In this document: positions 1 to 64,000 of the stretch, piece after piece | How the letters are laid out: every line of letters begins with the position of its first letter | How positions within the stretch are numbered: the first letter of the stretch is position 1 | DNA from: Promethearchaeota archaeon | GTDB lineage: Archaea > Asgardarchaeota > Lokiarchaeia > Sigyniarchaeales > SOKP01 | Assembly: GCA_048937405.1 (NCBI GenBank) | Contig: JBHLNF010000003.1 | Coordinates: forward strand, 256,001-320,000 | Reading direction: 5' to 3' | Length of the DNA stretch: 64,000 bases | Program-made: the position numbers and the translations under genes | The notes under the pieces: generated by a model | The model's input: the letters and a program-made list of their open reading frames with translations, nothing else | What the model was told of the DNA's origin: nothing | Database searches by the model: none

Positions 1-1
1 A

Positions 2-388
2 TTGCAGCTTGAATGGTGTATCATGCGAGCATGTACAGAAGATGAAAGTTTAGATGCTGAACAAGATGCTATCTATGAAGCCTTAAATAATTTTGATGCT
101 CTTGGATTTAGTGGAGGTATACTATGTGTAAACGATAAATGTGCTGCTTATACTTTTGGTGAAAAGCTTAATGAAAAAGTTTTAGTGATTCATATTGAAA
201 AGGCTCATATGGAATATGACGGGGCTTATCAAGCAATTAACAATTTTTTCTTAAAAAATAGTTATGAAGAGGCAGTTTATGTTAATAGAGAACAAGATTT
301 AGGTATAGAGGGGTTAAGAAGAGCGAAAGAGTCCTATAAACCTATTCATATGATTAAAAAAAGTATTATTTACAGAAAAAAAATGTAA
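2..388 (+). CDS. DUF2156 / aminoacyl-phosphatidylglycerol transferase-like GNAT-fold protein, 5' end outside window
   Basis: Motifs IHIEKA, GAYQAIN, VNREQDLGIEGLRRAKESYKP typical of DUF2156; ORF runs off the window start. Confidence 0.8.
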   Translation: MQLEWCIMRACTEDESLDAEQDAIYEALNNFDALGFSGGILCVNDKCAAYTFGEKLNEKVLVIHIEKAHMEYDGAYQAINNFFLKNSYEEAVYVNREQDLGIEGLRRAKESYKPIHMIKKSIIYRKKM

Positions 389-507
389 AATAACCCTTAA
401 TAAATTCTTTATAGGATATTTATTCAATGTTATATTATGTATTCTTATAAGTTTAAATCTTTTATATTCTGGAAGAGGAATCTTAAGAAGTTTAAAGGGA
501 TTTAACT

Positions 508-918
508 GTGGTCAAAGCTATTCGAGATTTATGGATTCAAAGATTAGATGGAATTGTTATATTTAGTAGAGTTTTTCATCAAAAAATAGAAGATCAACTA
601 TTTGGAGCCCTCTTAAGCGCTCTTAATTCATTTACTCAGGAGATAGCTGATGGAGAATTGACCAATTTTGAGATAAAAAATATTCGCTTTACAATTATCA
701 AAAGAGAAAACCTTTTCTTTATAGCAAATTCCTCAAAAAAACATAAAGAAAAGAAAATTTTAGCAGAATTGGAGACTATTGCTAAGAGATTCTTAGAACA
801 ATATCCTGAAACAAAAAATCATAATTGGAATGGATGTATTGATGAATATAAAAACTTCGAAAGTAAAATCACGGATACTTTAGAAGATCCAGTTAAAAAA
901 TTCTGGGATGATTTTTAA
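508..918 (+). CDS. Stand-alone longin-like protein (Asgard type)
   Basis: LWIQRLDGIVIF...DQLFGALLSALNSFTQEI...WNG pattern, shared with the domains in 49412..50281, 28002..29672 and 29857..31518. Confidence 0.7.
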   Translation: MVKAIRDLWIQRLDGIVIFSRVFHQKIEDQLFGALLSALNSFTQEIADGELTNFEIKNIRFTIIKRENLFFIANSSKKHKEKKILAELETIAKRFLEQYPETKNHNWNGCIDEYKNFESKITDTLEDPVKKFWDDF

Positions 919-1065
919 GAATTAATCTAAATCACAGAAATACTTATTTGATTGGTTTACTTCTTTCAAAAATAAGAAAGGGAAAATATTGGATTTATAA
1001 ATGTTTACATTAATATATGTGAAATTACTTATAATACTAAAAAATCGAATAATATGTGAAAATTT

Positions 1066-2724
1066 ATGTCAGATGAGGGTTCACAAGAAGAAAAACCAGT
1101 GGGGAGATTAACAGGAAAGACTACAACTCATACAGTTACAGCGGTACTTGAGGGTCCTTCGGTTGAAAGGAATAATTATTTAGTGCTTTATGGGGAAAAA
1201 GATGAAGAAGGGAAAAGGCAATATTATGTATTTTATATTACCGAAATGTGGACAGATGAAAAGGGGCGTATGGCAAAATTGGGAGTACTTGGAGAAAGAC
1301 CAACAAGGCCTTTTGAGATTGGAGCAGATATTTTTATGGCAAAAGAAGAGCAAATTTCAAAAATCTTAGGAATCTTTAATCCCCCAGAAGAATCCCTCTC
1401 CTTAGGAAAGCTAATTGGTTATCCATATGAAGTATATCTATTGATTAAAAATTTTGGCAGAATCTTCATTACTGGAAAATCTGGTTCGGGTAAATCTTAT
1501 ACAATGGGAGTATTATGTGAGGAATTTCTTAAAAAGGGAATTCCTTTAGTTATATTAGATAGACATGGAGAATATGGCTCATTAAAAGTTGCTGGTGAGG
1601 ATTTACCAGAGGGAGAGAGTGAATTTGTTGATAGAATAATAGAATTTTCTGATTTAAAGAAGAATAAGGGTGGAGATGTTGATATTGAATATTTATTTTC
1701 ATTAAAACCTTCGGATATTGTTGCACCTAATCTATGTTGTGTAGTAAATTTAAATGGTATGGCTTTAGAAGTTCAAGAAGCTATAGCAGGAAAATTGTTA
1801 AAGAAGTTATATGATGCAAGTACAACAAGAGGAATTCCTCCTTTCTACTTATTTCTAGATGAAGCCCACTTATTTGCTGGAAAGAAACAAACAGAAACTT
1901 GCGAAGTTGTAAAACTATTTGCTCAAGAAGGTAGAAAATTTGGAGCAAATATAGTTATAGGTACACAACGTCCTCAACTATTAGATACAACAATCAGAGC
2001 TCAAGCAGGAACCTGGGTTGTTCATAATCTTTCTGATATAAGGGATATTGGGATTACAATTTCAAGCGCAGAAGATTTAAGTAATGAAAATAAATCAGAT
2101 ATTTCAGGATTAGACAAAGGACAGGCTATAATCTGTGGAGAAGCTGTTAAAGGAATTCCTTTATTTGTAAAAATTAGAAAGAGAAGAACAAAGCATGGTG
2201 GGGTAAGTTTTAATCCTTTAGATTTTCTCTCAGAAAATACAGTTGAGGAACTTCAAAAACGTAAGGAACGTCTTTTGGGTGGAAAATCTGCCGATGAACT
2301 AGAAACTGGAAAGTCTATGTTTGAAGAGATGTTGGAACCAAAGAAGGCAACCGATTATTTAGATGAGATTGCGGCTCTTAAAGTAAGAATTCAAGAATTA
2401 GAGGATGAGGTCTCACGTCTTAAAGAAAAAGTAGCAAATGTTAAAGAAGGAAAAGATATTCCGCTTATAGCTACAGATGAAACAATAGAAGAATTGCAAA
2501 CTGAAATAAACGTATGGAAAGAGAAATACAATTTCTTGAAAGAAATGGCGGAAAAAGGCGGAGATGACATGATTCCATTAGATGAAGATAGTGAACAATT
2601 ATTAGATTTGAATAATCGAATTATCGAACTTGAAGCACAAGTTAAAAAATATAAATCAAGATCAGATGATGCTTTGATACTAGCAGAAAAATCTATAGCT
2701 GAACTTAAGAAGCGGAAGAAATAA
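1066..2724 (+). CDS. HerA/DUF87-family ATPase with C-terminal coiled coil
   Basis: Walker A GKSGSGKS, LDRHGEY, Walker B LFLDEAH, EGRKFG, TQRP; last ~130 aa heptad-rich. Confidence 0.85.
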   Translation: MSDEGSQEEKPVGRLTGKTTTHTVTAVLEGPSVERNNYLVLYGEKDEEGKRQYYVFYITEMWTDEKGRMAKLGVLGERPTRPFEIGADIFMAKEEQISKILGIFNPPEESLSLGKLIGYPYEVYLLIKNFGRIFITGKSGSGKSYTMGVLCEEFLKKGIPLVILDRHGEYGSLKVAGEDLPEGESEFVDRIIEFSDLKKNKGGDVDIEYLFSLKPSDIVAPNLCCVVNLNGMALEVQEAIAGKLLKKLYDASTTRGIPPFYLFLDEAHLFAGKKQTETCEVVKLFAQEGRKFGANIVIGTQRPQLLDTTIRAQAGTWVVHNLSDIRDIGITISSAEDLSNENKSDISGLDKGQAIICGEAVKGIPLFVKIRKRRTKHGGVSFNPLDFLSENTVEELQKRKERLLGGKSADELETGKSMFEEMLEPKKATDYLDEIAALKVRIQELEDEVSRLKEKVANVKEGKDIPLIATDETIEELQTEINVWKEKYNFLKEMAEKGGDDMIPLDEDSEQLLDLNNRIIELEAQVKKYKSRSDDALILAEKSIAELKKRKK

Positions 2725-2922
2725 TAAAAAATCTAATTAATTTAAGATGTTGAATATGTTCTATCTTTTTTCAATTTTTTAAAAATCTTCGATTTGTTTG
2801 ATTAGGATTATTTGAGAATTAACAGTTGACATTCCGCAATAATCATAATAAAACTTTATAATCACCATAAAAATATTAAATAATTCTAAACTATTCTAAG
2901 GAATTCTGCAAAAATTAAGTTA

Positions 2923-4371
2923 TTATTTGATGAATATATCTTTTTCCTCAATATCCATTATTTCTTTCTCAGTGAATTTCTTTTCTAATTTAATTCGACT
3001 TAGAAAGAATAAGCTTATTAAGTAGAAAAGTCCCATTGACGCCATCGTGAGAGTAATTATAATTGGATTTTTTTCGTTGTTTCCTGTAAGAACTATTCCT
3101 ATTGATAGTGAGGCGAGTGCTTGACCGATTGCCATAATAAAAGCAGCCAGACCAAAATACCCTCCAGAAATTCTTGAAACAGATTCCTCAAAATCAGATT
3201 CTACTTCCCTATCAGCAGCTTCATATACTAAAACGCTTGCTAAAGGGGGATTAAATAATCCCGCGCCATACATAGAACCTAAAATTGTACCCATAGAACA
3301 AATGAATAATACAGTAACAAATTCAAAAGATAATCCTTTAACTAAAAATATTAATTCCATAAAAGAAGCAATCACTAAGGCTAATATACATATTTTAAAA
3401 GTTTTAAGGATTGAATTCTTTTTAAGTAATTTCCGCCAGATATAAAATCCAATAAATTTACTTGAAAATGAAACAATAACATAAATGTAGAATTTAGGTC
3501 CTGTAAACAGGAGAACATAAGTTAGAAAAGGAATCACTAAAGCACCTAAAATTCTACCTGATATCCCATTGAAGAACCTTACACCTAAATATTTTTTGAA
3601 TTTTTTATCACTAAAGGGTGCTCGCATTTGTGTTAAATAATCCCGAACACTAATTCGACTACTTGAAATTTCTAGATTTGAAGAGTTATGAAAACTCTCG
3701 TCGACGGAAAAAAAAGTTATAATAATTGTTATTAATCCAAAAATTGTAAAAATTATTCCTACCCATGGGATAATAGCAAGGATTATCTTTCCTGATGGTT
3801 CCCACCATTTAACATTTTTCGGTTCTGGTAATATGCTCTGCACCATTAATGGAAGCATTAGTGCTAATCCTGATGCAATTATTTGTAAAAAAGTTGTTGC
3901 AGCAGCAATTTTCTGTCTATTCTTATGAGTTTGCGATTGTTCAGTCAACATAGAAAGATGGACAGTTATAATTGATGCTCCTGTTATAGCCTTAATAATT
4001 AATATAATCCATAAAAATAAAGCAGTTGGCAAATATAAGGAATTATTTTGGGGGCATTTCCAAGGAAACCAAACAATAATGCTAGATAATGCCCATAAAG
4101 GTAACCCATACAAAAGATATGGTCGACGTTTTCCATATTTTCCAGGTTTTTTATTATCGGCAAGTATTCCAAAAACTATTGAAGAAATTGCGTTAACAAT
4201 AAGCTGGAAGAAGACTCCTGCCGAAGTTAGGAATGAATCTAAATTAACGGTATAAACATAAAATTGAAATATAAAAGTACCTACCAACATGTTTGCCATA
4301 ATAATACCGAAGTTACCTATGATATATCCTATCAGCGGTTTTCCATGTAATTCTCTTGGGACCTCTACCAT
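2923..4371 (-). CDS. MFS glycoside-pentoside-hexuronide (MelB-like) transporter
   Basis: About 12 hydrophobic segments; GILADNKKPGKYGKRRPYLLYG motif. Confidence 0.85.
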   Translation of the reverse strand: MVEVPRELHGKPLIGYIIGNFGIIMANMLVGTFIFQFYVYTVNLDSFLTSAGVFFQLIVNAISSIVFGILADNKKPGKYGKRRPYLLYGLPLWALSSIIVWFPWKCPQNNSLYLPTALFLWIILIIKAITGASIITVHLSMLTEQSQTHKNRQKIAAATTFLQIIASGLALMLPLMVQSILPEPKNVKWWEPSGKIILAIIPWVGIIFTIFGLITIIITFFSVDESFHNSSNLEISSSRISVRDYLTQMRAPFSDKKFKKYLGVRFFNGISGRILGALVIPFLTYVLLFTGPKFYIYVIVSFSSKFIGFYIWRKLLKKNSILKTFKICILALVIASFMELIFLVKGLSFEFVTVLFICSMGTILGSMYGAGLFNPPLASVLVYEAADREVESDFEESVSRISGGYFGLAAFIMAIGQALASLSIGIVLTGNNEKNPIIITLTMASMGLFYLISLFFLSRIKLEKKFTEKEIMDIEEKDIFIK

Positions 4372-4664
4372 ATCAATATAAAGTGTATATTAATAATTAA
4401 CTTTTCGATTTCGCAAAGAATAAATTAAATTAGTAGAAATTTTTAAAGAAATTTCTAATCTTCTTTTTTATCTCTTGTCATTTCTAAACTTTTTTTCATT
4501 ACAATTCTATAACTGATAAATCGGGTTATAGAATTTAAGTGTATAATTTTAATTTAAGTATTTTTACTAATATAATTTGAATTTCCTTTTCTTTGTTTTA
4601 TTTAACTTAATGTATTATTTGCAATTAAAAATTTTAAATTAGATTAAGTCTTATTTTTGTAGTA

Positions 4665-5705
4665 ATGAGTCAAAACCAGATATTGTGTGTTACTTACTTT
4701 GATCAAGTAATTGGCCCTAGTTTTCTTTATTCCAGTGAACCGTTAATTGAATCCATTGATATTCCCGATATTAATAGGATCCTTGAATTTAATGAAGAAG
4801 AAGGGACATTCATTTTTGCATATAGAAAATATCAAACGGTAAATCATATTTTTTATATAGATTCTGATTTAGCACGAGGAGGAAGAGAATTAATGATGAT
4901 TTCATATATGATCAAGACTGCTATCTTTAAAGATGAAATTGTAGATGTTTTCAAGTATTTGGACTCGAAAGGACCAATTTTGGAGGATTTTGCCTTGGAG
5001 GTTAAAAATATAAAAGATCTAACCTCCTTCTTACATGAGAAGAAGAGTGGGTTGACTGGTGATTTTTTGCTAGAACTCGCTAATAATAATTTAAAGAGCA
5101 TATTTTTGGAAATTTTTAATAAATACTTTGCAAAATTAGCTCCTAAATACCGATTAGAAACCCCAATTAAAGATAGACGTCTGATCAAGAAAATATTTAT
5201 TGTTGGGGCTCCAAGAGTAGGAAAGACTACATTTTTGAAAAATATTGAATTAATTCAATTTTTGAATATAAAAAGAAATGATTTACCAAGTAGAATTTTT
5301 GAAGTAGTTGTTGAAAACATTGATATCTTAGATTATGATCCTAATTCAAGTGAGTTTGAATGTAAGGAATTTGAAAATTTAGAAAACTGTGTAAATTTCT
5401 CACAAGGTTTTATTCTCCTTTTTGATTTATCTGATAAGCATTCAGCATTAAGAACAAAAGAAATTTTTCAAATTGTCGATAATACACGATTGGAAATGCA
5501 AAGACAATTAGCACCAATTTTAATAATTGGAAATAAATTCCACAGTGAGAAAGAACTTGATCCAAAATTTATTAATGAAACCTTTGAAATTGAAAAATTA
5601 AAAGAACTTGGAGTTAAAATTAATTATATTCCCATAAATATTTTGAAAGAAGATGAAAAAATGATGAATGCTTTACGATGGCTAATAATTAATATATTAG
5701 AGTAG
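4665..5705 (+). CDS. uDENN/longin (folliculin-like) domain fused to a degenerate Ras-superfamily GTPase
   Basis: N-term FDQVIGP and HIFYIDSDLARGG; C-term G1 GAPRVGKTT, GFILLFD, ILIIGNKFH. Confidence 0.7.
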   Translation: MSQNQILCVTYFDQVIGPSFLYSSEPLIESIDIPDINRILEFNEEEGTFIFAYRKYQTVNHIFYIDSDLARGGRELMMISYMIKTAIFKDEIVDVFKYLDSKGPILEDFALEVKNIKDLTSFLHEKKSGLTGDFLLELANNNLKSIFLEIFNKYFAKLAPKYRLETPIKDRRLIKKIFIVGAPRVGKTTFLKNIELIQFLNIKRNDLPSRIFEVVVENIDILDYDPNSSEFECKEFENLENCVNFSQGFILLFDLSDKHSALRTKEIFQIVDNTRLEMQRQLAPILIIGNKFHSEKELDPKFINETFEIEKLKELGVKINYIPINILKEDEKMMNALRWLIINILE

Positions 5706-5841
5706 TAATTATAGAAAAAAAATTCAATTTTAGACTTTTTATCAATAATATGGACATCCAACAAATCTTTTAAATTATTATAAATATATTAAATAAAAGC
5801 AATAAAGCATTCTGACTCAAATAATTTCATAAAAGATAAAG

Positions 5842-6192
5842 ATGGGAATCAAAGGTATTGGATGGGGAATAATTTTCTTAATTACTGCAGTGATCTATTC
5901 TGCAATTCCTACTTATTTAATAATAAGATTTTGGGTTTGGTTAAACGGTTTTCCGGTATATACGTTATCATTATTCATGCTATTTTTATGGATTGTAGCT
6001 ATAATTGTTGTTTTAATATACATTGTAGCGATGATAAGAGCTTTTATTCAAAGAAATAATGAAGAAGGTTTAGGTATACCAAAAGGAGTTAAAGGATTTG
6101 GATTAGTTTCAAGTATAATCGTTCTCTCATTTATGTTGATTTGGTATTTTATTTTTAACCAGATTGCTTTTTTCTCTATGATACCTACTTAA
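5842..6192 (+). CDS. Small membrane protein (about 3 TM), unknown function
   Basis: 116 aa, three hydrophobic stretches, ATG start. Confidence 0.7.
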   Translation: MGIKGIGWGIIFLITAVIYSAIPTYLIIRFWVWLNGFPVYTLSLFMLFLWIVAIIVVLIYIVAMIRAFIQRNNEEGLGIPKGVKGFGLVSSIIVLSFMLIWYFIFNQIAFFSMIPT

Positions 6193-6218
6193 AAAATTTT
6201 AAAAGTAGAAAATATTAC

Positions 6219-6346
6219 TTAAGGATCTCTTCGATATTTACCAGATTTTTGAGTTGCTTCAATCAATGATTTTACATCCTGGATTTTTCAGCAGGGTGCA
6301 TATTAGCTACGAAGAATATCAAATCATCATCAGTAGATTTAGGCTT
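6219..6346 (-). pseudogene. Possible frameshifted 3' relic of a uroporphyrinogen decarboxylase/MtaA-family gene
   Basis: Minus strand reads ...LIFFVANMHPAEK, then after a one-base shift in an A-run IQDVKSLIEATQKSGKY..stop, resembling the C-terminal helix of that family; no upstream body. Confidence 0.25.
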
Positions 6347-6453
6347 AATAATTACTTTAATGTAAAATTTATAAATATTCAAAGGATATATGTCTATATC
6401 CATTAAAAAATATGAATATATTAAATCCAATATAATATTCTTTGTGATTTAAA

Positions 6454-7542
6454 ATGTCTGTCGAATATGGTGGGCAGTTTTTTAAAGTTATTAATAAAAA
6501 AAGTTCGCTAATTCTTGATTTAAGTAATCAAGGAATAAGAGATATATCTGAAATTAAGGGGCTTGATAATCTTGTAAATTTAAGATATCTTAATCTTAAT
6601 AAAAATCAAATTACTGAAATTAAGGGTCTCGATAATCTAAGGATATTAGAGACTTTATCACTAGAAAACAATAATATTTCCGAGATTAAAGGTCTTGATA
6701 ATTTAAATTTATTACAGCATCTGTTACTCAATGGAAATAATATTACTGAGATTAAAGGTCTTGGTAATCTTTCAAGTTTAAAGAGAATTGAACTACAAGA
6801 TAATCCAGTTAGGGCTTCTGCAAAAGAGATGTTTGGAAGATATTGGTCAAATCCACAACCTATGGTAAAATATTGTCAACAAAAGGTTCCAGAGATTAGA
6901 GAACATGAAAAAGTTAAAAAATCAAAAGAAGAAACAATTCAATACCTCAAAAATTTACCATCTATATATGAGGAAATAACATTTGAAGAAATTAGCTTAA
7001 AAACAGGCTATAGTAAAAGAGAACTTAAGGCTTTAACTGAAGATTTAATTTTAAAAGGAGATATACCAGGGTCAATTAGAGAAAATATTATAATATTTAA
7101 GAAAGAATTATTAACGGAAGCTCTGCAAGAAGAAACTATTCCCATAGAAAAACAAAGTAAAAAAATTTTTGTAAGTTATGCTACAAAAGACGCGGAATTA
7201 TTCAAAATAAAGGAAATCGCAAAAGGTCTTAGAATTTATGATGAGATAGAGGAGGTTCTTTATTATGAAGCAGAATCATATGATAATTTTGTTAAATATA
7301 TGAACGATAATCTCGGTAGATGTGATGTGGTACTCCTATTTTGCTCTCCAAATTCATTAGAATCTGGACCAGTTGAAAAAGAGTGGACTGCTGCGGATGC
7401 AATGAACAAACCTATTATTCCAGTATTTATAAGAGCGGATCATATTCCTCCACTTTTAAAATCAAGGTTAGGTGTTGAATTTGATACTTTTAATATGGAA
7501 AAAAATATTGAAGAGATTTATAGGATAATAATGAAAAGATGA
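6454..7542 (+). CDS. LRR - PCI-like winged helix - TIR domain protein
   Basis: Five 22-aa SDS22-type LRRs (EIKGLDNL); YEEITFEEIS...LILKGDIPGSI winged helix; TIR motifs IFVSYAT, DVVLLFCSPNSLES, VEKEW, PIIPVF. Confidence 0.85.
   Translation: MSVEYGGQFFKVINKKSSLILDLSNQGIRDISEIKGLDNLVNLRYLNLNKNQITEIKGLDNLRILETLSLENNNISEIKGLDNLNLLQHLLLNGNNITEIKGLGNLSSLKRIELQDNPVRASAKEMFGRYWSNPQPMVKYCQQKVPEIREHEKVKKSKEETIQYLKNLPSIYEEITFEEISLKTGYSKRELKALTEDLILKGDIPGSIRENIIIFKKELLTEALQEETIPIEKQSKKIFVSYATKDAELFKIKEIAKGLRIYDEIEEVLYYEAESYDNFVKYMNDNLGRCDVVLLFCSPNSLESGPVEKEWTAADAMNKPIIPVFIRADHIPPLLKSRLGVEFDTFNMEKNIEEIYRIIMKR
6508..6810 (+). repeat. 66-bp-period coding tandem repeat (LRR units)
   Basis: Recurring gaRattaaRggNctYgRtaat units at 66-bp spacing. 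Confidence 0.85.
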
Positions 7543-7689
7543 GTAATTTCAGTAAAATTACAAGTAAGATTTTCAAAATCTTTTTAGAGATAGTTATTCT
7601 TAATTTCTAATGTTATTATTCTTATAATAATACTATTAGAATAAAGAGAAAAAAAAACCTAAAGGATTAAAAAAGATAGTAGAATAACT

Positions 7690-7899
7690 TTATTCTTTTC
7701 TAATCATAATAATTAATATAATAATTATTAACACTTCAAAAATGATACCGAATGTAAGCATTATAGCGAAAACTAGTTCAATGTCAACGTTTGGGTTTTC
7801 TGGATCAACAAGAGCGGGATTAATTATAAACGCCAAAAAATTAAAGATTGCAATAATGACTAAAAGTATAACAATAATTTTATCTGGTTTTTTCCACAT
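7690..7899 (-). CDS. Small 2-TM membrane protein
   Basis: 69 aa, two hydrophobic helices; AGGTTGTGA upstream on the minus strand. Confidence 0.6.
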   Translation of the reverse strand: MWKKPDKIIVILLVIIAIFNFLAFIINPALVDPENPNVDIELVFAIMLTFGIIFEVLIIIILIIMIRKE

Positions 7900-8051
7900 T
7901 TTAAATCACAACCTAATTTGCTTATATAATTAATATTGAATTTGCAAATTATTTACTTTATCAATATAGAATTTTATTTAAAAGTTCCCAAAATTGTCTA
8001 TTTTTATACTAGATATTTCTTTAAGTTTTGATTGTATTCTTATTTTTTTGG

Positions 8052-9260
8052 TTAATTTAGCAAGATTTTCAAGATTCTGAGAATAAATTTTGGATTTTTC
8101 ATAATAAATTTGAAAAAGAAAGAAATTACGAAAGGTACTTTTAGTAGTTGATAGAGGATAGCTTTTGGAAAGTCCATATCTCCATATAAAGAAATTTTAT
8201 TTTCAATTTTAGCAGATTTTATTATTTGAAGCAATTTTTCAAAATCATCATTTGTAAATTTTTCCAATACAGACCGAATTAAATAATGGATTTTTAATTC
8301 TCTTCCTATAATGGATCTACATGGATTTTCATAATATTTTTGAATAATCTTTTTTGAGAATTTACTATATTTAAAGCATTTTTTAACACAGCTTGTCGCA
8401 TACTTTGCTGCAATTAATAGCATTACAATTCCACCTCCTGTACTAGCTTTAACTTGACACGCAGAATCACCTAACAATAAAATGTTATCAAATGAGAGTT
8501 TATTCATTAAACCATAAGGTATAAGCCCTCCTTGCTGATCGATTTTTTGACGAGAATTAATATTAATTCTTTTTAGAAAAACCTGAAAGTTCTTTGCAAT
8601 GTTTTTTGAACATGCCAAACCAATACGATAGATTTTTCTTCCTTCAGGAACAATCCAACCAAATAATTCTTTCCATCTTTTATCAAAAAACATTGTAGCT
8701 TCATTTTCATCAAATTGCGCTTCGATACGAATTTGAGTAGCAAATAAATTCCTATTCTTTATACCTAGCAATCCTGCTACTGACGACAAAGGTCCATCAC
8801 ACCCAATAAGCATATTAACTTTAATCTTTCTCTTTGAAGTTTCGACGAGTATATATTTTTGCTGAGCATCCTTTATATATTTGAAATTTTTGAATTTTTC
8901 TCCAAGCAAATATAATATATTTTCGTTCAGTTTTACTTTATTATAGAATAAACGATCAAAAGCTATTCTATCGATAATATATGGTTTTTCATTTCCTGAT
9001 AATTTAATATAAGTTCCTGTTGGACCAATAATTTTGGCAGTTTTTACTTGATTCAATATGATTTCATGAGGTAAATTAACTAATTTACTTAATTTTTGAG
9101 AAACTATCCCTGCGCATTGAAAAGGCATTCCAATCTCTTCATGTTCTTCAATAACTATAATTTTCAAATCTGTATTAGATAGTAAATAGCATAAATAGTT
9201 TCCGGCTAAACTTGCTCCAATGATAGCTAAATCGAATTTCTCTATGTTTTGAATCATCAA
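8052..9260 (-). CDS. Geranylgeranyl reductase family FAD oxidoreductase
   Basis: IIGASLAG dinucleotide motif, QCAG, GCDGPLS, FGWIVP, LLGDSACQVKASTGGGI. Confidence 0.85.
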   Translation of the reverse strand: MMIQNIEKFDLAIIGASLAGNYLCYLLSNTDLKIIVIEEHEEIGMPFQCAGIVSQKLSKLVNLPHEIILNQVKTAKIIGPTGTYIKLSGNEKPYIIDRIAFDRLFYNKVKLNENILYLLGEKFKNFKYIKDAQQKYILVETSKRKIKVNMLIGCDGPLSSVAGLLGIKNRNLFATQIRIEAQFDENEATMFFDKRWKELFGWIVPEGRKIYRIGLACSKNIAKNFQVFLKRININSRQKIDQQGGLIPYGLMNKLSFDNILLLGDSACQVKASTGGGIVMLLIAAKYATSCVKKCFKYSKFSKKIIQKYYENPCRSIIGRELKIHYLIRSVLEKFTNDDFEKLLQIIKSAKIENKISLYGDMDFPKAILYQLLKVPFVISFFFKFIMKNPKFILRILKILLN

Positions 9261-9413
9261 AAGAAATAAGTAATGTAAAAATTAGAATTTTATCAATTAA
9301 GCATTATATACAATAAATATTTAGTAATATAATATTAGATTGTAATTTTATGAATGTTGAGTCCTTAAAGATAAATTTAGATTGTTAGAAAAATAGATTT
9401 GACTAGTTAAAAC

Positions 9414-10439
9414 CTAGAATTTTAAGTATTTTTTTTCGTTTTTTGGGATTGAACGTAATCCTAAAGAGAGCATCATTCCATATACAACTGCTAAAGTAAT
9501 ATTCCTAAAAAGAGGATGACTATCATAAGGTAAATCAATTCGAGGTATAAAAACTGGAAGAATCTTTTCAACAATGTATTTAGTTTCAGGTTTCTCATTG
9601 TGATATTTTATAATGAGCGATTTAAATTTCTTCATAAGATTTTTATGTTCTAAAAGGATTTCATGAACATTCTTTTGTCCATTAATAATACCGAAATGGC
9701 CAAAACCTGCCATTAAAGGATTAAGTTTAAGAATATTTTCTAATGTGTTCATATAATCTTCATGATTATAATAGACAGGCATAGATGCAGGCATAGTTAA
9801 TAATTTAGAACTATGATAAAGTGTTCCTACTGCTTCTCCTAAAAATATAAAATCAATTAAATTATCTTTAATAAAGATTGGAGTTTGATGATCTGGAGTA
9901 TGACCAGGAGTTTTTAATATTGCTAATTTTATTTCTGATCCATTGATAGTAAATTTATCAATAATATCTAATATATTCGGATTAGAACCAAAATTTAAAC
10001 TTGGATCAATAATTTTAAATGCCTCATCTTCTATAGGTTTCATTTCACCAACAAAATTTCCATATGTACTTCTTCCACGATTCAAATGGTACTCAAAATC
10101 ATTTAAAAGTGCTTTAGTTTTTAAATTGGTGAGAATTTTTACATCTGGATTGTACTTTTTAATTTCCTCATATAATTTCCACATTCCACCATTATGATCG
10201 AAATGATGGTGAGAAGGTATCAAATACTTAAATGATGATAAAGAAATATGACTTTTTTTGAAGAATCTTAGTCCTTTTTCAACATCTAAAGATGATCCAC
10301 AATCAAGTAAAACAGAATAGTTATCAAATTCTCCTAAAAACACAGATAACATCCTGTTAGCCCCATAGGCTTTCATATCTATGTGATAGAGATATTCATT
10401 AACTTTTCCTGATCTAAGAATTCTGGTTTCTTTCTCCAT
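9414..10439 (-). CDS. Metallo-beta-lactamase-fold hydrolase
   Basis: SHHHFDHNGG, TPGHTPDH, GFGHFG. Confidence 0.9.
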   Translation of the reverse strand: MEKETRILRSGKVNEYLYHIDMKAYGANRMLSVFLGEFDNYSVLLDCGSSLDVEKGLRFFKKSHISLSSFKYLIPSHHHFDHNGGMWKLYEEIKKYNPDVKILTNLKTKALLNDFEYHLNRGRSTYGNFVGEMKPIEDEAFKIIDPSLNFGSNPNILDIIDKFTINGSEIKLAILKTPGHTPDHQTPIFIKDNLIDFIFLGEAVGTLYHSSKLLTMPASMPVYYNHEDYMNTLENILKLNPLMAGFGHFGIINGQKNVHEILLEHKNLMKKFKSLIIKYHNEKPETKYIVEKILPVFIPRIDLPYDSHPLFRNITLAVVYGMMLSLGLRSIPKNEKKYLKF

Positions 10440-10535
10440 CTTTAAAGGAATAAAAATAATAGTTAAAAGTAATTTTTTATTAGAAATCCATAGTAATAAA
10501 TTCTTTATCTAATTTATTAGAAAAAAAGGAATTTT

Positions 10536-12728
10536 TTAAAGATTTAATTTTTGTTTCCATATTTTCATAGATAATTTTAATTCTTCTCTTTCTGGTCGAC
10601 TTAAGATTTCAGGATTGCTTTTAAGTTCAGTGCTAGTAGAATGAATACTTTTCAATATACTACTATAACCTTCCAATTTAACAAATTCATTTTGAAATCT
10701 TTCTAATGCTAATGAGATTTCTGTACCGGTCATATTATCCATATTGTTAACAATTTCATCAAATTTATTTGATAAAATTACCGCCTTAGGTGCTTCAGTT
10801 GTGTCTTTTTCTTCAGGAGGAGTAACACCTTCTTTAGGGGGAATAGTAATTGCTGGTGTCGATACAAAAGGTTCTTCTTTTAATGGTTCTTCCAAACCAG
10901 GTTTTTTTATAGTTCGAATGATTTCTTTTCGAGCTCCTACCCAAGCATCTTCAAGTATGGGGACAAAAATTTTGATATGCTCCTCAATTATACTCCCAAT
11001 TCCAGCAATTTCTGTCACATCTTCTCCTCGAAATTCTGTTTTTGAAAGCACACAAAGGATAACTTCTTCATAGTCTTTATTAATCCCCCATAAATTTTGT
11101 AAAGCTCGATTTCTATAATCAACGTTATCCATCTTATCCATTTCTTGCATAATTTGATTATGTTCATAACTTGTCGTATCTATATATGTAGCAATTCTGA
11201 AGTTTATTCGGGATGGTCTGGCTTTAATTGCTTCAATATCAATATCAGAAAGATTTGGTGCTACTATTAAAACTCGCATCTTGGCTTTTAATATTTCCTC
11301 AGTTATGTGAGCTTTCGCACTTTCTGGAGAACGAATAAACCAGATATCTTTCATAGTGAAACCCCTCTTACCTTTAGCTTGATCCCAAAATTCTCTAGTG
11401 GTTATTTCGCTGACTTCTAACCTTCTCAAAATATCCGATAGTGTATTATCTAGTGTATCCACAATTCCTTTTGAGAAAATATCTCTAATATTACCAAATG
11501 ATTGAAATATACCTCCAGAAAGGCCATCAATTCTTTCTTCAGCTAACTTTACTGCTTTATTAAAATTATCAGAAATTTCTCCAAAAACTTTCTCTTTATC
11601 TTCCCCTGATTTAGCAGTTATACTTTCGACATTTTTAACCGCATCTGTTAATGAGTCTTTCATTTTTGCTATAATTTCTGTATTAATTCCTTCTGTTGCT
11701 TTTTTTAACTCATCAGCGAAAACTGTTTGACTTACACTCAATTGAACGTTAAGATTATCGGTAATATCTTTTAAACGATTTTCAATAACTTTATCAATTA
11801 CATCACCTACAGCTTGTTGAATTACTCCTAAACGTAATTTCTGTAAATTATCCGTTACTGTTTTTTTAATATCCCCAAATTGATTTTTTAGATCAGCAAC
11901 TTGATTTCTGATTATTTGAGATGTTTTCGTATTAAGATTTTCAAATTGTTTTGTTAAAGAGCTAATTTGATCATCTGGGAGAGTTTTAGAAAGATCTCCT
12001 AACTGAGAAATATCTTCAGTTATATTTCTTATTTGATCGATTGCTGAAATAGTATCATCAAATTCTTTTTGTTGAGCGTGGATTTGAGAGAGCATTTTTT
12101 CCTTTAAATCTGACATTATCTCAGTAGAATCTTTAACTTTTTCCATATCTTGTGCTTCTGTTTCAAGTTGAGCAAAGGATTTTTCTAACTGCTTAGGTAT
12201 AGTGGATTTTATATCTGAGATATATGAATAAAAATTCTTTAATTGTGCTATTAGAGCCGCGTATGGAGGTAAAGCTTGATAGTGAGGAGTTGCACCAATA
12301 ATTTCCTTGAATAACCCTTTTTCAAGAAATTTATCTGCAATTTTTTTACATTCTTCTTTAGGTTTGTTAATGAGAATCGCCATTTCTCCAATAGAAACTG
12401 CCTCTCGTCCAGTGGTTCGAAAATATAGCTCAATTTCTTCATCTGAAAGATCTATTTCACTTAAAACTTGTCTGGTTAACTCTTTTGAATATTCAACTTG
12501 CTCTTCCTTTTCTATAACATCTTTTATTTCAAAATTCTCAACTTCTAAATATTGATTTATAAAGACTGTTAATTTATGAGGTGGCTCACCATGAACATCC
12601 TCTTTTTTAATTGGAAACTTTTTTATATCTCTGTATTGATCAACCGAAATTGGAAATTTGATTTCTTTTAAACAGATTTTACATGTAACTGCAACATCAA
12701 CTACATCTTTATCTTTAAATAAGTACAT
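10536..12728 (-). CDS. Multidomain protein: CxxC/His putative Zn module, TrmB-like wHTH, long coiled coil, TrmB/PLD-like domain, C-terminal helical domain
   Basis: CKIC...HGEPPH; DLSDEEIELYF...FLEKGLF...YQALPP (TrmB-like); ~300 aa helical region; ILKAKMRVLIVAP; Pro-rich linker. Confidence 0.6.
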   Translation of the reverse strand: MYLFKDKDVVDVAVTCKICLKEIKFPISVDQYRDIKKFPIKKEDVHGEPPHKLTVFINQYLEVENFEIKDVIEKEEQVEYSKELTRQVLSEIDLSDEEIELYFRTTGREAVSIGEMAILINKPKEECKKIADKFLEKGLFKEIIGATPHYQALPPYAALIAQLKNFYSYISDIKSTIPKQLEKSFAQLETEAQDMEKVKDSTEIMSDLKEKMLSQIHAQQKEFDDTISAIDQIRNITEDISQLGDLSKTLPDDQISSLTKQFENLNTKTSQIIRNQVADLKNQFGDIKKTVTDNLQKLRLGVIQQAVGDVIDKVIENRLKDITDNLNVQLSVSQTVFADELKKATEGINTEIIAKMKDSLTDAVKNVESITAKSGEDKEKVFGEISDNFNKAVKLAEERIDGLSGGIFQSFGNIRDIFSKGIVDTLDNTLSDILRRLEVSEITTREFWDQAKGKRGFTMKDIWFIRSPESAKAHITEEILKAKMRVLIVAPNLSDIDIEAIKARPSRINFRIATYIDTTSYEHNQIMQEMDKMDNVDYRNRALQNLWGINKDYEEVILCVLSKTEFRGEDVTEIAGIGSIIEEHIKIFVPILEDAWVGARKEIIRTIKKPGLEEPLKEEPFVSTPAITIPPKEGVTPPEEKDTTEAPKAVILSNKFDEIVNNMDNMTGTEISLALERFQNEFVKLEGYSSILKSIHSTSTELKSNPEILSRPEREELKLSMKIWKQKLNL

Positions 12729-12761
12729 TTTTTATAATCATCTCTTGCTAATTTATTTATT

Positions 12762-14015
12762 TTAAAATTCAACTTTTTCAGGATAGGTTATTTCTAGCAA
12801 ACTTAATGCTTTTTTTGCAATTTCATATGTAATATCGCCATCAGTTTCTTGACTTTTATATGCTGCTCTTATTTTAGGAAGTAAATATTCTGGAAATATT
12901 ATTAAAGGTTTTATATCTGTTAATAGACAAATCCATTTTCTATCATTCTTATCTATAACTTCTGTGATAATATTTAAATTTTTTAAATCCTCTAATAATA
13001 TCTCGGTTACAGCAAACTCTGAGAATATTTTTGGAATTTTATCCAATGGATAATGATTGTGCCTCATTAATACAAAAAAATCATAAACATCAGGATTTAA
13101 AAGAATTGAGGCAATTTTTTTTGTTTCTTCTAATGTTTCTGTATATGGATCGTAATTTGAAAAGAAATCTACAACTTTTTGTCTGTAGAGTGGTAAGAGT
13201 TCATTATTAGTTTCACTAAAATGGTTTAATAAATTTTCATTAGGGATACGACTAAGTATTAAGTCTTTTACAAGAAATAAATATTCTCCTTGGTGAGTAA
13301 TTTGTCCTGTTTTCTTATTTTTCTCTCCTTTTATCCAATCTCTACGAATAATATTCAATTCCAAAAACGGTTGAAGTAAAATGTCAATATTCACATTAGT
13401 ACTCATTTTATCTAAAGTTTTTTTTATTTCCTTTTTTGATGTTGGTGATTCCCGTAATATCTCTAAGATTTTTAATCTCTCAGGACTATTATAGATCAAT
13501 GCTGTTTTTTGAAGTTTATCTAAATTGGATAATCGATCTATTTGAAATATGGTGAATTTTAATTCGTTTTTCAATCTTATATTAATATTTTCAATTAAGG
13601 AGAGTTGTTTTGAGTTTCTCGCTCTTGTTAATTTATCAAAAATAGTATCTAATCGATCTCCCATTGTTTTAATCAAATCTTCAAAAATCGCTATTTCATC
13701 ATCTAATTCAAAGATAGAAATTGCGAGATATTGGGTTCCATCAGCAACCTGCTTAAAATAAGACATTACTTGATATGGTGTTTCTTTTAACCTTCCTTCA
13801 TAATAATTGCTATAACTATATTTTACACTGGAAAGTCCTGTAGTGTGCTGATAAAAAATCGCAAATATGTCATTTTCATCAAGCAATTCTGAAAAATTAT
13901 TTTCATCATACTCATCTTCCCGAAATACTAATTGATTCGGTTCGAATTCTGGTTCTATTTCTCCCGTCTCTTTCTGATTTATTTTGAACTGAAATGCTAA
14001 TATTCCTTGGATCAC
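12762..14015 (-). CDS. Putative longin-like domain plus two winged-helix domains
   Basis: Alpha/beta N-terminus; ERLKILEILRESP...FLELNII and YDFFVLMRH...LKNLNII are repeated wHTH-like units; 33 bp upstream of the 730-aa gene. Confidence 0.5.
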   Translation of the reverse strand: MIQGILAFQFKINQKETGEIEPEFEPNQLVFREDEYDENNFSELLDENDIFAIFYQHTTGLSSVKYSYSNYYEGRLKETPYQVMSYFKQVADGTQYLAISIFELDDEIAIFEDLIKTMGDRLDTIFDKLTRARNSKQLSLIENINIRLKNELKFTIFQIDRLSNLDKLQKTALIYNSPERLKILEILRESPTSKKEIKKTLDKMSTNVNIDILLQPFLELNIIRRDWIKGEKNKKTGQITHQGEYLFLVKDLILSRIPNENLLNHFSETNNELLPLYRQKVVDFFSNYDPYTETLEETKKIASILLNPDVYDFFVLMRHNHYPLDKIPKIFSEFAVTEILLEDLKNLNIITEVIDKNDRKWICLLTDIKPLIIFPEYLLPKIRAAYKSQETDGDITYEIAKKALSLLEITYPEKVEF

Positions 14016-14481
14016 TTATATCACTTTAAAATGTTGATAAATATATATTTTGAATTAAAATTTTTAAATTCTTTCTTAAGTATTTTTATTATTAATATTT
14101 AATTAAAGTTTATTCAAATTAAATCAGTTTATATATTAGTATTTGGAAATGATTTATTCATTTCCCTAAATGAAAATTATAAGTAAACATAGAAGGAATA
14201 ATTTCTATTTAATTATTAATTATATGTATTATTTCCTTACTAAATTTACAGATAGGACTGAGTTCTTAAAATAGGATTTATAAAGGTTCAAAATCAATTT
14301 AATGACTATTTAGTCCTTGTTTGATTTACCCTTTAATTTATATAATATGATTTCTTAATGAATTTCATATCAGAATAGATTTCAGAATAATTCAAGATCA
14401 AGTGGCAAATTATTTATTAAATAATTTAGTATACTACCTAAATAATAATTTTTTAATTAATAAACCAATGAATACCCAATT

Positions 14482-17400
14482 ATGACATCTAAAATAATTA
14501 AAAGAAAGGATTTTTCAGTTTTTAGTATTATTTGTATGATCATGTTATCATCCTTATTCATTTTATTAATATATACTAATCAGAATATTGATTCATCTTT
14601 TAATGATAAAAATAAAGAATCTGAATATAACAATTTTAGAAATCCTCAAATGTCAACAGCTAAAGAGAATCTTACTGCGATATGGTATAAGAATCCTGGT
14701 TTTGATGATCCAATTGAACCAACATGGTATTCAAAATTTGAAGGTGACCAATCAGATATAAATGCAACTTCTGGTTCTGGTCAAGCAAATTATGAGATTC
14801 TAGGTGAGACGAGAACTTACTCTCGAATAAACGGCACACCAACGTCGACATATTGGAAGAATGTTACAAATCCCGAACGTCCCGCTTTACCTGATTTTAA
14901 TGAAATCGATAATTATGGTTGTCATGTATCTCATACTTGGATAGATCCTGACGATCCTTCTCAGATGGTAAGTGTACATTGGGATAGAAATATTACTTTA
15001 CCAGTTGATATGTCAGATTATTTTATTACCTCAGTTTCATTAAGTGCAGAAGTAAATGCTACAGTTACCACTGTTGGCAGTGGTCCTCTTTATCGAGGTG
15101 GTGTAGACGTTGCTGGTGATAGTATTGATACAGCTAGCCCTGATTTTGCAAAAGAATATGATTATGTAAGGTTTTATGTATTGATTTCAGATTTAGAAAA
15201 AAATGATGTATTTGAAGCGGCTTATAATCAAACAACTAACCTAGGGCAAGACCCAGTTCCAGGTCCGAGTATCCCTAGTATATCAGATACAGTAATTTTT
15301 ACAAGACCAGAAGAAAGTTTAATATCATTTTTAAATACTGTTTTAGAGAATGATCCTAACCATGAATCATTTACATTGTCATTAGGAATGAGAATATTTT
15401 GTGCTGATAATGGACAAGGTGATCGAGATACATGGGACTCGCTTCGATTTAAATCTTGCAATTTTTCATTTACTTATGAGAAAAAGATTGATGAATTTAC
15501 GACTGGATCATGGTGTCAAGATGGAGATAAAATAACTCAGGTCGTTAATGACACATATGTTACTATTAATGATGCGAAATTGAATTTTAAGTATAAAATA
15601 AATGAAGATTGGACCGATTTATCTCCAAACTCAGAAATTAGAATTTATATAAATAACAATAAACTTCCTGAGGTACTTAATCTTAGTAAAGCTACTACAA
15701 GCTTTCAATTAGCTAATAACCTAGGAGGTTTCGATGTATATGATATTATTAACTATGATATTTACCTAAATCTCTCTATTCAAGTTTATCTTGCAGAGAA
15801 TTTTCATTTAGGCACTAAGAAGATTATATCGATAGATGATGTTTATTTGAATATTTCCTATACAGTTGAATTTCCCGAATATCAAACAGATATTGAAGTA
15901 TATTTTAATAATAACAATATAACAGCCAATCCTATATTCGAAATATCAGCTAAGACAGACCTAAATATCACAATTAAATATCCTGATGAATTTGGGATTC
16001 ATATTCCTCAAGCAGTTGTAAATTTAATTGGAAATTTAACAGCTACCTTAATTGAGGATGATCTCCGAGGACAATATACAATTATTCTCAATACTGAAGA
16101 TTTACCTATAGGACAAATATACTTTAATATGTTAGCACACAGAATAAACTATGAAGCTCAACAGCTTGGTGCCCTATTAATTATTTCTAAAATAGAGACA
16201 GAAAAGATACAGTTATTTATAGATGGCGAAGAAAAGACAACTTTACCATCTGTGGACGTTCCTCTGCAAAAGTCATTAAATATAACAGTTAAATATAAAG
16301 ATACCATAGGAGATCATGTTCCTGGTGCAACAATTCAATTAGTTGGCGATGGAGTATTTGAAAATTTAGATGAATCTTTAGAATTTGAGCAATATTCAAT
16401 AATACTTAATACAACATTGAAGTTTAGATTAGGTCTTAATGATTTATCAATCAATGCTCAAAAAGATAGATATGAGGAACAAAGTGCATATCCAAAAATT
16501 ACGGTACGAAAGATCAATACCCTAATTACACCCGTTTCTGGCTCCAATAATATAAATATTAAGCCAGGACAGAATGCGGATATTAGTGTAATTATTAATG
16601 ATGCAGACTTTAATGAAACCATTAAAGGAGCAATAGTTACTTATACTTGGGAATTTGGAAATGGTATTTTAACTGATGATAATAATGATGGTATATATGA
16701 GGAAATTTTAGAAAATGTACCTTCTGGTACGCATTCAGTTAATATTACCGTTTATAAAAGCGATATTTATAATTTTGAAAGTTATGAATTCATAATCTAT
16801 GCTTTGAGACCAAAACAGGATTTACTTCTTTTCCAAATATTATTGATAATAGGTATTATAGTTTCAATAGGAATAGGAGGTTATCTTTATGCATATCAAA
16901 AAGTATTAAAATATCCTAAACAAGTCAGAAAAGTTCGTAAGTATCGAAAAACCCTAAATAAAAAACATGCACCTAATATTAGTATAAATGACCGTGAAAA
17001 AAGTTTTAATTCTGAGTATAAACAAGAAGTAAAAAATTCATCAAAATTTATAAGAGGTAAACCTTCAATTAAAAAACCTGAAGAAAGTGGAAAACAAAAA
17101 AAAAAATCGGAAAAATCTGACATAAAGCTAGGATCTAAAAATGAGGTCGACTCAAATATAAAAATGAGTGATGTAAATCTCAATAACCAAAAATCATATC
17201 ATAGAAAAACTTTAAAAAGGCTAAGAAAATTAAAGTTTGGAATTCTTAAATTAAAAAAATTCCAAAAATTCATGTCAATTTTAATAATAACAATTTTACT
17301 ATTCAATTTTCTTATTGTTAGTCATTATCTCTACCAAAATTCAAAAAATTCATTCTATTCCCAAAAAGATGATTTTAAAGATAATCTTGGTATATCAGGA

Positions 17401-19944
17401 CAAAAGATTTATAGTAATATACAATGGCTAAATGATACATCCTTTGAAAATAATTTAATTCCAAATCCTTTCTGGTTTGAATCCTATGGAAATATAGGGG
17501 ATAATTCTGATGTTAGCGCAAAACTAGAATATACTGATAACTATGCAAATTTGACTGTTATAGGAGAAAACCACACTTTTTCGGATATCTCAGGAACTCC
17601 TCTTATTAGTAATTGGATAAGAGTTAATAATCCTGACTATCCTGATCTTCCAGATGATTCTGATATTACTGCAGAAGGATGTTGGGTTACCCATTACTGG
17701 AATGAAAGATCTGATCAATCTCCGAGTGTTCATTGGGATCAAAATGTTACAGTAGATCATGATATGTCAGATTACATAATTACATCAGTAAACTTAAGTG
17801 TTCTAGTCAATGCTACGGTTCAAGGTAATAACCCAGAAGGAGGAGGAATTGATATTGATGGTGATCCTAGTGTTTTTGGAGATACATATGATTATGTTAA
17901 ATTTTATGTATTATTTTCTGACATACCTAAGAATAAAGTATATGAGGTTGCTTCTTATCAATCAACAGACTTGGGGAATGATAGCGCCGGAACATGGGAT
18001 TATCTTTATGATACCTATTTGGATAATGTACCTCAAGATAGATTAATTGAATATCTCACTTCAGTCTTAAATACTGATAATAGAAACTTCACAATTACCT
18101 TAGGTATAAGGTTATGGTGTGAAGATAGTTCAACTGATGATATAGATAATTGGGATGAGCTATTAATTAAAAGTTGTAATTTTTCATTTACATATGAGAA
18201 AAAAATAAATCGATTTACAACTGTATCATGGAATCAAGATGCCCAGAAAATTAGCGATATCAGCCATTTTGAGAACGAAACGATAGTTCTTAATGAAGCA
18301 ATACTTAATTTCACATATAGAATTGATCCCAATTGGACCCAATCATCAATTAATTCTAAATTAAGAATTCTTATAAATAATAATCCCCATACCGAGACAA
18401 TTGAATTAAATACTACTAATGGAGATTTCCAGCCAGCAAAAATCGAAGGATTTGATGTCACTCATCTAATAATCGATGATATTAATGTGTCAATACAACT
18501 TTTTCTAGCAGATGAATTTAGTTTAGATCATAATATTACTATCTCCATAGACGATGTTGAGCTTAATATCACTTACACAATAATTTCTCCTCCTCAACTA
18601 ACTGATTTACAGTTATTTTTAAATGGTGACCCTACCCCTAGTTTAGAATTATATGTAGGGCAGCAATTAAATATCACAGTGAAATATGTAAATAAAACGG
18701 GTGAGCATATTCCCAACGCCACGATTTCACTTTCAGGTAATTTTACTGGAATTTTGGTAGAAAATAAATCATTGGAACAATATACTATCATTTTAGATAC
18801 AGAAATAGAAGACGTTGGTGCCAATTTCCTCACGATTATAGCTTATGCTGAAGATTATGAAATACAAGAAATATATCCTGCAATAACAATAAAGAAATAT
18901 CCCTCGCAAGGTCTACACGTAATCTTAAATAATGAAAATGTGACTACTGATCCGCAATTTGAACTCAACCTTGATGAAGAATTAAATATCACAATAAAAT
19001 ATCTAGATTCAATGGGCAATTTTATACCTAATGCTAGTGTAAGATTAATATCCGAAGGAATAACAAAAGATCTAAATGAAAGCTCAATATTCGATCAATA
19101 TAGTACTATTATTAATACATCTGATAGATTAAGAGTTGGTCTGAATTATTTGACAATTGAAGCTCAACACCAAATTTATGAAACTAACTCTTCAATTATA
19201 AGGCTTTATATTAGAAAATTTAACGTAGATATTTCTCCAGTATCAGGATCAAATAGAATAGAAATAAAAGCAGGTGGAGATATCAATTTAAGAATAAATT
19301 TGAATAATACTGATATTGAAGAATTAGTGAAAGGTGCTATTGTTACTTTTGTTTGGGAGGAAGGAGATGGGATTCTAACGGATTCTGATAATGATGGTAT
19401 TTATGAGGGAACTATTGAAGATATTCCAGAAGGTGCTTTTACTATTACTATCTCAGGTTTTGCAGGTGATGAATATGATATTCAAAATTATGATTTAACT
19501 ATCATAGCAATAGGAGAATCCCATCCTGAAACAACATTATTTCATATTTTATTCATTCTGTCTGTTATATTAATAATTGGACTACTAAGTTATCTAATTG
19601 CTTATCAAACCTATTTGAAATATCCAAGACAAGTACGAAAAGTAAGAAAATATAGAAAAACTTTGAAACGTGAACGAGATCCTAGTGTTTTTATTATGGG
19701 GCGAGAAGATACCTTTAAAAAACTCTATAGGAAAAATTTAATTTTTCTTCATATTCCTAAATTGAAAAGCCCCCCTTCAAAATCCTCATCTCAGGAAAAA
19801 AAGAAGACTTCTGATAAATTAGAAGCTGAAAAGGAAACCCAGAAGGTAGAATCTGAAAAATTAATTGAAAAGTCTCTAGAAAAGAAAGAAGAATTGGACA
19901 GAATAGTTGATAAATCACCAGATGAAAATTCCAAATCTGCTTAA
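14482..19944 (+). CDS. Giant internally duplicated membrane-anchored surface (glyco)protein with Ig-like repeats
   Basis: Two homologous halves (KSCNFSFTYEKKI identical in both); 4 TM segments; many N-x-S/T sequons; DxxNDGIYE loops. Confidence 0.85.
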   Translation: MTSKIIKRKDFSVFSIICMIMLSSLFILLIYTNQNIDSSFNDKNKESEYNNFRNPQMSTAKENLTAIWYKNPGFDDPIEPTWYSKFEGDQSDINATSGSGQANYEILGETRTYSRINGTPTSTYWKNVTNPERPALPDFNEIDNYGCHVSHTWIDPDDPSQMVSVHWDRNITLPVDMSDYFITSVSLSAEVNATVTTVGSGPLYRGGVDVAGDSIDTASPDFAKEYDYVRFYVLISDLEKNDVFEAAYNQTTNLGQDPVPGPSIPSISDTVIFTRPEESLISFLNTVLENDPNHESFTLSLGMRIFCADNGQGDRDTWDSLRFKSCNFSFTYEKKIDEFTTGSWCQDGDKITQVVNDTYVTINDAKLNFKYKINEDWTDLSPNSEIRIYINNNKLPEVLNLSKATTSFQLANNLGGFDVYDIINYDIYLNLSIQVYLAENFHLGTKKIISIDDVYLNISYTVEFPEYQTDIEVYFNNNNITANPIFEISAKTDLNITIKYPDEFGIHIPQAVVNLIGNLTATLIEDDLRGQYTIILNTEDLPIGQIYFNMLAHRINYEAQQLGALLIISKIETEKIQLFIDGEEKTTLPSVDVPLQKSLNITVKYKDTIGDHVPGATIQLVGDGVFENLDESLEFEQYSIILNTTLKFRLGLNDLSINAQKDRYEEQSAYPKITVRKINTLITPVSGSNNINIKPGQNADISVIINDADFNETIKGAIVTYTWEFGNGILTDDNNDGIYEEILENVPSGTHSVNITVYKSDIYNFESYEFIIYALRPKQDLLLFQILLIIGIIVSIGIGGYLYAYQKVLKYPKQVRKVRKYRKTLNKKHAPNISINDREKSFNSEYKQEVKNSSKFIRGKPSIKKPEESGKQKKKSEKSDIKLGSKNEVDSNIKMSDVNLNNQKSYHRKTLKRLRKLKFGILKLKKFQKFMSILIITILLFNFLIVSHYLYQNSKNSFYSQKDDFKDNLGISGQKIYSNIQWLNDTSFENNLIPNPFWFESYGNIGDNSDVSAKLEYTDNYANLTVIGENHTFSDISGTPLISNWIRVNNPDYPDLPDDSDITAEGCWVTHYWNERSDQSPSVHWDQNVTVDHDMSDYIITSVNLSVLVNATVQGNNPEGGGIDIDGDPSVFGDTYDYVKFYVLFSDIPKNKVYEVASYQSTDLGNDSAGTWDYLYDTYLDNVPQDRLIEYLTSVLNTDNRNFTITLGIRLWCEDSSTDDIDNWDELLIKSCNFSFTYEKKINRFTTVSWNQDAQKISDISHFENETIVLNEAILNFTYRIDPNWTQSSINSKLRILINNNPHTETIELNTTNGDFQPAKIEGFDVTHLIIDDINVSIQLFLADEFSLDHNITISIDDVELNITYTIISPPQLTDLQLFLNGDPTPSLELYVGQQLNITVKYVNKTGEHIPNATISLSGNFTGILVENKSLEQYTIILDTEIEDVGANFLTIIAYAEDYEIQEIYPAITIKKYPSQGLHVILNNENVTTDPQFELNLDEELNITIKYLDSMGNFIPNASVRLISEGITKDLNESSIFDQYSTIINTSDRLRVGLNYLTIEAQHQIYETNSSIIRLYIRKFNVDISPVSGSNRIEIKAGGDINLRINLNNTDIEELVKGAIVTFVWEEGDGILTDSDNDGIYEGTIEDIPEGAFTITISGFAGDEYDIQNYDLTIIAIGESHPETTLFHILFILSVILIIGLLSYLIAYQTYLKYPRQVRKVRKYRKTLKRERDPSVFIMGREDTFKKLYRKNLIFLHIPKLKSPPSKSSSQEKKKTSDKLEAEKETQKVESEKLIEKSLEKKEELDRIVDKSPDENSKSA

Positions 19945-19962
19945 TTAACTTCTTTTTTCTTA

Positions 19963-20523
19963 TCACTTTTGCATATCGCGTTTTAATAGAGCTAATATTA
20001 TAGCATCATGATATTCTCCTTGAAAAATTAAATATTGTTTTAAAATTCCTTCAATAATAAAGCCGCATTTTTCAAAAAGAGAAACTGATCTATGGTTTTT
20101 AATTGCAATATATGCTTCAAGTCTATTCATTTTTAGATGATTAAAAGCGATTTTTTTAATTAAATTTAAGGATCTCTCTCCCAATCCTTTACCCCAAAAG
20201 GATGGAAGTAGCCAAATTCCAATTTGAGTTCTTTTATGTTGCCAATTAATATTCCAAAGACTTATTGAGCCGATTTTAATTTTATCAATATTATGTAATT
20301 CGATAATATAATTAAATTGAAGATATTTGTCCCAATATCTTAAATAATTTTTAATTAATCCTTTCGAATGCTCTAATGATTCTAATGGCCTCAAAGATAA
20401 GTAATTTGTCAAATCTTTTTCACTCAGACTATTGAAAAAGAAATCAGCATCGTTTTTCAAAACCTTTCTAAGAAAAAGGTTGTGATCTTCAATTACTTCA
20501 ACTATTTCTAAGTTATTTTTCAT
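19963..20523 (-). CDS. RimJ/RimL-family GNAT acetyltransferase
   Basis: IGIWLLPSFWGKGLG, NHRSVSLFEKCGFIIEG. Confidence 0.9.
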   Translation of the reverse strand: MKNNLEIVEVIEDHNLFLRKVLKNDADFFFNSLSEKDLTNYLSLRPLESLEHSKGLIKNYLRYWDKYLQFNYIIELHNIDKIKIGSISLWNINWQHKRTQIGIWLLPSFWGKGLGERSLNLIKKIAFNHLKMNRLEAYIAIKNHRSVSLFEKCGFIIEGILKQYLIFQGEYHDAIILALLKRDMQK

Positions 20524-20630
20524 ACTTGAACACTACAGAGTTCTATCTGTATAATAAAAAAAAGATATAATAAATCTTTCAAAAAAAAAGTTAAATAATT
20601 ATTATTGAATAAATAGGGAAATTCGAGAGT

Positions 20631-21470
20631 TTACATTCCCCCAGTGAATTTTGGTTCTCTTTTTTGTAGAAAGGCTTGGACACCTTCATTAACATCTTTA
20701 GATCCCGCATTTACTCCAAATCCTAACATTTCGAATTGGTTTCCAATTTCTATAGGTACTTGGGTTCCAAACTTTACTGCTTTCTTAATTAATAATAGAG
20801 CAGTTGTAGCTGCATTTCCTAACAATGAAGATTTTTCATGAATAAGCTTTTCAAATTCTTCACCCTCGTCGCATAGATAACTTACATGTCCCCATTCAAG
20901 CATTTTGTCTGCTGGAACACGCTCTCCAAAATAGCACATATTTAGCGCTCGATTCACTCCTATACGTCTTGCCATTCTTTGAGTACCTCCATTTCCAGGG
21001 AAAATACCTCTTGCTATTTCAGGAAATCCAAAAAATGATCTTTTAGTCGCAAGAATTATATCACAAACAAGAGTTAATTCACATCCTCCTCCAAAAGCAT
21101 AACCATCAACAGCTGCAATTACAGGTTTTGGAAATTGTTCAATCAAGCTATAATATCTGTGTTTTTGTTGCATAGAAATACTCCAATGAACTGGAATATT
21201 TGGTTTCATTCCTTTTCCCATAGGAGCAGCTAAATCAGCACCAGCAGAAAAAGCTGCTTTTTTTGTTACATTTTTTGTTCCTCGAATGACAATACATCTA
21301 ACAGTACTATCAAGCTCGAATTGTTCCATTGCTTCATAAATTTCTCTTAAAGTTTGCGTTGTTAGGGCATTTAATTTATCTGGTCTATTAATCGAAATTA
21401 CAGCATAATTACCTTCTTCATTCTTCTCTACTTCAACATGTTCAAATTTCTTTTCTGACATTCCTTCCAA
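20631..21470 (-). CDS. crt: Enoyl-CoA hydratase (crotonase)
   Basis: NRPDKLNAL, FSAGADL, GGGCEL, FPEIARGIFPGNGGTQR; both catalytic Glu present. Confidence 0.85.
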   Translation of the reverse strand: MEGMSEKKFEHVEVEKNEEGNYAVISINRPDKLNALTTQTLREIYEAMEQFELDSTVRCIVIRGTKNVTKKAAFSAGADLAAPMGKGMKPNIPVHWSISMQQKHRYYSLIEQFPKPVIAAVDGYAFGGGCELTLVCDIILATKRSFFGFPEIARGIFPGNGGTQRMARRIGVNRALNMCYFGERVPADKMLEWGHVSYLCDEGEEFEKLIHEKSSLLGNAATTALLLIKKAVKFGTQVPIEIGNQFEMLGFGVNAGSKDVNEGVQAFLQKREPKFTGGM

Positions 21471-21639
21471 CCTCTTTTATATTGTTTTTAAAAATTATCA
21501 ATATCTTGATTAAAAGATAATTAGTAATATTTTTACTAAAATTAAAAATTTGCAAATTGAATTGTCATTTTAAATTTTTAGAATTTAGACAGAATCAAAA
21601 AAAGAAAGAAAAAAAAGAGGAATATTAGATTTGATTTTA

Positions 21640-22824
21640 TTATTTCATCTCTACCCATTTACCAGATTTTAATAATTCACATGGTTTAAAATATTCTTTT
21701 CCTGTAAGTTCAACAAGCTCATTTAAAACTTCAACTTGTCTCTGCCATGTATTTACATTTGCAGCCATAGGCCCAGGCATATTCATCCCTGCTTTTAACG
21801 TCTCATCAATTACTTCCCAACTAGTTGTTACTCCTTCCTCTAAAACTCTGCATGCTTCATTTAACATAATTGCGATTGGATATTTCAACTGATAAATTTT
21901 CGCTTTACCTGCTTTTTTATCAACTTGTGGTCTCCCTTTAGACCAATCTCGAAATCCTTGACCTGTTTTCATACCTAATTTTCCTTCATTATATAGTTTT
22001 GTTATTACTTTTCCAGGCGCAAAATTAGGAGATAAGGTTTTAGAATAATACAATGCATTATGGTATATAACATCGATCCCAACAAAATCAGCTAGGATTG
22101 TCATTGACATAGGACCACCTAGGCCATCATTATCAAGTTGGTCCCAAGAGAAACCCTCTTCAGCGGCTCTATCAAAAACATAACTTTGATAAATTGTAAC
22201 AGGAGCAGTAACTCGATTGCAGATAAATCCAGGTCTATCCTTTAATACCTTTGCTATATATCTTTCTCCTCTAAGACAAGGTATCGATTTTGCAAATTCT
22301 ATTCCTAAGTTAATGATTTCATCAGATGAATGCTCACTATAAATGACCTCAATCAATCTCATTAAAGGTACGGGATTAAAAAAGTGCATTCCAATACATT
22401 TATCTGGTCTCCCTGATTCTTTTCCAATATCAGTAATACTCATTGTAGAGGTGTTTGAGGCAAGTATACAGTGAGGTGGAGCATTATCACCGCAGGTTTT
22501 AAAAACTTGTTGTTTAACATCCATTTTTTCAACAACTGCTTCAATCATTATATCTGCATCCTTTACTGCCGATGCTAAATCTGTTGATTTTTTACAATTT
22601 GCCATAAGATCAGCACCACTTTTTCCTTCTGGTAATGTCCCTTTTGCTTCGAGCTTTTTTATTCCCTCGTCAATTTTACTCCATCCTTTATCTACAAACT
22701 CATCTTTTATATCCACCATAGTAACATTATAACCAGCTAACAGCGCCATTTGACCAACTCCATGGCCCATTTGGCCAGCACCTACCACTACTAAATTTTT
22801 AATATTAACCATTTTTTTTTCCAC
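21640..22824 (-). CDS. hbd: 3-hydroxyacyl-CoA dehydrogenase
   Basis: VVGAGQMG, IEAVVE, ASNTS, GMHFFNP, KLGMKTGQGF; extra C-terminal domain. Confidence 0.9.
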   Translation of the reverse strand: MEKKMVNIKNLVVVGAGQMGHGVGQMALLAGYNVTMVDIKDEFVDKGWSKIDEGIKKLEAKGTLPEGKSGADLMANCKKSTDLASAVKDADIMIEAVVEKMDVKQQVFKTCGDNAPPHCILASNTSTMSITDIGKESGRPDKCIGMHFFNPVPLMRLIEVIYSEHSSDEIINLGIEFAKSIPCLRGERYIAKVLKDRPGFICNRVTAPVTIYQSYVFDRAAEEGFSWDQLDNDGLGGPMSMTILADFVGIDVIYHNALYYSKTLSPNFAPGKVITKLYNEGKLGMKTGQGFRDWSKGRPQVDKKAGKAKIYQLKYPIAIMLNEACRVLEEGVTTSWEVIDETLKAGMNMPGPMAANVNTWQRQVEVLNELVELTGKEYFKPCELLKSGKWVEMK

Positions 22825-23166
22825 CTATTTAGTTTTATTTTAAAATAAAATTTTTGTAAAGTTTAATTTAACATATGTTATATTTTTTTTTCAAATTTGA
22901 TAATGAAATCGATTTTTTGAGTGAATTAATATACATATTCCATCAATTTCTCGACCATAGATTTAAAAACATTTTTTTTTTTTCATAAAATAGAATCTAG
23001 TTTGATTTTAGGATATAACGTCCCAATAAAAAATAGTTTAGATTAATAAACAAATAGAATTTATTTATGAAACATCATAAATATCTTAGAATTAATTGTT
23101 TTAAGTATAAAGTACAAATAATTATAAATTTCAATTTAAAGGTTAGGTTAAAAAGAGGTTTGAAAA

Positions 23167-24294
23167 ATAAAAATAGCTAAAATTTATGGGATTGATATCA
23201 AACTACATCTGTCAACTTTATTAATTATAGTTTTAGTTGGCTTTTATTCAACAAATTTTTATCTTTCCTTGATATCAAATGCAACCATTATCGATTTAAT
23301 AATTGTTGGTTTGTTAAATGGCTTGATATTACTGTTTTCAATTTTAATCCATGAATTAAGCCATTCAATTATGGCACAAAAATATGGACTTGAAGTTAAA
23401 GAAATTGAATTATACCTCTTTGGAGGTGTTTCAAAAATAGAAGAAGAACCTAGAACACCTAAATCTGAAATGATTATTTCAATAGTTGGACCATTATCAA
23501 GTTTATTAATTGGATTAGGATTGATTTTATTATTTTTTCTACCTATCAACATGCCCACTATTCTTTCCATTACATTATTATATTCTGGTATTACAAATAT
23601 CGGATTAGGTTTTTTTAATCTTATACCTGCTTTTCCTATTGATGGTGGAAGAATATTAAGAGCTTATTTATGGAAAAGAAAAAATAATCTATTATCTGCT
23701 ACGAAATTCACTACCAAGGTAGGAATAGTTATTAGTTATGGATTTATGATTTATGGTCTTCTCCAGATGTTTACTTTTGACCTTTTTAGTGGATTTTGGT
23801 TAGTACTTATTGGTTCTTTCTTGAACTCTTCTGCAAAGCAATCATATCAGCAAACTAAAAATGATTTTATTTTATCTAATATAACTGTCAAGGATATACT
23901 TAGCGTACCATTCAAGGGGATACCAGTTGATAAATCTCTCAATCAAGCTATAAGAGATTATTTTATTCTTTATAAAAAATCATATTTCCCGGTAATTGAT
24001 AATGATAAGATAATAGGAATAATTTATTTTAAAGATATTAGAAACATACCGAACATAGAGCGAGAAAAATATAGTGTCGGTGAATTTATGAGAGGAATCT
24101 CTGAATTTCAATATATTGAAGAAGATCTATCTGGAAAGGAGGCTTTGAAAAAATTAAATAAATTAAGCTATGTTCCTCCACTTTTAATCGTAGAAGAAAA
24201 AAGTAGTAAAAAAGTAATTGGATTTGTAGGAAAGAGTGATCTTATCTCATCTATAGAATTTTGGAGCCAGAATATAGACCAAAAGCAAACTTAA
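23167..24294 (+). CDS. Site-2 protease (M50) with CBS domains; start extended upstream of the ORF-track call
   Basis: HELSH and FNLIPAFPIDGGR motifs; frame is open upstream of 23269 and encodes the family-typical KIAKIYGIDIKLHLS; GAGGT at 23155-23159. Confidence 0.85.
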   Translation: MKIAKIYGIDIKLHLSTLLIIVLVGFYSTNFYLSLISNATIIDLIIVGLLNGLILLFSILIHELSHSIMAQKYGLEVKEIELYLFGGVSKIEEEPRTPKSEMIISIVGPLSSLLIGLGLILLFFLPINMPTILSITLLYSGITNIGLGFFNLIPAFPIDGGRILRAYLWKRKNNLLSATKFTTKVGIVISYGFMIYGLLQMFTFDLFSGFWLVLIGSFLNSSAKQSYQQTKNDFILSNITVKDILSVPFKGIPVDKSLNQAIRDYFILYKKSYFPVIDNDKIIGIIYFKDIRNIPNIEREKYSVGEFMRGISEFQYIEEDLSGKEALKKLNKLSYVPPLLIVEEKSSKKVIGFVGKSDLISSIEFWSQNIDQKQT

Positions 24295-24321
24295 TGGAAT
24301 TATTTTACTGCAACTTATAAT

Positions 24322-24843
24322 TCAGTAATAAAATATTAGCTCCTCAATACAAAGATCTTTTTCAACATCATTTTCTAGATAATTTATTTCTACTTTCTTT
24401 AATTTACTACCTAATAATATTCTAAAAGCTGTTTCAAAATAACCTTTGTTTATTCTACAAAAAGCTTTACCAAATTTTAATTTTCCTCTATGTTTAATAG
24501 TTTCTCTTAGAAAACAATGGTTTTCAATAATTATTCTTACTTTTTCTGGGTATTGTTGAACTTCCCGAACCTGTAATGAATAAAATTCTTTAAGTTCATT
24601 CATTAAGATTTCAAGAATTTCTAGAATATCAAATTCTTCCTTTTTGTACAGGTTTTTAATTCTTTTTGCTATAATTTCACCCGGACCAGCACCTATTTGG
24701 TACAATATAGAAAGTAGACTATTTCTTCCAAAAATATCGAGTATTTTATAAACCATTGATTCTGAAATAATTTCGAAGCCCTTTAAAGGTTCAATATTCG
24801 AAAGATCATTTTTAATTCTTATATTATATTGTTCTATATCCAT
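24322..24843 (-). CDS. V4R-fold (Bet3/TRAPP-related) protein
   Basis: LYQIGAGPGEIIA helix; HCFLRE, FCRINKGYF and E...DLC putative metal ligands. Confidence 0.6.
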   Translation of the reverse strand: MDIEQYNIRIKNDLSNIEPLKGFEIISESMVYKILDIFGRNSLLSILYQIGAGPGEIIAKRIKNLYKKEEFDILEILEILMNELKEFYSLQVREVQQYPEKVRIIIENHCFLRETIKHRGKLKFGKAFCRINKGYFETAFRILLGSKLKKVEINYLENDVEKDLCIEELIFYY

Positions 24844-24947
24844 ATGAAGATCCTCTAATTCCGATAAATAAGATTAATAATAAAAGCAATTAATTTTTTA
24901 AAAATTTAATTTTTTAAAAAAAAAAGTATATTCATAAAGAATATATT

Positions 24948-25706
24948 TTATAATATTGCTGTTTTTCGTTGAAACAGAAGAATACCAATGATTATCAATA
25001 CTAATGCCCATATAGCTATTAAAATTAAATTTAATCCAACCAGATCAAATGCAATACTGCCATCAAGCATTACAGCACTTAGTGCTTCTCTTGCTAGAGA
25101 TGTCGGTATAAAATCTATAATTGGTTCACCAGTTAATCCACCTAAAAACTGGAGAGGTAAAATAATAAACCATGCAAGTCCCGCCGCAGAACCAGAAGTT
25201 TTCACAACAGAGGCAAGTAATAAACCAAATCCAAGAGACATTATTGCTACTAAAAATGGAATGAAGAATAATAAGAAGATATTTGCATTCGAATCGAAGT
25301 GTGCTCCGAATAATAAACTCAGCATTAGTATAATAATAATTTGAATTGCTGCTACAATTAGTTGTGAAAACATCCCTGAGATTAATATTGCTGAACGTGA
25401 AACAGGTGTAGTTATTAACCGTTGTAAGGTTCCTGATTGTTTTTCCTCAGCAAAATGACTAGCTAATTGTGAAATTAATACAACTGGAGCCAAGATTATA
25501 ACACCTGGTGCAAAATATTGGTAAATTGTAAGTGTGGTACCTTCAACAAGATCATCTCCATATGCAAATTTTAATAAAAGTATGAATACAAACGGATAAC
25601 CAAAAATCCATAATAACTGAAAAATTTCGCGAAACATTGATTTAAAATTTTTAACAGTCAAAAACCATATTTGTTTTAAGGATTTGGGTTCAAAATGTTG
25701 CTCCAT
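24948..25706 (-). CDS. ABC-2 type exporter permease
   Basis: 6 TM; EEKQSGTLQRLITTPVSR. Confidence 0.9.
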   Translation of the reverse strand: MEQHFEPKSLKQIWFLTVKNFKSMFREIFQLLWIFGYPFVFILLLKFAYGDDLVEGTTLTIYQYFAPGVIILAPVVLISQLASHFAEEKQSGTLQRLITTPVSRSAILISGMFSQLIVAAIQIIIILMLSLLFGAHFDSNANIFLLFFIPFLVAIMSLGFGLLLASVVKTSGSAAGLAWFIILPLQFLGGLTGEPIIDFIPTSLAREALSAVMLDGSIAFDLVGLNLILIAIWALVLIIIGILLFQRKTAIL

Positions 25707-26653
25707 TAATCTCTCAACCTCCTACCAGTTAAATCAATAAATACGTCCTCTAAAGTATTTTGACGAACCGAAATGTCTTCCATTTTCACTTTAATTGTAT
25801 CCATAATCTCAGAAACACGCCTTAACCCATCAAGTGCATTCAGAATTATCCTATGTTTACCAACTGGTTTTCCCCATTGCACAAAATCTAATTTTGTAGC
25901 TAGTGCAATAATTTCATCCCGTTGATTTATATCTTTAATTTTAAATTCTAAAATATCTCCCTCACCTAATTTTCCTTTTAATTCATTAGGAGTACCTTGA
26001 GCTATAATTTTTCCATAATCAATTATGATTAATTCATCTGAAAGATCATCTGCTTCTTCCATACTATGTGTCGTAAGAATAATAGTAGACTCTTTTTCTT
26101 GAAAATCTCGTATAAAATCCCAAACAACTCTTCGGGACTGAGGATCGAGACCTGCTGTAGGTTCATCAAAAAATAGTAATTCAGGTTCATGAATTACCGC
26201 CATTAATACATTAACTCGTCGTTTCATTCCACCAGAATAATTTTTAACTAAATCATTTGAACGATCCAACAAATTCATTTTTCCTAACAAGTCATCTGTT
26301 CTTTCTTTGTAATCTTTTTTTGACATTCCATGCATTTGGGCAATTAAATGAATATTTTCTCTAGCATTCAAACGTGGATAAAGTACAAGCTCTTGAGGAC
26401 ACACACCTATACGTTTTTTTATTTCTAAAGCCTCTTTTTTAATATCAAAGCCTAGTACTGATGCATCACCACTAGTTGGGTGGAGTATTGTCGATAATAT
26501 TTTTATTGTTGTTGTTTTACCTGCCCCATTTGGTCCAAGAACTCCAAATAATGAGCCTTTTGAAATCCGTAGATCTATTCCATCAACAGCATGAACATCC
26601 CCAAAATATTTTTTTAGATTTCTTGTTTCAATAGCTAAATCCAAAATTATCAC
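25706..26653 (-). CDS. ABC exporter ATP-binding subunit (DrrA-like)
   Basis: GPNGAGKTT, YSGGMKRR, FFDEPTAGLDP, TTH; stop overlaps the permease ATG (TAATG). Confidence 0.95.
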   Translation of the reverse strand: MIILDLAIETRNLKKYFGDVHAVDGIDLRISKGSLFGVLGPNGAGKTTTIKILSTILHPTSGDASVLGFDIKKEALEIKKRIGVCPQELVLYPRLNARENIHLIAQMHGMSKKDYKERTDDLLGKMNLLDRSNDLVKNYSGGMKRRVNVLMAVIHEPELLFFDEPTAGLDPQSRRVVWDFIRDFQEKESTIILTTHSMEEADDLSDELIIIDYGKIIAQGTPNELKGKLGEGDILEFKIKDINQRDEIIALATKLDFVQWGKPVGKHRIILNALDGLRRVSEIMDTIKVKMEDISVRQNTLEDVFIDLTGRRLRD

Positions 26654-26755
26654 TATTATTAAATTAAAATTAGATAGAATTATTTTTAATTCAATAAAAT
26701 ATAAATCTTTTTACAGATTAAGACCTAATAATTTAAAAAACCAAATAGCAGTGAT

Positions 26756-27313
26756 CTACTTAGATATATTCTGCAGAACTTTTTCAAATTCATTATAATC
26801 TGCCTCAATCTCAAGACAAATGGATAAATTTCTTAAGTTTTGATTTTTTTCTACAAGGAACTTTTTCATTGTAGGAAGCATTGTTTTAGCGCATAGTTTA
26901 GAAGTGATTCCTCTCATTTCTATAGAGATAGGAGGAAATACAATCGAAGTAATACCTATCTCGTCGGCTAAAAGTAATGAGTTCCAAGTGGCCAACATTA
27001 ATTTTTTCCCTTCGTTTCCTTGTCCTGGCCTTGGACCATTAGTATGTATTATATATCTTATAAAATCACCCCCAGAGGTAAGTATAGATTTTCCTACCGA
27101 GACTTGAATTATTTTATTAATTATTTTATTACATTCAACTTGTACCTGAGTTCCAGCTTTTTTTAAAACTTTACACCTTAGATCACCACTAGGGAGGAGC
27201 CTACTATTAGTAGGAATCACAATTGCGTCATATTGTTCAATATTGGTTAAATCCCCTATAAAAATTTCAATAATCGAATTGTTAATAGTTATTTGATGCA
27301 TTAAAAATATCAC
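26756..27313 (-). CDS. Macrodomain protein (degenerate motifs)
   Basis: IGDLT, DAIVIPTN, YIIHTNGP, SIVFPPIS. Confidence 0.8.
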   Translation of the reverse strand: MIFLMHQITINNSIIEIFIGDLTNIEQYDAIVIPTNSRLLPSGDLRCKVLKKAGTQVQVECNKIINKIIQVSVGKSILTSGGDFIRYIIHTNGPRPGQGNEGKKLMLATWNSLLLADEIGITSIVFPPISIEMRGITSKLCAKTMLPTMKKFLVEKNQNLRNLSICLEIEADYNEFEKVLQNISK

Positions 27314-27373
27314 CTAATTAGATATATTTAAATTTTAGGTTTATTAAAAAGAATCAAATACAGTTATTACTAA

Positions 27374-27862
27374 TTATTTCTTAGAAGATTTATTTAAATC
27401 TATTATTTTCTTAATTGCTTTTTCAACATTCTCATCAATAATTCTAAGAACTTCCTTATATCTCTCGACTGAAGTATAGTAAGGATCAATAATATCTATG
27501 TTATGAGTTTCTCCATTAAATTCTTTTAGTGTAAAAGTTTTTTTCTCAATATTTTCAATAACATTGAAATTTTTTATAATATCAAGTGAATGTTTTTGCT
27601 CCATAGTGAGAATTAAGTCCTGTTTTTTTAATAATGTACTGTTGATTATTTTTGGAATGAAATCTGAATTCTTTATTCCTTTAGAATCCAGGTATTTTCG
27701 AGATTCAGGTTGCATGTAAGTGAAAGCGTTGAAAAAACCACATGAATCAATTTCTAAATCTACGTTAAATTTCTTTGTATAATAACGAGCTAAATATTCT
27801 GCAGCTGGAGATCTTGCTGTATTGCCTAGGCATATGAAGAGAACGTTTTTAATTTTACTCAA
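27374..27862 (-). CDS. Low-molecular-weight protein phosphatase (LMW-PTP/ArsC fold), copy 1
   Basis: P-loop CLGNTARS, ILTME, IIDPYY. Confidence 0.9.
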   Translation of the reverse strand: MSKIKNVLFICLGNTARSPAAEYLARYYTKKFNVDLEIDSCGFFNAFTYMQPESRKYLDSKGIKNSDFIPKIINSTLLKKQDLILTMEQKHSLDIIKNFNVIENIEKKTFTLKEFNGETHNIDIIDPYYTSVERYKEVLRIIDENVEKAIKKIIDLNKSSKK

Positions 27863-28001
27863 AATTAATCAAGTATTAAAAAAATGTTATTTTAAATAAA
27901 AGTTATGAAAAACGCCCAATATAAAATTAAATAAAAAATTAAATAGATGATTGACCTAATAATTATTACGGCATCTATTATAATCTAGTTAAAAGAGAAA
28001 A

Positions 28002-29672
28002 ATGACTGAAGTAGAAAACAAAGAAGCAATGGAAAAAGCCCATTTGAAAAACTGGTTCAGTAGGACATTTACAAGAGACATAAACTTATCAAAAGATACT
28101 TTAATTTATTTATTTTTCTCTATGCTATCAATTACAATTGTAGCAGAAGCATTTTTATTTGAATATACAATTTCTACAGGAGGAGTTTTACATGTTGGTT
28201 TAGAAGTCTATGCATTATTAATTATACTTGCTATTAGCTTTCTGATTTCTGGTATTATTGTAGATTTCATTAAGAATAGAACTAATTATTTTAATATCAC
28301 ACTGATGGTTTGTATTATCGGACTTTTTATAAGTGCTATTCCAGAAATGGTTTTTTATTATTTTGGTTTGCTAATAGTTCTCTTAACAGTTCCACAATTA
28401 GTTATTCTATGGTTCACATTTTTCGTACATGAAACAAATATTTTAAATCGTGGGAGGATAGCTGCATACTTACTCATTTTAGGTTTTTCTATAGCGTTTG
28501 TATCTATTATATTTGTTGTTTTTGACTTTTTATATACATTTTTAGGTATTTTAGAACTCGGATTATTTTTAATTATTTTCAAATATTCTAGAGGGTATAA
28601 ATATATAGAAACCAAAGAACGATTGAAATCGGGTAAAAAATTTTTGAATATAATTTTTGAAAAACATTTCTTTAGATATTCAACTAGTTTTTTTGTATTA
28701 AGCTTTATTTTGGGTGATTTACTTGCAAGATATAGTTTTGATGTTGACTTAATAATATACGCAATAGCTTCTTTTTTGTATCTTATCGCAGCAGGATATT
28801 GTTTGGATAATATTGGACGGAAAACATCTATAGTTCTTGGAATTTTAGTTCTTTCATTTTTTCTGATATCTTATGGTTCATTCATTGATTCAGATTATAT
28901 TTTCGGTATGCCTAGAAAAGTACTTCTCTCTATTCATTATGGATTTTCCTTATTACCTCTTCTACTTGCTATCTTTACAATTTCAGGAGACTTTTCAACA
29001 GAGAGAGGAAATTTGAAATATAGGGGTAGAATAAATGGAATGTATTTAGCTCTAATGTTTTTTGGAACAATAGTGGGATTTACTTTTAGTCGTTTGATAA
29101 ATGATGTGTATAATAGGTTTCCTAGTTTTCAAGAATTTTTACCTAATTTTCCCAATCTTCTAAATGGTTTTATATTAGTTATACTTTTAGTTTGGATGAT
29201 GGCTATGAAAGAATTCCTCGTCTCAAAAGAAAAGAAATGGGCAGATTCTTTAAAGACCATTATTATTTTTAGCAAAAATGGGATAAGTCTTTATAATTAC
29301 AATTTTGAACAGAAGGATTTATTTAAAGATGAACCAGATCAAATTGATTTCGATGAAGATTTAGTATCTGGGGCATTAACAGGCATTTCGTCTCTTCTTT
29401 CCGAAATAACTCATACAAAAAGACATCTTAGACATATTCAAAAAGAAGATGCCACTCTGATATTTGCTTATGGTAAATATCATATTGCTACTTTAATTGC
29501 TAATATGGATTTGCCAATTTTATTCAAAAAACTTGATGAATTCTCCCGAGAATTTGAAAGTAAGTTTGTAAAAGAACTTAAAAATTTTAAGGGAAATGTT
29601 TCTCATTTTGAACCTACAAAATTCTTATTAATCAAGTATTTCAGTAAAAAATACGATGATTTTATGGAATAA
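28002..29672 (+). CDS. MFS-like multipass membrane domain fused to C-terminal longin domain, paralogue 1
   Basis: About 12 TM, LDNIGRK (MFS motif A-like), KYRGRING; C-term IFSKNGISLY...DEDLVSGALTGISSLLSEI. Confidence 0.75.
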   Translation: MTEVENKEAMEKAHLKNWFSRTFTRDINLSKDTLIYLFFSMLSITIVAEAFLFEYTISTGGVLHVGLEVYALLIILAISFLISGIIVDFIKNRTNYFNITLMVCIIGLFISAIPEMVFYYFGLLIVLLTVPQLVILWFTFFVHETNILNRGRIAAYLLILGFSIAFVSIIFVVFDFLYTFLGILELGLFLIIFKYSRGYKYIETKERLKSGKKFLNIIFEKHFFRYSTSFFVLSFILGDLLARYSFDVDLIIYAIASFLYLIAAGYCLDNIGRKTSIVLGILVLSFFLISYGSFIDSDYIFGMPRKVLLSIHYGFSLLPLLLAIFTISGDFSTERGNLKYRGRINGMYLALMFFGTIVGFTFSRLINDVYNRFPSFQEFLPNFPNLLNGFILVILLVWMMAMKEFLVSKEKKWADSLKTIIIFSKNGISLYNYNFEQKDLFKDEPDQIDFDEDLVSGALTGISSLLSEITHTKRHLRHIQKEDATLIFAYGKYHIATLIANMDLPILFKKLDEFSREFESKFVKELKNFKGNVSHFEPTKFLLIKYFSKKYDDFME

Positions 29673-29856
29673 TTAAGTCGAGATATTTCTTTACTTGTTT
29701 CTCATAAAAGTTGATTATGCTAGAATGGGTTCAACAAAAATATTAAATAAGAAGACATCCTAAAAAATACTACTAACTTCATTCGCATTTTGATATTGGT
29801 TTTTAATTTAGAAAGAAAAAATATTAGATAATAAGATTCGATACAAAATAATAACT

Positions 29857-31518
29857 ATGAAAAGAAATTTCAAATACTCCCTTGGCAAGTTGTTTGCTAG
29901 AGATGTGGATTTAGAGAATACCTCGCTTCTTTATCTTTTTTTTTCTTTTCTTTCTATTTCATTTACAGTTGAATATTTTATTCTAAAATTTTTTATACAG
30001 ATGCAAGTTGGATTAGAAATAGAATTACCTGTGATTATGACATTATTCGTAATATCTATCCTTTTTTTAGCTTTTGGCTTTTTTATTGATAGGATAACAA
30101 ACAAAACACAATTTTTCAATATAGTTTTGTTGATTTGTATTATAGGTTTATTATTAACTACCTTCACACACCCTCTATTTGATATTTTTGGGATTTTAAT
30201 TATCCTAATAACAATACCTCAATTAATATTAATCTGGTGTTCAACTTTAGATCATGAAACAAATATTTTGAATAGAGGTAGAATAACTGCTATGATCTTA
30301 GTCTCTAGTTATTTGTTTAGTTTGCCTGTTATCTTTTTCTTGTTTTTTAAGGATTTATATATATTTCTTATCATAATAGAATTTTTTCTTTTAATTATAA
30401 CCGTTATTATTTCGCGCTTTTATACCTATATTGAGACTAAAGACAGATTAAAATCTGATAAAAAATATTTTGATATCATTTTCGAATTACACTTTTCAAG
30501 ATATTCAGTTGGTCTTGCTTTTTTAAGTGGTCTTTTAGGAGGTTTGTTAAACGATTCTTTGGCTTATTTTGAAAGTTATAAAATTAGTATTCTTACTTTT
30601 TCAATAGCTTCTTTCTTTTATATTCTTGCAGCTGGTTGGTTTTTTGATTATATGGGTAGAAAGAATTCATTAGTTCTTGGTATTTTATTAGTTTCATTTT
30701 TTTATATATCATTTGGGTCATCTTATATAGGATCTCCGAATGATCCTGTTTTTGGTATGCCTAAGGAAATCCATATCTCTCTTCATTATGCATTTGCGAT
30801 TCTTCCATTAATATTAGCTATAATCACAATAGCGGGAGATTTTTCAACTGAAAGAGGGAATTTAAAATATAGGGGAAGTATAAATGGACTTTTTCTAGCA
30901 TTAATGTTTTTTGGGATAGGTTTAGGATATTTATTATATAAAATGATTGATCTCCTTTATAATAATTTTGAAGAAATGCAAATTTGGGTACCAAACCTAC
31001 CCAATCTACTAAACTCATTTGCATTAGTTATAGTTCTTGTTTGGATGATGGCTGGCAAAGATATATTAATATCTAAAGAGAAAGATTGGGCAAAGTCATT
31101 AAAAAATCTTTTTGTTTTAACTAATAGTGGAGTTTGTTTATATAACTATGATTTTATACTTAAAAGACAAGCTTATGGAGAGGAAGAAGAGGAAAAAGAG
31201 TGTGAATTTGATGAGGATTTAGTGAGTGGTGCGCTTTCTGGTGTGATTACAATAATCTCTGAAATCACAAGAAGTTCAAAACACATTAAAAAGATTGATA
31301 AGGAAGGTAATCATCTTTATTTTGCATTTGGAAAATACCATATAGTGGTATTGATTACCTCTATGGATTTACCTATTTTAAAGAAAAAATTGGATGCTTT
31401 TTCAAGGACCTTTGAACAAAATTTTTCAGAAGATGTAAAAAATTTTAGAGGTAATGTTGAAGTATTTTCTCCAACAAGATATATGATAGATAGGTACTTT
31501 AGTCAAAAATATATTTAA
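29857..31518 (+). CDS. MFS-like multipass membrane domain fused to C-terminal longin domain, paralogue 2
   Basis: Shares HETNILNRGRI, GDFSTERGNLKYRG and FDEDLVSGAL with paralogue 1; FDYMGRK. Confidence 0.75.
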   Translation: MKRNFKYSLGKLFARDVDLENTSLLYLFFSFLSISFTVEYFILKFFIQMQVGLEIELPVIMTLFVISILFLAFGFFIDRITNKTQFFNIVLLICIIGLLLTTFTHPLFDIFGILIILITIPQLILIWCSTLDHETNILNRGRITAMILVSSYLFSLPVIFFLFFKDLYIFLIIIEFFLLIITVIISRFYTYIETKDRLKSDKKYFDIIFELHFSRYSVGLAFLSGLLGGLLNDSLAYFESYKISILTFSIASFFYILAAGWFFDYMGRKNSLVLGILLVSFFYISFGSSYIGSPNDPVFGMPKEIHISLHYAFAILPLILAIITIAGDFSTERGNLKYRGSINGLFLALMFFGIGLGYLLYKMIDLLYNNFEEMQIWVPNLPNLLNSFALVIVLVWMMAGKDILISKEKDWAKSLKNLFVLTNSGVCLYNYDFILKRQAYGEEEEEKECEFDEDLVSGALSGVITIISEITRSSKHIKKIDKEGNHLYFAFGKYHIVVLITSMDLPILKKKLDAFSRTFEQNFSEDVKNFRGNVEVFSPTRYMIDRYFSQKYI

Positions 31519-31588
31519 TACTATTTTAAATTTTTATTTAAATAATTAATTTAGAAGACAAGAGATTTTTGTACTATATCTTAAATTC

Positions 31589-32089
31589 TTAACCATTTTC
31601 TAACTTATTTATTCTAATTATCTTTTTAATAGTTTTTAAAACACCATATTCAATTCTTTTAAGAACTATATTGTATTCCTTTTGTTCAAAATAGAAAGGG
31701 TCTTCAATCTCCAAATTCTCTTTTTCCCCAGCATAATCTAAAAGAAGAAACACTTTTTCGTCAAGATTTAAATTTTTAAATCGTCTTTTTAATTTATTAA
31801 TATGTCTTTTTTGCTCAAAAGCTAAGATAACATCTTGATTTTTAACTATATCCTCATTAACTCTTTTTGTCCTAAAATTAGTTATGTCTATTCCCTTAGA
31901 TTTCAAATAATTTACGGTTACATCTTGAGCTGTCTCATAATAATGATATAATCCTGCAGAATCGAAATCTACATCTTTTAATTCGTTTATAAACCTATTT
32001 TTTTTCAACCATTTCGCATATTCTGATGCAAATGGTGATCTACATGTATTTCCTGCACAAAAAAACAACACCTTACGTATTTTTGGCAT
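31589..32089 (-). CDS. Low-molecular-weight protein phosphatase, copy 2
   Basis: CAGNTCRS, DSAG, IEDPFY. Confidence 0.9.
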   Translation of the reverse strand: MPKIRKVLFFCAGNTCRSPFASEYAKWLKKNRFINELKDVDFDSAGLYHYYETAQDVTVNYLKSKGIDITNFRTKRVNEDIVKNQDVILAFEQKRHINKLKRRFKNLNLDEKVFLLLDYAGEKENLEIEDPFYFEQKEYNIVLKRIEYGVLKTIKKIIRINKLENG

Positions 32090-32271
32090 AATTCTTTATA
32101 AAAAAATGAATTAATTATATAATTATGTTCAGAAAAGAAAAGGCAGTTTTAATCCGCTTACCACCTTAATCAAATAAAATAAACCAATTAAAAAAGGTTT
32201 TTGATTAAATTCAAAAATATTGAAATTGTATAATAAATCATATATATAGGACACTTTAATTTCAAAAGGAA

Positions 32272-34692
32272 TTGAGCATGGTTGAAGATATTAAGTTTAA
32301 AGAATATAAACAGGATATTGAATCATTATTCACCCCAAAAAGTAAGTATACTTTCTTAGTAGGTGCTGGGATCTCTATGGATCCTCCAACAAACATGCCT
32401 TCTGCGATACAGATTGTTAAAGGATTATTGGAACTATGTGCACCTCAAGAAGAAATAAAAAATTTGCTTTCTCTTGATATGCTTAGATATGAGCTAGTAG
32501 TAGAGAAGATACAAGATATTTTTGATGAAGATTTAAGATTCTTAGATTATTTAGAGAATGTTACTGAACCAAATCTCATCCATATGTTTTTAGCAAATAT
32601 TATTACTAGAGGTAATTATGTTATAACTACCAATTTTGATTATTTAATTGAGCAAGCTTTACTGCGTGTTCTAGATGATCAATGGCATCAAGATATATTA
32701 CCAATCATTACTAAGGAAGATTACATCTTTTATCGAGATCCGGATAACCTTGTGAAATCAAATAAATACCCTATATTTAAAATACATGGTTCCAAACGTA
32801 ATATTATCACTGATAAAGATACAAAGGATTCACTTATCACTACAATGAGTGCTTTGGGAAAAGAACGTGGAGAAGGGGAAACATTCACGATTGAACCATA
32901 TAAAAAACCCACAGTATTTAATTTAATGAACAATCGATCTTTAGTTGTTTTAGGATATTCTGGTAGTGATGATTTTGATATAGGGCCAACATTAAGGGAA
33001 TTACCTTATCTTAATCGTATTATCTGGATTGAACATTCTCAAAATGCTTATCCAGAAATAATTAAAATAAGAACGAGGGAAAACTTAAGTCCTTCAGATG
33101 AAATTTCTCCTCTAGAGCAAATGTTAACTGATATAAGTTCTTCTGGCGATTTTGAAGTTATCTTAGTTAGAATTCACACTAATAAATTCATCCAAAAATA
33201 CTTATGGAAAATTTTCTTACCTTATCATCCTTTAAACGAAACAAGTTTAGGTGGATCAGATAATAAAGAAATTCCGAATTTCTTGGAATGGATAAAACCA
33301 TTATATGAAAATATACCTAAAGTTGAAAAATACAAATTTGCATGCCAATTATTCTACTATTTAAAAGAAATTGAAGCCGCAAGTCGTTGTTCACAAAGAG
33401 GTATTCAAAACGCAGAAGAAATAAATGATATCTCTTCAAAATCATACTTTTTGAATTTTTTAGGTTTAATTACTCAAATTAAGGGAAATTATGCTAATGC
33501 ATTAGAACATTATCAGAATGCCTTACGAATTGATCAATCTTTAAATGACGTTGCAGGTATTGGTTCAGATATCAATAATATAGGTTCTATCTATTTAACT
33601 ATAGGGAAATATGATGAGGCCCTTGAAAAATATCACCAAGCTTTAGAAATAGCCGAAAAATTAGATGACAAAGGAAGTAAGGTTACTTGCTTAAATAATT
33701 TAGGAAGAGTACATGAAGTGCGTCATGAATTTGACTTAGCTTTAGAAAATTATTTAGAAGGGATCCAAATTACTGAAGAAGTGGGAGATCTAAATAGCAA
33801 AGCACTCCTTTTAAATAATATAGGGATGATTTACAGAGCCAAAGAAGAAAATGAGCAAGCAATTAAATATTTTTATGAATCCGTACAAATTTCAGATCTT
33901 TTAGGAGATGTTTATGGTAAAATAATAGTGCTAAACAATATAGGAAGGGTTTATGATGAATCTAAAGATTATGAAAAGGCTTTAGAAAAATATAATGAAT
34001 CTATAAAATTTGCTGATCAATTAGGGGATTTGGCAAAAAAGGCAGGAAGTATGAATAATATTGGTTCAATTTATTTAGCTCAAGGGAATACAGATAAAGC
34101 GTTAGAAATATATCAAGAAGCATTGAATATCGAAGAGCGATTAGGAGATCCGTTGATGAAAATAATTTACCTTAATAATATCGGAATGATTCACAATAGT
34201 AGGGGTAATTATAACGTCGCTAAACAAAAATACAATGAAGCTTTAACCATTGCAAATGATATTGGTGATTTATCTAAAAAAGCCCTTCTTTTAACCAAAA
34301 TAGCCTCAATAAATATGATACAAGAGGAATATCAATCTGCTCTTGAACAATACGAAGAAGCCGTTTTAATTTTTGAAAATATAGGAGAATTATCTAATAA
34401 AGCTGCGACTCTTAGTAATATCGGAAAAATTTATGAGACTTTTGAAAATCATTATGAAGCATTAAGACGTTATGAAGAAACTCTCACGATAGATCAACAA
34501 TTGCAAGATCCTATGGGAATAGCAAGTGATTTTTATAATTTAGGAAGAGTATATACAATCCAGGGAGAATATCGGAAAGCATTACAAAATTATGAAGAAA
34601 GTATAAAAATATTTGATCAATTAGAACAAAAACAGTATGTTGATGTCATCAGAAGCAAAATTGATGAAATACAGAAAAATATTGGAAAATAG
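32272..34692 (+). CDS. SIR2-like domain plus TPR repeat protein
   Basis: FLVGAGIS, ITTNFD, KIHGS, VLGYSGSD; ten 40-aa TPR units with NNIG-type cores. Confidence 0.9.
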   Translation: MSMVEDIKFKEYKQDIESLFTPKSKYTFLVGAGISMDPPTNMPSAIQIVKGLLELCAPQEEIKNLLSLDMLRYELVVEKIQDIFDEDLRFLDYLENVTEPNLIHMFLANIITRGNYVITTNFDYLIEQALLRVLDDQWHQDILPIITKEDYIFYRDPDNLVKSNKYPIFKIHGSKRNIITDKDTKDSLITTMSALGKERGEGETFTIEPYKKPTVFNLMNNRSLVVLGYSGSDDFDIGPTLRELPYLNRIIWIEHSQNAYPEIIKIRTRENLSPSDEISPLEQMLTDISSSGDFEVILVRIHTNKFIQKYLWKIFLPYHPLNETSLGGSDNKEIPNFLEWIKPLYENIPKVEKYKFACQLFYYLKEIEAASRCSQRGIQNAEEINDISSKSYFLNFLGLITQIKGNYANALEHYQNALRIDQSLNDVAGIGSDINNIGSIYLTIGKYDEALEKYHQALEIAEKLDDKGSKVTCLNNLGRVHEVRHEFDLALENYLEGIQITEEVGDLNSKALLLNNIGMIYRAKEENEQAIKYFYESVQISDLLGDVYGKIIVLNNIGRVYDESKDYEKALEKYNESIKFADQLGDLAKKAGSMNNIGSIYLAQGNTDKALEIYQEALNIEERLGDPLMKIIYLNNIGMIHNSRGNYNVAKQKYNEALTIANDIGDLSKKALLLTKIASINMIQEEYQSALEQYEEAVLIFENIGELSNKAATLSNIGKIYETFENHYEALRRYEETLTIDQQLQDPMGIASDFYNLGRVYTIQGEYRKALQNYEESIKIFDQLEQKQYVDVIRSKIDEIQKNIGK
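33430..34630 (+). repeat. About 10 x 120-bp coding TPR repeats
   Basis: NFLG, NNIG, NNLG, NNIG, NNIG, NNIG, NNIG, TKIA, SNIG, YNLG cores at 40-aa spacing; boundaries approximate. Confidence 0.8.
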
Positions 34693-34800
34693 AATTTCAA
34701 CCAAATATTTTAACTCCTAATTTATAATAAAACTTTAATGTAAATAATTGTATTTTAAAATAACTTTTAATTATTATAAGGAAAAATTCAAAATTTTCCA

Positions 34801-36372
34801 TTGAAGACTATAACAGATTTCTTAATTATTGGAAGTGGAATCTCTGGACTTTCTTTAGCGTTAAATCTTTCCAAATTAGTTCCAGAAGAACGAATTTTTT
34901 TAATCACAAAAGAAAGTCTCCATGAGTGTAGTACATTTCATGCTCAAGGGGGAATCGCTTGTGTATGGGATGATGATGATAATTTTGAAAAACATATCCA
35001 AGATACATTAATTGCAGGAGATGGGTTATGTAATAAGCAAATTGTCAGAAAAATAATAACTCAGGCTCCTGAAAGGATAAATGAATTAATAGACTTTGGA
35101 TTAGAGTTTACTAGGGATAAAAATGGAGAATACGATCTTGGAAAAGAAGGAGGACATTCGAAAAGAAGAATACTTCATGTGAATGATCAAACTGGAAGAA
35201 GTATTGAAAAAATATTGATAGACAATGTAAAAAAATTAAGTAATATTGAAATAAAGGAAAAATGGTGTGGAATTAATCTTTATGTTAAAGATTTAAAATG
35301 CTATGGGGCATATGTTCTAGAACAGGATTCTGAGGAAATTCATACTATTATAGCTAAATCCACTATTTTAGCTACGGGAGGGGCAGGAAAGATTTATTTA
35401 TACACAACAAATCCTGACGTAGTTTCAGGTGATGGAATCGCAATGGCCTACAGAGCAGGTGTTATGATATCCAATATGGAATTTTATCAATTTCACCCTA
35501 CATGTTTATATCATCCATATGCCAAATCATTTCTGATCACTGAAGCAATGCGAGGAGAAGGCGCAATTTTGAAAGATTTAAGAGGAAATGAGTTCATGGG
35601 AAAATATCATCCTCAAAAAGAGTTAGCACCTCGTGATATTGTATCAAGAGCTATTGATGCCGAATTGAAGAAATCTGGTGATGATCATGTCTATTTGGAT
35701 ATAGCTTCTTATAAAGATTCTAATTTTATCAAAAATCATTTTCCAGGAATTTATGAAAAATGCTTAAAATTTAATATTGATATTACAAAAGAACCTATTC
35801 CTGTAGTTCCTGCTGCTCATTATTGTTGCGGAGGTGTGAGGAGTGGAATTGATGGTCTTACAGAGATTAAAAATTTATTTGTTATTGGAGAAGCCGCTTG
35901 TACGGGTTTTCATGGTGCTAATAGACTAGCAAGTAATTCTTTACTTGAAGGTTTAGTTACTGCCCATGAATGTGCATTTTATTTATCAGAACATGCATCT
36001 AGTTTAAAAATCAAAGATTTTCCAGAATGGGAAATCGGGAATGCTGTTCCATCAACAGAAGCTGTAGTAATAACTCAAAATTGGGATGAAATTAGAATGT
36101 TAATGCAAAATCTTGTTGGCATTGTCAGATCAGATTTGCGTTTAAAGAGTGCTCTTAAACGAATGAATTTATTTTCAGAGGAGATAGATTATTATTATTG
36201 GAATTATAAAATCGATAAGAATTTAATTGAGTTAAGAAATTTATCGATGGTTGCAGAAATATTAATTAGGTGTGCACTATCGAGAAAAGAAAGTAGGGGT
36301 ACTCATTATAATGAAAACCACCCTCAAAAATTAGATTTAGCAAGGAATTCTTACATTAAAAGACCTTGGTAA
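34801..36372 (+). CDS. nadB: L-aspartate oxidase
   Basis: IGSGISG, AQGGIA, EGGHSKRRILH, QFHPT, ELAPRDIV, HGANRLASNSLLE, RKESRGTH. Confidence 0.95.
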   Translation: MKTITDFLIIGSGISGLSLALNLSKLVPEERIFLITKESLHECSTFHAQGGIACVWDDDDNFEKHIQDTLIAGDGLCNKQIVRKIITQAPERINELIDFGLEFTRDKNGEYDLGKEGGHSKRRILHVNDQTGRSIEKILIDNVKKLSNIEIKEKWCGINLYVKDLKCYGAYVLEQDSEEIHTIIAKSTILATGGAGKIYLYTTNPDVVSGDGIAMAYRAGVMISNMEFYQFHPTCLYHPYAKSFLITEAMRGEGAILKDLRGNEFMGKYHPQKELAPRDIVSRAIDAELKKSGDDHVYLDIASYKDSNFIKNHFPGIYEKCLKFNIDITKEPIPVVPAAHYCCGGVRSGIDGLTEIKNLFVIGEAACTGFHGANRLASNSLLEGLVTAHECAFYLSEHASSLKIKDFPEWEIGNAVPSTEAVVITQNWDEIRMLMQNLVGIVRSDLRLKSALKRMNLFSEEIDYYYWNYKIDKNLIELRNLSMVAEILIRCALSRKESRGTHYNENHPQKLDLARNSYIKRPW

Positions 36373-36460
36373 TATAATATCGTTTTTAATATCTATAATT
36401 TTAAATTATTATTCTCATTACTATTGATAAGTCTAATCTTATAGAGGAAAAGGATTAATT

Positions 36461-37264
36461 GTGAATATTGGTAAAAAAATTAGAATTGAAAGAATAATTG
36501 ATCGGAAAAGCAAGAATACCATTATTATTCCAATGGATCATGGACTTACAATGGGAACCATTAAAGGATTAGAAAATATTGCTGACATGGTTGATAAAGT
36601 CGCATTAGGAGGCGCTAATGCCGTACTCGAACATTCAGGTATGGTTGACGCAGGTCATCGACAATCGGGTAAAGATATCGGTCTAATTATTCATTTATCT
36701 GGAGCGACTGAATTAGCACCAGATCCAAATAGAAAGGTTTTAGTTTGTTCGGTGGAAAGAGCCTTGAAAATGGGTGCTGATGCAGTATCTATACATATTA
36801 ATATTGGTGCTGATGATGAACCCGAGATGCTCCAAGACGCTAGTAAAGTTGTAGAAGCTTCAAGAGAGTGGGGGGTCCCATTATTAGCGATGATGTACCC
36901 ACGAGGAAGAAAAATTAAAGATGAGAATGATCCTGAAGTTGTAAATGTTGCTGTAAGAGCTGGGGCAGAATTAGGAGTTGATATTGTTAAAACGAATTAT
37001 CCTGGCGATATTGATGCTTTTAAAGAAATTGTTAAAGGAGTAAGTCATATTCCAGTAATAATCGCAGGAGGTCCAAAAATGGATACAATTCCAGATTTAT
37101 TACAAATGGTTTATGATTCACTAGAAGCAGGAGGAGCAGGAGTTGCATTTGGGCGAAACGTTTTTCAATCTGATGATCCTACAAAAATGGTCAGTGCAAT
37201 TAGCAAGATTGTACATAAAAACTATACAGTAAATGAAGTTCTGAAAGAATACGGATTTACTTAG
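36461..37264 (+). CDS. 2-amino-3,7-dideoxy-D-threo-hept-6-ulosonate (ADH) synthase / archaeal class IA aldolase
   Basis: [28 protein letters not shown] (Schiff-base Lys), AGGPK, GRNVFQ. Confidence 0.85.
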
Positions 37265-37274
37265 ATTACTCACT

Positions 37275-38549
37275 ATGAGGGAAAATTTGAAAATTTATAA
37301 ACCCTTTGAAGAAAAGGTTAAAAACCAGAAAAATCAACAGTTTCGTGTAATAATCTCATTTGATAATTTGTCAGATCGAGAAGATTTTTTAAAAAATAAT
37401 GAAGATCTGAAAATTTTAGGTAAATTTGATTTAATTCCATCTATTTATGTAAATTTAGTAAAAGAAAAAATAATCAACTATAGTAAAAGTAAATTAATCA
37501 AGAAGATCGAAGAAGATCAAAAACTCTATCAATCAATATTAGATGTACTTGAAATCTTAGAAATAAATAACTATAAAAATTCCCAAATCTCATATACTGG
37601 AAAAAATGTAAATGTAGGGATTATTGATGATGGAATTGATGTAAATTTTTCTTCAATAACTAAGAATATATTAAAATATCCTTTTTTCAACAGAAAAGCA
37701 AAAAACTATGATTTAAAGGATGCAAAAGATAAAATCAGCCATGGAACTTTAATGGCTAGTATAATTTGTAACCAATTTAAAAACGCAGATAATAATTACA
37801 TTGGAATTGCTCCAGATGCTAATATTATTGATTTTGATATATTCAATGTTAACCGAGAATACTACTTCTCAAATATTTTAAAGGTTTTCGATAAAATTAT
37901 AAGTGAAAATATAAATGTTGATATATTATTAATTTCTCTAAATTCAAAAGATAGTTCTGATGGTAAAGATATTTTGTCTTTAGCATGTGATCTATTAGTT
38001 GAACATGGAATTGTAGTTGTATGTTCATCTGGTAATTTTGGACCAGATCCATATACGATAGGGAGCCCTGGAGCCGCAGAAAAAATTATTGCAGTTGGAG
38101 CTCTCACAAAAAACCTAATTATTACTAATTTTAGCGGAAGGGGTCCTACTTTAGATAATAGAATAAAACCAGATATATGTTTACATGGATCTAATGTGAT
38201 AGTACCAATATCTCAAAATTTAAGAGTAAAATTATCTGGTACTAGTGTTTCTGCTTCAATTTGTGCTGGATTCATCGCTTTAATGAAAGAATATAATCCA
38301 AAAATGGGATATAATGATATCATTCAATTAATTAAAAAATCAAGCAGAGATTTGAACTATGATTCTAATGCTCAGGGATTAGGGATTTTAAGAATTATTG
38401 ATGTATTTAAAGAATTGGATTTGTATCATGAAAAACTCTTCCCCTATAATTATTTAGTTAAAAGATCTTTAATTTTTTCAATTGAATTTTTTATTATATT
38501 TGTTTTTATCTTCTATTTTGTCTATTTTTTTAATAGTTGGAATATCTAA
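37275..38549 (+). CDS. S8 subtilisin-like peptidase with prodomain and C-terminal TM helix
   Basis: IIDDG, HGT, SSGN, SGTS triad/oxyanion motifs; SGRGPT...KPDI; hydrophobic C-terminus. Confidence 0.85.
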   Translation: MRENLKIYKPFEEKVKNQKNQQFRVIISFDNLSDREDFLKNNEDLKILGKFDLIPSIYVNLVKEKIINYSKSKLIKKIEEDQKLYQSILDVLEILEINNYKNSQISYTGKNVNVGIIDDGIDVNFSSITKNILKYPFFNRKAKNYDLKDAKDKISHGTLMASIICNQFKNADNNYIGIAPDANIIDFDIFNVNREYYFSNILKVFDKIISENINVDILLISLNSKDSSDGKDILSLACDLLVEHGIVVVCSSGNFGPDPYTIGSPGAAEKIIAVGALTKNLIITNFSGRGPTLDNRIKPDICLHGSNVIVPISQNLRVKLSGTSVSASICAGFIALMKEYNPKMGYNDIIQLIKKSSRDLNYDSNAQGLGILRIIDVFKELDLYHEKLFPYNYLVKRSLIFSIEFFIIFVFIFYFVYFFNSWNI

Positions 38550-39103
38550 TTAAAAATCATGAGGTAAATAAAATATATCCTATATTTCATGTAGCTCTAC
38601 CTTTAATATTTACTGAAATCCCACGTTTAAAGAAATTAAAAATAAATAGATATTCTCTAATAATCGGTGCACTTCTTCCAGATATCATAGATAAACCATT
38701 GTTCCTTTTAGGATTTGGAAATGGTAGATTTCTTTCTCATACCTTATTATTTGCAATTATTAGTTTCCTAATTGTTCATTTTTCCTCAAAAAAAAATGTA
38801 AGCATTTCATTTCCATTTTTTATCGGTATTGTATTTCATTTTTTGTTAGACATTCCACATGTGCCTTTTTTTTATCCATTTATAAAATATGATTTTGGAG
38901 TTGTTGATGAACCATTCTTATTTTGGATTAAACAACTATGGACAGAGCCACTAGTAATAATTACCGAAGGGACAGGTGTGTTATTTATTATCTATATTTT
39001 AATAAAGAATAAATTGTATCAAATAGACAAATTATCTGAGTATTTAAGAGGAATAAATCAAACGTTTATACAAAATTCTAAAGAAGTCGAAATTAGTGTT
39101 TAA
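38537..39103 (+). CDS. Membrane-bound metal-dependent hydrolase (YdjM-like)
   Basis: H...GALLPDIIDK, RFLSHTL, HFLLD; real start possibly ATA at 38573. Confidence 0.8.
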   Translation: MEYLIKNHEVNKIYPIFHVALPLIFTEIPRLKKLKINRYSLIIGALLPDIIDKPLFLLGFGNGRFLSHTLLFAIISFLIVHFSSKKNVSISFPFFIGIVFHFLLDIPHVPFFYPFIKYDFGVVDEPFLFWIKQLWTEPLVIITEGTGVLFIIYILIKNKLYQIDKLSEYLRGINQTFIQNSKEVEISV

Positions 39104-39224
39104 TAGTATAGAAAATTATATTTTTTAAAATAGTTTTAATATGGTAATAAACCAAATACTAATTATTTAATAATTGGTTAATTAATTCTAAAATTACCTT
39201 AAAAACCAATTTTAATTATATTTA

Positions 39225-40739
39225 ATGGTATTTTCCTTGAAAAAATACGATGTACTTTTAATTCATCCACCTAGAGTGTTAAATCCAGATTATCGTAAAA
39301 ATGCTAAATTTATTCGAGGTACATTTATTTTTATACCTATGGGTGTTTTTGCTATTGCAGATTTACTTGAGAAAGAAGGTTTTGGAGTTAAGATAATAAA
39401 TTATCCGTTAGAGCAATATCTAAATCGTAATTGGAAATTAATCAACTTTCTCAAAAATATTGATTTTGAAGTGTGTGGATTGGATTTACATTGGCTTCAT
39501 AATGCTTACGGTGCAATGGAAATTGCTAAAATTGTGAAAAAAGCAAACCCAAATGCTAAAGTAGTACTTGGAGGATATAGTGCATCATATTACCATCATC
39601 AAATATTGAAATATTATAAAGATATAGATGGTATAATCAGAGGAGAAGGAGAAGTTCCACTACTTAAATATGTTCAAAGTATTAAAAAAAATCAATCTTT
39701 AGATAATGTCCCTAATTTATCTTATCGAGATTCTTTTAAACCCGTAAAAATTAATTCCCTTACATATATAGCAAAAACATTAGATAATCTAAATTTTACT
39801 AATTTTTCACTTCTGGAAAATGCAAAGCAATATTTTGAATGCAGTAGGCAAATGATGGGAATCTCTTTTAATCTTTCTATTGGAAGAGGTTGCCCTTTTA
39901 ATTGTCCATTTTGTGGAGGAGGTCAAAGGGCACAAAAAAGGTTATCAGGTCGAGAAAATGTCATCCTTAGAAAACCAGAAAAAGTAGTAGAAGATATTAG
40001 TAGTGTTCTCAATAATTTTAATATACCAAGTATTTTTTTTGGACACGGTGCTTATCCAGCTACCTTAAAATATTGGAAAAGATTATTTGGATTAATTCAG
40101 AAAGAAGATTTTGACATTGGGGGAGATTTAGAGATTTGGCGTTTACCATTTCCTAAATATATGTGGGATATATTCTATAAAACATTTCCTCGTAGATATT
40201 CATCACTTAGTATCTCTCCCAGAACAATGTCAAGTAGAGTACATCAAAAAATAAGGAAAATTTGTGATCCTACCTTTAGTTTTCCTAAAAAGCAAATAAA
40301 TGATTTAATAAAGAATGCAAATATATACAAAAGAACTTTAAGAATTTGGCTAACTGTCGGATTTCCTTTCCAATCTCACCTGGATATTCAAAAAGATTTT
40401 ATTTTTGCCTTAAAGTGTCAAATAAAATATGGTAAATCAATTTCAAAGCCCATTACTATTATGAATGAACCATATCATATTTTTCCGGGATCCCCTGCTC
40501 ATGAAGCTCCTGAGAAATTTGGTTTAAAATTAATTTTAAATTCATTTCCACAAATTTCTGCATTTTTTAAAAGAACTAAAATAACATTTTTCTATAATGC
40601 AATAAATTATGAAACTAATAGATTTTCTAAAACATCTATTCGTAATATAAATATGTTATTATTTTTAAGTAATTTACTCACTTCTTTTACTACAGGAGCT
40701 AAACTATCTGATAGAAAAGAACAAGATTCCAATATTTAA
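39225..40739 (+). CDS. Cobalamin-binding radical SAM enzyme
   Basis: LLIHPP, PMGV, VVLGG, RGEGE (B12-binding domain); GRGCPFNCPFC. Confidence 0.9.
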   Translation: MVFSLKKYDVLLIHPPRVLNPDYRKNAKFIRGTFIFIPMGVFAIADLLEKEGFGVKIINYPLEQYLNRNWKLINFLKNIDFEVCGLDLHWLHNAYGAMEIAKIVKKANPNAKVVLGGYSASYYHHQILKYYKDIDGIIRGEGEVPLLKYVQSIKKNQSLDNVPNLSYRDSFKPVKINSLTYIAKTLDNLNFTNFSLLENAKQYFECSRQMMGISFNLSIGRGCPFNCPFCGGGQRAQKRLSGRENVILRKPEKVVEDISSVLNNFNIPSIFFGHGAYPATLKYWKRLFGLIQKEDFDIGGDLEIWRLPFPKYMWDIFYKTFPRRYSSLSISPRTMSSRVHQKIRKICDPTFSFPKKQINDLIKNANIYKRTLRIWLTVGFPFQSHLDIQKDFIFALKCQIKYGKSISKPITIMNEPYHIFPGSPAHEAPEKFGLKLILNSFPQISAFFKRTKITFFYNAINYETNRFSKTSIRNINMLLFLSNLLTSFTTGAKLSDRKEQDSNI

Positions 40740-40879
40740 TCTATAAATATCAGTTTAATTAGTTTTTAAACTATTTCGAAATTTTTAAATGCAAATGATT
40801 TTTATTATTAAAAATATTACATATGAAACCTATCTAGAGAAATTATATATTCTACTTAAAATAATAATTATAATTAAAT

Positions 40880-41581
40880 ATGCCCTTTACACAAAAACTA
40901 AGCATTACGAGAATTATATTAATTTTAATCTTTTTTTTCGCTAGTATCCCTATTACACTAATTTGTGCGCTATTAGGAGATGCTACCATTTTAATTTCTA
41001 TTACAAAAGGTTATTTTACATCAGGAAATTCAATTTTCCTTCCTTATTTGTCTATTACTAATATTTTTTGGTTTTTACCTGATAAATTTCAATTTATACA
41101 GATCAGTTCTGGTTTTTTGATTGATAGTATAATTATCATAAATATATGTCCTATGGTTGAAAGAATTGCTTATCAATATTATATAAAGGTTTGTTCAGAG
41201 GAAGTTTTTCAAGAACCTTTTGATTTTGATCCTAAAAATCAAATCCATAATTTACATCAAGGTTCAGTCATACTTTTTGGATTAGGAGACGAGCCAATAC
41301 TTCCCTCTAATGTATTAATTTTATCTATTAAATTTAAAAAAAATGAAAGTCTAATAAATAAATGCAATAATTATTATTTTTTAAAAGAAAAAGGCAATAA
41401 ATTTGATGAGATTACTAGTATAAGACTATTTCACTTATCGTTTATATTGCACTATTCACATTTTCTACAATTTTTTAATATATATGATATTGAAAAATTA
41501 GATAGTATTTCTATCAATCAATATCTTTATCCTCAAACTATTATTTCATATTCAACTAAACCTTTTCAACGGGAGGGATAA
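40880..41581 (+). CDS. Hypothetical membrane-associated protein
   Basis: 233-aa ORF with hydrophobic N-terminal part; no recognised motif. Confidence 0.5.
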   Translation: MPFTQKLSITRIILILIFFFASIPITLICALLGDATILISITKGYFTSGNSIFLPYLSITNIFWFLPDKFQFIQISSGFLIDSIIIINICPMVERIAYQYYIKVCSEEVFQEPFDFDPKNQIHNLHQGSVILFGLGDEPILPSNVLILSIKFKKNESLINKCNNYYFLKEKGNKFDEITSIRLFHLSFILHYSHFLQFFNIYDIEKLDSISINQYLYPQTIISYSTKPFQREG

Positions 41582-41671
41582 AGATGATAACTTTCTTCTA
41601 TAACTTAATGAAAAATAATAATTTAAAGTTTAAATTTAAACATCCAAAAAATATTTTGAAATTTATATGAG

Positions 41672-43078
41672 GTGAATTTAATGGAATGGAAAAATGAAAT
41701 TGAAGATTTGTACAAACAAATAACGAATTTAACTCCTGAAGCGTTTCGCCCATCTGTTAAACCTATGTTACGTGAGGCTGCTGAAAAAACAGCGCAACTT
41801 AGGAATTCTGGATTTGTAAGTAGGGACGATTTGCTATCTGCATTATTTGAGATAACACCAGAAGCATTTCAACCTACAGTTGTCAAAGATTTGAAGACAA
41901 TAGGAATTGATACGGATAGATATATAAAATTATCAGAAATTAGAAAACAATACGCTCGCTCATGGGATGAAATTAGTGGAGCTTTCTTACCTGGTGTCTA
42001 TCATTTTACTATATATCTAACGGATCGATGCAATCAAAATTGTCTCCATTGTGCTGCCGCGGTAATGGAGAAACGTCCAGAATTTCCCACTGAAACTTGG
42101 ATTGAAATTATTGAGGATCTTGAACAAAGTTTACGAAAACGCGGTCGACGAGGATGTTATATATGGTTTGGAGGAGAACCTACTATTCGTAAAGATCTTA
42201 AAGATTTAATAAAATATTGTGGTGAAAAGGGCTATTATCAAGCACTTGCAACTAACGGAATTTTGTTTACCGAAGCACTGGCTAAATTATGCGCAGATGT
42301 TAAGATGAGCCATATTTTTATTAGTTATGATAGTACGGATCCCAAACGCGCTGCAAAAATTAGAGGGCATCCAAAAGCATACGAAGCAGCGGAAAAAGCG
42401 TTAGATTTAGCTGCAAAATATGGGATTTTTACCATTGCTAATGTAACTGCTCAAAAAGAGAATTTCGATGAATTAGATATGTTAAGGGAATATTTTAAAT
42501 CTAGAGGTGTAACGCCCTTTTATAGACCCCTGATCAAACAACGTTCGGCGGATTTAAATTGGGACGAAATCGGCTTAAGTATTGACGAATATCGACAATT
42601 CTATGATTTTAAATATAAAAATACAATAGAGGCTATCAGAAAAGGAGAAGGATCATCGCTCAATAAATTCTATACATGGGATATGGTGCCATTCATGGAG
42701 TGTCCTATAAATGATGAGGAAAGGACTGCGATCGAATGGGGCACAGGATGTCAAGCCTGTCGCTCAATTTCCGGGATTGATACTAATGGAGATATATTCC
42801 CTTGTGATTATCCCTCTGATTTAATCTTAGGCAATATTCTTGAGCAGAGTTGGGATAACATTATGGAAACTGAAATGTTCAAAAAAATTAGAGATCGAAA
42901 AATAAAAGGGAAGTGTTCAAATTGTCACCACCTTGATATGTGTGGTGGAGGTTGCCGGGTGCATGCAGAGAATGTAACGGGTGATTTTTTAGCTGCACTT
43001 CCTTTCTGTTGGCATGAAAATGATCATGAACATGAAGTTAATTTTGCAGATAAAGAAGAAGTAGAATTGCTAGAATGA
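41672..43078 (+). CDS. Radical SAM/SPASM enzyme with N-terminal PCP_red/DUF2621-like helical domain
   Basis: CNQNCLHC, GGEP, ATNG; SPASM cysteines GCQAC, PC, CSNC..CGGGC, FC. Likely start ATG 41681 after GAGGTGA. Confidence 0.9.
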   Translation: MNLMEWKNEIEDLYKQITNLTPEAFRPSVKPMLREAAEKTAQLRNSGFVSRDDLLSALFEITPEAFQPTVVKDLKTIGIDTDRYIKLSEIRKQYARSWDEISGAFLPGVYHFTIYLTDRCNQNCLHCAAAVMEKRPEFPTETWIEIIEDLEQSLRKRGRRGCYIWFGGEPTIRKDLKDLIKYCGEKGYYQALATNGILFTEALAKLCADVKMSHIFISYDSTDPKRAAKIRGHPKAYEAAEKALDLAAKYGIFTIANVTAQKENFDELDMLREYFKSRGVTPFYRPLIKQRSADLNWDEIGLSIDEYRQFYDFKYKNTIEAIRKGEGSSLNKFYTWDMVPFMECPINDEERTAIEWGTGCQACRSISGIDTNGDIFPCDYPSDLILGNILEQSWDNIMETEMFKKIRDRKIKGKCSNCHHLDMCGGGCRVHAENVTGDFLAALPFCWHENDHEHEVNFADKEEVELLE

Positions 43079-43155
43079 TTATTTAGAATTTAATATTCTT
43101 TAATAAAGTAATTTGAAAGAGATAAAAAACAAAAATAAAGGAGGTGATAATTTAA

Positions 43156-43545
43156 TTGAACACAAAAGAAGAATGGGAAGCATATCTCGAGCATTTCATG
43201 AAAGCCTACAATGAGATTCCAGATCTAGCGAAATTGTTAGACCCAATTGCACCATTAATCTTTCAATATGAAATAACTGATAAACCTGAGATGAGTTATT
43301 GGCAGTTTATTGATCATGATAAGATGGATTGGGGAATAGGTATTTATTCCGGTCCTGAAGCCCCAAAAATCATCCATAAAACAGATTTCAACACAATTAA
43401 GAAGGTAAATTCTGGAGAATCTGATCCAATTCAAGCGACTATGGCGGGTACTTATATTGTGGAAGGTGACGTGAGTAAGTTGATGGCATGTGCATCATTA
43501 TTGCCACTTAATGCAAAAGCTCATGAAAAAGCAAATCAACAATAA
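43156..43545 (+). CDS. SCP2 (sterol carrier protein 2) lipid-binding domain protein
   Basis: DPIQATMAGTYIVEGDVSKLM matches the SCP2 C-terminal signature; strong SD GGAGGTGA at 43140-43147. Confidence 0.8.
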   Translation: MNTKEEWEAYLEHFMKAYNEIPDLAKLLDPIAPLIFQYEITDKPEMSYWQFIDHDKMDWGIGIYSGPEAPKIIHKTDFNTIKKVNSGESDPIQATMAGTYIVEGDVSKLMACASLLPLNAKAHEKANQQ

Positions 43546-43668
43546 AGAAAAGAGTATATATTAAAATCTAATAAGAAATTTTTAATTTCATTTTAAAAAT
43601 CTATAAACCAAGAAAAAATAGTCAATAGGAAAAAAGAGAAAAATAATTAATAAACTAAATATCTTAAG

Positions 43669-45081
43669 GTGAGAATGATTCAATTTTATGTTGCGACAAA
43701 TTGGGATCCTAATCTAATCGATGAATTAGCTAACTATCCTGTAGTTGATTTATATGGAGTTGCAGATCATACAATTGTTGGAGGAGGTCGACCCTCGTTT
43801 TTGTTACGAAATATATCTGATGAAGATATAGCAGAATACATAAAAAAAGTACATGATAATAAATTGAAATTTTCATATCTATTAAATGCCCCATGTATGA
43901 ATAATATGGAGTATGATCCACGCTATCATAAAGAGTTGCTTAATTATCTTCAATGGATTACTGATATTGGAGTTGATGGCGTTATAGTAACTATTCCTTT
44001 TTTAATACAACTTATAAAAGAACAATTTCCTAAGTTAAAAATACGAGTCTCCACTATTTCGCATGTTAATAGTGTGAATAGAGCGAAATTTTATGAAATG
44101 TTAGGAGCTGATGAAATCACTCCAGACGTCATGATTAATCGAGATTTTAGGACTTTAAAAAATATTAAGAAAGCAGTTAAATGTAAAATTGTCCTTCTAT
44201 TAACTGATGGTTGTTTATATCAATGTCCTTTCAGATATTATCATTATAATATCTTAGGCCATTCTTCTCAAACATATCAACAATTCGACAGAAATTACAT
44301 CGATACTTGTATATTAAATTGTAGTGTTATTAAATTTTCAAATCCTGCGGAGATTCTCAAATGTAGGTGGGTTCGTCCAGAAGATTTATCCCATTATGAA
44401 GAAATTGGAATCACAGATTTTAAAATAGCTGGACGTCGGATGTCAACCGATTGGATTATTAGATCTGTGAAAGCTTTTTCTTCAAGAAAATATGAAGGAA
44501 ACCTCATTGACATTATTCAAGGATTTACTATGTCAATTGGAGTAGATAAAGATCCAAATATTAAATTCACAAAAACAGTCACTGAAGAGATTAAATCCAA
44601 ATTAATAATTGATAATACGAAACTTGATGGATTTATAAATTTTTTTAAAAAGCAAGATTGTATCTCAATGTGCAATGAGTGTAATTACTGTGATGAATGG
44701 GCAAAGAAAGCGGTTATATTAAATAGAGAGGAATCTACGAGATATGTTGAGTCTATAAAAGATTATCTTGAGGACATATTAACTAGCCGTGAGTTTGGAA
44801 TCGAAACGGCTAAACCAAAAGAGATAAAGAACGATGGTTTATTATGGGATAGTGAAACTAAGATTATTTTTGATGAATTAATAAAATTATCACCACAGCA
44901 GTTTCATCAAATTGCTAAGATGGTAATTTCTTCTCTAGCAGAAGAAAAAGCCAAAAAAAGGTTTTCAGAAGTTGTAGAAAACAAAGATATTGTTGAAGCA
45001 TTTATAGAAGGAACACCTGAACCATTTCAAGCAGATATGAGAGAAGGTCTCAAAAAGCATGGACTTTTGGAAGGAAAATAA
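43669..45081 (+). CDS. Peptidase U32-family Fe-S protein (putative O2-independent hydroxylase) with C-terminal PCP_red/DUF2621-like domain
   Basis: GVDGVIV, RVST, CLYQC-x27-CILNC, WVRPEDL, FKIAGR, extra CISMCNECNYC. Likely start ATG 43675. Confidence 0.85.
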   Translation: MRMIQFYVATNWDPNLIDELANYPVVDLYGVADHTIVGGGRPSFLLRNISDEDIAEYIKKVHDNKLKFSYLLNAPCMNNMEYDPRYHKELLNYLQWITDIGVDGVIVTIPFLIQLIKEQFPKLKIRVSTISHVNSVNRAKFYEMLGADEITPDVMINRDFRTLKNIKKAVKCKIVLLLTDGCLYQCPFRYYHYNILGHSSQTYQQFDRNYIDTCILNCSVIKFSNPAEILKCRWVRPEDLSHYEEIGITDFKIAGRRMSTDWIIRSVKAFSSRKYEGNLIDIIQGFTMSIGVDKDPNIKFTKTVTEEIKSKLIIDNTKLDGFINFFKKQDCISMCNECNYCDEWAKKAVILNREESTRYVESIKDYLEDILTSREFGIETAKPKEIKNDGLLWDSETKIIFDELIKLSPQQFHQIAKMVISSLAEEKAKKRFSEVVENKDIVEAFIEGTPEPFQADMREGLKKHGLLEGK

Positions 45082-45150
45082 ATTTTTTAGAGAAATATAA
45101 AAATGAAGAAGACTATCTCTCAGGTTGTAATCTGACTTGAAATAAATCTT

Positions 45151-46587
45151 CTATTTTTTTTTATTTGATTTTTTAGATCTTTGTTTCAGGGAGTGTTCTA
45201 TCTTCTGAAAGATTGCTTTAACCATAATTATATTCACTACTCTTGGAATATGAAATCTTAAACCTCGATTTAGAACGACAGTTTTAATTCTAGGCCAAAG
45301 TTTTTTAGAATTTGAAACTTCAAAAAAAGCTCTATTCAAGAAATCTTTCAAATCTTTTATTGATAAATAGGGATATTTAATAATTGGCACTGACCAGTTA
45401 AATTCACGCCAATCATTGCTTAATAAAAGATTGTCCTCTAAAACTTTTTCCATCAATTTTGTTCCCGGAAATGGAGTTAATACTGAAAAGGTTGTTAAAT
45501 CGATTTCTAATTTCTTAGCAATTTCGATTGTAGATTCTAAATCATCTTTTTTATCCTCAAAATTGGATCCAAGAATAATGTTTCCTTGAATAAAATAGCC
45601 ATAATCATGAAGAATTTTTAAAGCTAATTTGATTTGTTTGAATTTAGTTTGTTTGTTAAGAAAATCCAATGTTCGATCAGAAAAACTCTCGATTCCTAAA
45701 AATAGGAAAATAAAACCAGCATCAGCCATCTTTTTAATAATTTTCGGGTGCTTTACAATCATATCAACTCGAATTTGAGTTGAAAAATATTTTCTAATAC
45801 CTTCCTGAATAATGGCATTACACAGTTCTTCTACAAATTTATGATCTACCAAAAAATTATCATCAATGATAAAAATAAATGGACTCTGATTTTTAACCTC
45901 ATTTGAATTTAATTCTTTTATAATACTTGGTATTGAACGAGTCCGGTATCTCTTTCGATAAAATTCGTGAATACAACAAAAATTACATGAATATGGACAA
46001 CCTCGACTAGTTTCAATGCAATCAATAGGAAAACCATAAAAAGTGTATTCCACTTTTGCTTCTTTTGAACGATAGTGTCGAGAAGGTAATTTAATATGTT
46101 TTAAATCTAATAATTCTCGGTCAGGGTTATGAATTATTTTTCCATTTTTTTTATATGATAATCCTGGGATACCAATGGGAGAATTATTTTGGATAAGCTC
46201 CCGAAAAGTTATTTCTCCCTCACATCTTATCAGGATATCAATAGATTGAAATTCAAGAGTTTCTTTAGGAACAAGCGTAGGGTGCCAACCACCTATAACT
46301 GTCTTTGATCCATAAGTTTTAGCAATATTAGCAATTTTAACTACATGATAGATTTGTGGAGTATAATTGCAACTAATCCCTACATAATCAGGTTTAAATT
46401 GATAAATTGTATTTTCAATGCTTTTTAAATCTATAGTTTTTAGCCTATTATCAATTATAAGGACATCAGCAATTTCTTCAATATTTGCAGCAATATATTC
46501 TAAACCCAATGGTGGAAGAATTACATTTTTTTGGGTACCATGCTTAAAAACGTCAGGATAATCTGGATTTATAAGTAGTACTCTCAG
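45151..46587 (-). CDS. Cobalamin-binding radical SAM enzyme; start extended to a CTG codon
   Basis: SRGCPYSCNFC, GGWHPT, IIDDNF, LGIES, LTPFPGT; frame stays open 26 codons upstream of 46509, giving (M)RVLLINP...PPLGLEY. Confidence 0.9.
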   Translation of the reverse strand: MRVLLINPDYPDVFKHGTQKNVILPPLGLEYIAANIEEIADVLIIDNRLKTIDLKSIENTIYQFKPDYVGISCNYTPQIYHVVKIANIAKTYGSKTVIGGWHPTLVPKETLEFQSIDILIRCEGEITFRELIQNNSPIGIPGLSYKKNGKIIHNPDRELLDLKHIKLPSRHYRSKEAKVEYTFYGFPIDCIETSRGCPYSCNFCCIHEFYRKRYRTRSIPSIIKELNSNEVKNQSPFIFIIDDNFLVDHKFVEELCNAIIQEGIRKYFSTQIRVDMIVKHPKIIKKMADAGFIFLFLGIESFSDRTLDFLNKQTKFKQIKLALKILHDYGYFIQGNIILGSNFEDKKDDLESTIEIAKKLEIDLTTFSVLTPFPGTKLMEKVLEDNLLLSNDWREFNWSVPIIKYPYLSIKDLKDFLNRAFFEVSNSKKLWPRIKTVVLNRGLRFHIPRVVNIIMVKAIFQKIEHSLKQRSKKSNKKK

Positions 46588-46788
46588 AGTATATCATCTA
46601 AATTGATATAACTTATTTTCTAATAAATTAGGCTGAAATTTATTTTTCCTATAATATGCAATTTCCTATATATTAGTAATTAAAAAATCTAACTCTATTT
46701 ATTTTTATTTATAATTTTGAAAATTATTAGTTTAATAATTAGAAAATGCAATATTTAATACTGAACGTACAAATTTTTAAATAGTAAG

Positions 46789-47529
46789 ATGACTGAAAAT
46801 AAACCTCTTCATGTAATTATTGATAACAGAGAGTTGAAATTGATGGCTCTATTAGATAATAAAAATGATATAATAACATATGAATCAAAACAATTAGATA
46901 TCGCGGATATTGTTATTTCGAACGAAGTTGCAATAGAGAGAAAAGAGGGATTTGATTTTGTGTCTTCTATAATGGATAATAGACTATTTGAACAATTATT
47001 ACGTTTAAAAGACACATATGAAAATCCTATCCTAATATTAGAAGGTTTAAATAATGAAGTTTTTGAAAATACAGGTATGAAAATATCATCAATCTATGGT
47101 GCTCTTTCTTTTATTTCATATAAAATAGGAATTTCTGTAATTCCAACCAGAAATTTAGAAGATACGGCAATAGCAATTGAAAGAATTGCTTATCGGGAGC
47201 AAGTAAAAGATAGTATGCCAATATTTTCAAGAAGAGCTCCAAAGCAAATGTCAAAAAAGGAGAGAAGATCATTTATTATTGAAGGGTTAGTTGATATTGG
47301 TGCTAAAAAAGCTAAGACTTTAATCGAGAAGTTTAAAACTCCATATAACGTCTTTAAAGCAATAAAAAATACTGAAATCTTATATACAAAAACGGGAAAC
47401 CCTAAGGGCATTAGAGGCCCACTTGAAGTTCTTACTGGATTTGGCTGGAAATTTGTTGAAAAAAACCAAAAACTTCTTTTTGGGAAAGAAAAAAAAAGTC
47501 CTCAAAAACGGATTAATGATAAATATTAA
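46789..47529 (+). CDS. xpf: XPF/ERCC4 structure-specific endonuclease (short form, no helicase)
   Basis: IIDNRE, ADI, IERK, RLFEQ, ILEG, followed by HhH motifs. Confidence 0.85.
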   Translation: MTENKPLHVIIDNRELKLMALLDNKNDIITYESKQLDIADIVISNEVAIERKEGFDFVSSIMDNRLFEQLLRLKDTYENPILILEGLNNEVFENTGMKISSIYGALSFISYKIGISVIPTRNLEDTAIAIERIAYREQVKDSMPIFSRRAPKQMSKKERRSFIIEGLVDIGAKKAKTLIEKFKTPYNVFKAIKNTEILYTKTGNPKGIRGPLEVLTGFGWKFVEKNQKLLFGKEKKSPQKRINDKY

Positions 47530-47612
47530 TGTCAAAGATAGGATTTATTTAATCCCACATGATATTATTTCATTATATTAGAAGGGATTGAAGTAGTATC
47601 TTACTGATACTT

Positions 47613-49370
47613 TTAAATATAAGTTTCTTTCACGTATTTTTGAACTCTCTTTATTTCATCTAAATGTGTTTCTGTTTTGCCAAAAATATAAAATCTAACA
47701 TCTGGTCCTGTTCCACTTGGTCTGAAATAAAGTGTGGAATCTTGACTTTTTAATTGATAAAGATCAATCATATGATTATTATCTGATAAAGCATGAACTT
47801 CATACTCTTTATCATAAATAGTAATCCTTTTTCCATCATTCACTTGAAAATTTTTCATAATTTTAACTTTATCTTCATCAATAGCGTGAGTAGTACGATT
47901 GATACCTTTAATGGTCCAATCAATTGTTTCCGAAATGATATGTCCCCTGCAGATCAATTCTGTAATTAAAACTAGTGCAGGGACTGGATATTTATCCGCT
48001 ATAAGAGTGAAATCTGATGTAAAGCTATACTTACCTGTAGTCATATTTTTATTGATATTTAACAAATTAAGTGTATGTCCTCCACTTTCTTCCCAATAAA
48101 CCATTATAAAGGTTTCATTCTCAATATTTTGATTTTCCATTAGTTTAATTATTTGTTGCTTTAAAGGTGCAGCATTATTTATTTTTACCAAATCTTTATT
48201 CTCATTTTCATAATATAGAATAGCTGTATCAATTTTTGATTGATCTACCTCAATTCCAAGAAGAAAATACATAATCACTCCTAAATGTTTATACCCTACA
48301 CCAGTTAAAATATTTATAAAACTTGTATGATCTCCTCTTAAATCGCTAGGAATTGTTCTCACATTTATAATCTTTTTCCCATATTCTCTTGCTAATATAT
48401 TATGCATAGCCGAATAGATTTCATTTGGAATGTATGTAAAATATTCTCCATTCTGCTTAATATATAAAACAATTCTGTCTCTATCAGCATCAAGTAAAAT
48501 AGCTATATTTGAATTAGTTTGAGTCATAATTTTTTGTAATTTTTCTTCCTGTAAATTTTTTAAAGGATTTGGAGGATTTACTTCTTCTTCTACGAGTATA
48601 ACTTTAGCACCATACTGTTTGAATAAATTAACAATGCCCCTCGCTTTTCCTAAATATGGCCATATAACTATATTTTTTTCTTTTATATTCTTAATTTCGA
48701 GAACTTTCGATAAGAGATTTATTACATAATCATTATTTTTCTTCTCAGCATCTGTAAGAATAGGTTTCGCAGATTTTAATCTAATTTCGTTGAATTGCAA
48801 AGCTTTTTTTGATAAATTTTTAAACAAATCTCCAGAAAGTGGTATTGGATAATCAAAATAAACTTTAATACCATTCCAAGATAAATCGTTATGACTAGCT
48901 GTTAATACAATAACTAAATTAATATCATCATATAAAGCAATTGATGCTGCACCATAAGGTGAAGAAAGTCTTGATTTACCTTTCTCATCTTGTTGATAAT
49001 AGACTTCATACCCATCATATGCAAAAATTTGGGAACTGTATTGTAATAGAATATCTTTAGTAGGTCGGTTATCACTAAATATCAAAATTTTTAAATTTTG
49101 ATTGTTTTTCATTTCTTTAAATTGTTGACTTATAGCTTTAAACACTCTTAGGAACAAAAAAAATTTTCTCCTAGTTAATATATATTTTTCTTTTGTTCCA
49201 TTTTCTATCTCATCAAGAATTTGAATACGTAAACCTGAAGTTGGTGCTACAATCGGATCAATAATAGATTTCTCTTCTTCAGATAATTCTGGTAATTTTA
49301 GAACTTTTATCTCATCAATTATCGATTCAAATTCAATGTCTTCCATTTTAAAGTTGATCAAATAAACCAT
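47613..49370 (-). CDS. Divergent alpha-D-phosphohexomutase (PGM/PMM family)
   Basis: TSGLR, LTASHN, DADRDR, GVGYK, EESGG, RPSGT. Confidence 0.85.
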   Translation of the reverse strand: MVYLINFKMEDIEFESIIDEIKVLKLPELSEEEKSIIDPIVAPTSGLRIQILDEIENGTKEKYILTRRKFFLFLRVFKAISQQFKEMKNNQNLKILIFSDNRPTKDILLQYSSQIFAYDGYEVYYQQDEKGKSRLSSPYGAASIALYDDINLVIVLTASHNDLSWNGIKVYFDYPIPLSGDLFKNLSKKALQFNEIRLKSAKPILTDAEKKNNDYVINLLSKVLEIKNIKEKNIVIWPYLGKARGIVNLFKQYGAKVILVEEEVNPPNPLKNLQEEKLQKIMTQTNSNIAILLDADRDRIVLYIKQNGEYFTYIPNEIYSAMHNILAREYGKKIINVRTIPSDLRGDHTSFINILTGVGYKHLGVIMYFLLGIEVDQSKIDTAILYYENENKDLVKINNAAPLKQQIIKLMENQNIENETFIMVYWEESGGHTLNLLNINKNMTTGKYSFTSDFTLIADKYPVPALVLITELICRGHIISETIDWTIKGINRTTHAIDEDKVKIMKNFQVNDGKRITIYDKEYEVHALSDNNHMIDLYQLKSQDSTLYFRPSGTGPDVRFYIFGKTETHLDEIKRVQKYVKETYI

Positions 49371-49411
49371 CCTAAATAGTTTTAATTCATATTATTATAT
49401 ATTTACTAAGT

Positions 49412-50281
49412 TTAAGAAATTTCTTTAATAGCTTCTTTCAAAATTGCTAAGATTTTTTCCCGATACATGGGTTCGATTGAAATCATTCCATGAGTTTTAA
49501 TTATACGCTTTTCACTCGATAATATTTTTTCGCAAAATTCTGGTGTTAACCTATTTGGTAAATCTTGTTTATTAGCGATACCAATTACAAATTTATCTTG
49601 ATAAAATTTATCTAAAATATCATGTATAATTTCTTTAGAACCATTAATATTTTCAAAGGTAGAATCAGTCACTAAAATACAAATATCAGATCCTTGTAAA
49701 AGGCTTTTCCATAAAGATCTAAATTGAGCTTGACCTGCAAAATCCCATAATGTTATGGATCTTTCAAACTCATCTCCATCATATGAAGCGATATCCGCTG
49801 TGATGGTTGGAACATATTCAAGATTTACATCCTTTCCACAAATCAATTTTGTCAAAGTAGTCTTTCCTACACCACCAAATCCAATAATTGATATTTTAAT
49901 TGCTCCTAAAATTATATTATCTAATTCATGTTCAAAATCACTGAAAATACTTCGATTCCCCGCCCAACTCCCATCCTCTAAAATTTTACCGAAATTCTCA
50001 ATGAATTTTGTTCTAATACTTAAGATTTTTGAATTAACAGTTGCATCATCATCTTCTAAATCGGTACATACTACAATTATAATTGTATCAATTATTGTAT
50101 AATAATACTTAAAATCCTCTGTAGCTGTACTTTTTATATCACTCTGACTAATTTCTTTCATAAAACCAGAAAACGCACTTAAAAATCCAGCTAATAAATC
50201 TCTATCTACCTCCGAATTACCATAATTTCTAAATAACAATGATTTGCCATCTCTCGTCAAAACGTTTATGTATTGAATCAT
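49412..50281 (-). CDS. Longin domain fused to small (Arf-like) GTPase
   Basis: N-term DLLAGFLSAFSGFMKEI; G1 GFGGVGKTT, G2 PTI, G3 WDFAGQ, G4 NKQD. Confidence 0.85.
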   Translation of the reverse strand: MIQYINVLTRDGKSLLFRNYGNSEVDRDLLAGFLSAFSGFMKEISQSDIKSTATEDFKYYYTIIDTIIIVVCTDLEDDDATVNSKILSIRTKFIENFGKILEDGSWAGNRSIFSDFEHELDNIILGAIKISIIGFGGVGKTTLTKLICGKDVNLEYVPTITADIASYDGDEFERSITLWDFAGQAQFRSLWKSLLQGSDICILVTDSTFENINGSKEIIHDILDKFYQDKFVIGIANKQDLPNRLTPEFCEKILSSEKRIIKTHGMISIEPMYREKILAILKEAIKEIS

Positions 50282-50482
50282 TATTTTGCGGATTTTTAAT
50301 TCATTTTTATTTAATTCATATTGCTTTTTTTACTTAGAACTTTTTTGTAAGAACCTAATATTATAAGAATTGTATATTATTATTAATTAAACAATAATTT
50401 TAAATGCAAAATAATTTTTGTAAAGTTTTTTTGATTTTAATCAGCCCTTTTCTTTGTATAAATACATTAAAAGGTAATATCA

Positions 50483-51094
50483 ATGGGAGAAAATAATAGT
50501 TCACAGAAAGAGAATATCCTGAAATCTATCAAAGAAGCAGATGCTAAGATAGACAAATTTTCTACAATTCTTGAAAAATTTGGATTTGATATAATAACGA
50601 AAATGGGACAAACAAATATGCAAGTTAATATATTAACTAATAAAATTGATGAGTTAAGTAAGGCAACTATTGATATTAAAGCTTTGACTCCTCAGCTGAC
50701 AAATGTCATTGAAAATCAAAAAATTCTTCAAGAAGAACTTGATTTAATTAGAACCTTAATTCAAAGGTCTAATATTTCTATTCAATCTAAGGTAGATAAT
50801 AGTGAAAAAATTGAACGAGATACATCTGCTACTGATAAAAAACAAGCAATAATTGATCAATTTAACACTCTGGAGACTTTAATCGCAAAAACTGATGATC
50901 CTCAACCAATTATTGAATGTTTGGCGGATATCAAAGAAGAAATTTTTGTATACACTGGAGGTCATAGAATTTTATATGAAATTGGTCAATTTACAAGCAA
51001 ATTAAATGGTTTAGAAACTCTTCCTGAGGATGTGAAAAACAATCTTAAAGAGAAAATCACGTTTTGGATCAATAAGTTATCTGTAAAAGGATAG
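50483..51094 (+). CDS. Hypothetical coiled-coil protein with C-terminal helical domain
   Basis: Heptad-like N-half; C-terminus aligns with that of the 730-aa protein at 10536..12728. Confidence 0.7.
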   Translation: MGENNSSQKENILKSIKEADAKIDKFSTILEKFGFDIITKMGQTNMQVNILTNKIDELSKATIDIKALTPQLTNVIENQKILQEELDLIRTLIQRSNISIQSKVDNSEKIERDTSATDKKQAIIDQFNTLETLIAKTDDPQPIIECLADIKEEIFVYTGGHRILYEIGQFTSKLNGLETLPEDVKNNLKEKITFWINKLSVKG

Positions 51095-51156
51095 ACTTAA
51101 AGAATAGTTGAGATATTTCTTCTTTTTTAATTAATTTCATATTTTAGTAGCTATTT

Positions 51157-51234
51157 AGAGAGAAATAAGGAGAAATGGTAATAGAGAGAAAGCAGATAAA
51201 ATTAATAGAATAAGTTCTCCTTATTATTCTCTCT
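51157..51234. repeat. Imperfect inverted repeat between convergent genes
   Basis: agagagaaataaggagaa (51157-51174) pairs with ttctccttattattctctct (51215-51234) with a 2-nt bulge. Confidence 0.55.
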
Positions 51235-51363
51235 TTCGAAAATAGGTAAATAGTGATCAATGTTGCTAAAGACATTTACACACTCTTCTATTTAAAACCC
51301 ATGATTTTTTAGATTAACACAAAATTGAATAAGATATAAAAGCAAAATATAAAGAAAATGAAG

Positions 51364-51795
51364 TTATGGCTTAACTAATATTTGTTTTCTATCATATTCA
51401 TCTGGTTCTCCTCCATCTTCCAGGTATTCAACGAATTTTTTTATTTCTTTTAAAAGAATTTCCAATGATCTTGCTTGTATTTTTTCTTTAGTTATAGTTT
51501 TATAATCAACTGAATAGGATAATTCCGTCATATCACCCTTCTCTTTTAAAATAAAACAATATTCATCAAACTCAGGATGATCTGCTTTCATACAAATTTT
51601 TTCATTTTCAATTATTTCTGTACGAGTAGAAATATAATCCCCTACATTTGTTTTCATTAAAATTTTACCGGGTTCAAGTTCTGATATTTCTTTTACAGAG
51701 AAATTCCATTTAGGAATAAAATCCCTATTTAATAAAATCTCCCAAACTTTATTAGTTGGGGCATTTATTTCAATATTTCTTTCAATTATTGGCAT
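51364..51795 (-). CDS. SRPBCC/START-like (polyketide cyclase) protein
   Basis: IERNIEINAPTNKVWEIL...IPKW; C-terminal helix LLKEIKKFVE; SD GAGGTGA. Confidence 0.8.
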   Translation of the reverse strand: MPIIERNIEINAPTNKVWEILLNRDFIPKWNFSVKEISELEPGKILMKTNVGDYISTRTEIIENEKICMKADHPEFDEYCFILKEKGDMTELSYSVDYKTITKEKIQARSLEILLKEIKKFVEYLEDGGEPDEYDRKQILVKP

Positions 51796-51919
51796 AAAAT
51801 CACCTCTTACATGTTTGGACTTTCTTAAGATATATTACTTTTTATACATTTCTGTTAAGAGGAATCTAAAAAAAGCATTCTAATAATGATAAAAAAGTAG
51901 AATGTGAAAAAACTATTTA

Positions 51920-52498
51920 TTACTCTTCTAATTTTGAACGTAAAGTCAATTCCGCAATTTTTTGAAAAATTAATTGAACATTTTCTCCTGTTAATGCTGA
52001 AGTTTCAAAAAATTGGGCACCTATCTTCTCACTTAAGTGCTCAGCCATAGGTAATATAATTTTTCTCTCTTCTTTTAAATCTATTTTATTACCTATTAAA
52101 ATTCGTGGAATTCCTGAAAGACCGTATTTAACTGCTGTAGAATACCAATTATTAATATTTGAGAATGAACTAGATCTTGTGATATCATAAATTAACATCA
52201 TACCATCGGCACCATTGAAATACGGTCTGTGTAACATATAAAATTGTGGCTGTCCTGCTATATCCCAAACCATCAGATTTACAATAATATCCTTACCCAT
52301 ATCATCTTTAATAGTGACTGGTTCTTTAGTGATATTAACACCAACAGTCGGAATATATTCATAATTAAATTTGTCACCACAGAAATTTGTTAAAAGGCTT
52401 GTTTTACCAACAGCAGGGTCACCTACAACTATTATTTTGAAGATCATCTCTGTGCGCTCATGAAACACTAATTTTCCATCTTTTTTTTTCTCTGTCAT
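51920..52498 (-). CDS. Rab-like small GTPase (no C-terminal prenylation cysteines)
   Basis: GDPAVGKTS, PTVG, WDIAGQ, GNKID, ETSA; ends LRSKLEE. Confidence 0.9.
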   Translation of the reverse strand: MTEKKKDGKLVFHERTEMIFKIIVVGDPAVGKTSLLTNFCGDKFNYEYIPTVGVNITKEPVTIKDDMGKDIIVNLMVWDIAGQPQFYMLHRPYFNGADGMMLIYDITRSSSFSNINNWYSTAVKYGLSGIPRILIGNKIDLKEERKIILPMAEHLSEKIGAQFFETSALTGENVQLIFQKIAELTLRSKLEE

Positions 52499-52683
52499 GA
52501 TTTTTCTATTGCTTCTAATTGAAATTTATCAGTTTTTAATTAATATATTAATGAAATTCGAATATAAAAATTTTAATCATTCTTTTTTAAAGATATATAG
52601 TTTTAAAATTTCAATTTCTAAAATTTTTAATATTATGTAAAGTGAATTACCTTATATTAATTTAGATATGACAAAAATTAAAT

Positions 52684-53235
52684 TTAATCTTGTAAACCTA
52701 TTGATTTAATAATTTTAAATTTTGAGCGTTTTTCTTGCTCTCGAGATATAAAATGGACTTTATCCAATAAAAAGTTGATTTCATTCCATTCTTTTTGTAA
52801 TTTGTTAATAATATTTTCCAATTTGGATTTCCCTTTTATTTGGCCTAGACTTAAATGAGGTCTATAACCATTTTTGAATTTATTTACATCATTGCAATCT
52901 GGGGTGATTTCAAGAATTTTAGCTTGAAGAGATATTATAGAATCATTTGGTATTGGATCAAGCCAAAATGTAAAGAGATCTTTTCGATGAGTAAAATATC
53001 TTAATTCTTTTAAAGAAATTTTAAATTGCTTTATAGTTTTACATATTTCAGAAAATTTTTTCTCAAGCTCTAAATATTCATTTTCAGGTCTGAAGGGATA
53101 AATTAATGTTATATGGGGCATCCATCTATGAATATTTCGGTCATAAATTTTTCGGATTTCTTGAATTAAATCCCATTTTTCTTGAGGGGGAATAATTACT
53201 ACAGCTGAAGTATATACTTTATTCATGAATTCCAA
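52684..53235 (-). CDS. 2H phosphoesterase (2'-5' RNA ligase family)
   Basis: Paired PHITL and PHLSL motifs. Confidence 0.9.
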   Translation of the reverse strand: MEFMNKVYTSAVVIIPPQEKWDLIQEIRKIYDRNIHRWMPHITLIYPFRPENEYLELEKKFSEICKTIKQFKISLKELRYFTHRKDLFTFWLDPIPNDSIISLQAKILEITPDCNDVNKFKNGYRPHLSLGQIKGKSKLENIINKLQKEWNEINFLLDKVHFISREQEKRSKFKIIKSIGLQD

Positions 53236-53307
53236 TTAAGAAAAGTAAATTTTATATCATAAAATACTAAATTTTAATTTTATTAATTTTTATTTTTATT
53301 TTAACTT

Positions 53308-53814
53308 ATGAAAATAAAACATAGGCATTTTATTAGAAAATCCGAATTAAAGCCTTTAAAAGATGAAATCTTAAAACAATATGATCAAAAATTTGTTGAT
53401 CAGATCTTCCCAGCAAAGAGCAATGTGGAAATTATTGAAACAGAAGCTGGAGATACTTTATACGCTATAAATGATGTACTAAAATTATGGAGATCTAAAG
53501 AAGGATATATTCCAGTTTTAACATTATTATTAAAGAACCAAGTAGATTTAAAAACAATTACTGTTGACTTTGGAGCTGTTCGATATGTCGCAAATGGTGC
53601 CGATGTAATGCGTCCAGGAATAACAAAAATCGATCCTTCAATTGAAAAAGGAGATATCGTGAAAATCATAGAAGAAACTCAAAAAAAGGCATTAGCTATC
53701 GGAAAAGCAATGTTTGATGCTCCTGAAATGGAAGCAAAAACTTCAGGGAAAGTAGTTAAAAATCTTCATACCATTCAAGATACTGTTTGGGAATTTGAAA
53801 AGCAGTTTAAATAA
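53308..53814 (+). CDS. DUF1947 + PUA RNA-binding protein (MCTS1/Tma20-like)
   Basis: VDFGAVRYVANGADVMRPGI, GKVVKNLHTIQD. Confidence 0.9.
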   Translation: MKIKHRHFIRKSELKPLKDEILKQYDQKFVDQIFPAKSNVEIIETEAGDTLYAINDVLKLWRSKEGYIPVLTLLLKNQVDLKTITVDFGAVRYVANGADVMRPGITKIDPSIEKGDIVKIIEETQKKALAIGKAMFDAPEMEAKTSGKVVKNLHTIQDTVWEFEKQFK

Positions 53815-54106
53815 ATTCTGCTTTTAAAATTGAGTTAATAATAATTTTTTCTGGTTCTATTAATTGATTAATTGGATAACTATCAAGCTCATAATAATCT
53901 AATAATTCCCCACATTCATTAAACTTGCATAATGTTATAATGATCTTTAATCCTTCTTCCACTATACTTTTATCTATGAATTCCTCTGAATTTTGCATTA
54001 ATTTTATTATTGAGTTAGCTTTCCATAATTCACTTTCATCATAATGATTTTCGCCAGAGGGAAATTCTTCAAAGATTTCATTGAAAAAGTCTACTTCTGA
54101 GATCAT
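53807..54106 (-). CDS. Hypothetical acidic protein
   Basis: 99 aa, AAGGTGGT upstream; 8-bp convergent overlap with the PUA gene. Confidence 0.6.
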   Translation of the reverse strand: MISEVDFFNEIFEEFPSGENHYDESELWKANSIIKLMQNSEEFIDKSIVEEGLKIIITLCKFNECGELLDYYELDSYPINQLIEPEKIIINSILKAEFI

Positions 54107-54535
54107 TTTTAACTTATACCACCTTAATCCTTATGCACTGAAAATTAAATAATAATCCTCTATATTTCCAATTATATATTTATCTATTAATATATTTTAA
54201 AACATTCATTTTAAAATTGTTCCGTTATACTATTACAAACATATTTGACCAAGCTAAATTGTGTGTTATAGATAGTCAGACAATTCTCAAATGAACGAGA
54301 TTGTAATTTTTTTAATCTTTTTTTATTTATTTTGGACTTATTTACTTTACCAATTATATGATTCTAATCAAAATTGTAATAATAAGATTTAATTGATGTT
54401 TATTTAATTAAAAATCTCATAATATCTACATATTTATCTCGTCTTTCAGATATTAAAAAATTGAGAGCTTATGCAAAAAATTAAAATTTTGATTTATTCA
54501 ATATATTTTAAATTAAAAAGTATGTTTTAGATCCT

Positions 54536-55327
54536 ATGAGTGAAGAAGATTTAATTCTATATGAATCAAAAGGCAGAATTGCCACTTTAACTATTAATAG
54601 AGCAGATAAAGCAAATTCTTGTAATGTATTGATGTTAAAGGCAATACATGAAAATTTACTCAATGCAGATAAAGATGAGAAAATTAGATGTATTATTTTA
54701 AAAAGTATGGGACAACGGTTCTTTTCAGCAGGTTATGATCTGAAAGAAATTCAAGGGTCTCCAGAAAATGTAGCTAAAATAAGCAAATGGGGTAGAAAGG
54801 TTAATGAAACTGTACTTCTTATGAAAAAACCTGTAATTACTCAAATTCAAGGGATCGCAGTTGGTTTTGGTGTTCTAATCATGTTAGCTTCGGACTTTAG
54901 GATCTTTGCTGATAGACCTAGGGAAGAGTTATATCTTAGGCTACCAGAACTTGAAATTTCAGCATTTCCTCGAACAGGAGCAACTCTACTTCCTTTATTA
55001 GCTTTTGGTTTTAATTACGCAAAGCATGTTCTTTTTACAGGTGATAAGATAAGTGTGAAAGAACTTCAAAATATTAATTTTCCAACCAGAGTTTTTCCAT
55101 TAGAACAACTCGATATTGAAACTATCAATTTCGCTAAAAAGATAGTAAAGTATCAAAATGAATTTTCTTTCTTTACAAAAACAATGTTAACAATTATGAA
55201 TAAAGCTTATATTAAATCATGCTTAGATTTAGAAGATGAATGTGGAGATGTTGCGTATGATACAAAAAAGTATACTATGACCGAATTTGATAGTTTTATT
55301 AGAGATCTTTATTCCAGATATCCTTAA
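54536..55327 (+). CDS. Crotonase-superfamily protein (atypical)
   Basis: INRADKAN, FSAGYDL, KPVIT, GIAVGFG, LPE. Confidence 0.85.
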   Translation: MSEEDLILYESKGRIATLTINRADKANSCNVLMLKAIHENLLNADKDEKIRCIILKSMGQRFFSAGYDLKEIQGSPENVAKISKWGRKVNETVLLMKKPVITQIQGIAVGFGVLIMLASDFRIFADRPREELYLRLPELEISAFPRTGATLLPLLAFGFNYAKHVLFTGDKISVKELQNINFPTRVFPLEQLDIETINFAKKIVKYQNEFSFFTKTMLTIMNKAYIKSCLDLEDECGDVAYDTKKYTMTEFDSFIRDLYSRYP

Positions 55328-55487
55328 TTATTATTTTTTAAAAAAAGTCCAATTGAAATTTTTAAGATACAACCCCAAGTAATTTTTTTTTAGTAAATAG
55401 TACTGGATATTTTACTCACTTATTTATAAGCATTTTTAGAAATTATATTTCTTGTAGAATATAAAGTAAAAATTGTATAATACCTAC

Positions 55488-55510
55488 GTAATATGTTCTT
55501 TGCATATTAC
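55488..55510. promoter_or_regulatory. 8-7-8 inverted repeat, possible regulator site
   Basis: gtaatatg-N7-catattac upstream of the 103-aa gene. Confidence 0.3.
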
Positions 55511-55624
55511 ACGATATTATAATCAATTTGAATTTTATATTACTAGGAACTATATGCTGATGGTCATAACGAGTATATAAATAAACATATCTCGATGACT
55601 TATCATAAATAATGAAAAGAGGTT

Positions 55625-55936
55625 GTGTGTGGAAAGATGAGTATGTATCGATCTTATTTACTAAAAAACAATTTCTGGGCAAAAAAAGGAAATGAGAAAT
55701 TAGAAGGAACGGAAAAAGTCTTCATAAAGCATGATTCTGAAGTGGGAGGAATATATGCTGTCATCGAAAACAATAAGAAGGGAGTTAAAATTATGGCGGA
55801 AGGAAGAGAGTATTTTTTTAACAACTTTGATAAGCTTGATTCATTCTTAACTCGACTTCAGCAAAGAAAAGATGACTTCATGAAAATTCTCAGAAGAAAA
55901 GACATCTCACAGAAATTAAGAATGTTAGATCTTTAA
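55625..55936 (+). CDS. Hypothetical small basic protein
   Basis: GAGGT at 55619-55623; start may be ATG 55637; no recognised motif. Confidence 0.6.
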   Translation: MCGKMSMYRSYLLKNNFWAKKGNEKLEGTEKVFIKHDSEVGGIYAVIENNKKGVKIMAEGREYFFNNFDKLDSFLTRLQQRKDDFMKILRRKDISQKLRMLDL

Positions 55937-56007
55937 ATTCAATTTTTATTCAATTTATTCACTTTTTTAAAAACAATAGAAAAGGTTAATTTTAATTTTA
56001 TAAAATA

Positions 56008-57624
56008 TCAATCATTATAAAGTGGCTGAAGTCCTGATTGAAAATGTCTTAGACGTAATTTTGCTCCTCGAGAAATACTTACTTTAGGAATTTTTTCTCT
56101 ATTGTTATAAAGTTCTGTAATTGCTGCAACTGCATAATCAATATGGGGGGCACTATATACATTTCGAGGCATTGCAAAACGGACTAAATTTAATATACCT
56201 TTCTGTTGTTCAGGTGTTTTTTTATCCCATTCAAATGCAAATGGTCCTAATTCTACAGCCCGAATACCATAATGTCTGAGAAGTTCAATTGTAAAACCAA
56301 CACCTCCAAAATCATCAATTTTCATATTTGTACCCTTAAAAAATTTATCCATATTTAGGTATACTGCATGGCCTCCAGCAGGGAGTATAACAGGAACACC
56401 ATTTTTAGCAAGTTTTCTTGCGAATTCCCTTACTTGAAACTTTCTTTCATTTAAATAAGGCTTTTTTATAACCTCATAAAGTCCTGCTGCTAAAGCCATA
56501 ATGTCTCTACCACTCATTCCACCATAAGAATCATTTCCGAAAGTTAATATCTGCTTTTCTCTCAGTTTAATTCCAATATCTATATCAATAGAAAACTTTT
56601 TATGAAAAAGCCCCTTATCTCTAAAAAAGAGCCCACCGCCCATATTAGCTAATCCATCTTTTTTGAAACTTATTGTGAATCCATCAACATAAGAAAACAT
56701 TTCTTGAACAATACTTTGTATTGAACGATTTCTATATCCCTCTTCAAATTCTTCTATAAAATTTGCATTCTCACTGAAGCGACAAGCATCGAAGAAAAAA
56801 GGAATATCATATTTTTTAGCTATTTCATGAACCTCTTTTATATTTTTCATTGAAACTGGTTGTCCAGCCGCGGTATTATTTGTGATTGTAATATAAATTA
56901 AAGGAATCGTTTCAACACCCTTATCTTGGATTAATTTTTCGAGTCCTTCAAGATCCATATTTCCTTTAAATGGATTTCTTTTATCCATCTCATCATATGG
57001 AAAATCTTCCATTAAATTTACTGAAAATAAATTTACTGCTTCTATTCCATTTGCTACAATATTAGCTTCAGTTGTATCAAAATGTCCATTATTCGGTATA
57101 AAATAAGTTATATCTTTTTTCATTTTCAAGATAGGAGCAATTGTAGAGAATAATAAATATTCTGCACATCTTCCCTGAGGCACTATGAAAGCGTTAGGAC
57201 GGGTTAATTGGTGAATCCCTCCATTTACAAATCCTCCCTCGTATGATGTAATATAGAGTTCATCAATAAGTTTTTTAACATTCGTTTCACCAGAAAGAAT
57301 TAAATCAATAGATCTTTTTGGATTATCACCTCGTTCAAATGTGTCTCGAATAGCCTCTAATAGTACATAATACCCCTTATTCCGTGCATAAGATTCATCT
57401 CCGTGGAACAAAGCCGCCCATTGATAATCTGTCATTGTACCAGAGCCCGAATCAGACAAAAAATCTACAAAAATTAAATCGCTTGGAAAAGAAAACATAC
57501 TATACTCTGTTTCCTTCAATGCATACTCGCGTTGTTCCCTTGTAACATTTTTTATACTACGAACAACAAGAGGTTTATTTGCTGGAACTGGGATTCCTAA
57601 TTCATTTTGTGATTTCAAAATCAT
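56008..57624 (-). CDS. tnaA: Tryptophanase (beta-eliminating lyase)
   Basis: DFLSDSG, GDESY, QGRCAE, HFDTT, DACRF, SFKKD (PLP Lys); C-terminal LRHF favours tryptophanase over tyrosine phenol-lyase (LRFF). Confidence 0.8.
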   Translation of the reverse strand: MILKSQNELGIPVPANKPLVVRSIKNVTREQREYALKETEYSMFSFPSDLIFVDFLSDSGSGTMTDYQWAALFHGDESYARNKGYYVLLEAIRDTFERGDNPKRSIDLILSGETNVKKLIDELYITSYEGGFVNGGIHQLTRPNAFIVPQGRCAEYLLFSTIAPILKMKKDITYFIPNNGHFDTTEANIVANGIEAVNLFSVNLMEDFPYDEMDKRNPFKGNMDLEGLEKLIQDKGVETIPLIYITITNNTAAGQPVSMKNIKEVHEIAKKYDIPFFFDACRFSENANFIEEFEEGYRNRSIQSIVQEMFSYVDGFTISFKKDGLANMGGGLFFRDKGLFHKKFSIDIDIGIKLREKQILTFGNDSYGGMSGRDIMALAAGLYEVIKKPYLNERKFQVREFARKLAKNGVPVILPAGGHAVYLNMDKFFKGTNMKIDDFGGVGFTIELLRHYGIRAVELGPFAFEWDKKTPEQQKGILNLVRFAMPRNVYSAPHIDYAVAAITELYNNREKIPKVSISRGAKLRLRHFQSGLQPLYND

Positions 57625-57699
57625 AAACCTACTAAATAAAATTAGAATAGATATTTTGAGTTTTTCATAAGTACTTGAAATTATAATTTTAAATCATTA

Positions 57700-57755
57700 A
57701 AAAAAGATTTGGAGAATTAAAATTTTTAAAATTAATATTACATTCATATATTAAA
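57700..57755 (+). repeat. Upstream/promoter segment duplicated at ~59581-59636
   Basis: aaaaaagatttgRagaattRaaatttttaaaatta...cattcatatattaaa precedes both fadD copies. Confidence 0.8.
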
Positions 57756-57783
57756 AAAATAATATTTTGCGTGAGATCTTAGT

Positions 57784-59472
57784 ATGGAATTCCCAGATTA
57801 TATTAAAAATAGAATTTGGAAGGATTATTTACCAGATGGAATGACTGTAGAAATTAACATACCTGAGAACATGTCTTTAATTGATGTTTTTGAAACAGGT
57901 GTTAAAAAAAATGCTGAAAAAATAAATCTTGATTATTTTGGAAGAGAATTCACATATAAGGAAATGAACCACTTAACAAGAAGATTTGCAAATGCCTTCT
58001 TAAAATTAGGGATTAAAAAGGGTGATGTGGTTGCCCTGTGGTTACCGAATAGTCCACATTTTAGCATTTGTTATTTTGCTTCTATAGTTCTTGGAGCTAC
58101 GTTAACTGCCATTAGTCCTCTTTTTGTAGCGAGAGAGATGACCTATCAACTAAAAGATTCAGGTGCAAAATACCTAATAATGATTGATAGTTTTTACAAA
58201 GAATATAAAAAAGCAGAAGAACAATTAACATTGGAAAAAGTAATTTTAGTGAATGTTGAGGGAAAAGTTCCAGATATACCTGAGACAGACAAATTAATCC
58301 ATTATAATACGTTGATGGATTCAAATCCTGAGCCTCTTTCAGAATTCAAAGTTAAAATTAATCCAAAAGAAGATATTGCTATAATTCAATATACAGGGGG
58401 TACAACAGGAGATCCAAAAGGTGCTGAACTAACCCATTATAATGCGGTGTCAAATCTGATGCAAATTAAACAAATTTCGGATTATATGATAGATACATAT
58501 ATTAAAGAAGATCTGGAGGGAATTTCTATACTTCCATGGTATCATGTATATGGTCAAATTAGCGAACTTTTACAAGGTCCATTAAACGGAGGTAAAGTGA
58601 TTATATTTCCCACATTTGATATCTCCAGAATAATTGAAACTATAAAGAATAAAAAAGGTAATTTTTTACTTGGAGTGCCTACTATGTTTATAAATATTTT
58701 AGGTTCACCTCTAAGTAATGGGGTTGATTTTTCTAAGCTTAAATACTGTAATGTAGGTGCATCAGCAATGCCTATCGAAGTTGCTAAAGAATGGGAACTG
58801 AGAACTGGATTTCCTTTAGGAGAAGGATATGGTTTAAGCGAATCAACTGTTTGTGTTACAAATTGTCCACCATGGGGTAAGAAAAAACAGGGAAGTTGTG
58901 GACCTCCTGTAGCTAGTACATTAGTTGGAATTATTGATGAAAATTTAAATTTCTTACCAATTGGAGAACCTGGAGAATTAGTAGTAACAGGACCTCAGAT
59001 TATGTTAGGTTATCATAATAGACCTGAAGAGAATAGATTGGTCTTTTTTGAAGCGGGGGGCTATAGATGGCTACGAACAGGTGATTATGCAAAGTTAGAT
59101 GATGAAGGTTATGTTTTTCTAATTGATAGGCTGAAAGATATGATAAAATATAAAGGACATAGTGTTTATCCGAGAGAAATTGAAGAAATTTTATATGAGC
59201 ATCCTGCAATTCAAGAATGTGCTGTAATTGGTATTAAAGATTCAGAGAGAGGTGAAAATATTATGGTAAATATAATTCTAAAGGAAGAATATAAAGGAAA
59301 AATAACTGATCAAGAAATAATAGCATGGTCAAAGGAAAATATGGCAGCTTATAAGTACCCTAGAAAAGTGAAATTTGTAAATTTACTCCCAAAGAGTGCC
59401 GTTGGAAAAGTTTTAAGAAGAGTAATCCGAGATAAAGAAATTAAGAAAGCAGAAAAAAGAAGCAATCAATAA
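57784..59472 (+). CDS. fadD: Long-chain fatty-acid--CoA ligase, copy 1
   Basis: YTGGTTGDPKG, GYGLSE, RTGD, DRLKDMIK, LPKSAVGK. Confidence 0.9.
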   Translation: MEFPDYIKNRIWKDYLPDGMTVEINIPENMSLIDVFETGVKKNAEKINLDYFGREFTYKEMNHLTRRFANAFLKLGIKKGDVVALWLPNSPHFSICYFASIVLGATLTAISPLFVAREMTYQLKDSGAKYLIMIDSFYKEYKKAEEQLTLEKVILVNVEGKVPDIPETDKLIHYNTLMDSNPEPLSEFKVKINPKEDIAIIQYTGGTTGDPKGAELTHYNAVSNLMQIKQISDYMIDTYIKEDLEGISILPWYHVYGQISELLQGPLNGGKVIIFPTFDISRIIETIKNKKGNFLLGVPTMFINILGSPLSNGVDFSKLKYCNVGASAMPIEVAKEWELRTGFPLGEGYGLSESTVCVTNCPPWGKKKQGSCGPPVASTLVGIIDENLNFLPIGEPGELVVTGPQIMLGYHNRPEENRLVFFEAGGYRWLRTGDYAKLDDEGYVFLIDRLKDMIKYKGHSVYPREIEEILYEHPAIQECAVIGIKDSERGENIMVNIILKEEYKGKITDQEIIAWSKENMAAYKYPRKVKFVNLLPKSAVGKVLRRVIRDKEIKKAEKRSNQ

Positions 59473-59510
59473 GATTATTTTGTATATTATTTTAATTTTA
59501 AATTTTTATT

Positions 59511-59556
59511 ATTTAGATTGTTTTAATGTTTCCATAAATCTTTAAAATATGAATGA
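59511..59556 (+). repeat. Relic copy of the hypD leader and first codons (other copy 61411-61456)
   Basis: 42/46 identical by manual comparison, offset 1900 bp. Confidence 0.85.
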
Positions 59557-59668
59557 GAAAAAAATTTGTAAAGTTAGGAAAAAAAAGATTTGAAGAATTG
59601 AAATTTTTAAAATTATTCTTTCATTCATATATTAAATAAAAAATTAAAATTTTTAGAGAGAATTTATT

Positions 59669-61348
59669 ATGGAACTCCCAGACTATATTAAAAATAGAAT
59701 TTGGAAGGATTATTTACCAGATGGAATGACAGTGGATATCGAAATTCCTGAGAACATGACATTAATTGATATATTTAAAAATGGTGCTGAAAAATTTGGA
59801 GATAAAGTATCGAAAGTTTATTTTGGTAGACCAAGTACGTTCAATGAAATGGATATTTTAGTTAGAAGATTTATTAGTAGCTTATTAGATTTAGGTATAA
59901 AGAAGGGCGATGTAGTTGCTTTGTGGTTACCTAATTGTCCTCAATTTATTATTTCTTATTTTGCTACAATTTGTACTGGAGCAACATTAACCGCTATTTC
60001 TCCTTTATTTGTAGCACGAGAAATGGCATATCAAATAAAGGATTCAGGAGCAAAATATCTAATAATGCTTGATAGGTTTTTTCCTTATTATCAACAAGCT
60101 AAGGAAGATTTATCATTAAATAATACTATTCTTGTCAATGCTGAAGGAAAAACTCCTGAACAAGAAGAAAAAGATGAAATTATCCATTTTAACACTTTAA
60201 TGGCAAAATATCCTGAACCCATTTTAGAGATTGGCGATCTTGATATTAATATTAACCCTAAAGAGGATATAGCTGTAATACAATATACAGGGGGAACGAC
60301 AGGTTTACCAAAAGGTGCATGTTTATCTCATTATAATATTATTTCCAATGTTCTCCAAATGAAACAAATTTCTGACCATATGAAAGAAACATATTTGAAG
60401 GATGATATAAAAGCAGTTTCTGTACTCCCTTGGTATCATATTTATGGTCAAACATGTGAACTTGCTATAAATCCAATTAATGGTTCAATGGGATATATTT
60501 TACCTACTTTTGATATCCCTACAATCGTAGAACTAGTAAAAGAGAAAAAAGTTAATACATTACTTGGAGTACCAACAATGTTCCTTGGTCTCTTGGCCCA
60601 TCCAATGACTAAAGATGTTGATTTTTCTTGTTTAAAGTACACAAATGTTGGAGCAGGAGCATTATCCGCTGAACACTTTAATCTTTGGAAACAAAAAACG
60701 GGATTTGCAATGGGAGAAGGTTATGGTCTTAGTGAGGCAAGTCCAACTGTTACAAGTAGTCCTCCTTGGGCAAAAAAGAAATCAGGTAGTTGCGGTATTC
60801 CTATTGCAGGTACATTATGTGGAATTGTTGATGAAAATCTTAATTTTTTACCAATTGGAGAAAGTGGAGAATTAGTGGTTGCTGGTCCTCAGATTATGCT
60901 TGGGTATCATAATAGACCTGAAGAGAATAAGCTGGTTTTTTTTGAAGCGGGAGGCTATAGATGGCTACGAACAGGTGATTATGCAAAGATGGATGAGGAA
61001 GGCTATATATTCTTGATTGATCGCGTCAAAGATATGATAAAATATAAAGGACATAGTGTTTATCCGAGAGAAATTGAGGAAATTTTATATGAGCATCCTG
61101 CAATTCAAGAATGCGCTGTAATTGGCATTAAAGATCCAGAGAGAGGTGAAAATATTATGGTACATATAATTCCTAAAGAAGATTATAAAGGGAAAATCAC
61201 TGAACAAGAAATAATCGATTGGTCAAAGCAAAATATGGCGGCATATAAATACCCTAGAATAGTGAAATTTGTTGAGGAACTCCCCAAAAGTGCTGTTGGT
61301 AAAATATTAAGAAGAATAATACGAGAACAAGAATCTAAAAATGTATAA
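59669..61348 (+). CDS. fadD: Long-chain fatty-acid--CoA ligase, copy 2
   Basis: YTGGTTGLPKG, GYGLSE, RTGD; tandem paralogue of 57784..59472. Confidence 0.9.
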   Translation: MELPDYIKNRIWKDYLPDGMTVDIEIPENMTLIDIFKNGAEKFGDKVSKVYFGRPSTFNEMDILVRRFISSLLDLGIKKGDVVALWLPNCPQFIISYFATICTGATLTAISPLFVAREMAYQIKDSGAKYLIMLDRFFPYYQQAKEDLSLNNTILVNAEGKTPEQEEKDEIIHFNTLMAKYPEPILEIGDLDININPKEDIAVIQYTGGTTGLPKGACLSHYNIISNVLQMKQISDHMKETYLKDDIKAVSVLPWYHIYGQTCELAINPINGSMGYILPTFDIPTIVELVKEKKVNTLLGVPTMFLGLLAHPMTKDVDFSCLKYTNVGAGALSAEHFNLWKQKTGFAMGEGYGLSEASPTVTSSPPWAKKKSGSCGIPIAGTLCGIVDENLNFLPIGESGELVVAGPQIMLGYHNRPEENKLVFFEAGGYRWLRTGDYAKMDEEGYIFLIDRVKDMIKYKGHSVYPREIEEILYEHPAIQECAVIGIKDPERGENIMVHIIPKEDYKGKITEQEIIDWSKQNMAAYKYPRIVKFVEELPKSAVGKILRRIIREQESKNV

Positions 61349-61448
61349 AAAACAAGCAATAAATTAGTTTATTTTATTTATTACCATAATTTTATTTTTT
61401 TAATATTAATATTTAGATTGTTTTAATGCTTCTATAAATCATTAAAAC

Positions 61449-63809
61449 ATGAATGAACGAATCAAAAAATTACGGAATCAAAGTCGTAAAGCGGTTTCTT
61501 ATTTATCGTTGGAACGCGCATTATTGCTAACAGAATTTTATCAAACTGGAGGTCCACATAGAGATTCTCCTCCAATTGTGAGAGCTAAAGCATTAAAATA
61601 TTTGATGGAAAATAAACAAATTTGTATTAATAAAGGAGAATTAATCGTTGGGGAACGTGGTCCAGAGCCAAAAGCAACACCAACTTACCCCGAAGTCTGC
61701 TGTCATAGTTTACACGATTTAGATATTTTAGATACTCGTGAGAAAATATCATTTAAAGTATCTAAAGAAACAAGACAACTTTCTGAAGATGTTATTATTC
61801 CATTTTGGAAAGGAAGATCTATTCGTGATAAAATATTTTCTAAAGTTGATGATGAATGGATTGATGCCTATGAAGCAGGGATTTTCACAGAATTTATGGA
61901 ACAAAGAGCTCCAGGACATACAGTTGGAGGAAAAAAAATATGGAATAAAGGATTTTTAGATTTTAAGCAAGAAATACAAAATTGTATGGAAAATTTAGAT
62001 TTTTACAATGATCCAGAGGCATATAATAAAAGAGAACAATTAATTGCAATGAATATTGCTGCAGATGCGATAATTATTTTTGCTGCACGTTATGCTCAAG
62101 AAGCTAAATATTTGGCTAATAATGAACCGAACCCAAAAAGAAAAAAAGAACTAGAAAAGATTTCAGAAATATGCTCTCATGTTCCTGCATTAGCGCCTAG
62201 AACCTTTTGGGAAGCACTTCAGCATTATTGGTTTATTCATTTGGGAGTTATAACAGAATATAACACATGGGACTCATTCAATCCAGGACGTTTAGATCAA
62301 CATTTATATCCATTCTATAAAAAAGATATTGATGAAGGTAATTTAACGAAGGAAGAAGTAATAGAATTACTTCAAGCTTTTTGGTTGAAGTTTAATAACC
62401 AACCGGCTCCACCGAAGGTAGGTATAACTGCTGAAGAAAGCAATACTTATACAGATTTTTGCAATATTAATATAGGTGGTCTAAAGGAGGATGGTTCTGA
62501 TGGAGTTAATGAAATGTCCTATATTTTACTAGATATTATTGAAGAAATGAGAATACTCCAACCAAGTAGTAATGTTCAGATTAGCAAAAAGACACCTGAT
62601 AGATTTTTAAAAAGAGCCCTTGATATTATTAAAACAGGTTTTGGGCAACCTTCTGTATTCAATACTGATACTATTGTTCAAGAATTAACTAGACAAGGGA
62701 AGTCTATAATAGATGCTCGAAATGGTGGTGCAAGTGGTTGTGTTGAATCTGGTGCTTTTGGAAAAGAAGCATATATACTAACAGGATATTTTAATCTTGT
62801 AAAAATTCTTGAAATAACTCTTCATAATGGGTTCGATCCACTTACTAAAAAGCAAATTGGTTTAAAAACTGGTGAACCTACTACTTTTGAGAGTTATAAT
62901 GATTTATTTGATGCTTTCAGTAGACAAGTAAATCATTTTGTAAATATTAAAATTAAGGGAAATCAAATAATTGAAAGAATATGGGCAGAAAACCCAGCTC
63001 CTTTCCTATCAATATTAATCGAGGATTGTATTCAGAATGGGAAGGATTATAATAATGGCGGAGCAAAATATAATACATCTTACATTCAAATTGTAGGGAT
63101 GGGCAGTATTACAGATTGTTTAGCATCTTTGAAATATCATGTATTTGACAAAAAAAATATTTCAATGGAAAATCTAATTAAAGCGCTAAATAATAATTTC
63201 AATGGTTATGAGGAATTACACCAGAAATTAATATATAAAACTCCTAAATATGGCAATGATAATAGTTATGTTGACGCCCTAATTCCCCAAGTATTTGAAA
63301 TGGTATATGATGCTATTGATAATCGTCCCAATACAAGAGGTGGGGTATATCATATTAATCTGCTACCCACAACTGTGCATATTTATTTCGGTCAAGTAAC
63401 GGGTGCCACTCCAGATGGTCGAGTAGGGTATACTCCTCTATCAGAAGGTATATCTCCAGTACAAGGAATGGATATTAAAGGGCCAACTGCGGTTATTAAA
63501 TCTGCTAGTAAAATTGATCATCTAAGAACTGGTGGAACTTTACTAAACCAAAAATTTGTACCACAATTTTTTATGAATGAAAATAAGATCAATAATTTAG
63601 CAAATTTAATTAGAGCATATTTTGAAATGAATGGACATCACATACAATTTAATGTAGTTTCAGCAGATACTCTACGCGCTGCACAGAAAGATCCAGAAAA
63701 ACATAGAGAACTTATTGTTCGAGTTGCAGGATATAGTGATTATTTTGTTAACTTGGGCCAAAATCTACAAGAGGAAATTATCAAAAGAACCGAGCATATT
63801 AATATTTAA
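61449..63809 (+). CDS. hypD: Glycyl radical enzyme, trans-4-hydroxy-L-proline dehydratase-like
   Basis: TEFMEQRAPGHTV, PGRLDQH, FNNQPAPPKVGIT, TYTDF, SGCVE, LPTT, RVAGYS match the HypD subfamily as recalled. Confidence 0.8.
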   Translation: MNERIKKLRNQSRKAVSYLSLERALLLTEFYQTGGPHRDSPPIVRAKALKYLMENKQICINKGELIVGERGPEPKATPTYPEVCCHSLHDLDILDTREKISFKVSKETRQLSEDVIIPFWKGRSIRDKIFSKVDDEWIDAYEAGIFTEFMEQRAPGHTVGGKKIWNKGFLDFKQEIQNCMENLDFYNDPEAYNKREQLIAMNIAADAIIIFAARYAQEAKYLANNEPNPKRKKELEKISEICSHVPALAPRTFWEALQHYWFIHLGVITEYNTWDSFNPGRLDQHLYPFYKKDIDEGNLTKEEVIELLQAFWLKFNNQPAPPKVGITAEESNTYTDFCNINIGGLKEDGSDGVNEMSYILLDIIEEMRILQPSSNVQISKKTPDRFLKRALDIIKTGFGQPSVFNTDTIVQELTRQGKSIIDARNGGASGCVESGAFGKEAYILTGYFNLVKILEITLHNGFDPLTKKQIGLKTGEPTTFESYNDLFDAFSRQVNHFVNIKIKGNQIIERIWAENPAPFLSILIEDCIQNGKDYNNGGAKYNTSYIQIVGMGSITDCLASLKYHVFDKKNISMENLIKALNNNFNGYEELHQKLIYKTPKYGNDNSYVDALIPQVFEMVYDAIDNRPNTRGGVYHINLLPTTVHIYFGQVTGATPDGRVGYTPLSEGISPVQGMDIKGPTAVIKSASKIDHLRTGGTLLNQKFVPQFFMNENKINNLANLIRAYFEMNGHHIQFNVVSADTLRAAQKDPEKHRELIVRVAGYSDYFVNLGQNLQEEIIKRTEHINI

Positions 63810-64000
63810 CAAAATCTAAGTTCTATCTTTTATCTATTTTTCATTTATATTTATATATTTTTAATTGTTTATTATTTTCTATTATTTTCACCTATCTTTC
63901 CTATTTGAAAATATATAAATTGATGAAATTTATTATGGAGTTATAAAATTACTGCGAAAAGATTAATAATTCTAATTATTATACAAAAAGGTAGATGAGA

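Follow-up and report, generated by a model that had tools for sequence, protein, structure and literature searches.

A radical SAM/SPASM, SCP2 and U32 gene trio in a Loki-type Asgard archaeon is the reduced copy of a larger accessory operon, with a possible role in O2-independent lipid tailoring

U32 proteins are, to our knowledge, the only enzymes that hydroxylate with an organic oxygen donor (prephenate), and we know of assigned roles for only four of them, none archaeal. Their characterised chemistry targets aromatic or heteroaromatic carbons, not saturated isoprenoid chains. UbiU and UbiV are paralogs that form a heterodimer, and their four Cys ligands bind a 4Fe-4S cluster; UbiJ is the aerobic counterpart of UbiT. 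Together, UbiT, UbiU and UbiV constitute the O2-independent ubiquinone hydroxylation system of Proteobacteria (PMC6747719), with prephenate as the oxygen donor of hydroxylation of this type (PMC10990095). The cysteine patterns are CX6CX16CX38C in UbiU and CXnCX12CX3C in UbiV, and the pairing of U32 with SCP2 is a hallmark of UbiU/V/T (PMC6747719).

The window analyzed here, a stretch of 64,000 nucleotides from the 100%-complete genome of a Loki-type Asgard archaeon, carries a pairing of this kind. An initial annotation had proposed three co-oriented genes, and the open reading frames bear this out (41672-43078, 43156-43545 and 43669-45081, all on the + strand), as they do the intergenic gaps of 77 and 123 bp. 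The GGTGA upstream of each of the three genes was also found, with the listed GTG start of the radical SAM and U32 genes sitting within it; in-frame ATGs at 41681 (radical SAM) and 43675 (U32) match homolog N-termini better than do the listed GTG starts. The features of this region are as follows.

36461..37264, + strand: ADH synthase (AroA'), NCBIfam NF005556 at 385 bits (cut-off 241) and TIGR01949 at 340 bits (cut-off 299)
39225..40739, + strand: B12a, a B12-binding radical SAM protein of 504 aa, from Pfam B12-binding and Radical_SAM
40880..41581, + strand: unk233, a small membrane protein, from hydropathy and conserved position
41672..43078, + strand: rSPASM1, a radical SAM/SPASM enzyme, from Pfam Radical_SAM and SPASM; likely start ATG 41681
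about 41681-41935, + strand: adaptor domain in rSPASM1, the N-terminal ~85 aa
43036..43086, no strand: deletion junction, with 2,629 bp missing vs. the relative L016 (rSPASM2 and ABBA prenyltransferase)
43156..43545, + strand: stand-alone SCP2 lipid-binding protein of 129 aa, from Pfam SCP2
43669..45081, + strand: U32short, a divergent U32 protein of 470 aa, from Pfam Peptidase_U32; likely start ATG 43675
about 44836-45072, + strand: adaptor domain in U32short, C-terminal
45151..46509, - strand: B12c, a B12-binding radical SAM protein, convergent with the U32 gene, from Pfam

The translation of rSPASM1 displays the CX3CX2C radical SAM motif as CNQNCLHC and a complete SPASM domain, with Pfam scores of 78.4 bits for Radical_SAM and 39.3 bits for SPASM. 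Its nearest NCBIfam families are heme b synthase AhbD, AhbC and NirJ, at 118-130 bits vs. cut-offs of 500-650, and we rejected its assignment as an equivalog of any of the three on these scores. Tailoring of a tetrapyrrole or other cofactor, as these top matches and a URO-D family gene near the U32 gene in L012 might suggest, strikes us as hardly credible, given scores this far under the cut-offs and an SCP2 protein and lipid-enzyme context that are ill-suited to a soluble tetrapyrrole. A Pfam search with a threshold as loose as E <= 10 likewise gave no match to PF08369 (PCP_red).

For the small protein, the SCP2 assignment (PF02036, 24.0 bits vs. a cut-off of 21.3) held up in an AlphaFold model with a pLDDT of 93.4, for which the top Foldseek match was UbiJ-SCP2 (6h6p; TM 0.64/0.70), with sterol carrier proteins ranking next; there were 35 PDB matches with E <= 0.001 and, among the matches listed, all were SCP2-type proteins or SCP2-like domains. 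In L011, the C-terminal domain of U32long (683 aa) shares 77% identity with this protein. U32short, in turn, matches Peptidase_U32 (PF01136) at 52.5 bits vs. a cut-off of 22.4, covering profile positions 2-64 of 233 only. Its model (pLDDT 91.8) has the U32 protein Mk0906 (5d88) as top Foldseek match (E 3e-12, TMt 0.75), and its architecture comprises a TIM-barrel U32 core, nine conserved Cys residues and a C-terminal adaptor domain. The two motifs reported at the outset, CX3CX27CX3C and CX3CX2CX2C, correspond to C182-X3-C186-X27-C214-X3-C218 and C331-X3-C335-X2-C338-X2-C341, a spacing that differs, as had been claimed, from that of UbiU and also from that of UbiV. In an alignment of 36 sequences, C186, C218, C331, C335, C338 and C341 are invariant while C76, C182 and C214 are nearly so. 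In a quick tree with long branches for UbiU and UbiV, U32short, U32long, the 383-aa U32-like protein (unk383) and metagenome relatives group in one clade (SH-aLRT 97) that excludes E. coli UbiU, UbiV, TrhP and RlhA, so that the window protein lies outside the RNA-hydroxylase clade (TrhP, RlhA). Three canonical full-length U32 genes are encoded elsewhere in the genome, on other contigs; their products group with RlhA, TrhP, UbiU and UbiV, in unresolved order, on the side of the tree opposite the window protein.

A helical adaptor domain of ~80 aa is common to the N-terminus of the radical SAM enzyme, the C-terminus of U32short and, in relatives, the N-terminus of the prenyltransferase (PTase). 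Against PF11084 (DUF2621; cut-off 27.7), the U32 C-terminus alone scored 29.4 bits, with 16.6 for the radical SAM N-terminus and 21.7 for that of the L011 PTase; the three adaptors align with invariant W, P, P and F. One small domain common to several enzymes recalls the RRE of peptide maturation, and we weighed a RiPP or protein maturation system, in which the SPASM and B12-radical SAM enzymes would modify a peptide, the helical domain recognize its leader and the U32 "peptidase" trim it. This reading would accord with PqqE as the best solved relative of the radical SAM core (52 bits), with MftC, PqqE and several peptide maturases among its NCBIfam matches, and with weak matches of the B12 enzymes to RiPP C-methyltransferase families. 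We nevertheless find it quite improbable. Every family score of the radical SAM enzyme is far under the equivalog cut-off; a Pfam search of its N-terminal domain for a PqqD-like RRE matched DUF2621 only; SCP2 is a lipid-binding fold that is fused to enzymes in relatives, and the neighboring genes there encode lipid enzymes. Moreover, the intergenic gaps (<=141 bp inside the block) hold no conserved small ORF, in agreement with the earlier remark that no precursor peptide ORF is evident. The sole intergenic small ORF (28 aa, 41584-41670) is retained only in the closest relative L016, with no match in the regions upstream of the radical SAM gene in L011 and L028.

The trio does not stand by itself, in that the same conserved block includes two genes for B12-radical SAM enzymes and one for a small membrane protein. 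B12a is the conserved first gene in Loki-type relatives, being syntenic in L016, L010, L017, L019, L021, L022, L023 and L028; its best NCBIfam match is TIGR04190 (Ta0216 family; 252 bits vs. a cut-off of 500). B12c best matches BchE, HpnR and HpnJ (135-155 bits, each under cut-off), and the convergent U32/B12c pair recurs in L016, L012/L031 and L034. Between B12a and the trio lies unk233, the sole predicted membrane component (hydropathy window of residues 3-25 >1.7), which matched no Pfam or NCBIfam family. Its position is kept in 11 other loci, with a conserved N-terminal ~110 aa (invariant S51, F53, P55, G78, I81, D82 and Y98), a variable tail and fast evolution (dN/dS 0.58). ADH synthase, with which the archaeal shikimate route begins, adjoins the cluster in L016 as it does in the window, and directly follows U32short in L010, L017, L020 and L022; its tie to the cluster is one of recurrent synteny only, with its partner enzyme DHQS-II encoded on another contig.

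Comparison with relatives showed that the trio is a reduced copy of a larger operon that Loki-type Asgard archaea have inherited patchily. In L016 (88-91% nucleotide identity), rSPASM2 and an ABBA prenyltransferase lie between the radical SAM and SCP2 genes, and blastn of the window against it is collinear on either side of the gap (36253-43035 with 2-6791; 43087-47530 with 9421-13860). The final ~14 codons of rSPASM1, at the deletion junction, are unlike those of L016. A tblastn search of the complete genome for PTase_Orf2, rSPASM2, B12b, unk383 and U32long found none of them anywhere. The initial annotation of a self-contained three-gene system therefore did not survive, since its nearest relatives carry the prenyltransferase and second radical SAM/SPASM enzyme at the very site of the window deletion. 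The linkage of the trio, in contrast, was upheld by synteny in many Loki-type genomes and by natural fusions; other genomes have the same genes together at more than 15 loci, and the arrangement is not due to chance. Fusions of U32long to SCP2 (L011, L007 and L035), of radical SAM/SPASM to SCP2 (L007) and of radical SAM/SPASM to PTase (L014 and one further locus) tie the parts of the operon together. Relatives also encode second and third U32-like genes, a GT2 glycosyltransferase at the L011 and L027 loci, and a CDP-alcohol phosphatidyltransferase gene adjoining or near the operon in L011, L027, L028 and L035, that of L028 being assigned by position and length alone in a layout syntenic with L027. 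The operon is accessory and patchily distributed: among 301 genomes sampled across the phylum, U32 was detected in 24, and only one of 21 further genomes sampled from the same genus has the cluster.

This history raises the question of whether the surviving genes are a decaying remnant, i.e., that the 2.6-kb deletion broke the pathway and that the radical SAM, SCP2 and U32 genes are intact only for want of time to decay. The deletion is recent, with the nearest relatives L016 and L034, whose U32 proteins are 91-92% identical to that of the window, retaining the PTase; low dN/dS over the whole divergence is therefore compatible with a remnant that is now idle. The PTase also accompanies U32short in 18 of 21 U32short-positive genomes of the family, and the cluster is often lost within the genus. 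On the other hand, the remaining window genes are all full length and under purifying selection vs. L016 (dN/dS 0.14 for rSPASM1, 0.13 for SCP2, 0.12 for U32short, 0.15 for B12a and 0.14 for B12c), like housekeeping neighbors. Another genus (G258/L028) has the same minimal layout, B12a-TM-rSPASM1-SCP2-U32, at 73-76% identity, and together with the PTase-free variants G144/L027 and L022 this indicates that the PTase-free module is a recurring, stable form. Because L028 shares the minimal layout and the trio has a dN/dS of 0.12-0.14, the reduced module looks functional, and we regard decay as unlikely.

The pairing of U32 with SCP2 typical of UbiU/V/T (PMC6747719) also led us to weigh respiratory quinone biosynthesis, as an archaeal analog of anaerobic ubiquinone synthesis. 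Relatives add an aromatic prenyltransferase, at the distant locus L014 there are also genes for a UbiE-like methyltransferase and a HemN-like radical SAM protein, another distant locus adjoins a full shikimate/chorismate operon, and ADH synthase is syntenic with the cluster. However, the prenyltransferase of the cluster is absent from the window genome, and ABBA enzymes characteristically transfer short prenyl groups; the window U32 lies outside the UbiU/UbiV clade, and the cluster is patchy even inside the genus, which would be odd for a core respiratory cofactor. A search of the genome for an NrfD-type quinol-interacting subunit and for cytochrome bd found neither, and the context in relatives is one of membrane-lipid head-group enzymes. 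A quinone pathway, one of two possibilities raised at first, is not borne out, and we judge it very improbable.

We surmise instead, with about an even chance of being right, that the trio is the remaining core of an accessory operon for the O2-independent tailoring of a hydrophobic molecule derived from the membrane. This molecule may be an isoprenoid lipid, or a prenylated aromatic in the case of relatives, and SCP2, possibly aided by the small membrane protein encoded upstream, would hold it in the cytosol while the adaptor-bearing radical SAM/SPASM and U32 enzymes act on it one after another. The former would contribute a 5'-deoxyadenosyl-radical step, e.g., oxidation, decarboxylation or C-C/C-X bond formation; the latter, with up to two putative Fe-S clusters, would hydroxylate independently of O2, probably with prephenate like its family; and the flanking B12-radical SAM enzymes may methylate. 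Chorismate synthase and chorismate mutase are encoded in the genome, hence prephenate is available. Following loss of the PTase and second radical SAM/SPASM enzyme, the module might handle a lipid that is unprenylated or of another kind, as in at least one further genus with this minimal layout, or yield a simpler product. Lipid tailoring has on its side module synteny at more than 15 loci, the Rosetta-stone fusions, the SCP2 and U32 folds, the conserved Cys residues, the shared adaptor, the minimal layout in G258, dN/dS of 0.12-0.15, the lipid-enzyme context and available prephenate. Against it are a U32 protein whose Cys spacing and clade differ from those of UbiU/UbiV, a cluster confined to 24 of 301 genomes, and the aromatic-carbon precedent of U32 chemistry while the window prenyltransferase is deleted.

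A bolder proposal, which we offer as speculative and somewhat doubtful, is that a new U32 Fe-S subfamily, together with SCP2, radical SAM/SPASM and the adaptor, oxygenates archaeal membrane lipids by prephenate-type, O2-independent chemistry, with the PTase-free trio as the minimal functional unit. If true, it would extend U32 chemistry to lipids for the first time beyond ubiquinone synthesis, and in archaeal relatives of eukaryotes. That a distinct U32 clade is linked, and in relatives fused, to a lipid carrier suggests a scope for anaerobic lipid oxygenation beyond ubiquinone synthesis, and the membrane biology of its Asgard hosts is relevant to how eukaryotes arose. The locus also amounts to a natural experiment, in which a lineage has just lost the prenyltransferase and second radical SAM enzyme but keeps radical SAM, SCP2 and U32 under purifying selection, the natural deletion thereby defining a minimal unit of three to six genes. 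A full-text literature search returned no description of the operon, in keeping with its annotation as undescribed; of that earlier interpretation, the gene linkage, the SCP2 fold, the placement of U32 apart from RNA hydroxylases and this novelty stand, whereas the self-contained trio and the quinone do not.

Set against known systems, the window cluster has fuller relatives in L016, L011, L010, L005 and L007, which share with it, in the same order, orthologs of rSPASM1, SCP2, U32short, B12a, the membrane protein and B12c (67-95% identity; for rSPASM1, 88% to L011 and 95% to L016), but it lacks their rSPASM2, PTase_Orf2 prenyltransferase, B12b, 383-aa U32-like protein and U32long::SCP2 fusion. 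With enzymes of the AhbD, NirJ, MftC and PqqE type, the window radical SAM protein shares the CX3CX2C core and complete SPASM domain, yet it falls under all equivalog cut-offs, has an extra N-terminal adaptor domain and is encoded in a cluster without a peptide or tetrapyrrole partner gene. The U32 TIM-barrel fold is common to the RNA hydroxylases TrhP and RlhA, with TrhP as a weak NCBIfam match (28 bits vs. a cut-off of 534), but the window U32 protein, in contrast to these, is tied to an SCP2 lipid carrier. As in the UbiT/UbiU/UbiV system, a U32 protein with conserved Cys residues is encoded beside a small SCP2 protein, the best solved match of the SCP2 model is the SCP2 domain of UbiJ, and the host is an anaerobe able to make prephenate. 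In contrast to that system, the window cluster has one U32 gene in place of the UbiU-UbiV pair, its U32 protein belongs to a separate clade, and its partners are radical SAM/SPASM and B12-radical SAM enzymes, together with a shared adaptor domain.

We surmise, at about an even chance, that the radical SAM/SPASM (rSAM/SPASM), SCP2 and short U32 (U32short) genes of the window make up a putative module in which SCP2 presents a hydrophobic, membrane-derived substrate for tailoring without O2. Such a module would combine a radical step by the rSAM/SPASM enzyme with U32-type hydroxylation and B12-dependent methylations, and in the window genome it would have been reduced through loss of a prenylation branch. 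The three ORFs, with their Pfam matches, are as follows.

41672-43078, co-oriented with the other two: rSAM/SPASM ORF (Radical_SAM 78 bits, SPASM 39 bits)
43156-43545, co-oriented: SCP2 ORF (SCP2 24.0 bits, cut-off 21.3)
43669-45081, co-oriented: U32short ORF (Peptidase_U32 52.5 bits, cut-off 22.4)

These coordinates bear out the co-orientation and the gaps of 77 and 123 bp given in the initial annotation, and the GGTGA-type SD it had proposed lies upstream of all three genes. The GTG starts called by the ORF finder for the rSAM and U32 genes fall within this motif, and ATG 41681 (rSAM) and ATG 43675 (U32) agree better with homologues. A promoter/terminator scan (50 sites vs. 54 expected) is uninformative for an archaeon. 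The window, with a GC content of ~0.29, is part of contig C13 of a 4.47 Mb genome (G000) that comprises 29 contigs and is 100% complete by marker genes. A methanogen as source, a guess prompted by the low GC, was rejected on the names of the homologues and on synteny.

Searching for related loci with the single U32 protein yielded 9 loci; wider context was obtained from the encoding contigs of homologues and from genome searches, and genes were annotated by blastp comparison with a set of reference genes. The linkage proposed for the trio stood in that the genes recur together in relatives, but synteny places them within a larger conserved block. In the typical Loki form (locus L011), the order is a B12-binding radical SAM gene (B12a), a ~230-residue membrane protein, rSAM/SPASM-1, rSAM/SPASM-2, a second B12-binding radical SAM gene (B12b), the ABBA aromatic prenyltransferase PTase_Orf2, a 383-residue U32-like protein, a 683-residue U32 (U32long) and U32short. 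The C-terminal 129 residues of the 683-residue U32 in L011 share 77% identity with the window SCP2; in other forms (L010, L016, L017, L019, L021, L023 and L005) SCP2 is a free protein. Fusions tie the parts of the operon together, as evidenced by: 1) U32::SCP2 in L011, L007 and L035; 2) rSAM/SPASM::SCP2 in L007; 3) rSAM/SPASM::PTase in two metagenomic loci that are more distant. The core invariant across all forms is U32short with SCP2, usually accompanied by one rSAM/SPASM and one B12-radical SAM gene. The prenyltransferase found in relatives is a true ABBA enzyme, with AmbP1/AmbP3, NphB and CloQ as its best matches of solved structure. Distant versions with 41-47% U32 identity (L014, from JGI 3300041087, and the JGI 3300069122 locus) have two or three U32 paralogues each, together with PTase::rSAM/SPASM fusions; L014 further encodes a HemN-like rSAM and a UbiE-like methyltransferase. 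Another genome, G109, has three copies of U32short (C104:63212-64618 and C119:5104-8292), two of them in tandem, with 70-75% identity to the window protein.

Comparison with the closest relative, L016, showed 88-91% DNA identity and collinearity throughout except for 2,629 bp of L016, containing rSPASM2 and the prenyltransferase, that are missing from the window; the deletion junction lies at the end of the rSAM gene, in its final ~14 codons. Neither these two genes nor B12b, the 383-residue protein or U32long were found in the whole window genome by tblastn and Pfam search. Since L016 and a second close relative, L034 (92% U32 identity), have both kept the prenyltransferase, the deletion is recent and lineage-specific. 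A junction of this kind could mark a freshly broken remnant, a reading we regard as unlikely: dN/dS vs. L016 is 0.14 for rSAM, 0.13 for SCP2, 0.12 for U32, 0.15 for B12a and 0.14 for B12c (the gene convergent with U32short), with 0.09 and 0.04 for the neighboring ADH synthase and ERCC4 genes, and the remaining genes thus appear to be still in use. The same minimal layout of B12a, membrane protein, rSPASM1, SCP2 and U32short is found at 73-76% identity in another genus (L028 in genome G258); other prenyltransferase-free variants are L027 in G144, with membrane protein, SCP2, U32short and B12b, and L022, whose rSAM/SPASM and SCP2 are both different ones and which has an FAD_binding_4 + CCG pair. 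What is new from the window is a recent clean loss of the prenyltransferase and rSPASM2, together with a prenyltransferase-free rSAM-SCP2-U32 core that recurs in other genera, apparently under purifying selection.

At the protein level, the assignment of the small protein to the SCP2 fold was supported by its AlphaFold model (pLDDT 93.4), for which the top Foldseek match was the SCP2 domain of UbiJ (6h6p, TM 0.64/0.70); the next matches were sterol carrier proteins from bacteria, archaea and eukaryotes. The Pfam match of U32short covers only the first 63 of 233 Peptidase_U32 profile positions, with a DUF2621-like C-terminus. Sequence and fold searches of the PDB turned up a single solved U32 relative, Mk0906 (5d88), which is the best match of the U32short model (pLDDT 91.8) at E 3e-12 and TMt 0.75; the other matches are generic TIM barrels. 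The Cys spacings reported initially for this protein are exact and the residues are kept across a 36-sequence alignment, in which six Cys are invariant and three near-invariant; these nine would allow up to two Fe-S clusters. As for the U32 phylogeny called for by the initial annotation, a quick ML tree united U32short, U32long, the 383-residue protein and metagenomic relatives in one clade (SH-aLRT 97), leaving outside it E. coli UbiU, UbiV, TrhP and RlhA and the three canonical U32 proteins of the genome; owing to the long UbiU/UbiV branches, only the separation of the U32short clade is trustworthy, not the order. RNA as the target of U32short is unlikely, because the SCP2 fusions speak against it and the canonical U32 genes of the genome are separate. 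A prediction of the U32short-SCP2 complex scored 0.00 in two runs without controls and weighs neither way.

The rSAM/SPASM protein harbors CX3CX2C and a full SPASM domain, and its nearest families are AhbD, AhbC, NirJ, MftC and PqqE, with all scores far under the cut-offs. Several cluster proteins share an adaptor of ~80 residues with invariant W, P, P and F, positioned at the N-terminus of the rSAM/SPASM proteins and the prenyltransferase and at the C-terminus of U32short; its only family match is DUF2621, a Pfam scan found no PCP_red (PF08369) in it even at E <= 10, and profile search found no solved relative (best E 0.095). Tailoring of a tetrapyrrole or cofactor is, in our estimate, scarcely probable. 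Maturation of a RiPP or protein we consider improbable; the search for small precursor ORFs was negative, in agreement with the earlier impression that none is evident. The upstream membrane protein (233 residues) is hydrophobic at its N-terminus and contains conserved motifs but evolves fast; it, SCP2, the 383-residue protein and U32long gave no NCBIfam match.

Returning to a membrane-derived substrate, the cluster has a CDP-alcohol phosphatidyltransferase gene next to it or close by in L011, L027, L028 (read via synteny with L027) and L035, and a GT2 glycosyltransferase is also present in L011 and L027; both are membrane-lipid head-group enzymes. Beside the cluster in L027 (1361-5852) and L028 (17292-20001), the GT2 glycosyltransferase and CDP-alcohol phosphatidyltransferase adjoin a tandem array of two or three B12-radical SAM paralogues with 28-32% identity to B12c; in that genus, the whole may be a more extensive island for lipid modification. 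In the window, a YdjM-family membrane hydrolase (38537-39103, +), with a weak match to Zn-dependent phospholipase C as well, follows a subtilase (37275-38549) and stands immediately upstream of B12a; it may belong to the lipid context or be a mere neighbor. Downstream (49412-50281, -) is a small GTPase of the Roc/Arf/Ras type, extended at its N-terminus; L010 has the gene in a syntenic position.

In six loci, the window (36461-37264) among them, the cluster is adjoined by ADH synthase (AroA', 385 bits). The window genome encodes the partner enzyme DHQS-II (AroB') on a different contig (G000:C7:824295-825371); with chorismate mutase on C18 and chorismate synthase on C28, the aro genes of this genome are scattered. 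A complete archaeal shikimate/chorismate operon, with chorismate mutase at its end, immediately adjoins the JGI 3300069122 locus, a neighborhood that would fit a requirement for either an aromatic precursor or prephenate, the O donor of U32-type hydroxylation (PMC10990095). That the cluster serves a respiratory quinone pathway is very improbable, and neither an NrfD-type subunit nor cytochrome bd was found in the window genome.

Among 301 sampled genomes of the phylum (GTDB-based), U32short was found at E <= 1e-60 in 24, all within the window's class (21 of 68 in family f1, the rest in f3 and f4); of the 21 further genomes sampled from the window's genus, only one has it. The prenyltransferase was found in 28 of 134 family genomes and not in G000; of the 21 U32short-positive family members, 18 have it too. 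The cluster is accordingly accessory and patchy; as these counts rest on samples, absence means not found in those searched. U32 homologues at 60-92% identity number in the hundreds, nearly all source-named ones being labelled Asgard MAGs (Promethearchaeota/Lokiarchaeota-type), within a wider, more divergent metagenomic family (537 representatives at E <= 1e-30) of which one named member, a Thermodesulfobacteriota protein, lacks the cluster. NCBI labels on the matches include Thor-, Heimdall-, Odin-, Hel-, Hod- and Hermodarchaeota. We rejected an Asgard-wide spread and make no claim to one, because the positives are confined to one class and the "Odin"-labelled L010 is syntenic with the window. 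Submitter labels at odds with synteny are Odinarchaeota for L010 (GCA_048885385.1), Heimdallarchaeota for L005, Thorarchaeota for L007 and Hodarchaeota for L022; L010 and L022 have the Loki-type order of the window (SuccDH/S8/B12a ... ADH synthase/ERCC4/PGM/Roc).

The papers retrieved by full-text searches contain no description of the cluster; a preprint records one SCP-2 homologue encoded by MK-D1, with nothing further on the subject. The window module resembles the UbiT/UbiU/UbiV system in pairing a U32 protein, predicted here to carry Fe-S, with an SCP2 carrier. In contrast to that system, its U32 protein falls outside the UbiU/UbiV clade, displays a Cys pattern unlike the UbiU and UbiV motifs and is not one of a paralogous U32 pair. 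By clade, Cys motif and paralogue pair, the window module is therefore outside the UbiT/UbiU/UbiV system.

What the first reader, a model, noticed from the sequence alone, without database searches (positions are those of the whole stretch)
41687..45063. The two enzymes of the operon carry the same 73-aa helical domain at opposite ends
Seen: radical SAM N-terminus (41687-41905, WKNEIEDLYKQITNLTPEAFRPSVKPMLREAAEKTAQLRNSGFVSRDDLLSALFEITPEAFQPTVVKDLKTIG) and U32 C-terminus (44845-45063, WDSETKIIFDELIKLSPQQFHQIAKMVISSLAEEKAKKRFSEVVENKDIVEAFIEGTPEPFQADMREGLKKHG) align without gaps at 23/73 identities (manual count), each with an internal (T/S)P..F repeat. Known: the W..E...L..P.F.R...AE..A...V pattern resembles the PCP_red domain of BchB/ChlB and DUF2621. 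Inference: a docking tag that either pairs the two enzymes or lets each bind the same partner (SCP2 or an electron donor), independent evidence that they act in one pathway.
Basis: partly seen in the sequence, partly recalled or inferred. Interest (0 to 1): 0.78.

Follow-up and report, generated by a model that had tools for sequence, protein, structure and literature searches.

The report
Shared helical tag on pathway enzymes
A small four-helix domain, distantly related to the tail of chlorophyll-pathway reductases, sits on both the radical SAM enzyme and the U32 enzyme of an accessory Asgard-archaeal gene cluster. In relatives it sits on up to five enzyme types of the same cluster, so it is probably a common handle linking them to one partner or substrate.

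Summary
The rSAM N-terminus (41687-41905) and the U32 C-terminus (44845-45063) align 23/73 without gaps (BLASTP E=7e-13). Family profiles match at 99.3% probability (E=1.7e-20). AlphaFold gives a confident four-helix fold (pLDDT 96). The domain is itself a tandem duplication of a helix-(S/T)PxxF-helix unit.

The window shows only a minimal version. In related clusters the same domain also sits on a second rSAM/SPASM paralogue, on an ABBA aromatic prenyltransferase (N- or C-terminal), and on a longer U32 that continues into a fused SCP2. Elsewhere it is fused to SCP2, ferredoxin, methyltransferase, HpaB and PNPOx domains, or stands alone.

It is rare: 249 clusters among 1.84 billion representatives. 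Within genomes it is confined to these clusters. The own genome has exactly two copies.

The link to PCP_red/DUF2621 is real but remote. It is sub-threshold for the window's own sequences and is bridged by stand-alone relatives.

The block is missing, with synteny intact, in two same-genus genomes.

A docking or recognition role for a common partner (SCP2 with its cargo is the best candidate) is plausible but unproven. Bacterial clusters with a single tagged enzyme and no SCP2 nearby argue against strict pairwise docking. First-stage notes of this scan flagged the same stretch before.

The parts
41681..43078 (+). radical SAM/SPASM enzyme (AhbD/NirJ-like, below every equivalog cut-off); probable start ATG 41681
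   Evidence: Pfam Radical_SAM 78 bits and SPASM 39 bits. NCBIfam best hit AhbD, 130 bits against a cut-off of 500. Orthologues begin at MEW.
41687..41905 (+). domain copy 1 (rSAM-type), N-terminal, residues 3-75
   Evidence: (E=9e-31 against the domain HMM).
41702..41779 (+). repeat unit 1 of copy 1 (helix-TPEAF-helix)
   Evidence: hhalign of the two halves: 90.5% probability, E=1.4e-6.
41825..41902 (+). repeat unit 2 of copy 1
43156..43545 (+). stand-alone SCP2 lipid-carrier protein (129 aa), candidate common partner
   Evidence: Pfam SCP2 24 bits against a cut-off of 21.3. The orthologous domain is fused behind the helical domain in long U32 proteins.
43669..45081 (+). U32-family Fe-S protein (470 aa) with conserved Cys groups
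   Evidence: Pfam Peptidase_U32 52.5 bits. Cys 74/180/184/212/216 are 96-99% conserved and Cys 329/333/336/339 are 100% conserved, in P0003 numbering.
44845..45063 (+). domain copy 2 (U32-type), C-terminal, ends 5 residues before the last residue of the protein
   Evidence: E=2e-30. DUF2621 at 25.7-27.1 bits.
40880..41581 (+). membrane protein (2-3 N-terminal TM segments), encoded immediately upstream of rSAM1 in most Asgard loci
   Evidence: Gene maps; hydropathy; no Pfam family.
39225..40739 (+). B12-binding radical SAM (TIGR04190-like); separable neighbour
   Evidence: NCBIfam 252 bits against a cut-off of 500. In same-genus genome G008 the orthologue (72% aa identity) stands without the rest of the block.
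45151..46509 (-). B12-binding radical SAM (BchE/HpnR-like), convergent; part of the indel block
39173..46701 (.). about 7.5-kb block absent at the syntenic site of same-genus genome G049
   Evidence: blastn: G049 is colinear with window 36500-39172 and then with 46702-47529.

Best explanation
The 73-aa segment is an independently folding four-helix domain. It arose by tandem duplication of a roughly 35-aa helix-(S/T)PxxF-helix unit and is a remote member of the PCP_red/DUF2621 superfamily. It behaves as a mobile, cluster-specific accessory module placed on the soluble tailoring enzymes of one accessory anaerobic pathway: rSAM/SPASM enzymes, an ABBA aromatic prenyltransferase and U32 Fe-S proteins. 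That pathway most likely modifies a prenylated or otherwise lipophilic metabolite.

Proposed mechanism (inferred). SCP2 holds the hydrophobic intermediate. Each enzyme uses its helical domain as a handle to engage the same partner, either the loaded SCP2 or a scaffold built around it, so that the intermediate passes from enzyme to enzyme. Enzymes with SCP2 fused directly to them (the rSAM/SPASM-SCP2 proteins) do without the handle.

Shown here: homology of the copies, the fold, mobility between enzyme classes and between termini, restriction to these clusters, co-occurrence and fusion with SCP2, and presence or absence as a block.

Inferred: that the domain binds anything at all, and that the partner is SCP2.
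For: Homology and fold: and 35 (pLDDT 96.4, pTM 0.83, four helices).

The domain sits on five enzyme classes inside the same clusters. These are rSAM1, rSAM2, PTase_Orf2 (PF11468, N-terminal, or C-terminal in L025/L028/L035), the 470-aa U32, and the long U32.

Domain copies group by host-enzyme class. The N- and C-terminal prenyltransferase copies form separate clades inside the rSAM-type clade, which indicates repeated shuffling.

The domain is cluster-restricted. The own genome has two copies only. All 20 copies in four genomes lie in six clusters. Only 249 representative clusters among 1.84 billion carry it.

Link to SCP2. An SCP2 domain was found in 24 of the 43 loci, including most Asgard loci and the Thermoplasmata locus; seven Asgard loci without one end inside the long-U32 gene, before the place where its SCP2 tail would lie. 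Fusions occur in both orders: U32-dom-SCP2, SCP2-dom (P0285, P0368) and U32-dom-SCP2...SCP2-dom (P0268). rSAM/SPASM-SCP2 fusions lack the helical domain.

Non-catalytic recruitment is suggested by fusions to a 2Fe-2S ferredoxin (two copies), a methyltransferase, HpaB and PNPOx, and by many stand-alone forms.

Precedent: the SCP2 proteins UbiJ and UbiT organise ubiquinone enzymes around bound intermediates, and UbiT works with the U32 pair UbiU-UbiV (PMC6747719).
Against: Bacterial loci L033, L038 and L039 have one tagged enzyme (the rSAM), and none of L032, L033, L038 and L039 has an SCP2 within 7 kb; their adjacent prenyltransferases (L032, L033, L039) lack the tag.

AlphaFold of a natural dom-SCP2 segment gives only pTM 0.67 with a low-confidence linker (pLDDT 58-75). 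No confident packing is predicted.

The linker between the domain and SCP2 varies in length and is of low complexity, as expected from a simple fusion of adjacent genes.

Both the domain (mean net charge -2 to -4) and SCP2 (mean -6) are acidic. Residues conserved in all five classes (W1, P17, A32-E33, P58, mostly F61) look structural. No universal polar patch is evident.

No binding was measured, and no multimer prediction was available.
Confidence: 0.5

Rival explanations
1. Substrate cap. The domain folds back over the active site of its own enzyme, or of a partner protomer, and closes the pocket around the hydrophobic substrate, as the C-terminal region of BchB does in dark-operative protochlorophyllide reductase. 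No separate partner is involved.
For: Remote homology to PCP_red of BchB and BchZ. The BchB C-terminal helix covers the Pchlide cavity (PMC4071322). This works with a single tagged enzyme, as in L033, L038 and L039. The segment joining the domain to the rSAM core is conserved (GID..RY..L..IR..Y..SW).
Against: The same domain serves three unrelated catalytic folds (rSAM TIM barrel, ABBA barrel, U32). It sits at either end of the prenyltransferase. It is abundant as a stand-alone 75-105-aa protein and is fused to non-enzymes such as ferredoxin and SCP2. In U32 it hangs on a Lys-rich, poorly conserved linker. I did not verify that the capping BchB helix is the Pfam PCP_red segment.
Confidence: 0.22
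2. Enzyme-enzyme docking by direct contact between domains. The rSAM-type and U32-type copies form homo- or heterodimers and so build a multi-enzyme complex.
For: Archaeal clusters carry 2-5 tagged proteins, always with at least one rSAM-type copy, and in loci that reach far enough also a U32-type copy. Ferredoxin fusions carry two copies. The two types have distinct, class-specific conserved surfaces.
Against: Clusters with a single tagged protein exist. No evidence for oligomerisation was obtained.
Confidence: 0.15
3. Docking site for a low-potential electron donor (ferredoxin or flavodoxin) that reduces the Fe-S clusters of the rSAM and U32 enzymes.
For: Both window enzymes are Fe-S proteins that need reduction. 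The domain is fused to 2Fe-2S ferredoxin and PNPOx-like flavoproteins elsewhere.
Against: The domain is equally common on ABBA prenyltransferases, and occurs on a SAM methyltransferase. Neither needs electrons.
Confidence: 0.07
4. Chance or compositional resemblance of two helical tails; not a shared domain.
For: The profile search also picked up TPR and repeat proteins as false positives.
Against: E=7e-13 pairwise and 1.7e-20 profile against profile, full-length and gapless. The domain is conserved across hundreds of orthologues and models with high confidence.
Confidence: 0.01

Closest known systems
PCP_red (PF08369), the C-terminal helical region of BchB/ChlB and BchZ, and stand-alone forms such as Asr4154 (PDB 2l09)
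   Same: Short all-helical module with a W...(I/L)P..(F)R...AE..A signature. It is linked to the present domain through stand-alone relatives that match both profiles. The 2l09 structure aligns at Z 6.2. In DPOR the BchB C-terminal helix covers the substrate cavity (PMC4071322).
   Different: The Pfam model is 45 positions long, about one repeat unit, whereas the domain here is a 73-aa double unit. The window's sequences score 12-13 bits against a cut-off of 32.5. The host enzymes are rSAM, U32 and prenyltransferase, not nitrogenase-like reductases. The organism has no chlorophyll pathway context.
DUF2621 (PF11084)
   Same: Best Pfam match. Profile positions about 50-139 cover the whole 73-aa domain. 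29 of 51 cluster copies and 47 of 62 stand-alone relatives match it. The U32 copy is at the cut-off: 25.7-27.1 bits against 27.7.
   Different: The first 50 or so profile positions of DUF2621 are not matched. The rSAM copy scores only 13-16 bits. DUF2621 has no known function, so membership explains nothing.
UbiT / UbiU-UbiV O2-independent ubiquinone hydroxylation system (PMC6747719)
   Same: An SCP2 protein is encoded beside U32 Fe-S protein(s) with conserved cysteines. In related loci two U32 paralogues lie side by side, recalling the UbiU-UbiV pair.
   Different: Scores fall far below the UbiU equivalog cut-off (14.8 bits against 440). The cysteine spacing differs (CX3CX27CX3C plus an extra CX3CX2CX2C). 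The window has a single U32. The partners are rSAM/SPASM and ABBA prenyltransferase enzymes. Neither the UbiT/U/V paper nor my literature searches mention a helical tag on these proteins.
RiPP recognition element (PqqD-like RRE) on radical SAM/SPASM maturases
   Same: Functional analogy only. An RRE is a small non-catalytic domain found fused to several different tailoring enzymes of one cluster or free-standing. On SPASM enzymes it is N-terminal. It gives all enzymes a grip on one shared substrate. This comparison rests on my own knowledge.
   Different: An RRE is a winged helix-turn-helix with a beta-sheet, whereas this domain is four helices. There is no PqqD Pfam hit. No precursor-peptide ORF fits in the intergenic gaps.
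AAA+ lid (C-terminal four-helix bundle), e.g. BchI 1g8p
   Same: Best structural match: Z 9.4, rmsd 2.5 over 70 residues. Many other AAA+ lids match at Z 6-8. The helix-loop-helix motif 'AE..A...g...V...D...A' is shared.
   Different: There is no ATPase domain. A Z in this range is common for small helical bundles according to the tool's own calibration. There is no significant sequence match.

Membership tests
PCP_red (PF08369) | Scores above the Pfam gathering cut-off (32.5 bits) | tested here: not met
   rSAM copy 12.9 bits, E=0.12. U32 copy no hit. Genome-wide search 12.2 bits. 7 of 51 cluster copies reach E<=0.1, best 0.0044.
PCP_red (PF08369) | Homology demonstrable through intermediate sequences (superfamily level) | tested here: met
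   The domain profile finds stand-alone 75-105-aa proteins at whole-library E-values from 1e-21 to 1e-6. Of 62 of them, 26 hit PCP_red (best 1.2e-7), 8 hit BchZ TIGR02014 and 1-2 hit BchB models. P0345 and P0365 hit both PCP_red and DUF2621.
PCP_red (PF08369) | Fold like solved PCP_red proteins (2l09, 2kru; BchB C-terminus) | tested here: inconclusive
   2l09 at Z 6.2, rmsd 3.2, 55 residues. By sequence profile, 2l09 gives E=0.24 and 2kru E=0.7. BchB chains are not among the listed rows.
DUF2621 (PF11084) | Scores above the gathering cut-off (27.7 bits) | tested here: inconclusive
   U32 copy 25.7-27.1 bits (27.9 with neighbouring frame pieces). rSAM copy 13.1-15.6 bits.
DUF2621 (PF11084) | Full-length match including the N-terminal 50 or so profile positions | tested here: not met
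   Matches cover profile positions 50-139 only.
UbiT/UbiU/UbiV system | SCP2 domain protein encoded with U32 protein(s) | tested here: met
   PF02036 24 bits (cut-off 21.3) and PF01136 52.5 bits in adjacent genes.
UbiT/UbiU/UbiV system | Equivalog-level similarity to UbiU or UbiV | tested here: not met
   NF047963 UbiU 14.8 bits against 440. TrhP 28 bits against 534.
UbiT/UbiU/UbiV system | Four conserved Cys for a 4Fe-4S cluster (recurrent CX6CX15CX3/4C motif; PMC6747719) | tested here: inconclusive
   Cys 180/184/212/216 are 96-99% conserved, but with CX3CX27CX3C spacing. There is an extra, fully conserved CX3CX2CX2C at 329-339. Cluster binding was not tested.
UbiT/UbiU/UbiV system | Two U32 paralogues forming a heterodimer | tested here: not met
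   The own genome has a single U32 gene. Some relatives have a 384-aa and a 570-690-aa U32 pair.
RiPP recognition element (PqqD-like) | Winged-helix fold or PqqD profile match, and a precursor peptide gene | tested here: not met
   All-helical model. No PqqD hit. No plausible small ORF in the intergenic gaps.
AAA+ lid domain | Follows a P-loop ATPase core | tested here: not met
   No ATPase domain in either protein. The similarity is structural only, Z 9.4.

The most novel reading that the evidence does not exclude
The domain is the address tag of an undescribed anaerobic multi-enzyme assembly. On this reading a carrier protein (SCP2) presents a prenylated aromatic or other lipid intermediate. 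Every tailoring enzyme is recruited to it through a PCP_red-like four-helix handle: rSAM/SPASM, B12-rSAM, ABBA prenyltransferase, the U32 oxygen-independent hydroxylase and ferredoxin. This would be a small-molecule counterpart of the leader-peptide/RRE logic of RiPP pathways. It would also give the PCP_red/DUF2621 superfamily its first general function.
Probability: 0.3. Interest if true: 0.85.

Novelty: new variant of a known kind. Interest (0 to 1): 0.64.

Why it matters
PCP_red and DUF2621 are domains with no assigned general function. Here one branch of that superfamily marks nearly every soluble enzyme of a conserved, laterally mobile anaerobic gene cluster. That cluster combines radical SAM chemistry, an aromatic prenyltransferase, UbiU/V-like U32 proteins and an SCP2 carrier.

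If the tag is a recruitment handle, it gives a sequence signature for finding all members of the pathway, including ferredoxins and methyltransferases encoded elsewhere. It also gives a direct experimental entry point, since the domain is only 73 aa, to an unknown lipid or quinone-like metabolism in Lokiarchaeia-type Asgard archaea and several anaerobic bacteria.

My literature searches found nothing on this cluster or on this domain architecture.

Tried and rejected
Genomic context for the stand-alone and unusual fusion proteins could therefore not be fetched.

2. The PDB sequence-profile searches with the cluster domain and with the stand-alone relatives gave nothing significant. Foldseek against the PDB gave no hit with E<=0.001, only weak histone-fold rows.

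3. RiPP hypothesis: there is no precursor-like ORF in the AT-rich gaps of the block, and no RRE.

4. AlphaFold of a natural dom-SCP2 segment, used as a stand-in for a multimer prediction, gave pTM 0.67. This is inconclusive. No coordinates or PAE could be inspected.

5. Charge complementarity between the domain and SCP2: both are acidic.

6. A membrane-anchor partner common to all clusters: the Asgard membrane ORF has no counterpart in the bacterial loci checked.

7. Long repeat and TPR proteins in the profile search (P0251, P0257, P0342, P0383) are false positives.

8. The ESM Atlas gave only low-score leads (0.81), though to PCP_red/DUF2621 clusters.

9. Four literature searches for the cluster or the domain returned nothing relevant.
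Full report
**Observation.** They align without gaps at 23/73 identities, BLASTP E=7e-13. This is not a peculiarity of one genome. Among 120 orthologues of each enzyme (60-90% identical, mostly Asgard MAGs), 119 of each keep the segment. The rSAM segment finds 117 of 120 U32 proteins by phmmer, and the U32 segment finds 115 of 120 rSAM proteins. Profile against profile gives 99.3% probability, E=1.7e-20, over all 73 columns.

AlphaFold on a 51-sequence alignment gives four helices (3-13, 18-38, 46-56, 59-72) with pLDDT 96.4 and pTM 0.83. It is therefore an autonomous small domain. Orthologues start at MEW, so the rSAM gene probably starts at 41681.

**What else carries the domain.**
- A domain HMM against every six-frame ORF of the 4.47-Mb genome finds these two copies only; the next hit has E=0.41.
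- The window holds a reduced version of a larger cluster. In 43 related loci the usual Asgard arrangement is: B12-rSAM; a small membrane protein; rSAM/SPASM 1; a paralogous rSAM/SPASM 2; another B12-rSAM; a roughly 390-aa ABBA aromatic prenyltransferase (PF11468, E=1e-53 to 1e-63); SCP2; and U32.
- The domain sits at the N-terminus of both rSAM paralogues and at the C-terminus of U32.
- On the prenyltransferase it is N-terminal, or C-terminal in L025, L028 and L035.
- Other clusters replace the 470-aa U32 by a 384-aa U32-like protein plus a 570-690-aa U32. The longer one carries the domain and then, after a variable Lys/Glu-rich linker, a C-terminal SCP2.
- rSAM/SPASM-SCP2 fusion proteins in the same clusters lack the helical domain.
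- The own genome has no prenyltransferase, no second rSAM paralogue and no long U32.

**Global distribution.** A profile search of 1.84 billion representatives finds only 249 clusters at E<=0.001. Of the 148 newly listed hits that I classified:
- about 70 are stand-alone proteins, most of 75-105 aa, though some of these are probably fragments;
- the rest are mostly U32, prenyltransferase and rSAM fusions;
- further forms are LuxC-dom-rSAM, SCP2-dom (P0285, P0368), U32-dom-SCP2...SCP2-dom (P0268), two copies plus a 2Fe-2S thioredoxin-like ferredoxin (P0330, P0389), HpaB-dom, dom-PNPOx, dom-methyltransferase, glyoxalase-dom and another rSAM-dom;
- four TPR or repeat proteins are false positives.

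In a tree of domain sequences the copies group by host-enzyme class (U32 support 0.96; N-terminal prenyltransferase 1.0; long U32 0.95). The N- and C-terminal prenyltransferase copies form separate clades within the rSAM-type clade. The domain was therefore shuffled more than once and has since evolved with its host enzyme.

**Family assignment.**
- Direct Pfam scores for the window's sequences are sub-threshold. The U32 copy scores 25.7-27.1 bits against DUF2621 (cut-off 27.7). The rSAM copy scores 13-16 bits against DUF2621 and 12.9 bits against PCP_red (cut-off 32.5).
- Among cluster copies, 29 of 51 touch DUF2621 and 7 of 51 touch PCP_red.
- The stand-alone relatives found by the domain profile bridge the gap. 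47 of 62 hit DUF2621 (best 3e-12), 26 of 62 hit PCP_red (best 1e-7), and 8 of 62 hit the BchZ model. Some proteins hit both Pfam families.
- The ESM Atlas neighbours, at a low score of 0.81, are also PCP_red/DUF2621 clusters.
- Structurally, the best matches are AAA+ lid bundles (BchI 1g8p, Z 9.4) and, lower, the stand-alone PCP_red protein Asr4154 (Z 6.2). Values in this range are common for small helical bundles.

I therefore call it a remote member of the PCP_red/DUF2621 superfamily. It is not a member of either Pfam family as defined.

**Pathway context.** The rSAM is AhbD/NirJ-like but far below every equivalog cut-off. The U32 keeps Cys 74/180/184/212/216 and a fully conserved CX3CX2CX2C at 329-339, which suggests Fe-S clusters. 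An SCP2 beside a U32 recalls UbiT with UbiU-UbiV, where SCP2 is thought to hold the hydrophobic intermediates (PMC6747719).

Bacterial relatives pair the tagged rSAM with an untagged ABBA prenyltransferase:
- The Thermoanaerobaculia locus L039 adds two P450 genes.
- The Pseudobacteroides locus L032 adds a tagged U32, a DAHP-synthase-family gene and a NUDIX gene.

Together this points to tailoring of a prenylated aromatic or similar lipophilic molecule.

**The block is accessory.**
- In a sample of 81 genomes of the phylum, only 4 have the domain, all in the window's own family. All 20 copies in those four genomes lie in six clusters.
- Five near-complete relatives, including two of the same genus, lack the U32 as well.
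- In same-genus genome G049 the flanks are colinear with window 36500-39172 and then 46702-47529. About 7.5 kb is therefore present or absent as a block.
- In G008 an orthologue of the first B12-rSAM (72% aa identity) lies alone downstream of the Hef-like gene. That gene is therefore separable from the rest of the block.

**Mechanism.** The domain occurs on three unrelated catalytic folds, at either terminus, on non-enzymes and free-standing, yet inside genomes only in these clusters. This pattern fits a recruitment or recognition module better than a part of any one active site.

SCP2 is the best candidate for the common partner:
- an SCP2 domain was found in 24 of the 43 loci, including most Asgard loci, and seven Asgard loci without one stop inside the long-U32 gene before its SCP2 tail;
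- it is fused next to the domain in both orders;
- enzymes with SCP2 fused directly to them lack the tag.

The evidence against:
- bacterial clusters exist with one tagged enzyme and no SCP2 within 7 kb;
- AlphaFold of a natural dom-SCP2 segment gives only pTM 0.67;
- the dom-SCP2 linker is variable;
- there is no charge complementarity and no universally conserved polar patch.

The main rival is a BchB-like substrate cap (PMC4071322). Direct contact between domains and electron-donor docking are less likely. The latter is disfavoured because prenyltransferases and a methyltransferase also carry the tag.

**Novelty.** Searches of the paper library for the cluster or the domain returned nothing relevant.

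Noticed in passing
window 39173-46701: The six-gene block (two B12-rSAMs, membrane ORF, rSAM/SPASM, SCP2, U32) is an indel relative to same-genus genome G049. There the subtilase/membrane-ORF flank joins the Hef-like gene directly. The neighbourhood between the Hef-like gene and the next conserved gene also holds different cargo in G008 and G049, so this looks like a variable hotspot.
   Followed up: partly
L053:117-1616 (G008:C90): An orthologue of the TIGR04190-like B12-rSAM (window 39225-40739; 72% aa identity) sits alone downstream of the Hef-like gene in a genome that lacks the rSAM, SCP2 and U32. It is likely a separate function. Archaeal B12-rSAMs include GDGT ring synthases according to bioRxiv 10.1101/2025.10.20.683597.
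   Followed up: partly
L003-L031 (e.g. L003:4526-14488): Fuller Asgard versions of the cluster add a second rSAM/SPASM paralogue, a third B12-rSAM, an ABBA aromatic prenyltransferase (PF11468), rSAM/SPASM-SCP2 fusions, and a UbiU/UbiV-like pair of U32 paralogues. I found no soluble aromatic prenyltransferase cluster of this kind described for Asgard archaea in the paper library.
   Followed up: partly
L039:783-6527: In a Thermoanaerobaculia MAG the tagged rSAM and an untagged ABBA prenyltransferase are followed by two cytochrome P450 genes. The locus as fetched has no U32-like ORF. This may be an oxygen-dependent replacement of the hydroxylation steps.
   Followed up: no
L042:2938-8407: A 962-996-aa LuxC-domain-rSAM/SPASM fusion lies between a LuxC and a LuxE homologue (acyl-CoA reductase and acyl-protein synthetase) in an unclassified bacterium. 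It is a different pathway context for the same tag.
   Followed up: no
L007:274-1734 (-): Short ORFs of 50 and 75 aa encode truncated rSAM1-type and rSAM2-type domain copies beside a paralogue of the membrane ORF. They look like relics of a duplicated cluster. Next to them is a membrane protein with a CDP-alcohol phosphatidyltransferase motif (1771-2712, -).
   Followed up: partly
window 43669-45081: The U32 protein has, besides the usual four-Cys group, a fully conserved ferredoxin-like CX3CX2CX2C motif (P0003 residues 329-339). This suggests a second Fe-S cluster not described for UbiU or UbiV.
   Followed up: partly
window 39104-46788 (intergenic gaps): Every gene of the block is preceded by a 70-280-bp spacer of 12-25% G+C, so the 'operon' may be several transcription units. 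Promoters were not analysed.
   Followed up: no
model m48455d7618d0: The central helix-loop-helix 'AE..A...g...V...D...A' resembles the helix-strand-helix motif shared by AAA+ lids and histone folds. Weak sequence hits to Lon lids and an archaeal histone-fold protein appeared.
   Followed up: no
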